NCBI RefSeq assembly: GCF_052425735.1
Contig: NC_135761.1
Span: 17,298,001 to 17,362,000, forward strand
DNA length: 64,000 nt
DNA from: Oculina patagonica
Lineage: Eukaryota
Reading direction: 5' to 3'
This document shows, piece after piece, positions 1 to 64,000 of this stretch. The notes under the pieces are model-generated. The model worked only from the letters and a program-made list of their open reading frames with translations. It had not been told where the DNA came from and ran no database searches. Position 1 is the stretch's first letter, and the number at the start of each line of letters is the position of its first letter. The position numbers and the translations under genes were made by a program.

Positions 1-678
1 AAAATATTCGGCATAAACAATCGTGTCCTATTAAAAAACGCATTGTTCTCGCCGTAAAAGCGTGGAATATAATTACCATAATTACATCTCTCCTTGGCAA
101 AATGATCGTATTTAGGCCGGGACACCTTCGGAAATCTCAAAGTTTTGACTTTTCCGACAATTTTGTGGCAGACTACAGCACGGATACAAAACTTCATGAC
201 TTGCCACTGCAGATTGGTAAACTATGAATACTGTAGTGTGTCATAACAGAAGCGGAATTTTAAAAGAGCGCTTTTAGAAAGAGGTAGAAGACATTAAATT
301 CAAATTTGCGCACTTAAACCGCCGTAATTTGCTGGCAAACTTTAAATTTAAAAATCCGCTTCTGTTATGACACTCTAGAGGTATTGACTGATTAGTTTTT
401 GACAAGATCCCAGTGTGCTGTTTTCTACTCGTTCCGCAAACTCTGCCACAAAATCATGTTTTTCCCAATTTGGCACTCACGAGGCTATAACATCGACGTT
501 AAATGCAATCTACCAGATAAAAGACGACATTCACAATCTTTCATCAATTCTTTATGTCTCTGTAAAATTTGAGCTTAATCGCATCCATAACAGCTGAGAA
601 ATAAGCGTTTTAAAAGATGCAGGTCAAGCAAAATTTCCCTTCATGAATTTATTCATGCTGTAGGTATCCCCCGCGACC
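1..678. mobile_element. Right end of a TTAA-targeting non-autonomous DNA transposon (Kolobok-like, ...CC|TTAA) inserted into a MITE
   Basis: Ends GCGACC|TTAA (TTAA at 679-682). The sequence after it resumes the MITE seen intact at 61201-61635, which has TTAA at the same point. The left end is outside the window. Confidence 0.45.
234..377. mobile_element. Small MITE
   Basis: Inverted repeat GTGTCATAACAGAAGCGGA ... TCCGCTTCTGTTATGACAC with TAG...CTA ends. Confidence 0.55.
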
Positions 679-893
679 TTAATAAATTAAAATAATACAG
701 CCATAAATTGCGTCTGTTTGAAATATTTTAATTAAAGGCCCTTTTAAATAGCCAAATGACATATTTCCATACCCTTTCATATACTTAAACGCGTGAAATC
801 CCTACCCTTTTATATACCTGAAGCCTGAAAAAGGTACCCCTTTCGGGCGGAGCCTCCCCGTATAGGCCATTATAGGGAGTACCCCCCCCGGGG
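679..893 (+). mobile_element. Right half of a CCCC...GGGG MITE
   Basis: Nearly identical to 61411-61635; ends GAGTACCCCCCCCGGGG. Confidence 0.7.
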
Positions 894-1093
894 TAAAAGC
901 TCTACTAAGCCCCCTCTTTTGAAGCCCCCACTCTCTAAAGCCACCCCTCCCCCGATGTTCAGTCTTTATAAGCCAAGATCTCTATGACGCCCACCATCCT
1001 TTCCTAGATCATAAATCATCAAACTTTATGAACAAGAAAACAAGACAACTTTAAGCTTTAAAGGGCATTATTCTTCCACATTAACTTGTTATT

Positions 1094-1323
1094 ATGAAAT
1101 GAATATATGAAACTCATATATATATATGAGTTTCATATATTCATTTCATATCTCCTCCATCCACGGGTATATTACGAACTCACAAGTGACCAGCTCCCAG
1201 TTGGCTTGATTGCTCAGAGGTCATGGATTCGATTCCCGTTCAAGCCTAATTTTTTTTTTCAGGCTTCCTTTTCTCGATCAACTGCCCAAGTTTAGTACAT
1301 TACTGCGATGATCTTTCATTTGC
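1094..1323 (+). mobile_element. Short retroposed repeat with a terminal palindrome and 13-bp TSD
   Basis: TTAACTTGTTATT at 1081-1093 and 1324-1336; perfect 58-bp palindrome at 1093-1150; degenerate tRNA-like boxes (TTGCTCAG, GATTCGATTCCC). Confidence 0.55.
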
Positions 1324-1573
1324 TTAACTTGTTATTGTTGCTATAATTTTTGTAAAAATGTGTTATCGAACATCAATAAAATATGAAACAGGCCACTTTA
1401 TTTCGTTGATGTGCACCCAAATAACTGATACGACCCTATCTATATTAAGCTCCCTACCCCCTCAAAAGCTCCTAAAAAGAAACAAGCCCCCCCCCCGGAG
1501 AGGAGGGAGCGGGCTTAAGGAAGCTTTTACGGTAACTAGATAATGTTGAATTTTGAAAGGTTAAAATTGTTAC

Positions 1574-1720
1574 CTCAACCACAGTATCATTTTCGTCACT
1601 GGTGTTTTTTGCACGACAAAAAAATAAAGTTGTTACACCGTTGTCCTCACTGCAATTGATCAATATCCAGTCCTGCTGAAGATCCAACTGTGGCCGCTCC
1701 TGACCAATTGTCAGATAATC
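1574..1720 (-). CDS. DOMON-domain protein exon (DBH/MOXD1-like DOMON, C-terminal half)
   Basis: AG/GT-bounded 147-bp phase-0 exon encoding DYLTIGQERPQLDLQQDWILINCSEDNGVTTLFFCRAKNTSDENDTVVE, which fits the DOMON pattern D-x-Q-Q-D...T-x-L-x-F-x-R...T-x-D-x-x-D. Confidence 0.85.
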
Positions 1721-2902
1721 CTATTAAAGTAATTGAAATTTGAAATTAAGCTATCGAGTTCGATTTCATTTTTTTTTTCATTTCATTTATTTATTCTTTT
1801 CCAAAATTTACAATGATTATATAAAAACTAAACAACTAGAAAAAGAAAAACGAAAAAGGGCAAAAATATTTTAAGCTAATTTGTTGGCCTTGATTTAATT
1901 ACAATAAAAAAGTTTAGGATAAAAAGAAAATTAAACTTAACATATTGAGAGGAAGAGGTATGGGTTCGATTTCCGGGGTACACTAATTTGGTGGTACGAA
2001 AGTGAAAATTGATATTATACTTTACCGTTCAGTCACACAAAATTCTTGACCCTTGGACATATATTAAAGTTGGGGGAAGGTTGTGGATGCTAACCCCTAT
2101 GAGTTTTTTTGACACTTTTAAAATTGACTTTACTTTGGGATGTAAAGACATTCAGTAGCTGTTTTTTATTCCTCGGTGACTTTTTGATGTGAAAGTTGTT
2201 TTGTAAACGGTTCTTGTTATGTTACCTTTGCATTTGACTTGCACAACAACAACAACAACTATTTTATTTTGTCGAAAAAGATAAAAAAATTTTTACAGCT
2301 TAAAATAAATTAACTTACACAGGGGAAAAAAACACTCAGAATCGTTTATGAATCGTCCACGTTTACCAAAATTCCGCATTTTCAGAACAAATCTCTTCTT
2401 TCTTATGATATTTATCATTTAGCATTATTGTTTTAAAATAATTTTGTATCTATTCATGTTTTGTTTGACGTCATGAGAAAAGAGTGAAAAGAGTCAGATA
2501 ATGGTGGATCCAATATGGCGGATTCAACGACGTCATACTCGGAAGTTTAGTGTCTTGTAACAGCGGGACAACCCCCCACCCCGGTACGGCTGTTGGGGTG
2601 TGACCTTGCATGTACGCCCGAGTGTTAAAATCAAGTTGGAAGGGGGAACGACTACCCATACATTCTAATAAATGAAATCCCAGCCATGATCTAGACTTGC
2701 TTCGGGTATAAAGAACTCTTTCCTGAAAAACCAAATTATCTAGAAAATTTACCATTTGTCCTCCAGGAAAGGTTATACGATAAAAGTTTGTAAGATAAAA
2801 AAGTGAAGGTGACAAATAAACTTTGCATATATTTGTGTGTACTTAATAGTTTAAGGACTCCCTGAAACTGAAACCGATACATTTGTCACATAAACGTGTT
2901 AC

Positions 2903-3120
2903 CTGCAAGTAGCATGACCCATTATCATACACTCCTCCAACAGCAACATCGTAATCTGTCATGTTGGTTGGGGCTTCATTGGCAAGACCAAAGCCTACCC
3001 AGCCAGTAGTGTTCACTTCCACTTTAAAATATATCCTGTCTGAGGTTTCATTAAACGTCCAAGACACGTTGTAGTTACCATTGTCGTAAGAGCAAGAGTA
3101 TGGGAAATACCATGGTTGAA
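2903..3120 (-). CDS. DOMON-domain protein exon (N-terminal half)
   Basis: AG/GT-bounded exon encoding ...YNVSWTFNETSDRIYFKVEVNTTGWVGFGLANEAPTNMTDYDVAVGGV...YLQ. GWVGFG and M-x-x-x-D are DOMON hallmarks, and it splices in frame to 1574-1720. The upstream and downstream exons were not identified. Confidence 0.88.
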
Positions 3121-3169
3121 CTAAAAATAGAAAAAATACAGTCAGGAAACGAAGAAATAGCGATTCCAA

Positions 3170-3239
3170 TATTATCATCATCATTGCCATCATCATCATT
3201 ATCATCATTGTTATTTTTATTATTACGGTTATTATTGTT

Positions 3240-3279
<40 letters not shown>

Positions 3280-3280
3280 A
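3170..3280. repeat. (ATC)n/(ATT)n microsatellite
   Basis: Visible trinucleotide runs; these explain the poly-I/M/L ORF stretches. Confidence 0.85.
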
Positions 3281-3604
3281 TATCAAAGGTATTTCTATAA
3301 TGGCATGTTTATTTTGTGCAATGTGTAATATTTGTACGACCATTGGGGAAAAATTCGATTTCCGTTCCATGTCTGTCATCAAGAATTAACTAATTGATCA
3401 GAACTGAGTTCTGTTTACCGACTTAATCTACAATCCTCTATTTCCGCACAATAAACTACGTTCAAAGGCAAGCTATCAGACGCATGTAGGATATGCATAA
3501 GTAAGTATTCACTGGTGAGCTGAAAAGTTTTAATTAACTGCAAAGACATAACCTGCGTACAAAAACATGTACACGCAAAAAATGTACAGAGAGCGTACAA
3601 AACC

Positions 3605-3674
3605 TAGCCTGCGTTGCAGACGAACAAAACTCCGGTTATATAACCGGGGTTTTGTTCGTCTGCAACGCAGGCTA
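3605..3674. mobile_element. 70-bp palindromic MITE (TAG...CTA)
   Basis: TAGCCTGCGTTGCAGACGAACAAAAC ... GTTTTGTTCGTCTGCAACGCAGGCTA, flanked by ACAAAACC / GCAAAACC (8-bp TSD, 1 mismatch). Confidence 0.75.
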
Positions 3675-3932
3675 GCAAAACCTGATTGCACCGAAAAACT
3701 CTTCCTTTTTTCTTAAGTAACTCGTGTAATTTGATTTTTATATAAATGAAGATGCAACACGAGAGCTGTGTCATTTTTCAGTTGCTAAACCACACGGAAT
3801 TTATAATTACAGACCAATCACCATGGCTCATACATGTTTTGTGTTAATATTAATGGTCTCAAGTCACTGGTCTTCATTCATTCGTTAACTGCTCCACGCT
3901 AAAGAGTGCGACAATAGAAACAGCGTGGTCTC

Positions 3933-3988
3933 TGTCATAATATATGTTACGTCACTCGTAATCACGTGGTCTTTCAATAAACATGGCA
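3933..3988 (+). repeat. 5' LTR (56 bp)
   Basis: TGTCAT...ATGGCA; matches 8107-8163 except for one indel in the TA run; directly followed by the PBS. Confidence 0.9.
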
Positions 3989-4003
3989 TGGTGTCAGAAG
4001 TGG
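3989..4003 (+). promoter_or_regulatory. Primer binding site complementary to the tRNA-Leu 3' end
   Basis: TGGTGTCAGAAGTGG immediately after the LTR. Confidence 0.85.
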
Positions 4004-4044
4004 TAGATTCAAACACAGTTTGAACTACAAAAACCTAGCTCAAA

Positions 4045-5211
4045 ATGAGTGTATTCAAGCCGCCCTCAACGCTAAGTCTAGAGGGAAATGTTGCAGAAAA
4101 CTGGCGTAAGTGGAAACAGCGATTTCAACTGTACATGGAAGCTTCAGGATCAATGAAGAAACCCGAGAAGCAACGAGTCGCCATATTTCTTCATCTCGTG
4201 GGAGAAGAAGCACTTGAGATTTACAACACATTTTCATTATCGACCGCGGAGCAAAAGCTCGACGTCCTATTCCAGAAATTTGAGGACTATTGTAATCCGA
4301 GGCGGAATATCACATTTGAACGGCACAAATTCTTCACCTGTGTTCAGGAACCGACCGAAGGCATCGACCAGTATGTAACCGAGCTGCGCACCAAAGCAAG
4401 CACGTGCGAATTTGGCGTACTGTGTGAAAGCTTAATTCGAGATAGAATCGTTTGTGGAATACTTTGCGACACTATGAGAGAAAAGTTATTGCAAGAAAAC
4501 GATTTAAGTCTTCAGAAAGCCATTGATATGTGCAGAGCGTCGGAGTTTTCCAAACGCCAAACGAAATCGATAACCGAAGAATCTAAAAGTGTAGATTATG
4601 TAGATAAGAAAGCTACACCGAGTGGTAAATTCCCGCCAAAGGACAGAAAGGATAAAAATGACCAGTCGAAGACAAAAAATGGAATCCAAAAGGCATGCAA
4701 GCGATGTGGAACACTTCATGCACCGAGAAAATGTCCAGCTTATGGAAAAATCTGTCTCAAATGCAAGAATCGAAACCACTTCGCATCTCAGTGTCTCACG
4801 AAGAATGTTTATTTAGTGGAAAGCGATCAAGCCGCTCAACCTATTGTCGAAGACGAGGAGTTAGAAGAATTATTCATCGGTCAAGTCCAGAAAGATGACC
4901 ATGGGCAAGAATGGAAAGCATCTCTTCAAGTGAACAACAACATGGTAGAGTTTAAATTGGATACTGGAGCACAAGCAAATGTAATTCCATCGGATGTATT
5001 CAACTCGCTCAAAGGAACACCGCAGCTGAAGACAACTAAAGCAAAACTCACTGGCTTCAGTGGATCTGTAATACCTGTGCTAGGAGTGGCCAGAATGATT
5101 TGTAAGTACAAAGACAAACAGATTGATTCTGATTTCTTTGTTGTTGAAGCTGAAGGTCAACCCCCCCCCCCTACTCGGATTAAGAGCATGTCAGGAACTG
5201 AGCTTAATTAA
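4045..5211 (+). CDS. gag: Gypsy Gag-protease (ORF1)
   Basis: NWRKWKQRFQLY Gag N-terminus, zinc knuckles CKRCGTLHAPRKC and CLKCKNRNHFASQC, protease LDTGA. The frame shifts at the C11 run 5161-5171. Confidence 0.92.
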   Translation: MSVFKPPSTLSLEGNVAENWRKWKQRFQLYMEASGSMKKPEKQRVAIFLHLVGEEALEIYNTFSLSTAEQKLDVLFQKFEDYCNPRRNITFERHKFFTCVQEPTEGIDQYVTELRTKASTCEFGVLCESLIRDRIVCGILCDTMREKLLQENDLSLQKAIDMCRASEFSKRQTKSITEESKSVDYVDKKATPSGKFPPKDRKDKNDQSKTKNGIQKACKRCGTLHAPRKCPAYGKICLKCKNRNHFASQCLTKNVYLVESDQAAQPIVEDEELEELFIGQVQKDDHGQEWKASLQVNNNMVEFKLDTGAQANVIPSDVFNSLKGTPQLKTTKAKLTGFSGSVIPVLGVARMICKYKDKQIDSDFFVVEAEGQPPPPTRIKSMSGTELN

Positions 5212-7933
5212 GTTTGTCAGAACTGTTGACACAGCTGATGTCAATACTAAGAGTTCTATCCTTGATGAATTTAATGACCTATTTGAAGGCCTTGGAGAGC
5301 TTGAAGGGGAACACCATATTGAAATTAATCCAGAAGTTAAGCCTGTCATTCACCCCCCTAGAAAGGTTCCATTCACCCTTCTACCCAAGCTAAAGAACGA
5401 ATTAGAACGAATGGAACAGTTGGGTGCCATAGAGAAAGTTGATCAGCCAACAGAATGGGTTAACTCCATTGTGATAGTGGAAAAGCCAGATGGAAATCTG
5501 AGAATATGTCTTGATCCAAAAGATTTGAACCGAGCAGTGAAGAGAGAACATTTCCAACTCCCAACAGCCACTGAGATAACTAGCAAGTTAACTGGTGCAA
5601 AAGTATTCAGCAAATTAGATGCCAAAGATGGCTTCTGGCATGTTAAGCTAGACCACCCTAGTTCCCTTCTCACAACCTTTAACACACCATTTGGACGTTT
5701 CAAGTTTAATCGCTTACCATTTGGCCTGAATTCCTCGAATGAAGTATTTCAGAAGAAAATGCAGTTTGCCTTTGAAGGAATTGAAGGAGCAGAAGTTATC
5801 TATGATGATCTTCTTGTATGGGGCAAAGATGAAGAGTGCCACGACAAAGCACTCAGAAATGTGCTTGAGAGAGCCCGCGAGAAAGGTGTTAAGCTGAAGA
5901 AACAAAAGTGTGAAATCAAGATTCCCGAAGTTGTGTACATTGGTGACAAGATTACCAAAGATGGAATCAAACCTGATGAATCAAAGATTGAGGCAATCCT
6001 TAACTTGCCATCCCCGCAAAACAAGAAGGATGTGGAGCGCCTGCTAGGCATGGTAACTTACCTAAGCAAGTTCATCCCAAACATGAGCGCCTTAACTGAG
6101 CCGCTAAGAGTCCTACTCAAGCAAGAGGTACAATGGCACTGGGAGGAGCAGCAAGAAAAAGCTCTTAATGAAATTAAGAAGGTCCTAACCTCAAAACCAG
6201 TACTGAGCTACTATGATGTAAACAAGCCTGTGAAGCTTTCAGTAGATGCATCCCAATCAGGACTTGGAGCTGTGTTACTTCAAGATAATCAGCCTGTGGC
6301 ATATGCATCAAAATCCCTGACTGACTGCCAGAAAGGGTATGCACAGATTGAAAAAGAAACACTGGCAATAGTATTTGGATGCGAACGTTTTCATCAGTAC
6401 CTGTATGGCAAAGAGATAGAAGTAGAATCTGATCACAAGCCACTAGAAGCAATATTTGCCAAACCAATTGCCAAAGCACCACCCAGAATACAACGCCTAC
6501 TGCTTCGATTGCAGCACTACCACCTAAACGTGAAGTACGTTCCAGGAAAACTGATGTTCATCGCTGATGCACTATCCAGAGCCCACCTGGAGACCACTAA
6601 CACTAATCAAGGGATACCTGATGCTGAAATTGAAATGCAAATCCATCTCCTGGTAGCTAATCTCCCAATTTCAGAGCAGAAACTAAAAGAGTTTCAAGAA
6701 GCAACAAAGGCAGATCAATCTCTTCAGACAGTTGCACAGCTGACCAAACAAGGATGGCCTGACCACAAGAATAAAGTACCTGCTGATGCAAAACCATACT
6801 GGAGTTTCAAAGAGGAAATTCATGAAGCTGATGGAATTCTCTTCAAAAGTCACAAGATGATTGTTCCTGAACGACTGAGACCCGAAATGCTTAAAAGAAT
6901 TCACGAAAGCCACCTTGGAATTGAGAAGAGCAAGCGAAGAGCCCGTGACATCCTGTACTGGCCGAACATGAATGCACAGATTACAGATGTGATTGCAAAT
7001 TGCAGTTCATGCCTAAAGCATAGAAAGAACAATACCAAAGAGCCACTGATACAGCATGAAGTTCCAGATAGGCCCTGGCAAAAGATCGCCTGCGATCTAT
7101 TCACCCTTGGTGGAAAGGACTATCTCTTAACTGTCGACTATTACTCAAAATGGGTAGAAATTGGCTTGCTGCGCGACAGCACCGTAAGTTCTGAAGTCAT
7201 CACCCAACTTAAATCCACCTTTGCACGCTATGGGATACCTGATGAGGTCATTTCTGACAACGGTCCCCAGTTCTCAAGCCGGAAATTTAAACAGTTTGCA
7301 GATTCATGGGAATTTAAACACACAACTACAAGTCCCAAGCACCCACAAGCAAATGGACAAGTAGAAAAAGCCGTTGGAACAGCCAAATCTGTACTAAAGA
7401 AAGCTAATGAAGATGGTACCGACCCATACATTGCCTTGCTGGAAAACAGAAATACTCCAATCACTGGACTGAGCTACTCTCCAGCTCAAATTTTCCTTAA
7501 CAGAAGGCTGAAAACCAAACTTCCAACTGCTACACAGTTGCTGAATGCAAGAATCCCAACCGATGCTAAGTCCCAGCTCTTAGCTCAACAGAAATCACAG
7601 AAGCTGTACTTTGACAGAGGAGCAAAGTCACTACCTCCTGTCACAACTGGTGACACTGTTCAAATGAAAGCAAAGAATGGCTGGAAACCTGCTACGGTTA
7701 CAAAACTTGCTCACACCCCTCGATCAGTAATTGTGAACAGCAATGGAACTCTCTACAGACGAAACAGGAGAGACATCATCAAGACACCGGAAGTCACAAG
7801 TCCGAAAGGTGACAGAGGGAACACGCAGAGCAGAGGAAGTGACAGAACCATCATCAAGACACCTGAAGTAGTCAGAACAAGATATGGCCGTACTATTCGA
7901 GCACCAAGACAAGATGACTTTATATACTATTAG
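5123..7933 (+). CDS. pol: Gypsy Pol (end of protease, RT, RNase H, integrase)
   Basis: LRICLD, RLPFGL, IYDD (RT); VDAS, YAQIEKE, SDHKPL (RNase H); HESH...CSSC and D,D(35)E (SDNGPQF...QANGQVE) integrase. Confidence 0.95.
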   Translation: MILISLLLKLKVNPPPLLGLRACQELSLIKFVRTVDTADVNTKSSILDEFNDLFEGLGELEGEHHIEINPEVKPVIHPPRKVPFTLLPKLKNELERMEQLGAIEKVDQPTEWVNSIVIVEKPDGNLRICLDPKDLNRAVKREHFQLPTATEITSKLTGAKVFSKLDAKDGFWHVKLDHPSSLLTTFNTPFGRFKFNRLPFGLNSSNEVFQKKMQFAFEGIEGAEVIYDDLLVWGKDEECHDKALRNVLERAREKGVKLKKQKCEIKIPEVVYIGDKITKDGIKPDESKIEAILNLPSPQNKKDVERLLGMVTYLSKFIPNMSALTEPLRVLLKQEVQWHWEEQQEKALNEIKKVLTSKPVLSYYDVNKPVKLSVDASQSGLGAVLLQDNQPVAYASKSLTDCQKGYAQIEKETLAIVFGCERFHQYLYGKEIEVESDHKPLEAIFAKPIAKAPPRIQRLLLRLQHYHLNVKYVPGKLMFIADALSRAHLETTNTNQGIPDAEIEMQIHLLVANLPISEQKLKEFQEATKADQSLQTVAQLTKQGWPDHKNKVPADAKPYWSFKEEIHEADGILFKSHKMIVPERLRPEMLKRIHESHLGIEKSKRRARDILYWPNMNAQITDVIANCSSCLKHRKNNTKEPLIQHEVPDRPWQKIACDLFTLGGKDYLLTVDYYSKWVEIGLLRDSTVSSEVITQLKSTFARYGIPDEVISDNGPQFSSRKFKQFADSWEFKHTTTSPKHPQANGQVEKAVGTAKSVLKKANEDGTDPYIALLENRNTPITGLSYSPAQIFLNRRLKTKLPTATQLLNARIPTDAKSQLLAQQKSQKLYFDRGAKSLPPVTTGDTVQMKAKNGWKPATVTKLAHTPRSVIVNSNGTLYRRNRRDIIKTPEVTSPKGDRGNTQSRGSDRTIIKTPEVVRTRYGRTIRAPRQDDFIYY

Positions 7934-8106
7934 TTTTTGTATATTGCATGTTGCTATGCTGACTTGCTGAGTTGTTGTTATCAGCTGAGAACACTTGTTT
8001 TAAAATGACTTTTGACATAAGGTCTTGGACAATGAACTGTGGACAATGTTGATATTTTAATAGCATGTTTATTACTCCTCATACATGTATTTGCTTAGAG
8101 GGGAGA

Positions 8107-8163
8107 TGTCATATATATATGTTACGTCACTCGTAATCACGTGGTCTTTCAATAAACATGGCA
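8107..8163 (+). repeat. 3' LTR (57 bp)
   Basis: Follows the polypurine tract; copy of 3933-3988; abuts the N gap. Confidence 0.9.
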
Positions 8164-8744
8164 NNNNNNNNNNNNNNNNNNNNNNNNNNNNNNNNNNNNN
8201 NNNNNNNNNNNNNNNNNNNNNNNNNNNNNNNNNNNNNNNNNNNNNNNNNNNNNNNNNNNNNNNNNNNNNNNNNNNNNNNNNNNNNNNNNNNNNNNNNNNN
8301 NNNNNNNNNNNNNNNNNNNNNNNNNNNNNNNNNNNNNNNNNNNNNNNNNNNNNNNNNNNNNNNNNNNNNNNNNNNNNNNNNNNNNNNNNNNNNNNNNNNN
8401 NNNNNNNNNNNNNNNNNNNNNNNNNNNNNNNNNNNNNNNNNNNNNNNNNNNNNNNNNNNNNNNNNNNNNNNNNNNNNNNNNNNNNNNNNNNNNNNNNNNN
8501 NNNNNNNNNNNNNNNNNNNNNNNNNNNNNNNNNNNNNNNNNNNNNNNNNNNNNNNNNNNNNNNNNNNNNNNNNNNNNNNNNNNNNNNNNNNNNNNNNNNN
8601 NNNNNNNNNNNNNNNNNNNNNNNNNNNNNNNNNNNNNNNNNNNNNNNNNNNNNNNNNNNNNNNAAATCCTCCACAGTTGAACTCTACTCCCTATTGCATT
8701 AAACATCGTTACTTTTCTTTTTATCTTTGGTATCCTTTAAAAAG

Positions 8745-8961
8745 GTACGTCTATTGTACAAGACACTTCGACTCAAGAATGCCCATGTAACAAGTCTTAA
8801 CTGTGCATCCCCTAACAACATTCGCGCAATTGTGAACGTTACGTTTGGCACAGGAAATTCAGCAGACACAGACATCCAAAAGATGTTGGAAAACGAAATA
8901 AAAGACGGTTCACTTTTTGACATTCCAGTTGACAGCTCAGAATACAACGTCAAGTTTAATT
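8745..8961 (+). CDS. SEA-domain mucin-like gene copy 1, second SEA exon
   Basis: AAAAG|GTA...AATT|GTAAGT; encodes VRLLYKTLRLKNAHVTSLNCASPNNIRAIVNVTFG...LENEIKDGSLFDIPVD; paralogue of 29667-29884. Confidence 0.8.
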
Positions 8962-9347
8962 GTAAGTATTTTGTTTCCTTTCCTTTTTCGGACGTAGTCA
9001 TATACTGTTTCCGCCTAGTAAACCAATCAAGAAGCAAGCGCACAGACCAATTGGCAGACATATTAGGCGCTCTTTACACACTATAAACCCAGTGTTGNNN
9101 NNNNNNNNNNNNNNNNNNNNNNNNNNNNNNNNNNNNNNNNNNNNNNNNNNNNNNNNNNNNNNNNNNNNNNNNNNNNNNNNNNNNNNNNNNNNNNNNNNNN
9201 NNNNNNNNNNNNNNNNNNNNNNNNNNNNNNNNNNNNNNNNNNNNNNNNNNNNNNNNNNNNNNNNNNNNNNNNNNNNNNNNNNNNNNNNNNNNNNNNNNNN
9301 NNNNNNNNNNNNNNNNNNNNNNNNNNNNNNNNNNNNNNNNNNNNNNN

Positions 9348-9990
9348 GTTGCACTGGACTGTTAATCTGTCTGCCTGTCTGCCTGTCTGCCTGTCTGCCT
9401 GTCTGCCTGTCTGCCTGTCTGCCTGCCTGTCTGCCTGTCTGCCTGTCTGCTTGCTCGCCTGCCTGCCTGCATGTCTGCCTGTCTGCTTGCTTGCCTGCCT
9501 GTCTGCCTGCCTGCCTGTTTGCCTCTCTGTCTACCTGTCTTCCAGTGCCTGCTCGCCTGCTCTGCCTNNNNNNNNNNNNNNNNNNNNNNNNNNNNNNNNN
9601 NNNNNNNNNNNNNNNNNNNNNNNNNNNNNNNNNNNNNNNNNNNNNNNNNNNNNNNNNNNNNNNNNNNNNNNNNNNNNNNNNNNNNNNNNNNNNNNNNNNN
9701 NNNNNNNNNNNNNNNNNNNNNNNNNNNNNNNNNNNNNNNNNNNNNNNNNNNNNNNNNNNNNNNNNNNNNNNNNNNNNNNNNNNNNNNNNNNNNNNNNNNN
9801 NNNNNNNNNNNNNNNNNNNNNNNNNNNNNNNNNNNNNNNNNNNNNNNNNNNNNNNNNNNNNNNNNNNNNNNNNNNNNNNNNNNNNNNNNNNNNNNNNNNN
9901 NNNNNNNNGCCTGTTTGCCTCTCTGTCTACCTGTCTTCCAGTGCCTGCTCGCCTGCTCGCCTGCCTATCTGCCTATCTGCCTGTCTGGTA
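9348..9990. repeat. (TGCC/TGTC)n tetranucleotide array with an internal gap
   Basis: Visible repeat; source of the spurious CLPVCLSA ORFs. Confidence 0.9.
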
Positions 9991-10156
9991 TAGTGATGCT
10001 AGGACACTGTTTCCCTTGGAGATGCTCATTAATTGCTTACTATTCATATACCAGAGGATAAATTTCTTCCTTGCTTATAACTTCAACTGTGCATACGTTA
10101 TCACTTTTCCCCTTCTAAAAGACTACACATTATTTAACAAGCCTGTTATCTTCTAG

Positions 10157-10345
10157 ACGTGACTTTACGTTTTGAGATCAAAGCTGGAGAATGCGAAAGA
10201 GTGTGCTGTGGTGCAGGTGGTCCTGTTGTTATGGTTCAAACGTGCACTCCGCCAAACCGGTGTGAAGGAATCAGAAATTCCACGAAGGAAGAGGACGGTC
10301 ACTGTCCAGGAGAAGGAAAAGATACTTGCCAAGAACAAAAATGCG
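10157..10345 (+). CDS. SEA-domain gene copy 1, 8-Cys exon
   Basis: TTCTAG|AC...TGCG|GTAAG; 189 bp, phase 1-1; encodes CERVCCGAGG...TCTPPNRCEG...HCPG...TCQEQKC; paralogue of 30901-31089. Confidence 0.8.
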
Positions 10346-10392
10346 GTAAGACTTCATAGGCTTGATTGTCCACAGCGTACTTGTGGGAGATA

Positions 10393-10552
10393 CAGTCAAC
10401 TCTCGTTAAAGCGGACACGCTCGGGCCGTCGTTTAGTGTCCGTTATAGCGAGAGTCCGTAATAGCGGAGTCATTTCCAGTCAAACCTCTTTTGCCGGGGA
10501 TCTGGATTTGTCGTATAATAATAATATATATATATATTGATAGGGAAAAAGG

Positions 10553-10632
<80 letters not shown>

Positions 10633-10688
10633 TCCGTAATAGCGAGTGTCCGTAATACGCGGGGTGTCCGTAAGGCGAGAGTTGACTG
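10393..10688. mobile_element. Tc1/mariner-pogo-type MITE with TA TSD, containing an A78 tract
   Basis: TA|CAGTCAACTCTCG ... CGAGAGTTGACTG|TA; absent from the paralogous intron in copy 2. Confidence 0.85.
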
Positions 10689-10801
10689 TATCATGGATGG
10701 GGTTTTATTCATATGATGATCTACAACATCTTACATCGATCTTAAAATGCATTTTGGAGAGATTCACATTAGAACACAATGCTTCTACTTAGGAAACCAC
10801 T

Positions 10802-11165
10802 TACCGTATTTACGCGATTGAGCGCTGCGGCGCTCTTAAACTTTTAATGTGCCGGTTGCAACATTTATTCGGGGACGGCGCTTATTCTTAAGGGCGGCGA
10901 ACTACTTTGAACTTAGAGACATTGTAATCCAGGAAATAAAACTTCGCCAGTTAGTTAAAATTGAGTTGTACCGAACTTTTTTTCTTAGTTTGACTCCTTA
11001 AACAATTCAATCAGATGATGCTTCTATCACCCCCCAAATTATTTTGAATGAATGCGGCGTTTATTTGAGGGCGACGCCCTTAAATATTTTTGTTTTCATA
11101 TGCGACGCATAGGGGGGAGGAGGGAGTGCTTAATTGGGGCGGCGCTTTATCTTGTGAATACTGTA
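10802..11165. mobile_element. Old TACCGTATTT-type MITE, also present in copy 2 (about 33401-33788)
   Basis: TACCGTATTTAC start, degenerate GTGAATACTGTA end, GGCGCTTATT-type internal repeats. Confidence 0.55.
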
Positions 11166-11287
11166 TATAGTCACATAATTCTTGTCAACCAAGAGTTCCA
11201 GACGTCTTTTGGTTTTGTTAGAAGTAACCGTTAACAGTACTTCATGTAGCTCAACTCAGTCTGCAACCTTTTATTAATATTTTTCAG

Positions 11288-11354
11288 GTGGTACCGGCGC
11301 CAACTCGCCAAGCTTCGCAACAATTGCTTTGTTGACGATCGTGTGTTTCTGCAG
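11288..11354 (+). CDS. SEA-domain gene copy 1, GPI-signal-like exon
   Basis: TTTCAG|GT...GCAG|GTGAGA; encodes GGTGANSPSFATIALLTIVCFC(R). Confidence 0.75.
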
Positions 11355-11969
11355 GTGAGAAAACCTGCTATTAAAAAATAATGTTCATATTGTAGTGTTC
11401 CAGGAGTGTTTCGAATGGAATGGCAAAATGGTGAAGAATAAGGGAGTAAAATTAATACTGTAAGTATCAACTACACAATTGTGCACAACGCGGAATTTGG
11501 CTTTTTCTCTGGTTGCATGTATTTCAGTGTGCACCTATGTTATGTTAGGAGCAGAAGGAACGAAGTTTAGTTTGTTGTGAGGAATGTTGACTTTTTAATG
11601 AGATATGGAATCCTGGGTTGTTTTACCCCTGAGGAAGTAATGTAAATAAAACCTGATGGTCAATAAGGTCACCTTACAAAATTTCAGAAGATTTAAAGAA
11701 AACCTATCAGCGACATACTTACAAACTGTCGTAAATTTTGATTTTCATGGACTCCAAACCAGACAAGACTAGATGACCCTACCACCACATTCACCATCTC
11801 GGGCTCATCTGACGAAGATTCGTCGTCATATGGGGCTTACCACTATATGCAAATAGCACGCAGAGGACCATGATCGTCATAATCTTACTATTATAGACGC
11901 ATCATCATTAGATCACACCCATAGCCTCGCTTATCACCTTCATGTCACATCACAGGCCAAAAATTGACT

Positions 11970-12023
<54 letters not shown>
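11970..12023. repeat. (CAT)n microsatellite
   Basis: Perfect run; shorter and interrupted in copy 2 (about 38488-38520). Confidence 0.9.
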
Positions 12024-12024
<1 letters not shown>

Positions 12025-12251
12025 CTATGATCTCAAGCCAGGCCAAGACGGAGTTATGTGTCGATGCACACCAGCTAGGTCTGGGATTTTTACCAACTCA
12101 GGCCTAGCCGGCTAGGAATTGTTCATGGGCTTCTTAAAATAACACAGCGAGTGGTTCAACTTTGCTTGGTGGAGCTTTGCCTCTGACAACAACAGAAAAG
12201 CTAATGACCATCAAAACTAAATAAACTTCTTATTCTCTTTTTTTTCCCCAG

Positions 12252-12267
12252 AATGGCAGTCCACTAA
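12252..12267 (+). CDS. SEA-domain gene copy 1, terminal coding exon (R)MAVH-stop
   Basis: TTTTTCCCCAG|A ATG GCA GTC CAC TAA; the phase matches the previous exon; conserved at 38754-38769. Confidence 0.7.
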
Positions 12268-13070
12268 GTACCAAAAACAAAAGATTGAGTGATGGTGAAT
12301 CAAGTTAAGCTCATACAAGATTTCAGCTGATCTCGGCAGATGATTGTTGAGTGTACACAACTGGGATCTCAAATGCAGTAGAGATTACTTCGTTTATATA
12401 ACTCTATGTAACCTTCCTTATTTTTGACGATGCATATGAGTACTGACGTAGAGGATACAAAATATAATTCTCTACTTTAAGCTGTCGTGTGTGAACGATA
12501 TATACTTAAATAGATCAGGATCGCGAGATGTGTGTTCAAAAAAGAACGAGAGTGCACTGAAAGACGCTGACCTCTTAAAATTTCATGGGGGGCCCCCCCC
12601 TTACATCATAAGATGCTGCTATAAATGGCAGACAAAAAATGGTAGTCCACCACGACAATGTCAATGTCAATATCAAGTTACAAACAAGTGTGAACCCGTT
12701 TATTCTGAGGTCTAGCCAGACATGTAAACCCTCTCAATTTTGTTTCTGCTAGCATAAAGATAATCAGCTGTAAAGCGTGTGTGCGTGAGAAATAAATCTG
12801 AGAGAATCTTGAAATGTGAAGCAGTTTTAAATCTCGCTAGTTCTTTCTCTTGTAAGCCCCATGAGACGTGAATGCCTCAAAACAACGGCTACACAAAAGA
12901 ACGAGATGAAAATTCGCCAAGAAAAACGTATTACAAAAAATGACATTATTGTTGTACCTCGTGTAGCCAACCGACAAAATATTTGTTATCATTCAGATCT
13001 TACCCTCAAAGTGACGGTTTTCTTTGGTCTGCAGTTTTGTTATTTATAAATGGCCGACGTGCTATGATAT

Positions 13071-13103
<33 letters not shown>

Positions 13104-13899
13104 ACACATTTCCAATCTGATCTTTTTCATTATAACCATTCTATTTATCTCCTGCAATTCTGCTTTCATACATGACTAGTATTTTTACATCATGCAGTAA
13201 TTTCACAATGTTTCACAATGTCAGTAGAGTATCAATATCAATATAAATATATACTAAGATTCTCGAATTTGATTGGTCAACGGGCTTAGTTTTGCATGGG
13301 TAATAGAAAAGTGCGCGAAGTCTAAAAATTGATTGCACATTTTTTTCTTACATATTTTTACAGCATTCTCACTACTTCCTGATTCAAATTTGAAGCTGAA
13401 CGAACAAAGCTTTTTAAATTTTTAAATACCTCACCTTGTATTTACAATATATCGGGTAGTATGGTGTCTTCCACTGTGTGTGAAATATAATTTCGTTAGG
13501 ATTGTAGGAGTTGTTAATCAGAAAGTAATTTAACTGCGTAAGGTAATTCATTTTTCATTTAATTGTTTTTGCATTGACCCGAGACGGTAGCTAGACAATT
13601 GAAAGAATTAAAGTGTAGCCCAAGGCATATAGCGGTGTTTGCAAGTCGTTTCTATGGTTTTTCGGACATGATTGACAAAATTGAAGGGAAGTTGAACCAT
13701 CTCAACCATCACTTCGCATCCTAAAGCGTTCGTGAGTGGAAACAGAAACTTTTTCCTCCTCAAAACCTTTGGTATATTTTACCTCAAAAAGGCATAAGCA
13801 GTTTGCAGTTTTCATTTTCTTGCTATCTTGACGTCAAATTCCCTCGGGTGAATTCTGTCTGAAAGTCTATTTGAAAACGTTAACAGAGTAGCGAAAACA

Positions 13900-13966
13900 A
13901 TGACAAAACTTGTAGCTAATTTTGTCGCGACGTTCATGATCCTTCAAGGAATGCTCTTCTTATATG
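13900..13966 (+). CDS. Signal-peptide exon of the SEA-domain gene copy 2
   Basis: AAAACA ATG; encodes MTKLVANFVATFMILQGMLFLY, then G|GTAAGT. The phase-1 junction joins 28013 to give ...LFLYVYA-VGSGEGSG. Confidence 0.7.
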
Positions 13967-14690
13967 GTAAGTGATGGCAAAACTCTTTGGTAAGTTGTTT
14001 ATTTACTTGTTTTTTCAGGTAGCTATCGGTAAAAATTCGTGTTGCAACAAAGAGAAAATCAGTACAGGATGAACATTAGCAAGTAAGAGACTTCGACGAA
14101 AGAACGATTGAAAAAAATGTTAATCGAGGTCGTTCCACTAAATGAACACGCAGACCGTGACAGCTGGTGAAAACAAAACGTTATTTTCAAGTTGCTTTTT
14201 CTTTACAAGTTCGCGCATGATACTCACTGCGACATTCTTTCTAAAGACACGTGTGGGCTTTGTGTTTCTTTGGTCTGCAGTTTTTTTCCGACGCGCTATG
14301 ATATCCCGCTAACTCAACATTTTAAACAGGAGTTATCAATATTGTGTTAGTTATAGCATACATACATACATACTTTATTTGAAAACAAAGGTCTATAAAG
14401 ATGGCAGCCTAGGGCTGATGTGGACCTTTAAAACTTAATTACAGATAAAAAAAATAGAAAATAACTTATACAGTTCTTTATATTCTTTAAAATTTCATGA
14501 CATTACTGAAATATACATAGCAAATAAACATAACATGATTATTAATAGCGGCTCAAAACACTTCGCGTGTCTGTTTAACACTAGAAGGGAACCGTGTGAT
14601 CGGATCAGTTATTTCAAGCACACGTTCATGATCTAATCCGGCAATACCGTTACTTAAACTCGAGGATACCTGATACCTAAATACCGAATA

Positions 14691-15255
14691 AGGACTCGAG
14701 CCAGGATTTGAGCTTAGACTCGAGCCAGGACTCGAGCCAGGATTCGAGCCAGGACTCGGGCTAAGGAGTCGAGCCAGGACTCGAGTTAGGACTCGAGCCA
14801 GGACTCGAGTTAGAACTCGAGCCAGGAGTCGAGCCAGGATTTGAGCTTAGACTCGAGCCAGGACTCGAGCCAGGATTCGAGCCAGGATTCAAGCCAGGAC
14901 CGGGCTAAGGACGAGCCAGGACTGCTAAGGAGTCGAGTCAGGACTCGAGTTAGGACTCGAGCCAGGAATCGAGTTAGAACTCAAGCCAGGACTAGAGTTA
15001 GGACTCGAGCAAGGATTTGAGCCAGGACTCGAGCCAGGATTCGAGCAAGGACTCGAGCCAGGACTCGAGTTAGGACTCGAGACAGGACTCGAGCCAAGAC
15101 TCGAGCCAGGATTTGAGCCGGGACTCGGGCTAAGGACTCGAGCTAGGACTCGAGTTAAGACTCGAACAAGGATTCGAGCCAGGACTCGAGCCAAGACTCG
15201 AGCTAAGGATTCGAGCCAGGACTCAAGGTAGGATTTGAGCCAGGACTCGAGGCAG
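14691..15255. repeat. 12-bp minisatellite (AGGACTCGAGCC)n
   Basis: Several dozen variant units are visible. Confidence 0.92.
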
Positions 15256-15289
15256 GGTTTTAAAAGCGCATCGGTTAGCCTCCGTGAAA

Positions 15290-15480
15290 GGACCGGTTGG
15301 CTTTCACCTCAGTTTGTGTGTAATTAGCTTTCACTCTGGTTTGCTTGCGGTAAGCTTTTCATACCAGTTTGCCTGCGGTTAGCTTTCACTTCGGTTTGCT
15401 GCCGTTTAGCGTTTTCTCTGGTTTGCAAGCGTTTAGCTTTCACTTTAGTTTGCTTGCGGTTAGCTTTTATTGGTTGGTTT
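15290..15480. repeat. Degenerate ~25-bp tandem repeat (GGTTTGC..GCGGTTAGCTTTCACT)
   Basis: Repeated GGTTTG/TTAGCTTT units. Confidence 0.65.
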
Positions 15481-15535
15481 AAACAGTATTTACCAAAAGA
15501 AAAAAATTATGTGAATATCAGAGCAACAAGGACTT

Positions 15536-15537
<2 letters not shown>

Positions 15538-15568
<31 letters not shown>

Positions 15569-15593
15569 GTAATAATAATAATAATAATAATAA
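15538..15593. repeat. (AAT)n microsatellite
   Basis: Visible run. Confidence 0.9.
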
Positions 15594-16329
15594 TGATTTA
15601 TTTAGCGCTATTCAGCTAATCTACCATAGTGCTTTGCAATCATTATGCTCAAATCTAAAATGAAATCTAAAGATTCCTAACTAAATTAAAGTTGACAGTT
15701 GTTATGTAGTCATTAATTAATGAGATAGAGAAGTTCTCATGTCACATTTCCAATCTGATCTTTTTTTATTATAGCCAGTCTATATATCAAGTACAATTCT
15801 ACTTTCGCACAGGACTAATATTTTTACAGCATGCAGTAGTTTCACAATGTTTCACAATATCAAAAGAGTAACAATATCAATAGCAGTATATTACAAGATT
15901 CTCGAATTTGATTGGTCAACAGGCTTTATGCGCTATTATTAGCAAAGCGCGCGAGGTCTAAAAATATATTGGGTATTTTTGGACTCACCGCGAGACTCAG
16001 ACAACATTAGCGTGATATGTGAGAAAAAGAGGGAATGTAGGCGAAGTATTGTATAAAAAAGGTCTTTTAGCCGCTCCATTTCGATCAATAAGAAGAAAGC
16101 TCAGATCGTCCGCCATTCTGGTTTTCATGACTGAATCTTGTCCGAGTCGTGACGTCACTCGCGTGCTTGGCTAATACATAATTAGAAAGTATGAATAATG
16201 ACGGGTGCAACTGAATGGGTTCCCTTTCACAATATCACTCAACTAAATGTTACAGAAACGGGGAATGGGGCTTACGGGACTATGTCACGGTTGAGTAGTT
16301 AAGTTTATTTTAATAAATTTTGCAAAGTA

Positions 16330-16505
16330 CAGTGGAACCCCGATATAACGATATGCCAAGGGGGCAGTAAAATTATATCGTTATATCGAGGAATCGTTAT
16401 ATCGGGGTTCCGTCCCATACATTTTACTATTGCCGGGACATAACATATTTATCGTTATATCGGGAATATCGTTATATCGAAGATCGTTATATCGGGGTTC
16501 CACTG
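16330..16505. mobile_element. Tc1/mariner-pogo-type MITE with TA TSD
   Basis: TA|CAGTGGAACCCCGATATAACGA ... TCGTTATATCGGGGTTCCACTG|TA. Confidence 0.9.
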
Positions 16506-16523
16506 TACTCAGTATGAAACTTA

Positions 16524-17402
16524 GGGCCTGTTTACATGGAGGTGGGGGACCCCGGGTAGGTGAGGTAACCCGCCTAGGTGGGGTAACCCGCCTGTCCATA
16601 TAAACTCTCATTTTTTTTTCGATCGCGTTTACATGATAGGTGGGGTAACCCGCCTAGGCGGGTTGCCCGGTCTGCTGGGTAGGGTAACCCTCCCAGCCGG
16701 GGTCGTGTTTTGCCATGTAAACGTTTCAAGGTGGGGTAACCCGCCTACCCGGGGTCGACTCATGATTAATCTGAAAGTTCGCCAAATGCAAACTACACAA
16801 GCCTATGGCTACCTACGGCTTCAGCTACGGCTACAAACCCGGCGAGTTTTTCCTATAGTTTCATCTGCCCGTGAAACGACAGTGCGAAAGATGCTTGAAG
16901 AATTAAAAGTGAAAGTGAAGCATCAAGCGTAGGCCCGAGCGAGTATCGCGCTTCGACTATAAACAACAATGACTTCGACAAATGCTTCGACTGATACTTT
17001 GCCTAATCAAGTAGTTAGTCGAAACCACAAGATGAGAGAAATCCAACGTAAATACTGTATATAAAAATTACAAAATGAAATGCGATAGGCGACTTCAATG
17101 AAATTTATTTTGAGACCGAACTGGCTTGCACTTCACGAAAATATGTCATTGTATGGCCTTCGATTTTCACAGAAACGAATTTGGCTCCGAAGTTCAGTAA
17201 CTGAGTCTAGGAAACCAATGAAAGGAACGAGAGAAAGAAATAAACGGAGCAATTTTGTCTGTTTACGTGCTAACCTCGTGAAAAGGTCACCCCCGGGACC
17301 CCGGGGTGATAAGATTGCATGTAAACGCGAGCTAATTTTCGACCACGGCTGGGCGGGTTACCTCACCTACCCGTGGTCCCCCACCTCCATGTAAACAGGC
17401 CC
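16524..17402. mobile_element. PIF/Harbinger-type non-autonomous element with TTA TSD
   Basis: TTA|GGGCCTGTTTACATGGAGGTGGGG ... CCCCACCTCCATGTAAACAGGCCC|TTA; internal GGGGTAACCCGCCTA repeats. Confidence 0.9.
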
Positions 17403-19402
17403 TTAATGTTTGCAACGAAATGACTTCTATGGATCGACAAAACCATAGCTTCGTTGCAACCAAATGTGTTTCCTGGGCGATATAATCTCGAGATACAAGC
17501 AAACAGGATTAACTTTGAAAACTGTTCAGCCCAATAGTATTTCAAAATGCATATATATCACAATCCGTTTCGATCTTTTTCACTTGCTTTTGGCCAGCAG
17601 TACCTTCTTTTGTATTTGCTGTGTTATTGAAATGTTCCTTCACTGTTTTAAGCGGTTATTTTCATATTTTACAAAACTTTTTGGACACTTCCACTGCCTA
17701 AATTGTGCTTAAGTCCGTGACGCAGTCCCTTAAAAAATCATTCTTTTTTTCTCAAATCCAGTAATCTATAGTCATAACCGTGACAAGAAAGCGTTTCGAA
17801 CTTTCGCTATACATAGGCGTCCTGTTAATTTTTCACTTATATGATCAGAACGATTTGGACTTCACTCCTGGCCTATTTCTGTTGACGTAGCGGTTTGGAC
17901 CTGTCGAAACATTCACCGGTTTCGCAATCCAGTACTCGCTTAAGTCAAACGTTTGAATAACACAAAAATATATATTTCACGCCTAACAAAAATCAGGGTT
18001 TTAGATAAAATTTTAAATAGAAGAGTGATTTAATAGACGGGTTTAATAGCTCATGTTATTTAGGGTCGAGACAGTCTTCCTTTTTAGTCTCCAATTTCCA
18101 TGGTCGAGACAGGCTCCTTTTTACCTCATGGTAATGAGGTTTAGTTACCATTCTCGAAATCGCGTGTAAACCGCAATTAATTAATACATTAAACGATATA
18201 CGTGCTGACAGAAAGGTTCTTTAAAACGTCATTCAGCACATGTCAATCAAAAACAAATTATTCTCCAACCTCGTTCTCAGGGTCTCTCTCTTCCAGGGAA
18301 TGAGGTTTATTTTTCACAAAACAAATCGAAAGAGGATCAGTTTCACTTATCTTCTGGTGAGAAAAGAGAATAGAATTCGCTCTACAAAGCCTCAGAGCAC
18401 AAGTTTTCCATTACCTATTCACGTAAGAAAACATTCAAAGGCAAATAAAGTGAGACTGTGACATTACTGATAGCAATTATACGCTACATGCAGTTAAGTT
18501 TGCCATGTGAAGTGTCTTAGTAAACACGACATTCATGCAGCACGTTTTTGTTTCGATTAGCGTCACGTCATCTCGAGTCATTTGTTTTTTATCTTTTTGA
18601 GTTGAGCAGAAACGCGCATCTTTTTTCTCAAATTTCATCCGCTGCTCAAAAATAAAATAACGCTATGTAAGTGCTGGCAGAAAGGTAAACATATTCACAA
18701 AACAAATTTACTTAAAGGTTACACTAAAATATTTTTGGGGTGGAAAAAAAGAATTACTGATAGCAGCCATAAGCTACACGCAGTTACGCTTGCACGTCAT
18801 CCGTTTTCCATCTCTTTGAGTCGAGCAGTGCTGCAGCTCGGGCGCATCTTTCTCTCAAATTTTATCCGCTGCTCAAAAATATCGCTATATACGTACTGAC
18901 AGAAAAGTAAACATATTCACAAAACAAATTTACTAAATGCTAAAAAGAATCAAAGGTTACACTTAAATATTTTGGTTGTGAAAAAACAGAATTCGAGCTA
19001 CGCAGCCTGAGAGCACGAACCATCAATGAACTCCCATAAAAAAAAAAAAAAAAAACATTCAAAGGAAAATAAAGTGAGGTTGCGTTACATTATTGGACGG
19101 GTATTTGGAAAAAATGCAAAGGTCGGCACTTCACCGAATTACAATGAGGTTGCTCGAAGAGCCTTTGATTTAATTTCCATGCTGCTTACACGGTAGAGTC
19201 AGGCTCTCTTTTTTCGACGTTTTTGCTTGTTTACAAGCTAAAATGGTAGAATAGGGGTTAGTAGACAAAATTTGGAACCACATATTTGTAAACTCTCAAG
19301 GGACTTTTTTAATTTCTCAAGGGACTGTTTTAATTTCTCAAGGGATTACTTTCCGCTGTGGGTGATCACTTGCGATTTCGTGGAAAAAACGTGACTTGTC
19401 AC

Positions 19403-19856
19403 TGTAAGCAATAAATCGTTCAGTTCAGAGTCTTGTTCCATTTAACGCTTACTTTATTGAATAGATCGAGGTAATTTGAACGCATCAGACAATAGAAACA
19501 ATTATTGATGAATATGGTTCGACTGAAAAGCAATAGATTACAACAATATAAGAAACTAATAAACGATTTGAAAAAACACTGAAAGAACAAAACTTACAAA
19601 TATTCCTCTGATCCGGTGGAGCGAAGACAAATCAGGACAAAAAACGTGAATAGAAAGAACGTAATCGTAGAAAGATCAAAACACGAGGTGATTGTGTAAT
19701 AAACTTAGAATAATGTAAACTGATCTTGATAGCAATCACATGATAAACAAAGTAACGCAATGTCACGCGTGTAGATCACGAGGTTGATAGCTGCTCACGC
19801 GTGTGAACAATGTAAAAATAATACTAAAGAACAAAACGAGACGTTTGAATCTAACA
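19403..19856 (-). repeat. BEL/Pao 3' LTR
   Basis: Direct repeat of 26392-26845. Confidence 0.95.
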
Positions 19857-20012
19857 TACCGGCCCCTAAATGCGACATTAAAGCATTTAAACTAAGCTAA
19901 GTGATTCAAACGGTAAAGACTATTAAGTAATTGTTCTCAAATCAGCACTGTCAATCAAGTCAATCAGGAATAACTGTTCATTTGACATCACAGGTTGACT
20001 CTTCCGTTGAGT

Positions 20013-20892
20013 TTAACTGCTCTCGTGGAGCCTAGGTGCCTCTAGAAGAACTATCTTGTCGATGGGACGTTCCAGGACTGCAGTCTTGGTTTTCAGCGAG
20101 ACTCTCCTTACTAGCCCATCTCTCTTGTTTGGCTTCACCTCCGTGATACGTCCGAGAGGCCACGAGTTTCTTGGGGAGTTTTCGTCTACCACGAGTACGA
20201 CGTCTCCAACTTCGAAGTTGCTCGTCGATCGCGGCCACTTCTGTCTTTCTTGCAGACAAGGAAGATACTCCCTTAGCCACCTTCGCCAAAACACGTCCGA
20301 CAGATACTGGACTTGTCGCCACCTCCGACGGGAATAAAGATCTCCCTTTCTGAAGACACCAGGAGGCATTTCGGGGCCTGACCGCAGTAAAAGAAGGTGA
20401 TTTGGCGTCAAGGCTTCGGGGTCTCTTGGATCGTCAGATACCTTTGTTAGGGGCCTACCATTGACAATGGCTTCCACCTCACACATGAGAGTCGAGAGAC
20501 CTTCGTCATCAAGGACTTGTTCTTTTAGAAGAGCATTCATCACCTTTCGAATGGTGCGAATGCAGCGTTCCCACACGCCACCATGATGAGAGCCTGCAGG
20601 GGGGTTGAAGATCCACTGAACGTTTCTCTGCAGGAGAGACTCTGAAATTACATCCTGGTTCCACCCTTCAATGGCACTCCTCAGCTCCTTCTCGCCGCAC
20701 ACGAAGTTTCCTCCATTATCCGATCTCACCACTTCTGGTTTCCCCCTTCTGCAAACGAAACGACTCATGCTGTGTAGGAAGGAGTCTGTGTCCAGACTGT
20801 GGACCACCTCGATGTGGATCGCGCGCACTGTTAAGCAGGTGAACACCACGCCATATCTCTTGACTTGGCTTCTCCCACGACGAACCAAAAAA
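20013..20892 (-). CDS. BEL/Pao integrase core and C-terminus (frameshifted continuation)
   Basis: FTCLTVRAIHIE, RSDNGGNF, HHGGVWER, NGRPLT, LTPNHLL, RWRQVQ...FWRRW, WPLGRI. Confidence 0.92.
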
Positions 20893-23800
20893 GGGCCCAA
20901 AACAGTCGACCCCGACGTAGGTGAATGGGGGCTTGTCAGGAGTGATCCTGTCTTGCGGCAGGTTTGCCATCTTTTGCTCTCCAACTGGCGCTTGTCTCTT
21001 TCTGCAATTGAAGCAGCTGTTGAGGGACTTTCTCACTGCAGCTCTTGCCTTTATGATCCAAAATCTTTCTCTGATCATAGAGAGCACGTGTTCTGTGCCA
21101 GAGTGCCCGGAAGCGTGGTGGTAGAAGCTGATAATCAGACCAACAACGTGATGTGAAGTCGGCAGAATTATGGGATGTTTCGCGTCCGGTCGAAGGGGGG
21201 CGTTTTCAAGTCGTCCACCCACACGAAGCAGACCGTCCATCAACCGTGGGTCAAGCTTGGAGATTTTACTTGACTTCTTGACTTGAATCTTCTTTGTAGT
21301 AGCGGCGCATCCATTTATAACATCGGCCCTTGAATTCTTTAGGATGGCGATCTCTTCCTTGAAACTCTCTTTCTGTACATGGACCAGTATTTCCCTTTCG
21401 GCCTTGTCCAGTTCCTCCACGGTTATTGGTTCTATCCTTGTCACCTGGCTGCGGGGGATGAATCCTGATTTGCGTTGTGAAGCCGCCTTTCGCAGGTTTG
21501 CTCGGTAACGAAGAATCCACGCCACAAACTTCTTTAAACGGTACCACTGGGAAAAGCGTCCGAAGAGTTGGTTGAGTGTAATCTTCTCTGTTTCAGTTTT
21601 GGTAGAAAACACTTGAGATTCTCTCTTGACCTCTGGGTCGTTTTCAGCGACTGTAGAGGTTTTGAACTGCTGGTTTGGCCAGTCTTCCTCTGATTTCCAA
21701 AGGAAATCCGGTCCGGTTAACCAACGCTTGTTGTTCAGCAAGGCTTCGGCTGAGAGACCACGCGAGGCGTCGTCTGCCGGGTTTTCCTTTGTGCCGACGT
21801 GTCTCCACTGGTAAGGGGAGCTGACTTCTTGTATCGCAGCTATACGATTCGCGACGAAGGTATGAAACCGTTTGTCTTCATTTGCGATGTACCCCAAAAC
21901 ACAGGTGCTATCTGTCCAAAAGATGGACTGATCAACTGGAATGCCAATTTCCTTTCTGAGCATTTTATCCAATCGCGTGGCTACTACAGCTGCTGAGAGC
22001 TCCAGGCGTGGGATTGTCAACTGCTTTAGTGGGGATAGCCGCGATTTGCCAATGAGGAAGGAACAATGGACATCACCCTTAGTGTTGATGACGCGGAGAT
22101 AGGTGACAGCACCATATGCATGCTGGGAAGCATCTGCGAAATGGTGAAGCTGACTGGAAGCTACTTCTCCAAAGTCGGTTGGTTTGAAACAGCGGTCAAC
22201 CTTGAGGTTTTCGAGACTGGGAAGTTCATCAAGCCAGTTCCTCCAGCGAACGAGGTCCTCATCTGAAATAGGGTCGTCCCAGCCCAGGTTCTTGCGACAT
22301 AAGTCCTGCAGCAATGCCTTTGCCGGCAGGGTGAATGGAGCTGCAAACCCTAACGGGTCGTAGACAGAGCTGACCACAGACAAAATGCCTCGTCTTGTAG
22401 GGGGCCTGTCCTTCACGCTTATCTTGAAGCCAAAGGTGTCAGACTCCACATCCCACCTGACTCCCAGGGCTCGCTCGATTGGTAGTTGATCGAGGAGAAG
22501 ATCTGTCACGGATGCTGCCCTTTCCGATGTCGGGATAGAATCGATGACCTTCCGTGAATTGGAGATCCATTTTGTCAAGCGGAATCCTCCTTTAGAGAGC
22601 AGTTGACGGAGCTCGTCCACAAGCACGATGGCCTTGTTCTCAGATGAGACTGACTTGAGACAGTCGTCGACGTAGAAATTGTCTTTGACGCTGTTGACTG
22701 CCTCCTTGCTGAATGCTTGCTGATTATCCTCAGCAGTTCGCCTGAGACCAAAGTTAGCACAACTTGGTGATGATGTGGCGCCGAAGAGATGCACCATCAT
22801 CTGATACTCCTCTGGCTCACTGTTCAAATCATTGTTCGGCCACCAGAGAAATCGTAGGGCATCGCAATCGTCAGGACTGACGTGTACTTGGTGAAACATC
22901 GACTCTACATCGGCCATGAGAGCAACAGGTTCCTGCCGAAAGCGTGTCAGGACACCAACCAAGTTGTTAGTTAAGTCAGGTCCCTGAAGAAGTTGATCAT
23001 TCAGTGATGTTCCCTGGTGTTTCGCTGCACAATCAAACACCACGCGGACCTTGTCTGGTTTGTTCGGATTGAGGACAGGATGGTGAGGCAGATACCATAC
23101 TGCGCCGACAGGATGTGTCAGCCGGTCCTGGGGCACCTTGCGGGCGTGGCCGTTCTTCACCAGATCTTCCATGAACGAAGAATACTTTAAAAGGAGCTCT
23201 TGGTTTTTCAGCAGTCTTCTTCGTAACAACTTCAAGCGGTGCTCTGCCAACGGTCGGTTGTCCGGAAGGTTAGGTGGGACGTTTCTCCAAGGTAATGCTA
23301 TTTCGTAGTGACCCTCTTTGAGTTTGACGGACTGTTCCATAATACTCACTGCGCGCAAGTCTTCCTTTGACATTCCTGGGTCTTTATCGTAGACTGAGTC
23401 GCTGAATTCCAAGTTGCAGAACCTTGCAAACTGTTGACTGAGTTCGTTGTCGGCTCTGATGAAGTTCGCTGTGCGAGCTGAATTACCTTTCCGTTCTAAA
23501 GGACCGTTGATTGTCCACCCGAACATGGTTCTAACTGCATAAGGGCCTTGACCGTTGCACTCTCTTATTTCTTTAGGTTCTAGAGCTTTAGGAACGTCGT
23601 TGCCAATGAGCAAGCCAATGCAGGCGTCAATTTTTGGTAGCTCGATACCATTGAGGTGGGGGTACTTGCTCACATCCTCTTGCTGTGGGATGCTGTCTTT
23701 ACTAACCGGTAGTTTTGGGGTGGAGAAGACAGATGGAAGCTCAACAAAACTGTGCTCATCCAAGTCGAACACCTCCAACTTGAAGACACTGCATTCAGTA

Positions 23801-26331
23801 GCGCTGTTCTGCTTCCCCAAGGTTGTCAGCGAAAGAGTAGTTTTCTCACCATCTACAGCCAACATTTCCATAAGTTGATGACTGCAGAACGACGTGTTTG
23901 ATCCACTATCTAAGAAGGCGTAAGTCAACACTGGGGTGTCTGAACCTCTGGCCTTAACCTTTACAGGGACGATGGGAAGACCAACCGTTGAAACGCCGGC
24001 CCCGGTTAGAGCACAGCGGCTATCGCCATTGACGTAGCCATTTTGCGCATTGCCATTGTAGTTTCCAGCTGCGTTTCCATTGACTTCATTGACTCGGTTT
24101 TGGTTAGGAGGAAGGTTCCCATTGTTGTGGTCTTGCGGCTTTTGATGCAGAAATGTTGAGTGTTTCGTTCGGCAGGCAGGAATTTTGCAGTAGCTGTCTT
24201 TCGGACAGGTCGGCACCGTGTGACCAGTCTGGAAGCAGTTCTCACAAAGACCTTTCTTACGCACGAGGGTAATTCTCTGTTCCACGGACTGTTTCTTAAA
24301 CTCACGACAGCGAGTCAACCAGTGGTTGCCGTTGCACAAATGGCATTTGGGCGTGGCCTTTGTTGAATCAGCTCCAGAAGGAGAATTTTCATTGCCCCCA
24401 CTGACGGGTACCTCTCCAATGGTCGCAAAGCTATCACCATACCGGGGTTTGCGCTTTTTCGGATCCTTTCCTTGGCTCTTCAGTTCGCTGCTAACGTTTC
24501 CGAATATCGGGTGATTTAAGGCTCTGGCCTTTGATTCGACGAATCTTGCGATGTCCTCGAACGTGATTTCTCTCTGTTTGTTACTTGTTACGTCGTCAGC
24601 AACATCGCGCCATCTTTGCCTCAATTGGAAGGGAAGCCTTTCCACTACCTTCTGTAGGCTGTCCGGATTCTCGATCTTGTTGAGGCAACCGATCTCTTTT
24701 AATGTGTTTTTGCAGCTCGTGAGTAGGACAGAGAACTTCTGAAGTGCTTCGCCGTCTTCATGCTTTATCGGCGGTCCATTTGTGACTCGATTAACGTACG
24801 CTGTCGCAATTTTGTAGCTTTGACCGTATCTGGATTTTAACAGTCTCCTTGCTTCCTGGTATCCTTCGTCTGGCTGCATTGATAAGCAACTTTTCATGAG
24901 CTCTTGGACGTCACCGGTAGTATACTGCACGAGATAATACAGCTTCGTGCTGCTGTTTTTCGTCTTGGCCTCGATGAGGTTCTCAAAGGATCGGATGAAG
25001 TTGCAGTAATTAACGGGATCGCCGTTGAACGCTTGCACCTCGGCATGAGGCAGCGTCAGCGTTAGGGACAGTTGCTGGTGTTGTCCTAATAGCTGTTGCA
25101 ATTGGTGGTCGCGGTACTGCTGCATGTACATAAGCTGCTCGTTGTGTTGTTGCTGCTGACGCTGAATATCTATCATATCTTGTATGAATTTTTCTCCGAC
25201 TGCCGAATTACTCGAGGAGGGACTTCGCTCTCGCTTGATTTCGTTAGAATACGAGCGGTGATCGCTGAGCTCATACTTTGGCAGGTTTGCTGGTGTCCAG
25301 GGATTCGCTTCAGGTGAAAAGATTTTGAACTGTCTTCCAGGTTGACTGTTTACTGGAATTGGTTGATGATCCTTTCTTGATTCTGTTGTTTCCCGGGTCT
25401 CGTCAGGAAAGCCATGTGAAGATTGTAGACCCTTTGAAGGTGGGTCCAAATTTTCAGGTGTCGGTAGGGAAAAGTGTGTTTCCCTGTTCAGGACGACTGG
25501 TAGGCGTGGCTGTCCCAGAGGAGGGGAAGTTGCGAGGTCCTGGACACGAGTCCGATTATTCAACGGTCGCTGAGCATACTGATCTCCAAGTTCAGCCAAA
25601 GCATAAACTTCCTCTTCGGCTTCCGTTTTGGCGATTTCGGTTTCAAGCTGAAGTTGTTGTTTACGTTGTTGAAGGCGTAATTCAGCTGTTTCTTGCTGTT
25701 GTTGGTATTTAAGTCCTTCATGTCTTAATTGCAGCTCTTCTTCTTGGAGAGTTTGCTTCTTACGTAAAGAAGCCGCTTCAGCAGCCAGTGAAGCCCGTTT
25801 TGCGGCTGCAGCAGTTCTGGCGTTGAAGGCCGATGACCCGGTTTCGGACACGCGCGAGCCGGAGCGTAAAGATTTCTTCGATTGTGCACGTGATCTTGAC
25901 CCAGCGTGGCTGATTGAATCGCGTGGATCGACTTCACTTTCCACTTTTCTACGGTGTTTATCTTCTGCCTTTGCGAACCACTCGTCGAGGGTTCGTTGAA
26001 AATTGACGATTCGTTGCGTTTCGCATTCGAAATATTCTTGCGAATCTTGAATTTCGCACTCGTCATCGAGTGTGGCGTGATAGGCGTTGTGGGCGTCTCG
26101 GAAATTGTTCGCGGTATCGTGAAACTCTTGCGCCTTTAACCTAACATCGGCAACAGTTTCGCAATTGGAAAAGCACTCCGTAATTTCCTTGATTTTCTTC
26201 GTAATGTTAGCTTTCGCAGCGCTTCTACTTTTGCGAAGTTGAAGTGATTTTTCATGCTGGATTCCAGCGTTGTCCAGGGTCACGTTAGGCATCCTGTCGC
26301 GGGTTGAATCTTCGCTCGAGTTCATGGCCAT
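20716..26331 (-). CDS. BEL/Pao Gag-Pol polyprotein
   Basis: Three Cys/His knuckles, LDSGS protease, YLPHH, VRVVFD, FYVDD RT, FADAS / TIPRLEL RNase H, integrase HHCC. The true frame is left at the T6 run 20887-20892. Confidence 0.96.
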   Translation of the reverse strand: MAMNSSEDSTRDRMPNVTLDNAGIQHEKSLQLRKSRSAAKANITKKIKEITECFSNCETVADVRLKAQEFHDTANNFRDAHNAYHATLDDECEIQDSQEYFECETQRIVNFQRTLDEWFAKAEDKHRRKVESEVDPRDSISHAGSRSRAQSKKSLRSGSRVSETGSSAFNARTAAAAKRASLAAEAASLRKKQTLQEEELQLRHEGLKYQQQQETAELRLQQRKQQLQLETEIAKTEAEEEVYALAELGDQYAQRPLNNRTRVQDLATSPPLGQPRLPVVLNRETHFSLPTPENLDPPSKGLQSSHGFPDETRETTESRKDHQPIPVNSQPGRQFKIFSPEANPWTPANLPKYELSDHRSYSNEIKRERSPSSSNSAVGEKFIQDMIDIQRQQQQHNEQLMYMQQYRDHQLQQLLGQHQQLSLTLTLPHAEVQAFNGDPVNYCNFIRSFENLIEAKTKNSSTKLYYLVQYTTGDVQELMKSCLSMQPDEGYQEARRLLKSRYGQSYKIATAYVNRVTNGPPIKHEDGEALQKFSVLLTSCKNTLKEIGCLNKIENPDSLQKVVERLPFQLRQRWRDVADDVTSNKQREITFEDIARFVESKARALNHPIFGNVSSELKSQGKDPKKRKPRYGDSFATIGEVPVSGGNENSPSGADSTKATPKCHLCNGNHWLTRCREFKKQSVEQRITLVRKKGLCENCFQTGHTVPTCPKDSYCKIPACRTKHSTFLHQKPQDHNNGNLPPNQNRVNEVNGNAAGNYNGNAQNGYVNGDSRCALTGAGVSTVGLPIVPVKVKARGSDTPVLTYAFLDSGSNTSFCSHQLMEMLAVDGEKTTLSLTTLGKQNSATECSVFKLEVFDLDEHSFVELPSVFSTPKLPVSKDSIPQQEDVSKYPHLNGIELPKIDACIGLLIGNDVPKALEPKEIRECNGQGPYAVRTMFGWTINGPLERKGNSARTANFIRADNELSQQFARFCNLEFSDSVYDKDPGMSKEDLRAVSIMEQSVKLKEGHYEIALPWRNVPPNLPDNRPLAEHRLKLLRRRLLKNQELLLKYSSFMEDLVKNGHARKVPQDRLTHPVGAVWYLPHHPVLNPNKPDKVRVVFDCAAKHQGTSLNDQLLQGPDLTNNLVGVLTRFRQEPVALMADVESMFHQVHVSPDDCDALRFLWWPNNDLNSEPEEYQMMVHLFGATSSPSCANFGLRRTAEDNQQAFSKEAVNSVKDNFYVDDCLKSVSSENKAIVLVDELRQLLSKGGFRLTKWISNSRKVIDSIPTSERAASVTDLLLDQLPIERALGVRWDVESDTFGFKISVKDRPPTRRGILSVVSSVYDPLGFAAPFTLPAKALLQDLCRKNLGWDDPISDEDLVRWRNWLDELPSLENLKVDRCFKPTDFGEVASSQLHHFADASQHAYGAVTYLRVINTKGDVHCSFLIGKSRLSPLKQLTIPRLELSAAVVATRLDKMLRKEIGIPVDQSIFWTDSTCVLGYIANEDKRFHTFVANRIAAIQEVSSPYQWRHVGTKENPADDASRGLSAEALLNNKRWLTGPDFLWKSEEDWPNQQFKTSTVAENDPEVKRESQVFSTKTETEKITLNQLFGRFSQWYRLKKFVAWILRYRANLRKAASQRKSGFIPRSQVTRIEPITVEELDKAEREILVHVQKESFKEEIAILKNSRADVINGCAATTKKIQVKKSSKISKLDPRLMDGLLRVGGRLENAPLRPDAKHPIILPTSHHVVGLIISFYHHASGHSGTEHVLSMIRERFWIIKARAAVRKSLNSCFNCRKRQAPVGEQKMANLPQDRITPDKPPFTYVGVDCFGPFFGSSWEKPSQEIWRGVHLLNSARDPHRGGPQSGHRLLPTQHESFRLQKGETRSGEIG

Positions 26332-26391
26332 ATAAATTCCCTTTCGGGTCGAGACCTTGGTTGAGTTGAGCGACGGTTATTTTCGAACTAA

Positions 26392-26845
26392 TGTAAGCAA
26401 TAAATCGTTCAGTTCAGAGTCTTGTTCCATTTAACGCTTACTTTATTGAATAGATCGAGGTAATTTGAACGCATCAGACAATAGAAACAATTATTGATGA
26501 ATATGGTTCGACTGAAAAGCAATAGATTACAACAATATAAGAAACTAATAAACGATTTGAAAAAACACTGAAAGAACAAAACTTACAAATATTCCTCTGA
26601 TCCGGTGGAGCGAAGACAAATCAGGACAAAAAACGTGAATAGAAAGAACGTAATCGTAGAAAGATCAAAACACGAGGTGATTGTGTAATAAACTTAGAAT
26701 AATGTAAACTGATCTTGATAGCAATCACATGATAAACAAAGTAACGCAATGTCACGCGTGTAGATCACGAGGTTGATAGCTGCTCACGCGTGTGAACAAT
26801 GTAAAAATAATACTAAAGAACAAAACGAGACGTTTGAATCTAACA
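26392..26845 (-). repeat. BEL/Pao 5' LTR
   Basis: Direct repeat of 19403-19856. Confidence 0.95.
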
Positions 26846-28012
26846 GTCACATTTACAAACGTTATATAACAATTTTAAACGTGACATGTCAGCTTTCTTA
26901 TCTCAACGCACGTGTGTCTGAAAGGCGATCTATAAAAAGCGTCGCACAAACAATGGATTGCGTAACTAAAACACGAATAAATAATCACTAGCACTTACAT
27001 CGCGTTGAGAGCAATGTTGCATGAATAGGCTTTACAACATGCGATCGTATCTACGCAGTTCGAGTGGAATTTCAGTCAAAGACAGCAAAATTCTTTCGTA
27101 TTTCATCTTCAAATATAATTCGAAAGCATTCACTGTATATGTGGCTTTTGTTTAATCCTGGGTCTTGATATCCGACCCTCGCCGAGCCGAGACAAAACGC
27201 AGCTTGAGTGTAACGATTTGTTTACGCAATGTTTTCTACGACAGTAGTCGGAAATATCCGTATTTTTTTTTGTGCTTTTTTATGGAGCAATCGTAACGAT
27301 ACGGCCTTGAACACATTAAACGGCGGTCTACCTATACGCAAAATCAAAGCGTCGAACGCATATTTTGCTGTTTCATTTGCTAATTTCGCTGCCGTAATCG
27401 ACTGCCTCGAAAGGTCCTTGCAATTTTAAAGTATAGAATTGTCAGATCTCGCTGAAATTTGCACTGTTTATTTGTGTAATGTTAAGGAATATGTGCCTAA
27501 ATACCCGGCGCGGACGAGCCATTTTTGACAAAATTATATGGCTGCATTTCCTCCGCGAAGATAGGAAATTGTTAAACTAAACTACAAAGAAACTGTAATG
27601 ATAAGTTCGAAGAACAATGCACAGGATAAACCTTCGACTCATATTTCATGCAAAAACGTCGATATCTCGAAGAGACTTTGATTTAATTTCCATGTTATTC
27701 ACATGGTCCAGTCTTTTTATAAGCACCAGGTGTAAAAGTTTTAACATGTTTTTTCCATGTTTTTTTTTTCACAGTGTTTATTCGATGAATTGACATGTTA
27801 TTTACATGGACCGTGGTTTTTGTTACAGGATTTTCTGTGTTTTTTTTTTTTTTTTTTTTTTTTTTTTGGCGTTTTACTTCAAATATTCACGTGTTTTTTA
27901 CAGTTTTTGAGAAGAACATGCGAAAGGGAAACAACTGCTGTAAATTATCGTTTACAGTGACTTTACATGTTACATGTTATTTATATACTTTGTAAATTTT
28001 CAACTTTTCCAG

Positions 28013-29076
28013 TGTATGCAGTAGGATCCGGAGAAGGATCCGGAGCAATTACCTCAGACGATGTAGAAGGATCCGGAGCAACTACCACAGTAGATGTAGA
28101 AGGAGCAACTACCACAGCAAATGCAGTAGGAGCAACTACCACAGCAGATGCAGTAGGAGCGACTACCACAGCAGATGTGGAGGATCCGGAGCAACGACAA
28201 CTGTAGATTCAATAGCAGAAATTACCACAGCAGATGCTGTAGGAGCGACTACCACAGCAGATGCTGTAGGAGCGACTACCACAGCAGATGTAGAAGGATC
28301 TGGAGCGACTACTACAGTAGATGTAGAAGGATCGGGAGCAACTACCACAGCAGATGCAGAAGGATCCGGAGCAACGACAACTGTAGATGCAGTAGGAGCA
28401 ACTACCACAGCAGATGCTGTAGGAGCGACTACCACAGCAGATGTAGAAGGATCTGGAGCAACTACCACAGTAGATGTAGAAGGATCGGGAGCAACTACCA
28501 CAGCAGATGTGGAAGGATCTGGAGCGACTACTACAGTAGATGTAGAAGGATCGGGAGCAACTACCACAGCAGATGCAGAAGGATCCGGAGCAACGACAAC
28601 TGTAGATGCAGTAGGAGCAACTACCACAGCAGATGCTGTAGGAGCGACTACCTCAGCAGATGTAGAAGGATCTGGAGCGACTACCACAGTAGATGTAGAA
28701 GGATCGGGAGCAACTACCACAGCAGATGCAGTTGGAGCGACTTCTACTGCAGATGTAGAAAGAGCAACTACCACTGAAGATGCTGTGGGAGTGACTACAA
28801 CAGCAGTTTCAGCGGAAGCAACTACCACAGCAGGCGCAGCGGGAGCAACTACTACTGCTGGGGGAAGAACAGTTGTTGCTGAGAGAACAATAATTACACC
28901 ATCAACCATCGCAGTTTCAGAAGGCTCAGCACAGAGCTCTTAAGCTACTTCTTCCTTGACAGAAAAGATAACCACAACCACAACACGTATTGAGAACGAA
29001 GACAGTTCAACAAAGGCTGATCCCTCTTCTACTAAAGTATCATCAACTACAAACACCATTATGCCTAACGGATTAG
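28013..29076 (+). CDS. Mucin/proteoglycan repeat exon of copy 2 (DVEGSGATTT / DAVGATTTA repeats), disrupted
   Basis: TTTTCCAG|TG TAT GCA ... GGA TTA G|GTAAG; 33-bp and 27-bp coding repeats; frameshift near 28181 and stop at 28941. Confidence 0.8.
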
Positions 29077-29197
29077 GTAAGAAAGGTTTTGGTGTTTTTT
29101 ATTTCTAGATCCTGCGTGTTGGACGGGTTAGTGTGTAGTGTTTGTGAACTTTTTTTATTAAAATTACTTTCAATACATGTTCCAATAACTTTTCCAG

Positions 29198-29304
29198 GTC
29201 CAGAGGTAATCATAACCTTGAATGTTAAGAAAGCTTGTGTTTCCAACTCGTTTGTACCATCTTCACAACAATACAAGACTTTGGGAACAGGGCTCTCGAA
29301 CAGT
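29198..29304 (+). CDS. Copy 2, first SEA exon
   Basis: TTTCCAG|GT...AGT|GTAAGT; encodes GPEVIITLNVKKACVSNSFVPSSQQYKTLGTGLSNS (SEA-like S-x-x-Y-x-x-L). Confidence 0.75.
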
Positions 29305-29666
29305 GTAAGTAAATGGTACATTAACACAAAAATAATGTGCCATGGCCATTTTTAGCAGCCAATAGGTCAAGATTAAATAAATTTGAAGTCGGATTTATTT
29401 CGCCCAAGTTTCTTTAATAAGTTGATAGGCCTACATCAGTTATTCCATGATTAACGAGCTTCAATGAGCTTCAATATTTTGACTCAGGGGTATATTATAA
29501 TGCCTCAAAAATGCAGTTGTTTTATAATAACTAAAAAACAGCTCTTCTAAGGTAATGTAGCGACGATCATCTATACGTAGCTATTAAATTCTCCAAAGTT
29601 GAACTCTATTCCCTATTGCATGAAACATTGTTACTTTTCTTTTAATCTTTGGTTTCCTTTAAAAAG

Positions 29667-29884
29667 GTACGTCGTTTGTACAAGACACTTCGACTCAAGA
29701 ATGCCCATGTTACAAGTCTTAACTGTGCATCCCCAAACAACATTCGCGCAATTGTGAACGTTACGTTTGGCACTGGACATCCAGCAGGCACAGACATCGA
29801 GAAAATGCTGGAAAACGAAATAAAAGACGGCTCACTTTTTGACATTCCAGTTGACAGGCTCAGAATACAACGTCACGTTTAATT
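29667..29884 (+). CDS. Copy 2, second SEA exon (1-nt insertion)
   Basis: 218 bp versus 217 bp in copy 1; GACAGGCTCAG versus GACAGCTCAG. Confidence 0.78.
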
Positions 29885-30076
29885 GTAAGTATTTTGTCTC
29901 CTTCACTTTTTTTGATGTAGTACTATACTGTTTCTGCTTAATAAATTTCGTGTGTCTTCATTGGTTTCCACTCAAGAAGAAAGCACACATGCAGACCAAT
30001 TGGCATACATACCAGGCGCTCTTTACACACTACAAACCCAGTGTTGCAGGATTAACTAAAGGGATTAACCTGCTTT

Positions 30077-30195
30077 GACCTGACTGACTGACTGACTGAC
30101 TGACTGACTGACTGACTGACTGACTGACTGACTGACTGACTGACTGACTGACTGGCTGGCTGGCTGGCTGGCTTGCTGGCTAGCTGGCTGGCTGG
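30077..30195. repeat. (TGAC)n(TGGC)n microsatellite
   Basis: Visible run. Confidence 0.9.
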
Positions 30196-30485
30196 CATAC
30201 TGGTTTCCAAACCTCTAAACCACTCAAAAAGCAGGCGCAAAAAGACCAATTGGCAGACATACCAGGCTCTCTTTACACACTAAAAACCCAATGTTGCAAT
30301 GGATTGACAGGATTAACCTGCTTTCACCTGACTGACCGACTGACGGTCGCAACGGCATTTTGAAACCACTTACAACCATAAGGACTGGCCCCACGTAAAA
30401 CAGAATGTCCTGTTTCCTCGAGACCTTTCATGTTCCCCAAGCCAGCGAATATTAATGCTAGGACATTGCTCATTAATTGCTTATC

Positions 30486-30795
30486 GGAGGCAAGCGTGGC
30501 CGAGTGGTTAAGGGCGCTGTTGTTGTAATCCGGAGGTCACCGGTTCAAGGCCTGCCCTTGCCACTAACTGGATTTGTTTCTCGGTTGTCCCGAGTTCAAA
30601 TCCTCGACCACGCTTTGTATATAGCCAACTGGTCTGCCTCCTGCCAGTTGGGATTTTTAACCTTGTTATGTTCATTTATGAATTATTTGTTTCCTCTGTT
30701 TCAGTGGCATGCCTGTAAACTAGCTATCTCGTTGAGATATGAAGCTAAGTGCATGACCACTATAAACACATATTCATTTATTTTTTTTATTTTTA
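30486..30795 (+). mobile_element. tRNA-derived SINE-like insertion
   Basis: A-box TGGCCGAGTGG and B-box GGTTCAAGGCC; absent from the paralogous intron of copy 1. Confidence 0.7.
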
Positions 30796-30900
30796 TTATT
30801 CACATGCCAGTTCATTGTTTATAACTTCAATTGCACATGCGTTATCACCTTCCTCCTTCCAGAAGACTACACATTATTTAATAAGCCTGTTTTCTTTTAG

Positions 30901-31089
30901 TCGTGATTTTAGGTTTTGAGATCGAAGCTGGAGAATGCGAAAGAGTGTGCTGCGGTGCAGGTGGTCCTGTTGTTATGGTTCAAACGTGCACTCCGCCAAA
31001 CCGGTGTGAAGGAATTGGAAATTCCACGAAGGAGGAGAACGGTCACTGTCCAGGAGAAGGAAAAGATACTTGCCAAGAACAAAAATGCG
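30901..31089 (+). CDS. Copy 2, 8-Cys exon
   Basis: TTTTAG|TC...TGCG|GTAAG; 189 bp; all 8 Cys conserved with copy 1. Confidence 0.8.
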
Positions 31090-31238
31090 GTAAGACTTCA
31101 TAGGCTTGATTGTCCACAGCGTACTTGCGGGGCCTATCATAGATTGGTTTTTATTCCAGTGGCCCTAAAATACAATATAAAATTGATCTTAAGAAGCGTT
31201 TTGGAGGGATTCAATTAGATGGAACAGCCTGGCCAATG

Positions 31239-33160
31239 TAGTCCATGAGCCAAATTTAAAAAGGGGCCTAAAAATAGGTTTTCGTAGCACCCCCCTTAAT
31301 ACCTAGTGAAATTGGTATCAAATTAAAGCTGAAGGTCAGAATTTTCTCAATCCACTTGTTACCAGGACGGAAAGTGGTGCATAAGGGAGATATGACATGC
31401 TTTTTACGGGGGGAAAGTGGAGATAAATTTTGCTTTGTAAATACAAGTAATGTCAAATCTCCAATACAAATCGCAAAAAACACACCTAAAAGTGATAAAG
31501 ATTTTTTACAAACATTTAAAATTAGTATTTTGTCACATTTCACACTTTTCATTTTTTTGCTTTCCACCCGTTGCCATGGAAACCGTAAATAAACCCATTC
31601 CTGCTATTTTCTTGATTATAAAAGTCGTTTTCTTATGTTTACAACCCAATTATTACGAAAAAATCAATTGTTTTTGTGTTTTCCCCTTTTATTCGCCTAA
31701 GCTTGTTTGTACCACAATGTATTTTAAGCCTTTGTCCCGTCATGCACTTAGCAACAACATGGCAGGGTCCGCCATCTTGGAAATTTGCTGAATCAGCAGA
31801 AGGTGAGAAATTGCCTCTTTTTTGCAAAAATAGCCTCCTAGCTATTGGCCGCGGCCGCATTCGAGAGTTAACTGGGTTAATTTTTTAGAAACCCGGTTAA
31901 AAAATTCCACAAAACTTAACTAGGTTAAATTATGGTTACCAAAACTAACTCGGTTAAATATTTTTAGCGGCCGCCAGCTCCACAGGCTGTGATGGAATTA
32001 GTTTGCTGTGGGTTCCGCGGCAACTGCCAAACAAGGCTTGCCTTGCTTGGTTAAGGCTTGCCTTGCACAGAAGCTTGTACTTGCTCTGAAAATTGCATGA
32101 ACAGTGCAACCGGCTTTAAAGATGGAGATGACGATGTTAATGACGACGACGAGGGTGAGGACAAGTAGATAAGCACTGGACTCAGGCTATGACTAAAACA
32201 TATGGCATAAACGGACTCTTGCATGTAGAAAAATCCCTTTTAAGACAAATATCGGTGTTGGCTATTTCTTGTTGTTAAATACTGAAATTTGTAATTTGTT
32301 TGCAACATTTAAAATAAAAGTTATCAAGAACATGTATTGCCAAATAACAGAATAAAATGTAGTTATCTAGAAACTCAGCTTAACTTATTTCGAAACTTGC
32401 TTTGTTCCTTTGCTCCTCTTTAGTGTAACCTTAGTTTGACATTACATGCATTCTGGTGTTGCAAAAACAATTTTTATAAGCCATTAAGTAGAAAGTGAAG
32501 TTTTAAATATGACAAGAGGCGCCTTAAGAAATCATGTGAGCCTATCTACGTCCACAATTAGTGGCCATTTTGCGAAAAAGAGACAATTCCTTACCTTCTG
32601 CTAATTCATCAAATTTCCAGCATGAAGGACGCTGCCGTGTGTTTGCTAATTGCATGATGGAACAAAGGCGTATCATGTATTGTGTTATCAAACAAACTAA
32701 TGAAATTACAAGGAAAAAAAACACAAAAAGAAGTATTTTTGGGGCTAACGGGCTAGTAATCATAAGAAACAGCATTTGCAATTAACGAGATAGTAGCAAT
32801 GGGATATATTCATGGTTTCCATGGCAACGGGTGCAAAAAAGGCTGGTCACAAAATTACGAAAGTATAAAATATGTCAAAATACTAATTTTAAGTGTATCT
32901 GAAAAAGATTGAGACAACTTTAGGCGGGTATTTCGTGATTTGTATTAGAGTTTTTACATCACGTGTATTTACAATGTAAAAAGTATCCCCACCTCCCCCT
33001 CGAAAAAAACTTGCCCTATCTCCCTTATGCACCATTTACCATCCTGGTAACAAGTAGTTTTAGAAACTTCACACCTTTAGCTTTAATTTGATACCAATTT
33101 CACTAGGTATTAAGGGGGGTGCTACGAAAATCCATTTTTGGGGTCTTGGCTTATGGACTA
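31239..33160. mobile_element. 1.9-kb foldback-like non-autonomous DNA transposon (TAG...CTA ends, ~620-bp imperfect TIRs, 3-bp TSD ATG)
   Basis: ATG|TAGTCCATGAGCCAA ... TTGGCTTATGGACTA|ATG; inverted similarity between about 31239-31860 and about 32540-33160. Confidence 0.85.
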
Positions 33161-33546
33161 ATGAAACAGTTAATGCACCAAACTTGACGGCCTTTAAGAA
33201 AAGCCTGCCGTCTGACCAAGCACTTAGCAAACGATGCTAACTTTGACTTTTTTTGTATCTATTTTTATCCATAGCATTTAAGCCTTACTTTAATTTGAAT
33301 AGTATTTATTTATTTTGTTAAGTACGGTAGTTATTTATTTTAACACTCACGAGAATCTTCAGTATTGAAGAAATATGATATTGCTGTTCAGAAAATCATT
33401 TCCGTATTTACTCGATTTAGCGCTGCGGCGCTCTTTAAATTTTAGTGTTTTTTTCGAGGGCAGCGCTTATTTGAGGGAGGCGATCTCTTAAAAATTACAA
33501 CATTTGCAAATGATATCAAGAGAGAGCCATGAAATATAGCCACTTG

Positions 33547-33547
<1 letters not shown>

Positions 33548-33603
<56 letters not shown>
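33548..33603. repeat. (AAT)n microsatellite
   Basis: Visible run. Confidence 0.9.
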
Positions 33604-33604
<1 letters not shown>

Positions 33605-33909
33605 CTTTTATTAGGAAGCCTTCATTCACTATTCACTAAATTTCGTTAGTTGGTTAAGATTGAGTTGTACCGTCCTTGTTTTTCTTAGTTTGTCTCCTTA
33701 AACAATTCAGTCTGAGGCGTTTATTCGAGGGCAGCGCTCTTAAATATTTTTGCTTTCATATGCTGCGTTTTATCGATTAAATACGGTATCTAAATACATA
33801 ATTCTTGTCAAGAAGAGTTCCAGAAGTCCTTTGGTTTTCTTAGAAGTAACTGTAAACAGTACTTCATGTAGCTCAACTTAGTCTGTAACATTTTATAAAT
33901 ATCTTTCAG

Positions 33910-33976
33910 GTGGTACCGGCGGCAACTCGCCAAGCTTCGCAATAATTGCTTTGTTGACGATCGTGTCTTTCTTCAG
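33910..33976 (+). CDS. Copy 2, GPI-signal-like exon
   Basis: TTTCAG|GT...TCAG|GTGAGA; encodes GGTGGNSPSFAIIALLTIVSFF(R). Confidence 0.75.
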
Positions 33977-34132
33977 GTGAGAAAAACTGCTATTATTAAA
34001 GAAAGAACGTTTATCGTAGTGTCACAGGAATGTTACAAATGGAAAGGCAAAATGGAGTTCAATACACAATTTTGCAGAACACGGAATATGCATGGCTTCG
34101 TCTTTAGTTGCATGTCAGTTAAGTATACACAC

Positions 34133-36163
34133 CAGGGACGTAGCTAGCCTATAGGCCCGTAGGTCCGGACCTACAAATTTGTTAGCCCACTCATATTTTC
34201 ATGTACAATGGAGAGCAATTCAGGCTGAAGCACTTTCAAGATGAAATAGAAAGCAATGTGCATTGTAAATATCGCAAATAAACTTTCACGATGGGTCAAG
34301 TCTCAAGCAAGTAGAAAGTCGGAAGACCTCTAGAGTAGCCAAGTGATAGGGTATGTGTCGTCAAAGACAAGTGCGTTTATATATTTGGCAATGAGTGAAA
34401 GTTGGCCCATTCTTTGTAGTAAAATATAAAAATTTAGCTAGTGCTGTGAAATTGCAATTTTGAGGGTCTTTATCGGTAGGATGCCCTCGAACACCCCCCC
34501 CCCCCCCTCCCCACCTGCCGNNNNNNNNNNNNNNNNNNNNNNNNNNNNNNNNNNNNNNNNNNNNNNNNNNNNNNNNNNNNNNNNNNNNNNNNNNNNNNNN
34601 NNNNNNNNNNNNNNNNNNNNNNNNNNNNNNNNNNNNNNNNNNNNNNNNNNNNNNNNNNNNNNNNNNNNNNNNNNNNNNNNNNNNNNNNNNNNNNNNNNNN
34701 NNNNNNNNNNNGTAAAAACATCAGTTACAAAGATTAAAACACACACAAAAAAACTGATTTACATGTTTGCCGTGTGGGAGCACGAGGGAGACATCAGGCA
34801 ATTGATAAATCTTTTAAATTGGCTAGGGGAACTAGCAGCTCTGACATCGTGGGGAAGACTATTCCACAACTTTGCCCCACTGTAACAGAAACTTCGTTTT
34901 AAAAAAACAGTACGGGGCTTAGGTAGAGCTAACTTGTTTTCCTTGTCTCTAAGGTTATATTCTGTGCTGAATGGTGTAAATAGGTCTTGTAAGTACTCCG
35001 GAGCTTGTTTATTGATAGTATTAAACATTAGTTTCGCTTTAAGCTTTTTCCTTCTGGTAAAGAGGGTATCCCATCCTAGCTTTGATCGTAAGGCGGTAGC
35101 ACTAGAAAAGAAATCCGACTTCGTAATGATTCTTAAGGCGCGATTTTGTAACTTTTGTAATTTATCAGCTAGTTCATTGCTTAGACCATCCCACACAGGA
35201 TAGCAATAGTCGAAATACGGTTCGATGAGAGCTCTATATAGCAAAATAGCTGTCTCTTCGCAAATGAATGGCCGTAGCCTTTTAAGAGCACCTATACCAG
35301 AGGAAACAACCCTGGCAATCTCATTGACATGTTTGGTCCATGACAAATGTTGGTCAATGTGGATTCCCAGCGATTTAGTGTGGCAGACTCTATTAATCTG
35401 TTGGCCTTCTATATGTATATTTGCTGAATGGTCGGCGGTATTTGCAAGCCTCTGACGCGAGCCAATAAACATAAGCTCGGTTTTAGCAATATTTAAACTT
35501 AATTTATTTACCGTCAGCCATTCGTGAAGGTTGACAAGTTCGTTATTTATTGAATGTTCTAGTTCGGGTAAGCTATTGGCGGCAATGCTATAATGCTGGT
35601 ATCATCAGCATACATCCAAGGGGAGGCTTTACTCAGACAATTCGGCAGATCGTTGATATATATCAAGAAAAGGAGAGGCCCAATTAAGCTTCCCTGTGGG
35701 ACGCCACAGGTAACAGGGCGCGCGCCAGATAGCTCACCATTAACTAGACACTTTTGTTGGCGGTCACTGAGATAAGAGTCAAACCACCTTAGGGACTTTT
35801 GATCAATTCCATAGCAAGCTAACTTTCGCAAAAGAATCTTGTGGTCTATTGTGTCAAAAGCCTTTTTTAAATCTATAAATACCACACCATTAATAAAACC
35901 GTTGTCTATATTAACAGACCAGCTGTTAGTGGCTTCAAGCAAGGATGTAAGGGTGCTATGCATTGATCTAAAGCCGGATTGACAGTTAGCTAGCAGATCG
36001 TTAACGTTAAGATACTCATAAAGTTGTTTGTACATTAATCTTTCAAAAATCTTAGCAACAGCAGGAATAATCGAAATCGGTCGGTAATTCTAGAAGCGGC
36101 CAAGAAGAAGCGGCCTAGAAGCGGCCAAGCCTACAACTCTTCAGAAAGCTGGCTACGCCCCTG
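34133..36163. mobile_element. hAT-like non-autonomous element with 5-bp TSD, hosting a LINE fragment and a gap
   Basis: CACAC|CAGGGACGTAGC ... GCTACGCCCCTG|CACAC; absent from the copy 1 intron. Confidence 0.7.
34712..36090 (-). mobile_element. 5'-truncated CR1/L2-group non-LTR retrotransposon (RT and C-terminus), frameshifted
   Basis: [33 protein letters not shown] (35559-36035), then ...LQKLQNRA...GAKLWNSLP...FKR (34759-35472). Confidence 0.92.
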
Positions 36164-36702
36164 CACACAGTGTTATGTTAGGAGCAGAAGGAACGAAAGT
36201 TTAGTTTGATTTGAGGAATGTTGACTTTTTAGTGGGATATGGAATCCTGGGTTGTTTTTCCCCTGAGGAAGGCAGTAATATAAATAAAACCGGATCGAGG
36301 TCAATAAGGTCACCTTACAAAATTTTAGAGGATTTAAAAACATAAAGAAATATATAAAGAAACATTCAAATTGACTGGTGAAGGGTTTATGACCAAAGCC
36401 TCTCAGCGAAATGGATGGCCGTGTGGTAAACTTTATTTAAAACACACCCTTTCCCTGACAAGGGGCGTGTGGAGTACAATAAGAATTGAAGTAAAAAAAA
36501 AAATTAAAAACTATTTGTTTCTTGAATAATTTAATGTATATTACTTATAACTAGACTAAGGTGCTAATTACTTAAACAAAGCTAGAAAGCTAGATAAAAA
36601 GAGATATCGAAAAACTTAAAGGGAATTTTGATTTTTATGGAGGCAGACAAGACTGATCCTACCACCACATTTCTCGGGGCTTACCGCTGTATACACATAG
36701 CA

Positions 36703-38373
36703 CATAGCCAGAAATTCCGAACCATAGTAGGCGTGACATACGTCATTATATCCAATGCGCTGATTGGCTCACGGCTGTCAAGAAAACAAGTCACGCCAGC
36801 GCCGGCGCTGACACGCCAACTTTCAGCCGAGAAAATAAAGATTATCTGGCAAATATTTTCACTTGTCTAAGAAGATTTCCCTGAAATAAGCTCTGTAGAA
36901 ACTCTACTGACACGTTTCTGTTTTCTCCGGTCCGATTTCGTACAATGAGAAGCCTTTTCAAGCGGTTTTGAGCCGCCGTAAATCAGATCAAAAATCATTT
37001 TCGATCCGTGACCGATATGTCACGCAGCACGAAAACCCTCAGGGGAATTCAAGTCCCAGGCTCTTACTCTTCCCTAAAAACGCCGAAAAGAGCCTGGAGA
37101 ACAGCTTGAACTATTTTTGTGTCTAGTGCGAAGCGCAGACACTAAGCTATAACGCTAAAATTTTTCAGTAAGTACTTCATATACGGCAAATTATGACGTC
37201 ATACTAACCAAATTCCACTGAGATTTCTAATACGTGACAGCGTACACGAAGTATTTTACAGAAATGCTTCTCTGCGTAATAGTAATCGATAATCACTCGT
37301 TTTGCCTTCGTTACCCCTTCGTTATTCCTTCGTGAACAACTGATAAAAACGTAGAACAAACGGAACAAGTCTAATTTGAGATAATTAAGACATTAATTAC
37401 GTCAACAAACGCCAACACAATGTATTGCGCTAAAAATAATAAATTCTCGGACGTTTGAAGACTTTCGTCTCTTCATTAACGTTAAAACTGCCGTTAACAG
37501 ACAGCACGCGCAAGACCCTGCATTCAAATGGGATGAACGTTGACTTTGATTTCTTGTGACAGTGCAAGCGCGCGCTTGCGGCGAAGATGCATTTTAAATT
37601 AATTTAAATGTACACGTGCGTGCTGCCTGTTAACCGAATTAGAATTCTCTACAACTATAGTCTATGCCGACAAAAACCTAATAAATGCACTACCGTGACC
37701 GAGCAATACAGTAATGCACAAAGCTCAATAAAGCTCAGCACTAGACACATGTACGCAGTGCGGACCTATTTTTCAAAATGGTGGCTAGATTTGGTGATGA
37801 AAACAACACATACGGTGAAGAAAACAGCTCGCGTTCGTCAAGAGTTTCATCCGAGCGATTTTGAAAGTGTGCAGTCAAAGATGGACAATTTTTGGGAGAT
37901 TTCGGGAGTTTTATAAAGCAAAAACCGCAATGAATTCAACTCGAAGAGAACCAAAAATTATCGAAAACAAAAGTAATGGATGTGGTCTTCAAGTTCTGCA
38001 TTGGAATGGAGATTCTAATCTTCAGCAAGAGAGAGCATCCCAAAGCAAAGATCAGTGGTTTGCATAAACAAGACATAATATACAAAGGTTAGTATGGCGG
38101 ATCCTTGTTAGCATTCGTAAATTTTCAAGTGGAAAAAGCCGCAAGAATTTTACTTCGCTAAGCTACAAAACCCTTTCCAATTCTAAACTATTACCACATC
38201 TGAAAAAATTTTCATCGGAACAGTGAAATTCAAGCACCTCGTTCTTTGCAGCGATCGACTGAAATACGATATCTATATATTTTTCTTTTAGAAACCTGAG
38301 AGCACATGCAAACACAATTGTCACGCTTCGTGGGGGGTCGCGGTTCGGTCGTGGTTCGGAATTTCTGGCTATG
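36703..38373. mobile_element. 1.67-kb non-autonomous DNA transposon with 22-bp TIRs
   Basis: CATAGCCAGAAATTCCGAACCA ... TGGTTCGGAATTTCTGGCTATG; absent from copy 1; no clear TSD. Confidence 0.8.
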
Positions 38374-38753
38374 AGAGGACCATCAACGTCATAGTTTTAC
38401 TACTTATAGAGGTACGCACCATCATAGGTCTACATTCATAGCCTTGCTTATCACCTTCATGTCACATCAAAGGCCAAAAATTGACTAATCATCATCATCA
38501 TCATTTTCATCATCATCCTCACTATGCTATCAAGCCAGGCCAGGACTGAGTTGTGCGTCGGTGCACACAAGCTATAGTCGATAGATCTGGAAGTTTTGTC
38601 CACGTGGCCTAGGCCAAGAATTGTTCATGGGCTTCTTAAAATAACACAGCCAGTGGTTCAACTTTACTTGGTGGAGCTTCACCTCCGACAGCAACAGAAA
38701 AGCTAATTACCATAAAACTAAATACACTTGTTATTCTCTTTTTTTCTCTTCAG

Positions 38754-38769
38754 AATGGCAGTCCATTAA
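38754..38769 (+). CDS. Copy 2, terminal coding exon (R)MAVH-stop
   Basis: CTCTTCAG|A ATG GCA GTC CAT TAA. Confidence 0.7.
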
Positions 38770-38929
38770 GTGCCAAAAACAAAAGTATAAGTGATGGTGA
38801 AGATTTCAGCTGATCTCGGCTGATTATTGCTGAATGTACACAACTGGGATCTCAACTAGTAGAGATAGCTTCGTTTATAGATAAACTCTGTGTAACCTCC
38901 CTTATTTTTGACGACGAGTACTGACCTAG

Positions 38930-39269
38930 GAGGGTCTCAATGGGGTGGTGGCTTTTACGGTTAACGGTTAAAATTTGGCTGTTTTACGGCTAACGGTTAA
39001 TTTATTTCGATTACGGTTAACAGAAGTTAAAAATTAATTTCCATTGTTTTAAAAAGTTAAAAATTAATTTCCATTATTGAAAAACATATTTTTGGTCTTA
39101 GGACCATTCTGGGACGATGAAGTGACCTAGTCTGTTTTATTTAAAATTACTGACCGTTTTTTGCGGTAAACATATTTTACGGCTAACGGTTAAAACGTTC
39201 CGATTTTTACGCCTAACGGCTAAATTTTTGGCCGTTTTACGGCTAACGGTTAACCCCATTGAGACCCTC
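38930..39269. mobile_element. MITE with 6-bp TSD
   Basis: ACCTAG|GAGGGTCTCAATGGGG ... CCCCATTGAGACCCTC|ACCTAG; internal TTTTACGGCTAACGGTTAA repeats; empty site in copy 1 near 12446. Confidence 0.9.
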
Positions 39270-41929
39270 ACCTAGAGGATACAAAATGTAATTCTCTACT
39301 GTAAGCTGTCGCGTGTGAACGGTATATACTAAATAAATAGATCGGGATTGCAGAGATGTGTGTTCAAAAAAGATGCTTATGTCCTGCAGCCTCGATGAGC
39401 CAGTGATTTCTGAACTCAGTGCCCACGGTCAAGTAGGATATTTTTGTACTGAATTCCGTTTCTTGATGCCTCTGTAACAGTCTAAATTGATTCATTTAAT
39501 TACTCACGAGTGTGCTGTATTTGTCCGCTGCGTAACATATTATATTTTGATCGCTAGATAAAGCAAATCAGTTCAGATTAAATCGGTTCCGTTAAAGAAT
39601 ATAGCCTGTAGTCGATTAAAATCTCATGCATTTGTCTCAAGTTTTCAATAGTTTACTATTAAAACAATTTTATACCCTGTAGTCCTTTATTGAAGCGATT
39701 TTTCTTTCACAATTTCATGGCCTCGACAGAAACTGGTTTCCGCATGAATTAAAACCAAAGTGTAGTGACGTCACCGGACGGCATTAGAGCCAGATGTGTT
39801 CAGACGTCCCTTCTGGCGAGTAGGCGAGCAAAGAGGGATGTCTGAAATTCAGGCTAGGTTTCTGCCAGCATAAAGATAATCAGCTGTAAAGAGGTGTGCG
39901 TGTGAAACAAAATCTGAAATATTGTTCTTGAAATGTGCAGCACTTTTATATCTCGCTAGCTTTCTCTTGTCAGTCTTGTAAGCCTCAGATCATAAGACTT
40001 GAAAGTCTTAAAAAAGAAGCTACACAAGAGAACGAGGTGAAAATTCGCCGAGAAAAATGTACTGGAAAAAAAATATAATTACCGTTATACCTCGTGTAGT
40101 CGACCGACAAAATATTTCTTATCATATTCTGATTTTACCCTCAAAGTGACAGAATCCTTTAACATACTTACTTTGTTAACAATGGCTACTTTCATCGCAA
40201 TCCTTAGGCTAATAGAATGGTCCCTATCTTCTTCGCAATCAAGGAGCTCTCTCCTCCGCAGAGGCTCCTTCAGTGGAGGGGAAAAAGCGAAAAAATACGA
40301 AACTTATACTTTAAGGATAATTGCTCAGGCCTGGAATGCATTGTCCAGAGCAACTAGCGGTAACTATTTTAATACTTCAAGATTAAGAAGATAAAGGCTG
40401 AGATTAAGGCTCGCCACACGGTGCAAAATAGAGTGCATAATTTGGCCACCTTGCACAGCTATTTTCCATTTCCTCCCTGTTTTCTTTTTTTAAGAAAAGT
40501 TTTGTGCAATAGTCTCGCAATATTAGTACATCTTGTAAAGTGAAACTGAATATATCACGATTAATACAAATGCCATGGAGATTTTACAAGAAGGCACATT
40601 GCAGGGGCCAGCCAGTTTATGAAATATGCATGGGTTTGCTGCATTCAGGTGCCAGGTGTCCGTACTGTTGAAATAGATAATTGCACAGAAACAAAATTCA
40701 AACTCTCAACATCCGATATACAATGTTTTGTTTCTCTTCTATCTTTATACAACTTCAGCAAGTTATCAACATACAATATCAAGAGAACAGGTCAATTTTC
40801 TTCTTAATGTGCTTTTTTCATGTAAATCCATGCCAATTTATGAAGCTGAAGCAACCCGAATCATGCCAAATTTCGTATGATTTAGGATTTTAAGTATTTT
40901 AGCTTAATACTCTTGCCTATGTCCACCCAGGGAACTCTCAGTAGAAAAGCCTTTATCATATTTTCTCGATTTAACGTCGGGTCTCGAATTAACGCGTGTT
41001 TCAGTTCAAGGGGGTGTTGTAAATACCCCCCCTCAAGCTTTTTTTTTATTTTGGGGGTATGAAAAGCTGTAGTTGTGATGGCAAGATATATGACCGTCAA
41101 AAATAATGTATAAAACCCCTTTTTGATAACCTCCAGGCTCGAAAAAACTGCATGAGCCAGATAAAAGCAGGGTCCACCAGGCCAAGTCTGAAATAAACGC
41201 TGGGGGCGTTTTATTTAGAAAATAGTACTATAAGATTGCAATTACGTATGCTGAGAATATCGACCTAAACGTAATAGGCTCAATCACAAATGTACAAAGA
41301 GAAAAATACAAACGTATTGCAGTCGCTGTTTTATTGATATTCATATGAATATTCTGTTCACGTCTTTTTAAAAATTAATTATCTCAACTTGGAAGACGAC
41401 TATCGACGGCGGTAAAATTAGCTAATTATAATAATCATTCCTACTGCCTGCGGTTGGTTTTAATAGATGTGAATGCAATGTTATCGCCGACAAATGAAAA
41501 ACAAAATGCGTAATAATGGTAACTTGTCAATTAATGTTGAAATCAAGCTTGGAAATATTAAAGAAGTTGCTCGTAAAAAAGGCATTTATGCTGTCTTATA
41601 CCGGTACTTTCACAAAACGCTAAATAACTCATTTATATCTACATTTGGCGCCAGCTAAGCTTGACAGCAGTAAAGAAACTAGTAAATGTGTTATTTGCAA
41701 TCTGACAGCTGTTGGCTTATGTTAAATCTCCCATTTTCTGACGACAAACAAGTTAAAAGCCTAATCAAGTCATGTGACTGGTAACAGTCGCTACCAACCA
41801 ATGGTATCATTTATTATTTTGTTATGGTGATTGAAGTTGGACGTTTCTCAATTATATGAAACGCTTTGAATACAAAGGATCTTTTCTTGACATAGAAGAT
41901 ACAAAGATGAATATTATTTAACTCACAAA

Positions 41930-42301
41930 ATGATGCGAGTTCGAGCTTCAACGGTTCGAAGACGCCGAGCACAAAGTGCAACGACTGCGCTACAGAAAGA
42001 GAAGGATCTTAATAATAACAAAAACCAAAATCATGGCTCGACGCGGGTAAAAAAGAAGTCCGTGCAATGGGCTGACGACTTGGATTGCGACATTCACAAA
42101 GGCCCTCTGCGAAAATTCAATTCCGATAGCTACTTAGAGTTCGATAAGGCACTGAGAAAGCTGACCAAAGTTTCGAGTATACTGGAAAGATCGGCAACGC
42201 TGGAGAAAGATTTTGAGGAAGATTTACAGAACATCCAAAAAAGGCTCGAGACGGAACTGGATTTGAAAACCAGTGAGGAGCCCACTGAAGGGTACATTTG
42301 A
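41930..42301 (+). CDS. Uncharacterised 123-aa single-exon protein with an RVxF-like motif and a C-terminal helical/coiled-coil region
   Basis: CACAAA ATG context; unique non-repeat flanks; protein-like composition; KKKSVQWAD motif. Confidence 0.6.
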   Translation: MMRVRASTVRRRRAQSATTALQKEKDLNNNKNQNHGSTRVKKKSVQWADDLDCDIHKGPLRKFNSDSYLEFDKALRKLTKVSSILERSATLEKDFEEDLQNIQKRLETELDLKTSEEPTEGYI

Positions 42302-44894
42302 GAAAGGGAAATTAAAGTGCAACAATGTTTTCTGGGGAAAGTACAACCATACCAGCCTTTGACATCTAAGCTCCGAGACCATTCTCCTCCTCTCAACTAA
42401 AAAGCTGGAAATTCGATTTAAAGAAAATAAAATTGACTTTGAACTGTGGCGGCGAATGTCAACCACCAGCTTAAAAACTGAACAGCAAATACATAGCTTT
42501 AATTGTAAAAATATCTTGACCTGAGCAAAGTTCTTCTGAAAGAGTCACCCGAAGGCGCTGTACCGTAAACTGACCTATCGTTATGAAAAAAGATTATTCG
42601 CAGAACTCGAAAAGTTAAGGAGTTGCGTTATTTAATTTACTAGGACTTAAGTGCCAAAAAGTGTTGTTCGTCTGTTTATCTCATGAGGATCACTGAAGAA
42701 CCGCGTAACATTTGCATTACAGTAAATTATTCATATTTGATGGTCGATGAGGCGAGATTATGTGTGGCCAGGTTCTTGTGTTCTTTGTCGGCTTATTAAA
42801 AAAATGACAATCAGCAATTTGTCAATTCAATGCAGAAAAATGATTTTTTGAAAACTGGTTTTGTCATTTCACAATTTTAGAAAACGTCTCTCGCAACATT
42901 TGTCCGCGCGACTTTTTCAAAGACGGCCGGAAGTTTTGATTCATGAAGCTTTTTGTTGCTCGAAGTTGCTCGAGGCTAATAGTAGCAATCGAGTCCTAAT
43001 GTATGTAGATTAAAGAAGAAATCAGTCGAAATCAGTGTGGTTGCTTTAAGGACTAGGCAAAGTAAGAGAATATTATAATGCATGTACATAAAATGCAATC
43101 TTTTAGGGACTTTTAAGGGGACCTTTAAAATCTGTAGTGTAATTTTTCAACTTCGTGCACTTAATTCGATTCATTTACTTTGTTATTAAATATTCCAGCA
43201 TTTCATTTTGAAATAATAGTCTTGTTTCCTGCTTATCTATTCAGTACTTAAATATAAATGTTTTGATATATTTGTATCGCAAATGTCATAAGGCAACTCT
43301 CAAAATACGCCGCGAAGGAACCTAAAAAAGGTCAAAATACCTTTAAGAAAAAACGAAAATCTCGCAGTTTGTTCCCAGTTACTTACAGGCATCTTCACTG
43401 GGTTAAGGATCAACCGAATTTTGTTTTCGAGCGAAATTGAAAATGCTAATTAGTTGCGACAGAAACGTCTGCTTTTCCCATACATAACAAAACGAATGCT
43501 TATATAAAAGCGGCTACTTACTTTGAAAGGACGTAGAAACCCCCACCCCTGAAAGGGTTATCAAAGTCAGCACCCAACGGAAATTCTCCGTGCTCTTCTT
43601 GGACGTTCTTCTTGGATGTTTTCAGTAGTTCACCGTGGAAGCATTGGGTCGAATTAAGAACTTCGTCAAACCGACTGCCAAAAAAAGAGATCGTACGTGA
43701 GTGCTTGTGACGTTAAGTGTAATTGCCTTCTGAAATTGTCTATTGCCATGGTTTCTCTTATTGCTCTTTTTATAAAATGTTTTTCCCCGTTTAGGGGTAC
43801 ATTATTTTTTCCTCCTCCGCTTAATTAATATTCATGTTCAGAGGGACGGTCTTACGTCGTGGATGTGAGAATTAAGAACTCGGCAGACTATAAACAAGGC
43901 AGTTGTCGTAGTATTAGTATTTAGGTAGTGATGTTGTAGGAGGAAAAGAGGAATTAAAGAGAGTGCATGGAATAAATCAGATTTTAGACAAAGGAACAGT
44001 CTAATTTTAACTCTGGGTACCCAACAAATCAACAAATGGTGGGTAGATCCGTATGGTCGAATTCTATTTGATAAGCGTTTATTTGAAATCGACCTTATTC
44101 TTGAGATAAGTTCTTAAACCACTGCCAGCAGGACCAAGCTCGGTCTTCAATAAGTGAGGCTGCAAACATACTTACAGTACGTGGAACCCCTTTAATGCGG
44201 ACACCAAAGGTACACGCAAATATGTCCGTATTATCGGGGTGTCCGTATCAAGCGGGCTCTGAGATGAAACGTCAACGACACACAGTTTGTAAATATAAAG
44301 GCACGCCGGTCAGACACCTGAAAAAGAAAGTTGTCAAGCATCACAAATAATTATGCTCCTCTCCTCTAGCGCCGGGGTTAACCCCTAATAAAGGGCGCTC
44401 GGGAAAAGGAAGTTCAGGGACTGGAGTACCAAGATACGTGAACTTGCCCACGTCCTCAATGATTTGCTCTTTCAGGAGAAAAGAAGCCTTTTGGTTCGTA
44501 AAAAAGCTCGTGTTCTTATATTATAACCTTTTTTACTACCTTAGTAGCATTATGCATTCTCTTCTGTATCAGACGGCACGTGATTGGCTGAGTGAGACAG
44601 AAGTCCCATTTTATTCAAATATATAGATCTTCCAACTTCTGCGTAATGTCCATTGGGTGACTGTCAGCTGGCAAGTCCACTACCAGGCGCAAAAAAATCA
44701 TAGGTGATGTTGGATATTCTTGATGAATCCTAGCCTCACATCAGTGTTGACAGTCGAGGAGGATGGATACTGCTCTGTATTGTGTGTAACCTGGAACGTT
44801 GTGCCACCGTATAATTAAACTATGAACCACACCTTAACCCCTTCAGACGAAACGTCATAATGCATCAGTATTCTTAAAATGGAAGGCCCGTCGG

Positions 44895-45027
44895 ATCAAT
44901 AGTCGTTTCTGGGAAACTACCCACCTACCCCTCCCCTAACCTAACATTAACACTGACTTCTTTCTTTGGGCAAAATGTTAGGTTTGGGGAGGGGTAGGTG
45001 GGCAGTTTCCCAGAAACGACTATTGAT
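44895..45027. mobile_element. Palindromic MITE
   Basis: ATCAATAGTCGTTTCTGGGAAACT.CCCACCTACCCCTCCCC and its reverse complement. Confidence 0.8.
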
Positions 45028-46179
45028 AAGGGCTGCGTCACGGGGATTTTGTGGATTGCATTGCGCAAGGATCGAATCTCCATATTGTTCTGAAATCTAT
45101 GAAGACAACAAAAAGATGGAGAGATAGGACAGGCATTCAAGGGAATGCATGCTTAATGATAACGCCATGTCATGACCTTCCTATCCTAAATCGAGCTTGT
45201 TCTTCTCTCAGTCTTGAACTAATCCACTCCAGGATCTTGCTTGGTAGGGACAGATATTGAATGTCTCTCGCAGTGACCTTGAACTAGGGGGTCGTGGGGC
45301 GCCTTTTTGTTTTCGCGTGTACACCCAAAAGCTTTTTAGAGGGGGAGTCATTTAAAAATAAATGTCTTTTACCAAAATAAGGGCCTCCTCGTAGATCCAC
45401 CACTGTCTCAAATTTCGGCAGTTGCAAAAGTTTCCTTTCTCGTAAATCTTTACCTTTTATTCTGTCCTTCCTTTTAGCGTAATTTCCTCCTTATCCCATA
45501 TTTCCTGCAATGGGTCATGTCTGCTGTGACCATTGCATCGGCGTTCAAGGCTAAAGCGAGGTAAGGCTAAAAAAAGAATTTTAAGGTTAAGAAACCAAGT
45601 AAGTTTGTCGCCCTTACACCAGCCGGCGTAATAGGGATGAGTTGATGTTGGTGTTTTTAATCCAGTGAATAAAAGCATAATTTATAACAAGACTGGTAAA
45701 CATGATGAAGGATAAGTACTCTCCAGAATAAAATGTCGATTTCAAATAAACACTGGGTTAACACCATCGACTTTTTAATGCCCTCAGTATTTATATCAAA
45801 CTTACCTCTTAATTCTCTTCAATCAGGGCCTCCACTGCTGTTTTTATCACTCCTGGTCATCCAGTGATTAAGCGTCTCTTGTTGGATCGCCACCTCCAAT
45901 GTTTTCTTCTTGGGTGAGCCAGGCTTTTTTCGCGCTTTCCGGGGGTATGCTGGCAGGTTTTCTAAGGGTTTATCTTATCCTCTCTACTTCCATCGTCTGA
46001 TGGTGACTTAACCCCTTCTTGTCCCCTTTTCTCTCCACAAGTCGTCTCGGGGGAGATTCTTCTTGGCCACCCTATCCTAAGATCTGAATGCCTAGCTAGA
46101 GTTTGCTGATTATGTTTAATTGTTTTGACACGGGTCATCTGCAAACTTCAAATCTTCCAATTGCAACCTCTCCAAAAGT

Positions 46180-46545
46180 ATGCAGGTGCTCCCACGGAGG
46201 TCAAAAGAAACGCTACAAGTACACTTTTAAGGCCTTTGACCTCAATCCTGACACATTGGAGGACGCTTGCGACAGAAGCAAGTGGCGTCTGGCTGTTCAC
46301 AAGGTGGCAGCTGCACACAAGGCCAAACGAACCACTGCAGCTCAGGAGCGTAGGAAGGGCAGGAAGACAAGAGCAGGAAGCCCACCATTCGCCCCCACCC
46401 CTGCCCACACTGCCACTACATCTCCTCCTCTCAGGGCGAGAATTGGTCCAGCCAGCCACCTGTGCATTTACTCCAGAAGATCTTCCCGAGCCCTGGATAA
46501 CAGATGGTCTTCGGCGACCCTAGACGGACAAACAACACAACAGAA
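46180..46545 (+). mobile_element. Degraded 3' end of an RTE-clade LINE
   Basis: HGGQKKRYK...FDLNPDTLEDACDRSKWRLAV...ERRKGRK, typical of the RTE ORF C-terminus. Confidence 0.65.
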
Positions 46546-47221
46546 TATTCATCTTTTTTTTGGATTGTCGCAGCCAGCAATCTTGCCTTTTTTGCAGGCT
46601 TCTCACAGTTCTTCTCTTCTCTCTCTTCTCAGTCTCGAGTGATTTCTCTGACACAGAAATACCTGTCCATTGTGCCGGTGGGCAGGGTCACATAGCAGAG
46701 GGTGGTGTATTAAGACCCTCTTTGAACCTCTCTCGTCATAGCTACCGTTGGTACTCGACTTTTGACGGTATAACCCCAACTTTGCTGTGGTTTGTTCCGA
46801 CTGTTCCCTTTCTCCCTACTGAGACGTTTTCTGTTGTTGTGGTGTTTAATTTTTTCTCTCTGTCTTGTGTTCTTTGTATCTTTGTTGCCCGCAACCTCTT
46901 GAGTTTCCCTTGCTATTTTTTCAGTTCATTCCACGACTCGCTTCAGCTTGCGTTTTCAACGGCACAGTATCAACTTTCTGTTGTTCATGGTACAGCACAG
47001 CTGTCTGCTTGTCTCTCTTCGACCAGAATTTTCAGTCATAATATCCATTCCATTTTATCATTTCTGCAGTGACCTTTTTTTACACAATAAAAAAAAATCA
47101 AAGCTTATAGGTGAAGTCACGGTAAGAGGGGATGTCCACTTTTCCAAAAACATCCCCACGCGTTCCGCCAGTAATTGTATTACTTTTCATTTTCGAAATG
47201 TCCCTCTGGGAATGACATTTG

Positions 47222-47500
47222 TTTAAAAAACTCATTAATAATTCATAAAGAAATTACAAAAGAAATTAATGTTAATGAGTGTCTTTATATCTAATAAAGA
47301 CACGGCTAAACTTTACGTCCAATTTTCTAGGGCAAAATAACCTTAAATCTAAATATTAGTGCAAGAATGAGTTGATCACATCAGAAGATTTTTAAGCCGC
47401 AAATTCGCAGTTCGTGTTTTATCAGTCTAAAACACTCGGCGCGCCTCGTGTTTTAAACTTGATAAAACACTGCTGCTCATTTATTAAACATTACGTAAGC
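47222..47500 (+). repeat. ~280-bp repeat, second copy at 48843-49128
   Basis: Near-identical TTAAAAAACTCATTAATAATTCATAAAG ... TTATTAAACATTAC at both sites. Confidence 0.8.
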
Positions 47501-49218
47501 ATCATTCTGGGAAACTTTATTTCACCTTAAAGAGATATTCCTGGGGTTCGTCACGAAATGATACTTTTATGGTTCGTTCTAAAGGTGCACTTTATTTATC
47601 AATCACCTGAATGACAAAGAAAGATGGGACAGCTTATGTGAGGCAAACGGTCATTTGAGAATTTTAAAGGCTTTTAAGATGTGTTTTATTGTAGGTCACG
47701 TGACATTATATGCATTGACATCTTGTTAAGAAAATGAGAATTTAATAAAAGAATTCTAGAAATTTGTTTCTAAAAAGTAAACAAGTTGAGTTCTCAGTTA
47801 GAGTTTACTACTCCTGGCCTTCAGTTTACAATAAAAGCTATGCAAGAACACCTGCTATTTACAACACAATTCTGCCACATTTATCTATTCTGTCGCACAT
47901 TATTTAAGTAGTTAATCTATTTTGTTGCACATGTATCTTCAGGAGTTGAAGCATGGGATCGCAGTAGGGAACATTTACAATGTACTCATATAAAAAAGTT
48001 GTTACTCCTTGCTTCACACTCAGGTCATTCATTGGCTATCTCCTAGCTGGCTGCATGGTCTTTACCAAAAAGGAAGAAATAAATCTTGCACACACGGTAA
48101 AGAATTCAGTTCTAGTGTCAATGCTCTCAAAACCTGCTACCACACAATAAATATCACAATGGTAGGTCTGTGTGTATGTGTGTGTGTGTGTGTGTGTGTG
48201 GGGGGGGGAGGAGAGAAAACCCCCCAAGTATTTCATATAAAAATATAATTATTATTATTTTAATTAAAAACTAGTAGCTATCATAACAACATATGCAATC
48301 CTGCTATTGCAAATCTATTCATAATTTTAAAATTCTCTATATAAAAAAAATTATTGACATACGTAATATTTAATTCTCTTTACTAATTGCCATAATAATT
48401 TCTGTCAATTCGAATTTTAATTGGATAATTTACTAACTCAAAACACTGAGTAGGACGACTTCTGTCAAAACTCGCAAATAAGCCATACACCTTTTTACTG
48501 ACCTAAAATTCTTATTCCAAATTGCAGGTGCAGCTTATTTGCAAAAAACATCAAAAAAAGTTTCTCAAATTTCTGTTTAACTTTTAAGGAAAACACTCAC
48601 TCCATTGAGAAAGTCAAATAATGAAGACTTAATTTACAAAGCTACAAAAAAGTAAGCAATAGTCAGTGAGTGGTGATTAATTTTGCAAAATTGCAGATAC
48701 TGTTACGTACTGTATATTCAGATTGTCAATCATTGTCTTTTTAAAGTTTTTTTTTTTTTGAAAACCTTTCTTCTCCAAACTTTAAGCTTCTAAACTTGGG
48801 TGCAGCTTATCTGTGAAATGTTTTACAGCAAATATATATTTTTTAAAAAACTCATTAATAATTCATAAAGAAAATTCAAAAGAAATTAATGTTTAATGAG
48901 TGTCTTTATATCTGATAAAGACACGGCTAAACTTTACGTCCAATTTTCTAGGCCAAAATAACCCCCAAATCTAAATATTAGTGCAAGAATGAGTTGATCT
49001 ACATCAGAAGATTTTTAAGCCGTTCAATAAATTTGCAGTTCGTGTTTTATCAAGTCTAAAACAATTGGCTGCGCCTCATGTTTTAAACTTGATAAAACAC
49101 TGCTGCTCATTTATTAAACATTACATAACCCATGTATTCAACAATAATGTTATGATGATGTAATGAGAAAATGAGATTCTGATCTGTTTGATTTGAAGGA
49201 TATTTGGAGTAATTTAAA

Positions 49219-49647
49219 TTAAGAACAGCAACCACTTTTCCACTGCTTAACCATTGGCTGCGGATTTTCTAGCTCCAAAGTGTTCGACGCTGGTGATTGT
49301 TCCTGATTGCCTTTTTGAACCAACATCTCTGCAATGGTGTTAAAAGTATCCTGAATGCCTTCTCCTGTCTTTGCGGATGTAAGAACACTGAGGCAGCACT
49401 CATTTGCAGTATTGAATAACTCAATGGTTTCAGTGGATATCTGACATTCAAGGTCCTTTTTGTTACCAACAAGTATTTTCAATGCATCTGGAGAAAATTC
49501 TTCCAGATCTCGAATCCAGTGTCCTAAATAGTGTATCGATGAAGGTTCATCCACACTATAAACAAAAATTGCGGCATGTGATCCACGATAGTAATTATTT
49601 GTTATTGTGCGAAATCTTTCCACTCCTGCTGTGTCCCATACACCAAG
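49219..49647 (-). CDS. Rab-like small GTPase A, exon 2
   Basis: TTTACAG|CTT; encodes LGVWDTAGVERFRTITNNYYRG...GNKKD...TSAKTG...SGCCS-stop. Confidence 0.92.
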   Translation of the reverse strand, partial: LGVWDTAGVERFRTITNNYYRGSHAAIFVYSVDEPSSIHYLGHWIRDLEEFSPDALKILVGNKKDLECQISTETIELFNTANECCLSVLTSAKTGEGIQDTFNTIAEMLVQKGNQEQSPASNTLELENPQPMVKQWKSGCCS

Positions 49648-49873
49648 CTGTAAACAAAAAATACCCAGATCAGATAGACTTCATTTCAAGAGAAATAAAA
49701 ATAAATAAGAAAAGGAAAAGAATGCACACAACATTAGTTGTTTACCATAGTGCACAAACCACACACCCTTTTTCAGACCAAAACGGTAAACATTTTTAAA
49801 TTATTTCGGGGGCAAAACGGCACAAAAACCAAAACCTTTGGTGCTGAACATACCATACCCACCCCCTGGGGGG

Positions 49874-50160
49874 TAAAGGTAAGGTTAAGCCTGCATACGA
49901 GCCAAGTGGCTCATCAGGTCAGAGCATATCCCGGTTTCCGTAGCATTAAGCAGCTAGGAGTATTTCTACTCCCCCCTGGATGGGATGCTAGTGCATCGCA
50001 GGGTTACCCTCCAGCAGTAAATTCACCGGCACCCATTTATACACCTGAGAGTAAATAAGTTTCTTGCCTAAGAACACAATGCAGTGTCCCAACCAGGTCT
50101 TGAAACCGGACCACTCGATTTGGAGTCTGGCACACTAACCATAAGGCCACCACACCTCCC
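49874..50160 (-). mobile_element. tRNA-derived SINE in the intron of Rab-like A
   Basis: Same family as 57078-57372, in reverse orientation; flanked by CTGGGGGG direct repeats. Confidence 0.75.
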
Positions 50161-50798
50161 CTGGGGGGACTTCCATACTATTTATGAAAGAGACAGGATT
50201 CTCATCAGAAAATTTGAATTAAACTGCTAACAGAGACCAATCTAGGTGTGCCTCAATCTTTTTCGATCCCTAAAAGACACCATTTTTCATGCCTGATTGG
50301 CATTTTATATTTTTTCACATACAGACCTCGACACCTAAAATCATTGCCTTTCTTTTCTCAACAAACTATACATGAGACCACATCTGTAATGTTCACCCCT
50401 TAGCGAGACGATGAGCACCCTGTCCCTTTCATATAATAAAGATCCTCCCATCCCCCCTCCCCAGGACCCACTTTATGTTATTAATCCCCTGGGATAAATA
50501 ACACAAAGGCCAGGCACCACTGCAGAAAACATCAGAAATAGAAGAAGTGATCAGATGACAGTCATCACAGCCCCTGAATTATATTAAGCTTACTCATATT
50601 CAACTGGTGGAAAATATAAAATTAACTGATAACTTGACAGTCATCTAAAAAATCCACAATTGCAGATCAAACAAACCAGAAGGATAACCGTTCCCTATTT
50701 TCGATAAAAAAAATGTCTTAAGCTTTATACTTAAAGTTTAATTTACCAAAAAGTATAATTTCTGAATAAGCTTTCAAGAGCTTAAATCTTTCACTTAC

Positions 50799-50981
50799 CG
50801 TCACTTGTTGGTCGCCAACCTTCACGTACAAAGAAAAGCTGTCAATTCCCACTGTGGTCTTCCTGCCGTCGTTAAATGAGTTTTCCTTTGCACGGTGAAA
50901 AATTGCTGTTTTTCCAACCCCGGCTTCGCCCAACAAGATAACTTTGAAAAGCGGACCCTTGTCTGCGCTTAGAGCCGCCAT
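50799..50981 (-). CDS. Rab-like small GTPase A, exon 1
   Basis: Encodes MAALSADKGPLFKVILLGEAGVGKT...TTVGIDSF...GDQQVT, then |GTAAGT; 183 bp, phase 0; spliced product 203 aa. Confidence 0.92.
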
Positions 50982-51300
50982 TGCTTTTTTACATGTCCCC
51001 ACAGGACACGGGCCTACAAGTTCATATCAGGGGGAGGGAGACGGGAAGTTGTTACAGGAGATAGATGCCTTTATTTCCAATCTACTATATTAGAAAAATA
51101 TAATTAAGTCATTCAAAGACGTAGATGAATTAAAATGGACTGTACCTTTTGTGAGAAATGAAATTTGTTTTCTTTTTCTTTCGATTTGTGTGCATTGTTT
51201 ATCCACCCCACCCCACCCTGCAGAGTATCCACGCGTTGTTGAGCCCGTGATTTCTGCGAAAAAGGAAAGGATTGTATTTCCTTCATTTCTGAGCAAAGAA

Positions 51301-51480
51301 ATGGCGAAAGAGGAGGGTGTTGAACTTATGTACAAAATCGTGCTCGCTGGAGATCTTGGTGTAGGCAAGACCTCGATATTTCAGAGGTATGACATCAACA
51401 AGTTTTTTGAGAACAAGGAGTCCACATTTGGCTTAGACAAATTAACGAAGGAGGTCGTAATAGATGGAAAGCGATGCAAG
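51301..51480 (+). CDS. Rab-like small GTPase B, exon 1
   Basis: Encodes MAKEEGVELMYKIVLAGDLGVGKT...STFGLD...IDGKRCK, then |GTTAGT; 180 bp, phase 0. Confidence 0.92.
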
Positions 51481-52698
51481 GTTAGTGGAATCTGTTCTTG
51501 TGAGTGAATGTGTAGACGACAAACTATTATTAAACGCTAACATACAGGTAGTGGCGGGGTTTTGATACAAATACTGTAAGTTTCTTAACAAGATGCATTC
51601 AACATTTCGCCCTTTGAAACATCAATAAAGGCCTCAAATATTTTTCAGCCAACCATAGAGCTATTTAAGCAGATTTAAGCTTAGGCTTAAATTATAAGTT
51701 TGTACACATTTTTCCTAAGCCATTAATGTCTTTCAGTATCAAGTTTTATGTAAGCTTACGTGTTTTGGAATAACTGTGTAAATACAAAAAACGTCATGCA
51801 ATATTAAAGATAATATTTGGGATAATGTAATTGGTTGAAGCATATCATGAAACAGAATATGGAACCATTTTGGGCATTTATTTTATAGAGTAAATAAGTA
51901 AAAAACAGCAACATAATTTCCATGTTTTCGCATACATGTATTTACACTGCACCTTTGGAAAACACATTCACTATGGAATTCAAAACTCGACAAATTGATG
52001 CATTTAAACTTATGTCGATCATCACCATGACAACAGCCAATAGTCTCTTGAATTGAGATCCACATACACCAATCGGCACAACTCATGCAAGTCGGCTGAA
52101 ATGACTGATGGCAGGGTGTAAAACAAGAAAGTCTTTGGTTAAAATTGAACTTCGAGGTTTGCATGTTTTTAAAAGGTGCATCAAAGGGCTGGGAATGAGA
52201 CATTTGGTTTAATTGCTAGTGTCTTTATCTATTTCATTGTCCCTAATGTCCATGCAGTATGTGTTGCCATAGTTTCTTAAGACGGATTCTGCTGAAAGTT
52301 CGAGCAATAAGTGCAAAAATTACGTACCAAAAGCCTACTCATAATACGGTAACATTTTATATACTATTTGAAACACCTTACTTAAATTCATTTGTGTCAG
52401 TGACCCCGGGATTAAACTCTAAAGCATTCTCGAGAAAATTCAAGTCAAACCTCGTAAAAAGGTGTAAACCGCGCCATTTTGTTTGAAACTGACGTGAAAC
52501 GTCCGTTTTAACTGAAATGTAGATAACTTCAAATCCATTTTCTCTCTAAAAAGTTGATTAATTGCCAGGCAACTGGAACAGTGTATTTCCCTGAGACTAG
52601 AAACCTTTATGCTAATGCTATTTTCTACTGGGTTCCCACCCCCTTACCCTTACCCTCCCAGCAACTCCAAAGCACCAAGGGTAGGCGCTCTGCTCTGC

Positions 52699-53116
52699 TA
52701 TACCTGCCAACTCTTTCTGGGTCAATGGCGTGAGATTTTTATCCTGTGATTGCCAGTATTTCCGAAGACAATAAAACCATGTCTGAAGTTTTCCGAAGAT
52801 GTGTGTTCAGAATTCTGAAGGCTGTGTGTGGACGTGTTTTGCTAAACATGACCGCGTTCCCAATGCCTTTCTTGTCAAAACTGAGATTTTGGGGGAAGTA
52901 TTGTCATTTACTCATTTTGCATGGAGTTTTCTTTTCTCGCATTTGTTTGAGTTTGCATTTTTTTGGAAAGTGTGTCGGTTATGGCTGTAATAACTCACAT
53001 ACATGTATTTCGACTAGGCATGAGAAATTGGTTGTAAGCTTGAGTTGGCGCGAGATCGAAGTTTTCAACTCGCAGGTGTGAGACTCACGCCTTAAGCATG
53101 AGAGTTGGCAGGTATA
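52699..53116. mobile_element. MITE with 6-bp TSD in the intron of Rab-like B
   Basis: CTCTGC|TATACCTGCCAACTCT ... AGAGTTGGCAGGTATA|CTCTGC. Confidence 0.8.
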
Positions 53117-53410
53117 CTCTGCAGAGGCCTCTTTTCTTTTTCGAATGGGCTGGGCAATCATCGATCCTTATCGCGCCATTGGACGCATAAGGCCTCAATA
53201 AGGCTGGGCAATAAGGAAAGATTAAAAGTATGTGCATGGAGCCTGGCCGGGGAGAGAGAAACAAAAGTGCACAGGGTTATGGAGCCTCTGCAGAGGAAAA
53301 AGCAAGGTAGGATATAGCTGACTGGAAGCAGACTGATTGGTGTGGTCATCGAAATAACTGACTTAAAGATGTTAATTGACGTTTAATTGCTATATTTTGA
53401 TCTTTACAAG

Positions 53411-53854
53411 ATTAATGTGTGGGACACAGCTGGAATGGAACGGACACGGTCCCTAACATCAAACTATTACCGCAGTTCTCAAGCAGTTATCCTTGTGTAT
53501 GCTATAGATGACATGTACTCTCTGACTGTACTGCGAAGCTGGATAGAAGACATAACCAAGGATGCCACAAGTGCTCTGAAATTTCTTGTTGGGAACAAAA
53601 TAGATCTTTCAGATGAAGGGTCTCAAGTTGATGATCAGCTAGCAGAGTCGTTTTGCAAGAACAACAGAATAGAAAAACTGTATAGAGTGTCAGCCAAGAC
53701 TGGTGCTGGAGTTAAAGAGATGTTTGATGACGTTGTAAAGATCTTGATAACTAAGAAGAAGGAGTCCACCATACGGGATAAAAATGCTTTTTCACTCTAT
53801 GAAAATGGCAATGAAAATGAAGCTGCAAAAAGCAAAAGTAATTGCGGTTGTTGA
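53411..53854 (+). CDS. Rab-like small GTPase B, exon 2
   Basis: TTTACAAG|ATT; encodes INVWDTAGMERTRSLTSNYYRS...GNKID...VSAKTG...SNCGC-stop; spliced product 207 aa. Confidence 0.92.
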   Translation: MNVWDTAGMERTRSLTSNYYRSSQAVILVYAIDDMYSLTVLRSWIEDITKDATSALKFLVGNKIDLSDEGSQVDDQLAESFCKNNRIEKLYRVSAKTGAGVKEMFDDVVKILITKKKESTIRDKNAFSLYENGNENEAAKSKSNCGC

Positions 53855-54578
53855 TAGGATTACAAAAATTATACATTTACATTATTTTAATTATTATTTA
53901 ATAGGTAAATGTGGTATTCTCACACTGAAGTGCAAAATAATAGAAAGCATAAATTTTAAAGTATAGTGCATCCCTTTAATTACTGTGGTAACCTTACAAA
54001 GTGATTTAGGGATGAAGGCAAATGCTGACAGAAATTGCAAAGAAAAGGTACTGTGCCTAATGAAGATAACATAACAATAACAACACAAACACAACATAAT
54101 GATAACATAACACAAACTTCTTTTAAAAATTATTTTTTTTTTTTTTTTTTTTATACAAAAAAAAAAAAACTGGCATAATGTATAGGACTGTGTGGAAATC
54201 TTACCTCCGAATTTTTTATATCAGAGTGAATATGATTTATAATTACATTTTTTACATAAAAAATAGCAGATACAATATTTATCTCTAAGCAAAATCAATG
54301 GCTATTACTGAGCCAGGCTAGTGACAGAATTACATGTAATCAGCTTTGCAAAAAGATGATCAATGAAAATTATTTTTATTCCACACTGTGTTTGCCTTGT
54401 GTTAAATGATCCGTTTCATTAATAATTACTGACCCTCCAAAATCCTATTGTTTTCTCTTTGCAATATCTCAATGATTGCAGCCAGCCATGTACCAAAACA
54501 TCTAAGTATGTGAAAGCAACTAAAATTGTCAAATGCAGCAACCCTTCAAATTGAGAGCATTTTGGAGCTGGTTACTAG

Positions 54579-54745
54579 CAGTGGTGGATCCAGACCTTCA
54601 GCTAAGGGGGGGGGGGGGGTCTGCTTGACTATGAATATTCAATTCTGCGAAGAAAATTCCGGCACTTCAAAGAAAATGCGCTATTTCCGAAAAAATAAGG
54701 GGGGGGGAGCGGGCCCCGCAGCACTTCAAAGTGGATCCGCCACTG
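54579..54745. mobile_element. hAT-like MITE
   Basis: CAGTGGTGGATCCA ... TGGATCCGCCACTG; flanks ACTAG / ACTAA. Confidence 0.7.
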
Positions 54746-54963
54746 ACTAAATTGGAACGTAAGTTGCCAGTCTCGTGACTAAAATTGAGAAGAAGGATTG
54801 AAAACGCGATCTTATTATTTAGCGACTAAAGTTTTTTACTGGCGACCAAAAATTAATGGCCACTAAGGAAAAAAATAAACTTGGAGTGGCATTGTGCAGA
54901 GAGATCAATAATTACTTTGGTTCACATCAGCCTCAATCAGCTGTCTGCATTATAACCAATAAT

Positions 54964-55194
54964 GAGGCCCTGCCAGGGGGATCCCGTGTTGCTGGTCTAA
55001 ACTTAAAAATGTCCTGTGTCGCTGTTTTATCGGACTTCCTGTCGCTGTCAGTAGTTGAATTGAAGGAAAACTGCTTGTCCTTGTTGGAATTTAAGTTTTT
55101 CCATTAGGGTTGTCGTTTGTCGCGATTTTAATTTATGTGCTGTCACTACTTTTTGGGCCATGTCGCCTGTCGGAATTTACCCTGGCAGGGCCTC
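54964..55194. mobile_element. MITE with 6-bp TSD
   Basis: AATAAT|GAGGCCCTGCCAGGG ... CCCTGGCAGGGCCTC|AATAAT. Confidence 0.85.
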
Positions 55195-57077
55195 AATAAT
55201 GCTGTGAACCTCAGTGAATTCACTGCTGTTTGGTAAAGAAATTGTTTTGTTTTGTTTTTTGTTTTTTAAGTTTTTTAGGTGGGGGGGGGGGGGGGAAAGA
55301 GGTACATTCGCATAATTTTTGTGACTACTGCGCATGCGCCAGTAGTCACTATTGCTGTCATGTCCGTCCCGAAAGTAAGTAAGTAACAATAGAGTATACT
55401 TCGGAGCCAATCAGCACAAAGAAATACAGATATGTGAGTCTCTTCGGTAACACTTCGTAACAACGATGGCCTACCGATGGTCTACGATGACAAACGAACA
55501 TCTTTGTAGTGATCGATTACATGTTCGATTGCGAGGTCTGTGTTTTATATTTTACAACATTCACCTCTCACAGCTTTCGTATTTTGTTTCTAACCGAACA
55601 GATGAAAGGTTTCGTGAGAATTTTTCAGCTTTTAGGTCGGTATAGAAAGTATACGACAAATTTCTCGACTTCGCTTCGCTCTCAGCTTTGGAACGGATTG
55701 TTCGATCGCGAGTTAAGTGTTTTTATATTTTACAACATCACACAGCGTTCACATTTGCTTCCAACCGATCGGATAAAAGGTTTGGTGAGTACATTTACGC
55801 CTTTAGCTCGACCAGTTATTAGTGTGCGACGAATATGTATTGTATTTTAACCTGATTTGACCACGCGTGATTAACAACACGTGCGCTTGCCGATACTCCA
55901 ACTCCATAATTGTAAAGTACATTAGCCTCGTGTGAAGAAATTGAACCCCTCTTTAGGAGAATTCAGCCACTGCGGATGAATATTTCGCGCTTAAGTTTTA
56001 GGGAAATACATGATCCTCTCTCCCACTATGGTAATAATATAATATTGTGTCCGTTTACGTAGCAAACAAATCTGAGCAAGTGCCTGCTATTGACCTCTAC
56101 GGTCGAATTAAATCTTCTAGTGATCGAGAAACTATCGATGTGAAAGCTGTGGTGAATCATTACTCCAGAACTGTGATTTGTTAGATGTATTAAAACATAA
56201 TGATCGTAAACCGTAGTAGTTCGATCAAATAAGCGATAAACTACAGTGTTCATCATTCAAGCCCTCGCAGCCTAAAGTTCAAGTCACGCAATCGCTTTAA
56301 TACAAGTACTTTTACATATATACAACTCCACAGTACGCTTTTATTTGAGATTTTAGTCTTAATATCCGCTTTTTAATTGTAATTCTAATTGTAATATTTT
56401 ACTAATATTGCAACCTTTATTTACTAAATTCAGCAATAATTATTTCTTTATTGCAAATCATTCAAGTTAAGTATTTACAGGTAATTAAACAACTTCCAGG
56501 CATAGAAGATGAATGAAAGTTTCCGGTTAATACAAACACAGTTTTTCTCCTGTGTATACAATTAAAAAAAGTTTTTTGATTGCCAATTACAAGGAAATGA
56601 ACAAACAAATAACCTGCAGAGCAGTGTGCCTCTCACCAAGAAAGTGTGAAGTTTTTACCGATTACAGTAAAAAGAAAAACCCATTTGTATATAAGTTAAA
56701 AAGTTCAACGCGGACACCTTTTCGAACACCAATAATATCTTGATGGGTACAGTTGTAGATACTATGATATGTAGCTGAACACTATCCACTTGACTTCTCA
56801 AGATCAGAAAATGAGAAATTCAAACCTATTGTGCTTCTATTAAAGGCAAACCAAAAGCAAATATGAATTGTTCTGCAATGCTTTGAATAATTATGTTCTG
56901 TTCTTGTTACCTATAGATATACAAAATAACGATGTAGCAACTTCTGTTAAATAGATCTCACTAAGTTGTTGTATCATTCTTGTTTGATATTAAAGTTTAT
57001 TAAATTAATTGAAACTGTTTTTGATTATCCAATAATTTTTGGGTTGTATTTTGGAGCCGATTTTTGGTTACTTTTGT

Positions 57078-57372
57078 GGGAGGCGCAGTGGCCTAATGGT
57101 TAGTGTGCTGAACTACTGATCAAAATGCAAGCAGTCGGGGTTCGAGCTCTGGTGCGGCGTTTTGTTCTTGGGCAGGAAACGTAACTCTCATGGTGTCTCA
57201 CTTCACCCAGGTGTTTAATGAAATGGAAACTGGAAAATTGACTGCTAGGGGGTAACCCTGCAATAGACTTGCATTCCATCCAGGGGGAATAGAAACACTT
57301 CTAGTTAAATGCTAAGGAAACCGGGATAAGCTTCAGCCTGATGGGCTACTTAGCTCATATGCAGACTCTTCC
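57078..57372 (+). mobile_element. tRNA-derived SINE
   Basis: A-box TGGCCTAATGG, B-box GGTTCGAGCTC; body shared with 49874-50160. Confidence 0.75.
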
Positions 57373-57982
57373 TATTATCTTCTTGATTACCACTGATTTA
57401 TACACCATATAACACTCTGACCGACAGTTTGACAATAAATATAGCCGCATATATATGCCAATTCTACTTTCGTAATTTTCATCGTCTTAGCAGTAGTCAC
57501 ACGCGCCTGTAGGCGCCTATTTTTCTATTTTGCTTTACCGTTTGAGACATTTTTATTGTTATCAAACAGATTTGCATTATTCATTATATAACTCCCATCT
57601 AGCAAATAGAGTATGATTATTTTAATTAACCCAAAGCATATTTTTATGGGACGCTTTGCACCTCTAATAATTTATGGACTGTATTATTTTGAAGGCTCTA
57701 GCAACTTTTGCCTTGCCTATAATTTTACTGACTAAAATGGAGCTGACGTTCCATTATCATTGAACAAAATAGCTCAATTCACGCATAGCATGTAAACTGG
57801 CATCTCCCTAAAGCCCCAATAGGGTGAAAAAAAAATGAGAGAGTAGAGTGAGACGAAAGAAAATCAGACAGAGATCTTCCTACCCAGACCATGCTTGGGT
57901 AACTTCTCTGACTGTTGTTGTTGTTGTTTTTAATTTTGCTATACCCCACTATGGAGCCAGCCCTGGCAGGCTAAATCCATGT

Positions 57983-58203
57983 AATAGACCAATTCGGCTA
58001 ACATGTTTACATCGTTGTTGCCCCCCACGACAGATCATGTCATGATTCCTTTGGGAGGTTACAATTGTTCTGTTCGTTCATACTCCCATGCGCTCAGTTA
58101 CGTGTGACAAATATTGCACAATTGTAACCTCCCAAAGGAATCATCACATTGTCTGATTTGGGTGGCAACAACGATGTAAACATGTTAGCTGAATTTGTCT
58201 ATT
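57983..58203. mobile_element. Palindromic MITE
   Basis: AATAGACCAATTCGGCTAACATGTTTACATCGTTGTTGCC and its near-perfect reverse complement. Confidence 0.75.
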
Positions 58204-58993
58204 ATCATTTTGAAATTTATTTATTTTTATCCCTTCAAATTAACTTATAGATAAAGCATAATTTAAATAGATTTAGCCAAGCTTAAAAGCGAAGCTCCCC
58301 GGTTATTTACTTCACCCTTTTCGAAAATCCGAATTTACTGACCGATAACAGAAAAAATAGAGCACTTGAGCCTGGGGTCCAATGTAAACCATTACTTGGT
58401 CAGCGGTAAACTTCGAAAAAACATTCGACCTCGATGAGTTCTATATGTGAGCCCACGATATGGTCATGTGATACTGGTCAGCAGATACCTTGTTTTGACA
58501 GCTGTCAATTGACCATGACATGGATGTCCAATATCAAAGATGTAAGCTGATATTAACCATAACCTTAAACCTATTTCTAGAGTATGTCTGCCATGTTGGG
58601 GCAACATCGTCGTTGCTAGGGCACACGTGCCCACGAACCATACCACTAGCCATGATGACCAAGAAAAACCAAAAGCATGGGTCGATTAATTTTCTATGGG
58701 TATGGGGCTCTGCTCTGCGGCCCTTTGGGCCACTGGGAGCTCCGCTATTAATATATATTTTTTTCGGTAAAACTTAAGCCTTTATTACACATGTGTACCT
58801 GTTAACAACAGATACCGGTAATAAAATTTTGTTATTTTTAAAAAGATATTCCTACATGCAAACATATTTTATTGGCATTTTAAGCAGTCTGATTGGTCAA
58901 TCTTAGGATATTCAATACTATCTAACAGTAGATACTTGGTATCATGTCGAGATTGATGGGTTAATAATAAATTATTGTAAATTGTTTGTCATG

Positions 58994-59485
58994 TTAGTGA
59001 AAGCAGCATCTCTTTCTCCTTCGAGGGCTATTTGCATCATCTTCTATTTGCAAGGTAATAATCTCATTAGGACCATTACAATTGTACCGAGCAGTTTCCT
59101 CAGTTGAACATGCGGTGCGACCTACATGTGTAGTTTTCATGGGTGTGGCTTTCTTTATCAAATGGGAGGCCACTGATTGTAGCATTTCTTGAATTCCTTC
59201 ATTAGTTACAGCAGAAGTCTTAAACTGAAGTGTAAAGGCATTGGGTGGAATTGATGCCATTGCGTCATCTTCACTGACAGTTGCATCTAAGTCAATCTTA
59301 TTTCTAATAAGAATGCAGCAAGCTCCTTGTGCATTGATTTTGACAAAGTTTAACAGTTCAATGGCTTGGCTGAAAGAATCCCTATCAGTTGCACTGTATA
59401 CAAACAGAACAACTTGGCTAAGTACAAAGTGAGAGCGAGTTAACTGTGCATGCCTTTCAAGTCCACAGGTGTCGCACAGAATAAG
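58994..59485 (-). CDS. Divergent Rab-like small GTPase C, exon 2
   Basis: TTTGCAG|CTT; encodes LILCDTCGLERHAQLTRSHF...RNKID...KTSAVT...RRRKRCCFH-stop. Confidence 0.88.
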   Translation of the reverse strand, partial: LILCDTCGLERHAQLTRSHFVLSQVVLFVYSATDRDSFSQAIELLNFVKINAQGACCILIRNKIDLDATVSEDDAMASIPPNAFTLQFKTSAVTNEGIQEMLQSVASHLIKKATPMKTTHVGRTACSTEETARYNCNGPNEIITLQIEDDANSPRRRKRCCFH

Positions 59486-59619
59486 CTGCAAATCAAAACA
59501 ATGAAACTCGTTTAATCAGTTACTTGGTAGGTACTTGCAGATTGAGAGTGCATGGTGACACACAGGGTAGTAGAGGGGAACAGGGGGCGGGAGCCGGGGA
59601 GAAAAGGGGTGGGAAGCAG

Positions 59620-59918
59620 GATTCTTAAGGTGGCGGGAACCAGGAGAAAATGAGCGAAATTTCGTAACATTTCATTATATTTTGCAATAGACATATGCAT
59701 GGAACAAACAGCTGGAGAGAACAGCTACGGAAAGGGGCAGGAGGCGGGAGTAAAAGGTACGGGAGGTGGATTCTTAAGGTGGTGGGAACCAGGAGAAAAT
59801 GAGTGAAATTTCGTAACATTTCATTATATTTTGCAATAGACATATGCATGGAACAAACAGCTGGAGAGAACAGCTACGGAAAGGGGCGGGAGGCGGGAGT
59901 AAAAGGTACGGGAGGTGG
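59620..59918. repeat. Two-copy ~149-bp tandem duplication inside an intronic repeat
   Basis: GATTCTTAAGGTGG.GGGAACCAGGAG ... GGTACGGGAGGTGG, twice. Confidence 0.8.
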
Positions 59919-60275
59919 GAGGTTCAGACCCCCACTGTCCCCCCCATAGGGTAATTACCCTTCTTTTAGTAACAGACTGTTGGTTTTTCATTTATTAAAA
60001 TCAGGTTGCGTGTCTGCTTACCCAACTTAGCTAGGACTATTTGTCTGCTTCCTACACCGTACCTATCACATTACACTTATATGCTGACATACCTTGCCCA
60101 GAGCTATACACATAGGAGTGTTTCTCCAATCTGCTGATGTCCCTATGTCACACAAGCCCAACCGCACACAAGCCCCACCCCTCTCCCTCCCACGACTGTG
60201 CTGGTGCCATAACATAAAAACTTTCACTACTCCCTATTCTCTCTATCTAGTATAATTACGAAAATATACCAATTA

Positions 60276-60642
60276 GGGCCTCTTTGCATGAGAGTTTTTG
60301 TCCCGGGATGACTTTCGTCCCGGGATGAATTCATCTCGGTGTCTGATCATTTTCTTGTTGCTGTTTACATGATGATACATGATTTCGTCCCGGGATGAGT
60401 TCATTCCGGTACGATTTCATCCTGGGATGAAACACCGGGATGAAATGTCATCCTGGGATTAAACGTGATGAAAAACCCCATGTAAACAGCCCTTCCCGGG
60501 ATGAAATGTAATGTTATGTAAGCACAGGCTAGATGAATTCAACTCGGGCGGGACGACTTATCCCGGGATGAACACGCTCATGTAAAATAAATTTTTTTCA
60601 TCCCAGGACGAAACTCATCTCGGCTCTCATGTAAAGAGGCCC
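60276..60642. mobile_element. PIF/Harbinger-type MITE with TTA TSD
   Basis: TTA|GGGCCTCTTTGCATGAGAG ... CTCTCATGTAAAGAGGCCC|TTA; internal CCCGGGATGA repeats. Confidence 0.88.
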
Positions 60643-60673
60643 TTAGTAGGAAAATGTTACCAATTCATCATAC

Positions 60674-60844
60674 CTCAACTGTTGTACCATCTACTTCCAC
60701 TGTTACTTTACGCTCATGATCCTTTAAAGTTTTGCTTGGACGTGACTTACTGTCCTGCAGTGGTAATCCACACACGCGACGGAAAATGGACGTCTTTCCC
60801 ACACCAGTCTTTCCACATAATACAACCTTGTATGTATTGACCAT
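60674..60844 (-). CDS. Divergent Rab-like small GTPase C, first coding exon
   Basis: Encodes MVNTYKVVLCGKTGVGKTSIFRR...VEVDGTTVE, then |GTATGA; 171 bp, phase 0; spliced product 220 aa. Confidence 0.88.
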
Positions 60845-61119
60845 TACAGGGCCCGGAGTCAATCTTATTTTAGTCACCAATACGCTTAATACAATGTGGT
60901 GCAATGCTAATACAACGTTCTTTGCACCATTTCATGAGATGTACAGCAATGTACTGGTATCATCTGATGCACAGAAATCCTCACTTCTGGAAGACATAAT
61001 TATACAAATAAAATTGATTACGAAACTGATCTCAGTTCTCAACTACTAGCACTGTACTAAATTCCCTGAAGTCAAACCATGGTCAAAACAGCCATCTGCA
61101 TTAATTTTGGTCCATTAGG

Positions 61120-61755
61120 CAGGGTCTAAAGGAGGGTGGCTATATTAGGCTATAGCCCATCATGAGGCCTAATTTTTTTCACCATGGAGCCTGATCGAAT
61201 CCCCAGGGGGGGGGGGGTACTCAAAAAAGTTTTATATGGGGAGGCTCCGCTCCAAGTTCTAACCCCTTACCCTTTTATATACCATTTTTGACAGAAATTG
61301 TACCCCTTTTGTATATCTTTAACTGAAAAAAGGCACCCCTTTCATATACCTAAGAGACATGGCGTGGACTTAAAATAGGACGTTTTCTTGTCGACATTTT
61401 TATGTAGCGCTTAATAAATTAAAATAATACAACCATAAATTGTGTCTGTTCGAAATATTTTAATTAAAGGCCCTTTTAAATAGCCAAATGACAGATTTCC
61501 ATACCCTTTCATATACTTAAACTCGTGAAATCCCTACCCTTTTATATACCTGAAGGCTGAAAAAGGTACCCATTTCGGGCGGAGCCTCCCCGTATAGGCC
61601 ATTATAGGGAGTACCCCCCCCCCCCCCCCCCCGGGATCGAATCATGAAGCCCCATCATTTTGCCCAAAACATTTGCTACAGAGCTTTTTGCAAGCCCTGG
61701 GAGCTGACTTTTTTGGGTCCAGAGCCCTGGAGCCCTAAACTTCTCTGGGACCCTG
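61120..61755. mobile_element. hAT-like MITE with 6-bp TSD and a nested MITE
   Basis: ATTAGG|CAGGGTC ... GACCCTG|ATTAGG. Confidence 0.65.
61201..61635 (+). mobile_element. CCCC...GGG MITE (full copy of the family at 679-893)
   Basis: CCCCAGGGG...GGTACTC ... GAGTACCCC...CCGGG; flanked by the ATCGAAT direct repeat. Confidence 0.8.
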
Positions 61756-63077
61756 ATTAGGGAAAGGGGAAGGCATAGCAATTTTTCTTTTCACTTAGGA
61801 ATCCTGCCAATCAACAAAAAAGACATTTATTAACTAAACACTTACATTATGATGACACTGTCATGAAGACATTTACATGAAGATCAATTGTGTGTGCTAA
61901 CCTAGCCTCCTACGCAGATGTCCTTTGGACTCATCATGCGGAGGAACGTGTGATGAGCCCAAAGCAAGTCTGCGTTGGAGGCTAATGAGAAGAGGGGGAG
62001 ACATGGGGGTTTGCGATGTTGTAGTATTGCTAATTTATATGGCAGTGTTCAGTGCAGTGAATAAAATCCCATCTAGCCTGTGTTGCAGACGAACTAAACC
62101 CTGGCAGGCTTAATCCCATCTTGCAGCGAATCTCAAACCATACGGTGTGCGATGTTTGTGTTTTTGAGCCTACAGTGTTCGGCGAAACAAAATTGCACAA
62201 GAAAATATGATGAAACACCGTCACCGCAATATAGTCAAGTTACTTATCAATGAAAACGGATTGGGATTGGCAGCTTAAACGTATTTTGTTACACAACATG
62301 GAACGTATTTTAAACAATTTTATAAGCACTGTTAATGAAGATATTAGAGCTAAATTTCCATAACACCGCTAACAATTGCGGTGTTTTATGTGGTGTTGCG
62401 GTGTTGAGGGTCCCCCAATTGTGGGGAGGAGTGAAATACGATCGCCCCTAAAAACGACTGCGTGGGAAGCTAATCCTAACCCAGATAAATATGATGTCAA
62501 ATGCCTGCCCAGGGGGGAGTGGGTACTGTCGTGCTGAGACAAGTTTAATTTTGTTCTAGCTATAAATTTTTCAACAAGTCTAACAATTTGACGAAATATA
62601 GCTGTGTGCATTAAAATATTGTCAAAGGCATTCAGAACTTTTCAACATTTCGTTATATTGCACACTTCAAGCGGCGTAAAGCTGCGAAAACAAAATTTTG
62701 TCTCTTCGGGAATGCCCCTCAAGTATGCCCCTAGCTAGGATCGATTTTTACCAGCCGTGTCGGACCAGTAGAATCGGTTAATTTTACGTGAAACTACAAT
62801 ATCACTTCATTGTGTTCACTAACCCTACAAATAACTCACCAAAACATCAATCAATTGTAGAATTTCCGAGGCAAAATGATCCGCAAAATCTTGTGTGGAA
62901 CACACAAGCTTAGTAGCCTGGCCGTTTACCTAATCGACAGTGGACTGGAAGCTAGAAATTACATGTTGTTAGTTTTGCAACATGGCGGACCGGCGGACTG
63001 TGGAACTGCCTTTCTTTAATATTTATCTGTCAGTTTCATTATTGATTTGACCTTGCTCTTTAAAACAAGAGTAGAGT

Positions 63078-63260
63078 ATGGGGGATAAAGACTGCAAGAA
63101 ACTACCAGTGTACAAAGTTGCTCTGTGTGGGAAAACTGAAGTTGGAAAAACGTCCATATTTCGCCGCCTTCGAGGTGATGGCTTCAAAGACGATACATCA
63201 AAGTTCGATAATTTGGCAGAAGACAAGATCAAAGTCCGAGTTCAAGATAAAACCATTAAA
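63078..63260 (+). CDS. Divergent Rab-like small GTPase D, exon 1 (rest outside the window)
   Basis: Encodes MGDKDCKKLPVYKVALCGKTEVGKTSIFRRL...VQDKTIK, then |GTGAGG; 183 bp, phase 0; most similar to gene C exon 1. Confidence 0.85.
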
Positions 63261-64000
63261 GTGAGGAATGAGCTGAGTAATAAATAAATGATATGCAATC
63301 ACGTACTGGAGGCCAGTTAAAGATAACGCCACCTCACTCCCATAAGCCTTGAGAACAAATGGACAATGTCCATTTCTACATGTAAGCTTAGTTCAGGTTT
63401 TGTTGTTGTTGTAGCAGCTTCATCTATCAGAGCATTGCAGTGCGTGGCTTTATCTTAAATTGATCGAAGCAATGTAGACAAGTAGTTTTTTTTTTTTGTG
63501 TATTATCTGCACAGTTGCTGCATGATGACCTCAAGGGGTTTATTTTCAAAGTAAGCTTCAGATAAACATTAACTACATACCGGTAATTAATATAGTAGTC
63601 AATAACTTAAATTGATACCCCCCCTCCCCTTCTTAGGATGTGGCTCTTGGCTGGTCAGTGTTGTCATTTATCACTCATTGATAATATTCTCCATTCATTT
63701 GGTATATTTACCTCTAAGGGGCAAAATAAGCTAGAGACACACCCTCAAAAGTGGATTTCGGTTTCTTTTTGTGATGTTTCTCAAAATTTCTCATGGGTAT
63801 TTTCAGCTCTATTATATGGGAGCTTCTTGATCCCCCATAAATGGTAGGGGTGTAACAATACATCAAACTATCAATGCATCGTGATTGGGGGTGTTCCGAT
63901 AGCAATGCATCTTTCACAAATTCAATTTTCGATAGCAATCGCGATAGTCTCGTTAACTATCAATAGTTACGATAGTTTTTCAAATGGTGTCCTGTAGTAC

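Follow-up and report, generated by a model that had tools for sequence, protein, structure and literature searches.

The closest described system is RabX6, a poorly understood Rab of the fly (CG12015 in Drosophila). This metazoan Rab belongs to the Rab1 supergroup and has been lost from vertebrates (PMC3425129), and the 2012 alignment in the supplement of that paper reads DTGGME for Drosophila, Anopheles, Apis, Daphnia and Lottia. In the fly it is a single gene enriched in neurons and glia, and the null phenotype is mild (PMC3402473, PMC8016483). Gene B of the coral Oculina patagonica, in contrast to this single gene, lies in a cluster of four genes (A–D), head-to-head with its paralogue A.

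A Gln after DxxG is typical of the Ras superfamily without defining it, and the Rabs that naturally do without it are usually regarded as isolated oddities. Rab25 carries Leu at this position, Rab20 Arg and Rab24 Ser; these proteins nest in the Rab11 and Rab24 groups, the Gln having been lost independently. TBC GAPs provide both Arg and Gln in trans. For LepB, in contrast to the dual-finger TBC GAPs, the Rab's own Gln is catalytic (PMC3674391), and Rab25 itself reads DTAGLERY (PMC3425129, alignment in the supplement). Rap1, according to a passage in PMC2265111, has Thr in place of Gln61 and still cycles, the catalytic residue being provided in trans by RapGAP. Rap1 is thus a precedent that an absent cis-Gln need not mean an absent cycle, as an analogy of mechanism only, since it differs from A–D in being a Ras-family protein, not a Rab, with a GAP of a different fold.

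Organization of the locus

The window, the whole stretch of 64,000 nt of Oculina patagonica DNA that was analysed, contains four two-exon genes of the Ras/Rab family, A(-), B(+), C(-) and D(+), arranged in two divergent pairs (Table 1). Their predicted lengths (203, 207, 220 and 215 amino acid residues, respectively) equal those of the products called on the NCBI contig, and the C product matches an Oculina patagonica protein at 100% identity. The introns splitting the four coding regions are all GT..AG, in phase 0 and exactly 4 codons upstream of the Asp of DTxG. The first-pass annotation had proposed the gene positions, the two head-to-head pairs and the common phase-0 intron, and the gene models bear it out for A–D. 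It had also reported switch II motifs without the catalytic Gln in A (DTAGVE), B (DTAGME) and C (DTCGLE); exon 2 of D, now retrieved from the assembly contig, reads DTSGME and ends with CC, and so extends this to all four genes.

Table 1. Features of the four-gene cluster; positions are those of the window unless stated otherwise
Feature	Position	Strand	Remarks
Gene A exon 2 with stop	49219-49647	-	LGVWDTAGVE to GCCS tail; ORF and AG acceptor; Pfam Ras 5e-24
Gene A intron	49648-50798	-	1151 nt, GT..AG, phase 0
Gene A exon 1	50799-50981	-	start codon, P-loop GEAGVGKT, switch I; Pfam Ras 9e-9
A-B intergenic region	50982-51300		candidate bidirectional promoter; 319 bp separating divergent start codons
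Gene B exon 1	51301-51480	+	P-loop GDLGVGKT; Pfam Ras 6e-10
Gene B intron	51481-53410	+	1930 nt, GT..AG, phase 0
Gene B exon 2 with stop	53411-53854	+	INVWDTAGME to CGC tail; Pfam Ras 3e-25; probable cnidarian RabX6
Gene C exon 2 with stop	58994-59485	-	LILCDTCGLE to CCFH tail; Pfam Ras 1e-12; RNA contigs stop at 59485/59487
Gene C coding intron	59486-60673	-	1188 nt; spliced contig of run X2 joins 59485 to 60674, CT..AC ends (GT..AG on the minus strand)
Gene C start-codon exon	60674-60986	-	coding 60674-60844, P-loop GKTGVGKT; 5' UTR to 60986
Gene C 5' UTR intron	60987-62839	-	1853 nt; run X2 joint 60986/62840, CT..AC ends
Gene C 5' leader exon (minimum extent)	62840-62869	-	30 nt of spliced contig past the joint
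Gene D exon 1	63078-63260	+	P-loop GKTEVGKT; donor GT at 63261
Gene D exon 2	L001:5962-6426, minus strand		outside the window, same assembly contig; IDLWDTSGME to GGCC tail

Transcription and selection

All four genes are intact and show splicing, transcription and purifying selection; their nucleotide-binding motifs and Rab-type CC/CXC tails are retained. The contig evidence comes from sequencing runs taken as RNA by guess: besides the spliced contig of X2 (Table 1), contig pieces from X1 and X17 stop at both edges of the coding exons of C, and exon 1 of D is covered by a contig (63000-63197) with zero mismatches, the depth falling to zero in the downstream intron. Moreover, full-length spliced transcripts of relatives of A, B and C are present in other corals. 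The dN/dS values against Pocillopora are 0.11 (A), 0.15 (B), 0.38 (C) and 0.25 (D); they are rough because dS is near saturation (0.86–1.47), and indicate purifying selection rather than neutral drift of the frames.

Relation to the Rab family

The Pfam Ras cut-off is exceeded by all second exons and, among the first exons, by those of A and B, and since the values for the second exons range from 1e-12 to 3e-25, the assignment to the Ras family is not due to chance. The P-loop GxxxxGK[ST] (G1), the switch I Thr, DxxG (G3), NKxD (G4) and SA(K/V) (G5) are all kept in A–D, and at the position of Ras Gln61 Val is found in A, Met in B and D, and Leu in C. The first-pass annotation was right that the P-loop, NKxD and SA motifs and the double-Cys tails are intact in A–C, the frames open and the paralogues diverged (28–38% identity among them). 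The tails (Table 1) are kept across the respective families; tails of this kind match the double-Cys geranylgeranylation motif of Rabs, which takes the form CC, CXC, CCX or CCXX behind a disordered tail, and A–D are predicted to be geranylgeranylated. Rab25, Rab20 and Rab24 share with A–D the combination of intact nucleotide-binding motifs and a missing switch II Gln, and no kinship between them and A–D was seen in the trees or match lists. The non-Gln residue is fixed per family across the sampled orthologues: Val in 36 of 36 A sequences, Met in 18 of 18 coral B sequences (all reading DTAGME), and Leu (23) or Met (4) in C, whereas the anemone B genes have Leu where coral B has Met.

The top PDB and Swiss-Prot matches are exclusively Rabs or Ypt proteins, so the nearest characterised relatives are Rabs, not Ras, Rho, Ran or Arf. 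The five RabF motifs are IGVDF, KLQIW, RFRSIT, YYRGA and LVYDIT (PMC3192815). Compared by eye on the alignment, A matches them well (VGIDSF, LGVW, RFRTIT, YYRGS, FVYSVD) and B partially (FGLDKL, INVW, RTRSLT, YYRSS, LVYAID), and C and D loosely keep just the last three. Ranked by PDB sequence and by Swiss-Prot fold, the Gln-bearing Rabs closest to A–D are Rab1, Rab35 and Rab18 of supergroup I; like A they have five recognisable Rab-family motifs, but unlike A–D they keep DTAGQE, and a well-supported branch lies between.

Phylogeny of genes A and B

In three trees A–D group together, on one side of a branch of 96–100% support, with all sampled Gln-bearing Rabs on the other (98/98 in one tree; 96–98% against 30–56 Gln-bearing Rabs). 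Because these Gln-bearing Rabs are the best scorers against an A+B profile rather than a curated set of all subfamilies, such values fall short of proving the monophyly of the non-Gln group. Each of the families A–D is monophyletic.

Most likely, gene B represents RabX6 in cnidarians. B, anemone B, a sequence of the jellyfish Sanderia and the RabX6 orthologue P0292 form a group supported at 97/92, in which P0292 is the single sequence representing RabX6 in the trees; it matches Bombyx RabX6 (PDB 9vlb) with 241 bits and, by estimate, about 68% identity. Since B is 37% identical to P0292 and 36% identical to A, the orthology rests mainly on the tree. In addition, 9vlb is the best PDB sequence match of the Stylophora B orthologue and the best match of C by both fold and sequence. 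It reads WDTGGMER, and the Met of this bilaterian RabX6 motif recurs in B (WDTAGMER) and D (WDTSGMER). RabX6 resembles B in having Met for the catalytic Gln (fly, mosquito, bee, Daphnia, Lottia, Bombyx) and a CXC or CC tail, and resembles C and D in its P-loop context LCG..GVGK; B differs from it in DTAG versus DTGG and in ERTRS versus ER(V/I)AS. Because published RabX6 sequences already carry Met, the missing Gln would have been inherited within a known group and would not be peculiar to this locus. With B-like genes in Actinia, Exaiptasia and Sanderia, RabX6 would have counterparts in the cnidarians.

Judged from the alignments and trees, gene A can be placed in an unnamed family, sister to RabX6, with a nearly invariant Val, found across animals. 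Its clade (23–24 sequences from eight phyla, support 92/90) is separate from B and RabX6, and the family covers sponges (Sycon), cnidarians (corals, Actinia), flatworms (Macrostomum), annelids (Owenia), molluscs (gastropods, scallops, Solemya), a scorpion (Centruroides), echinoderms (Amphiura) and hemichordates (Saccoglossus, Ptychodera). Orthologues share 79% identity with Oculina A in Pocillopora, 71% in Montipora and 48% in Actinia, and from sponge to hemichordate the family shows extreme conservation in switch I, in switch II and in the Rab-family motifs. The intron position is also used by the A genes of Actinia, Saccoglossus, Amphiura and Owenia. Thus the earlier suggestion of an old family holds, with DTAGVE genes of type A from sponges to hemichordates and genes of type B in anemones and one jellyfish; the view that the genes fit no named Rab subfamily has to be given up for B, which groups with RabX6, and A falls into its own animal-wide clade. 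The supposed link to symbiosome or phagosome trafficking found no support, as relatives of A and B are common in non-symbiotic animals, and the locus by itself says nothing about coral symbiosis.

Divergent gene pairs

In cnidarians A and B, the probable RabX6 counterpart, have remained a pair with divergent transcription. They are head-to-head in the sea anemone Actinia, and the start codons, 319 bp apart in Oculina, are separated in Pocillopora by about 320 bp and in Actinia by 674 bp; the A-B intergenic regions share short conserved blocks only. In Pocillopora, with the order B(-)A(+)C(-)D(+), both pairs are kept and the A-B unit is inverted. The order in a third coral is C(+)B(-)A(+); there, a search up to 9 kb from C yielded no D. 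As the spliced 5' leader exon of C lies at 62840 or beyond, no more than about 130 bp separates the transcript starts of C and D. The short intergenic region of each pair probably acts as a bidirectional promoter. Bilaterian A genes stand alone, no member of the Ras family lying head-to-head with them within 10 kb; A can therefore function unpaired. In Amphiura, one Ras-like copy lies in tandem beside the A gene on the same strand.

Origin and possible mode of action

We consider the cluster to be a tandem array of RabX6-group Rabs in which the catalytic switch II Gln was replaced long ago, with a probability of about 0.65. The RabX6 group would be a metazoan offshoot of Rab1-like Rabs with an ancient replacement of this Gln, and the cluster would have grown by local DNA duplication, the copies all retaining the identical phase-0 intron. 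The proteins are predicted to bind GTP, to carry geranylgeranyl groups and, judging by the missing Gln and by bulky residues at the site equivalent to Gly12, to have very low intrinsic GTPase activity. They may stay GTP-bound until a GAP of the TBC type supplies a Gln, or until extraction or degradation removes them.

It is also conceivable, though doubtful, that A–D are permanently GTP-locked and do not cycle, their activity being set by paired transcription instead of GEFs and GAPs. This would agree with the lack of Gln in all of the families, with the bulky residues (Leu, Val, Ile, Tyr) of B and RabX6 at the P-loop position equivalent to Ras Gly12, and with a divergent pairing that is kept across Hexacorallia and survives inversion. 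However, the conservation of the switch and Rab-family motifs in A fits continued recognition by partners specific for the nucleotide state, A is unpaired in bilaterians, and it is established that TBC GAPs can supply Arg and Gln in trans. The natural Val/Met/Leu series at one site bears on how Rabs switch off without a Gln of their own.

A more far-reaching form of the RabX6-group reading, which we hold to be unlikely, is that RabX6, family A and coral C/D are one unrecognised animal Rab clade that gave up the Gln when animals arose, or close to that time, and afterwards disappeared from most vertebrates; cnidarian A and RabX6 would have stayed on one bidirectional promoter for more than half a billion years, acting together as long-lived, GTP-bound membrane markers in matched dose, and the paired module would have been duplicated in corals.

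Genes C and D

C and D appear from the trees to be fast-evolving sister duplicates (100/99), so far known only from stony corals. The unconstrained tree places them beside P0270 of Sycon (92/84); forcing them together with B and RabX6 costs 1.8 lnL (AU p 0.435), so that this union is not rejected. Long-branch attraction could be the cause of their joining the non-Gln group.

A scenario in which A and B alone are functional, with C and D as nascent pseudogenes that decay or drift neutrally, seems quite improbable. C and D are indeed the fastest evolving of the four (59–60% identity to Pocillopora, against 82% for A) and have lost the IGVDF-type motif. Oculina C reads LILCDTCG and so lacks the conserved Trp that precedes DTxG in other corals (L(N/Q)LWDTLG); D has, in Oculina only, a Glu at the fourth P-loop position, the second P-loop glycine; and in one coral D is missing beside C. 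Nevertheless, every coral seen has open frames for C and D, their dN/dS is well under 1, RNKID is unchanged in 33 of 33 C sequences, and the CC tails are retained; C is spliced and transcribed, exon 1 of D occurs in RNA contigs, and AlphaFold models C with a confident G domain and a disordered tail.

Least probable of all is that A–D are unrelated ordinary Rabs (e.g. Rab1, Rab18, Rab35, Rab14) that lost the Gln independently and became neighbours by chance: the automatic names of their relatives are indeed scattered (Rab-1B-like, Rab-35-like, Rab-18-B, Rab-43-like, Rab-2A-like, Rab-13, ypt2) and the ESM Atlas neighbours equally mixed, but scattered names are expected for an unnamed family under best-hit annotation, the branch described above sets A–D apart from every sampled Gln-bearing Rab, they have one intron position in common that is missing from the one Rab18-like gene checked, and they are adjacent in three coral genomes. 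For studies of Rab evolution, A would be a missing subfamily to name, which automatic annotation spreads over half a dozen wrong Rab names.

As a minor observation, the 5' UTR intron of gene C contains a high-copy repeat at about 61260-61627, with a word depth in the thousands.

Gene models and motifs of the Rab-like cluster

The four Ras/Rab-family genes A(-), B(+), C(-) and D(+) are arranged as two divergent pairs, A-B and C-D, and no further Ras-like sequence was found within the window. A two-exon solver gives product lengths of 203, 207, 220 and 215 amino acid residues for A, B, C and D, respectively, exactly those of the gene calls on the NCBI contig (assembly GCA_052425735.1, contig CM126638.1). 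The window is from Oculina patagonica, and the gene C product matches a protein of this species at 100% identity. All four introns are of the GT..AG type, in phase 0 and located four codons upstream of the Asp in DTxG. The Pfam Ras matches of the second exons range from 1e-12 to 3e-25; the P-loop, NKxD and SA(K/V) motifs are all intact in A-D, and the C-termini GCCS (A), CGC (B), CCFH (C) and GGCC (D) are Rab-type motifs for predicted prenylation. Switch II reads DTAGVE in A, DTAGME in B, DTCGLE in C and DTSGME in D. The first-pass annotation was accurate in the order and strands of the four genes, their common intron site and the switch II without the catalytic Gln. It had left the second exon of D to be retrieved; this exon lies 1158 nt past the donor, beyond the window end, and was read from the 21.8-kb Oculina locus L001, so that the absence of Gln now holds for all four genes. 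Chance ORFs were ruled out as the source of A-D, as were an origin as retrocopies, since introns are present, and a bacterial or symbiont origin, since the orthologues are metazoan and spliced.

Features in the window (coordinates are window positions)
Feature	Coordinates	Strand	Basis or remark
Gene A exons	50799-50981, 49219-49647	-	two-exon gene model
Gene B exons	51301-51480, 53411-53854	+	two-exon gene model
Gene C coding exons	60674-60844, 58994-59485	-	two-exon gene model
Gene D exon 1	63078-63260	+	exon 2 outside window
DOMON-domain ORF	2846-3382	-	3e-12; follows low-complexity Ile/Met-rich stretch
Ty3/Gypsy-type LTR retrotransposon coding region	4045-7933	+	ORFs and Pfam
BEL/Pao-type retrotransposon	20013-26331	-	ORFs and Pfam
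Long tandem repeat	28163-28909	open frames on both strands	minus-strand ORF Thr/Ser/Ala/Val/Pro-rich, units such as VVVAPDPSTS
Reverse-transcriptase fragment, two ORFs	34762-36035	-	RVT_1 1.5e-23 on 158-aa piece

Relationship to RabX6

In the AlphaFold model of C (mean pLDDT 83), the G domain is confident and the tail disordered. One PDB entry, 9vlb, came first both in the fold search with this model and in the sequence searches with C and Stylophora B; it is the GDP-bound RabX6 of Bombyx mori, and its switch II reads WDTGGMER. In the survey of Kloepper and colleagues 2012 (PMC3425129), RabX6 is described as a Rab1 derivative of metazoans that vertebrates lost, and its supplementary alignment has Met at the Gln position in RabX6 of Drosophila, Anopheles, Apis, Daphnia and Lottia and Ala in that of Saccoglossus, with Hydra and Amphimedon sequences (Leu or Met) adjoining RabX6. 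Literature searches for RabX6 with Bombyx, or for names of RabX6 active mutants, turned up nothing useful.

The trees were built from the best-scoring representatives of a 1.84-billion-protein profile search, after exclusion of fused multi-domain gene models that crowded its top ranks. RabX6 is represented by a single sequence, P0292, which scores 241 bits against 9vlb and is judged from this to be a clear RabX6 orthologue. In the maximum-likelihood tree of 74 sequences, P0292 groups with the B clade and the jellyfish Sanderia at 97/92, A forms its own clade (92/90), and C and D are sisters (100/99). A 98/98 branch separates these groups from the 30 Gln-bearing Rabs, a split that was reproduced in two other trees. 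The Gln-bearing Rabs are top scorers against the A+B profile rather than a curated panel of all subfamilies; most are protist and metagenome proteins without a name, and a few are labelled Rab1- or Rab43-like. The free tree places C+D beside a Sycon protein, and constraining C+D with B and RabX6 costs only 1.8 log-likelihood units (AU p 0.435). Gene B is most likely the cnidarian counterpart of RabX6, which is new, and the opinion that the genes were not assignable to any named Rab subfamily proved wrong in view of this grouping. Read in this way, the four genes form a RabX6-group cluster, whose lack of Gln is probably an inherited hallmark that is already visible in published RabX6 sequences.

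Distribution of the families and the residue at the Gln position

Among the database relatives, DTAGVE is found in 36/36 A-type proteins with a visible motif and DTAGME in all 18 coral B-type proteins; C-type proteins have Leu (n=23) or Met (n=4). A-type proteins with WDTAGVERF occur in the sponge Sycon, stony corals, Actinia, the flatworm Macrostomum, the annelid Owenia, gastropods, scallops, Solemya, the brittle star Amphiura and the hemichordates Saccoglossus and Ptychodera; the exceptions at the Gln position are Thr in a scorpion member and Ile in Biomphalaria. Their automatic names contradict one another (Rab-1B-like, Rab-35-like, Rab-18-B, Rab-43-like, Rab-2A-like, Rab-13, YPT1-like), and the one A-type sequence found in the 2012 survey, from Amphimedon, carries the label Rab14_2 (PMC3425129). 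This wide range, together with the conflicting names and label, argues that the family is real, old and unnamed, and its recognition as a pan-metazoan Val-bearing sister family is new. The neighbours of the A orthologue in the ESM Atlas are an undiscriminating mixture of Rab clusters, and a full-text literature search gave no relevant mention of DTAGVE, DTAGME or WDTAGVERF. A protein of the coelacanth Latimeria chalumnae (P0281, DTVGEE) falls inside the A clade next to the scorpion member, which may reflect survival of family A in one vertebrate lineage, or contamination. The sequence P0252, found in MetaClust only, bears Gln and also lies inside the A clade.

B-type proteins are present in corals and in two anemones, Actinia and Exaiptasia, where the residue is Leu; Sanderia also has one, with Met. 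The C relatives among the database matches are from corals only, and the sole orthologue of D, recognised via synteny, is from Pocillopora; a C/D pair specific to corals is also new. At the start of C exon 2 (59474-59485), Oculina has LILCDTCG, whereas every other member of the C family reads LWDT(L/A/V)G; the near-invariant Trp ahead of DxxG is Cys in this species, and Oculina C is taken to be derived within its family. The A genes of four other animals (Actinia, Saccoglossus, Amphiura and Owenia) have an intron at the site used in A-D; an insect Rab18-like gene, the sole outgroup gene examined, lacks it. The range of the A-type from sponge to hemichordate, with the clustered paralogues and their common intron, bears out the old age and local expansion proposed in the first-pass annotation. 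DTAGME is also found in a 'Rab-18-like' protein of the caddisfly Arctopsyche grandis (P0137, locus L008), which clusters with true Rab18 and differs in intron positions; there the catalytic Gln was lost independently.

Gene order, transcription and selection

In Actinia, A and a B-type gene are head-to-head. Pocillopora retains both pairs in the order B(-)A(+)C(-)D(+), with the A-B unit inverted relative to Oculina, and in the assembly of a third coral the order is C(+)B(-)A(+), where D was not found within 9 kb of C. This conservation of the divergent pairing is new. In Saccoglossus, Amphiura and Owenia there is no Ras-family gene head-to-head with A within 10 kb. An unannotated Ras-like gene of Amphiura filiformis (L006:19883-23647, plus strand) lies on the same strand about 5.5 kb downstream of the A gene. 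It reads LGLWDTGGFE (Phe at the Gln position), shares the intron position, has its third exon duplicated and could be assigned neither to RabX6 nor to A.

RNA-type Logan contigs were mapped on 58500-64000 only. A single spliced contig spans two introns of C, the coding intron (59485 joined to 60674) and one in the 5' UTR (60986 joined to 62840); the exon edges of C are the exact ends of contig pieces in two further runs. The 5' end and exon 1 of gene D are covered by a contig over 63000-63197 without mismatch, and the contig depth is zero in intron and intergenic bins of the mapped region. Because of the C leader exon, the transcripts of C and D start within about 130 bp of each other; the start codons of A and B are separated by 319 bp, and therefore both pairs are tightly head-to-head. 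Since the shared spacers are short, co-transcription within each pair is likely. Alignment of the A-B intergenic region gave weak, short conserved blocks only. In other corals, full-length intron-less coding sequences of the A, B and C relatives are found on short transcript-like contigs. The dN/dS values between Oculina and Pocillopora verrucosa (Nei-Gojobori) are 0.11 for A, 0.15 for B, 0.38 for C and 0.25 for D, which are rough because dS is 0.86-1.47, near saturation; they agree with purifying selection. The stretches 61260-61627 (in the C 5' UTR intron) and 60156-60707 (coding intron), with word depths of hundreds to >10,000 in the contigs of the RNA runs and many loose ends, are high-copy transcribed repeats.

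Possible mechanism and function

With all nucleotide-binding elements intact, A-D should bind GTP, and replacement of the water-positioning Gln by Val, Met or Leu should make unaided GTP hydrolysis very slow; in the B/RabX6 branch, the position equivalent to Gly12 is in addition occupied by a bulky residue. A permanently GTP-locked switch, a stronger form of the hydrolysis-slow switch in the first-pass annotation, appears less likely, as both switch regions are extremely conserved in family A, which suggests that state-specific partners still read them. For this reason we favour a cycle that would be closed by a GAP contributing its own Gln. TBC GAPs supply the catalytic Gln in trans by a dual-finger mechanism. 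A precedent for hydrolysis without a cis-Gln is given by Rap and RapGAP (PMC2265111). In the fly, RabX6 is enriched in neurons and glia with Rab1/Rab6-like localisation, and null mutants are viable and show synaptic defects that depend on the stimulus (PMC3402473, PMC8016483). Fly RabX6 thus gives no hint of the symbiosis link suggested earlier, and relatives of A and B are widespread among non-symbiotic animals.

Other features

The Ty3/Gypsy-type region comprises an ORF of 388 aa with weak gag-aspartyl-protease-type matches, under the Pfam cut-offs, and an overlapping 936-aa ORF with RT, RNase H and integrase domains. The BEL/Pao-type element has an 1871-aa ORF with Pao peptidase A17, RT and integrase zinc-binding domains and a 323-aa ORF with DUF5641, and its GC content is about 50% versus about 38% elsewhere. 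The reverse-transcriptase fragment, taken as putatively of the non-LTR (LINE) type, adjoins an N run (34521-34711), and the DOMON ORF probably belongs, as one exon, to a larger gene. The gene that follows D, outside the window (L001:1-1385), codes for an NDUFS3-like subunit of respiratory complex I (Complex1_30kDa).
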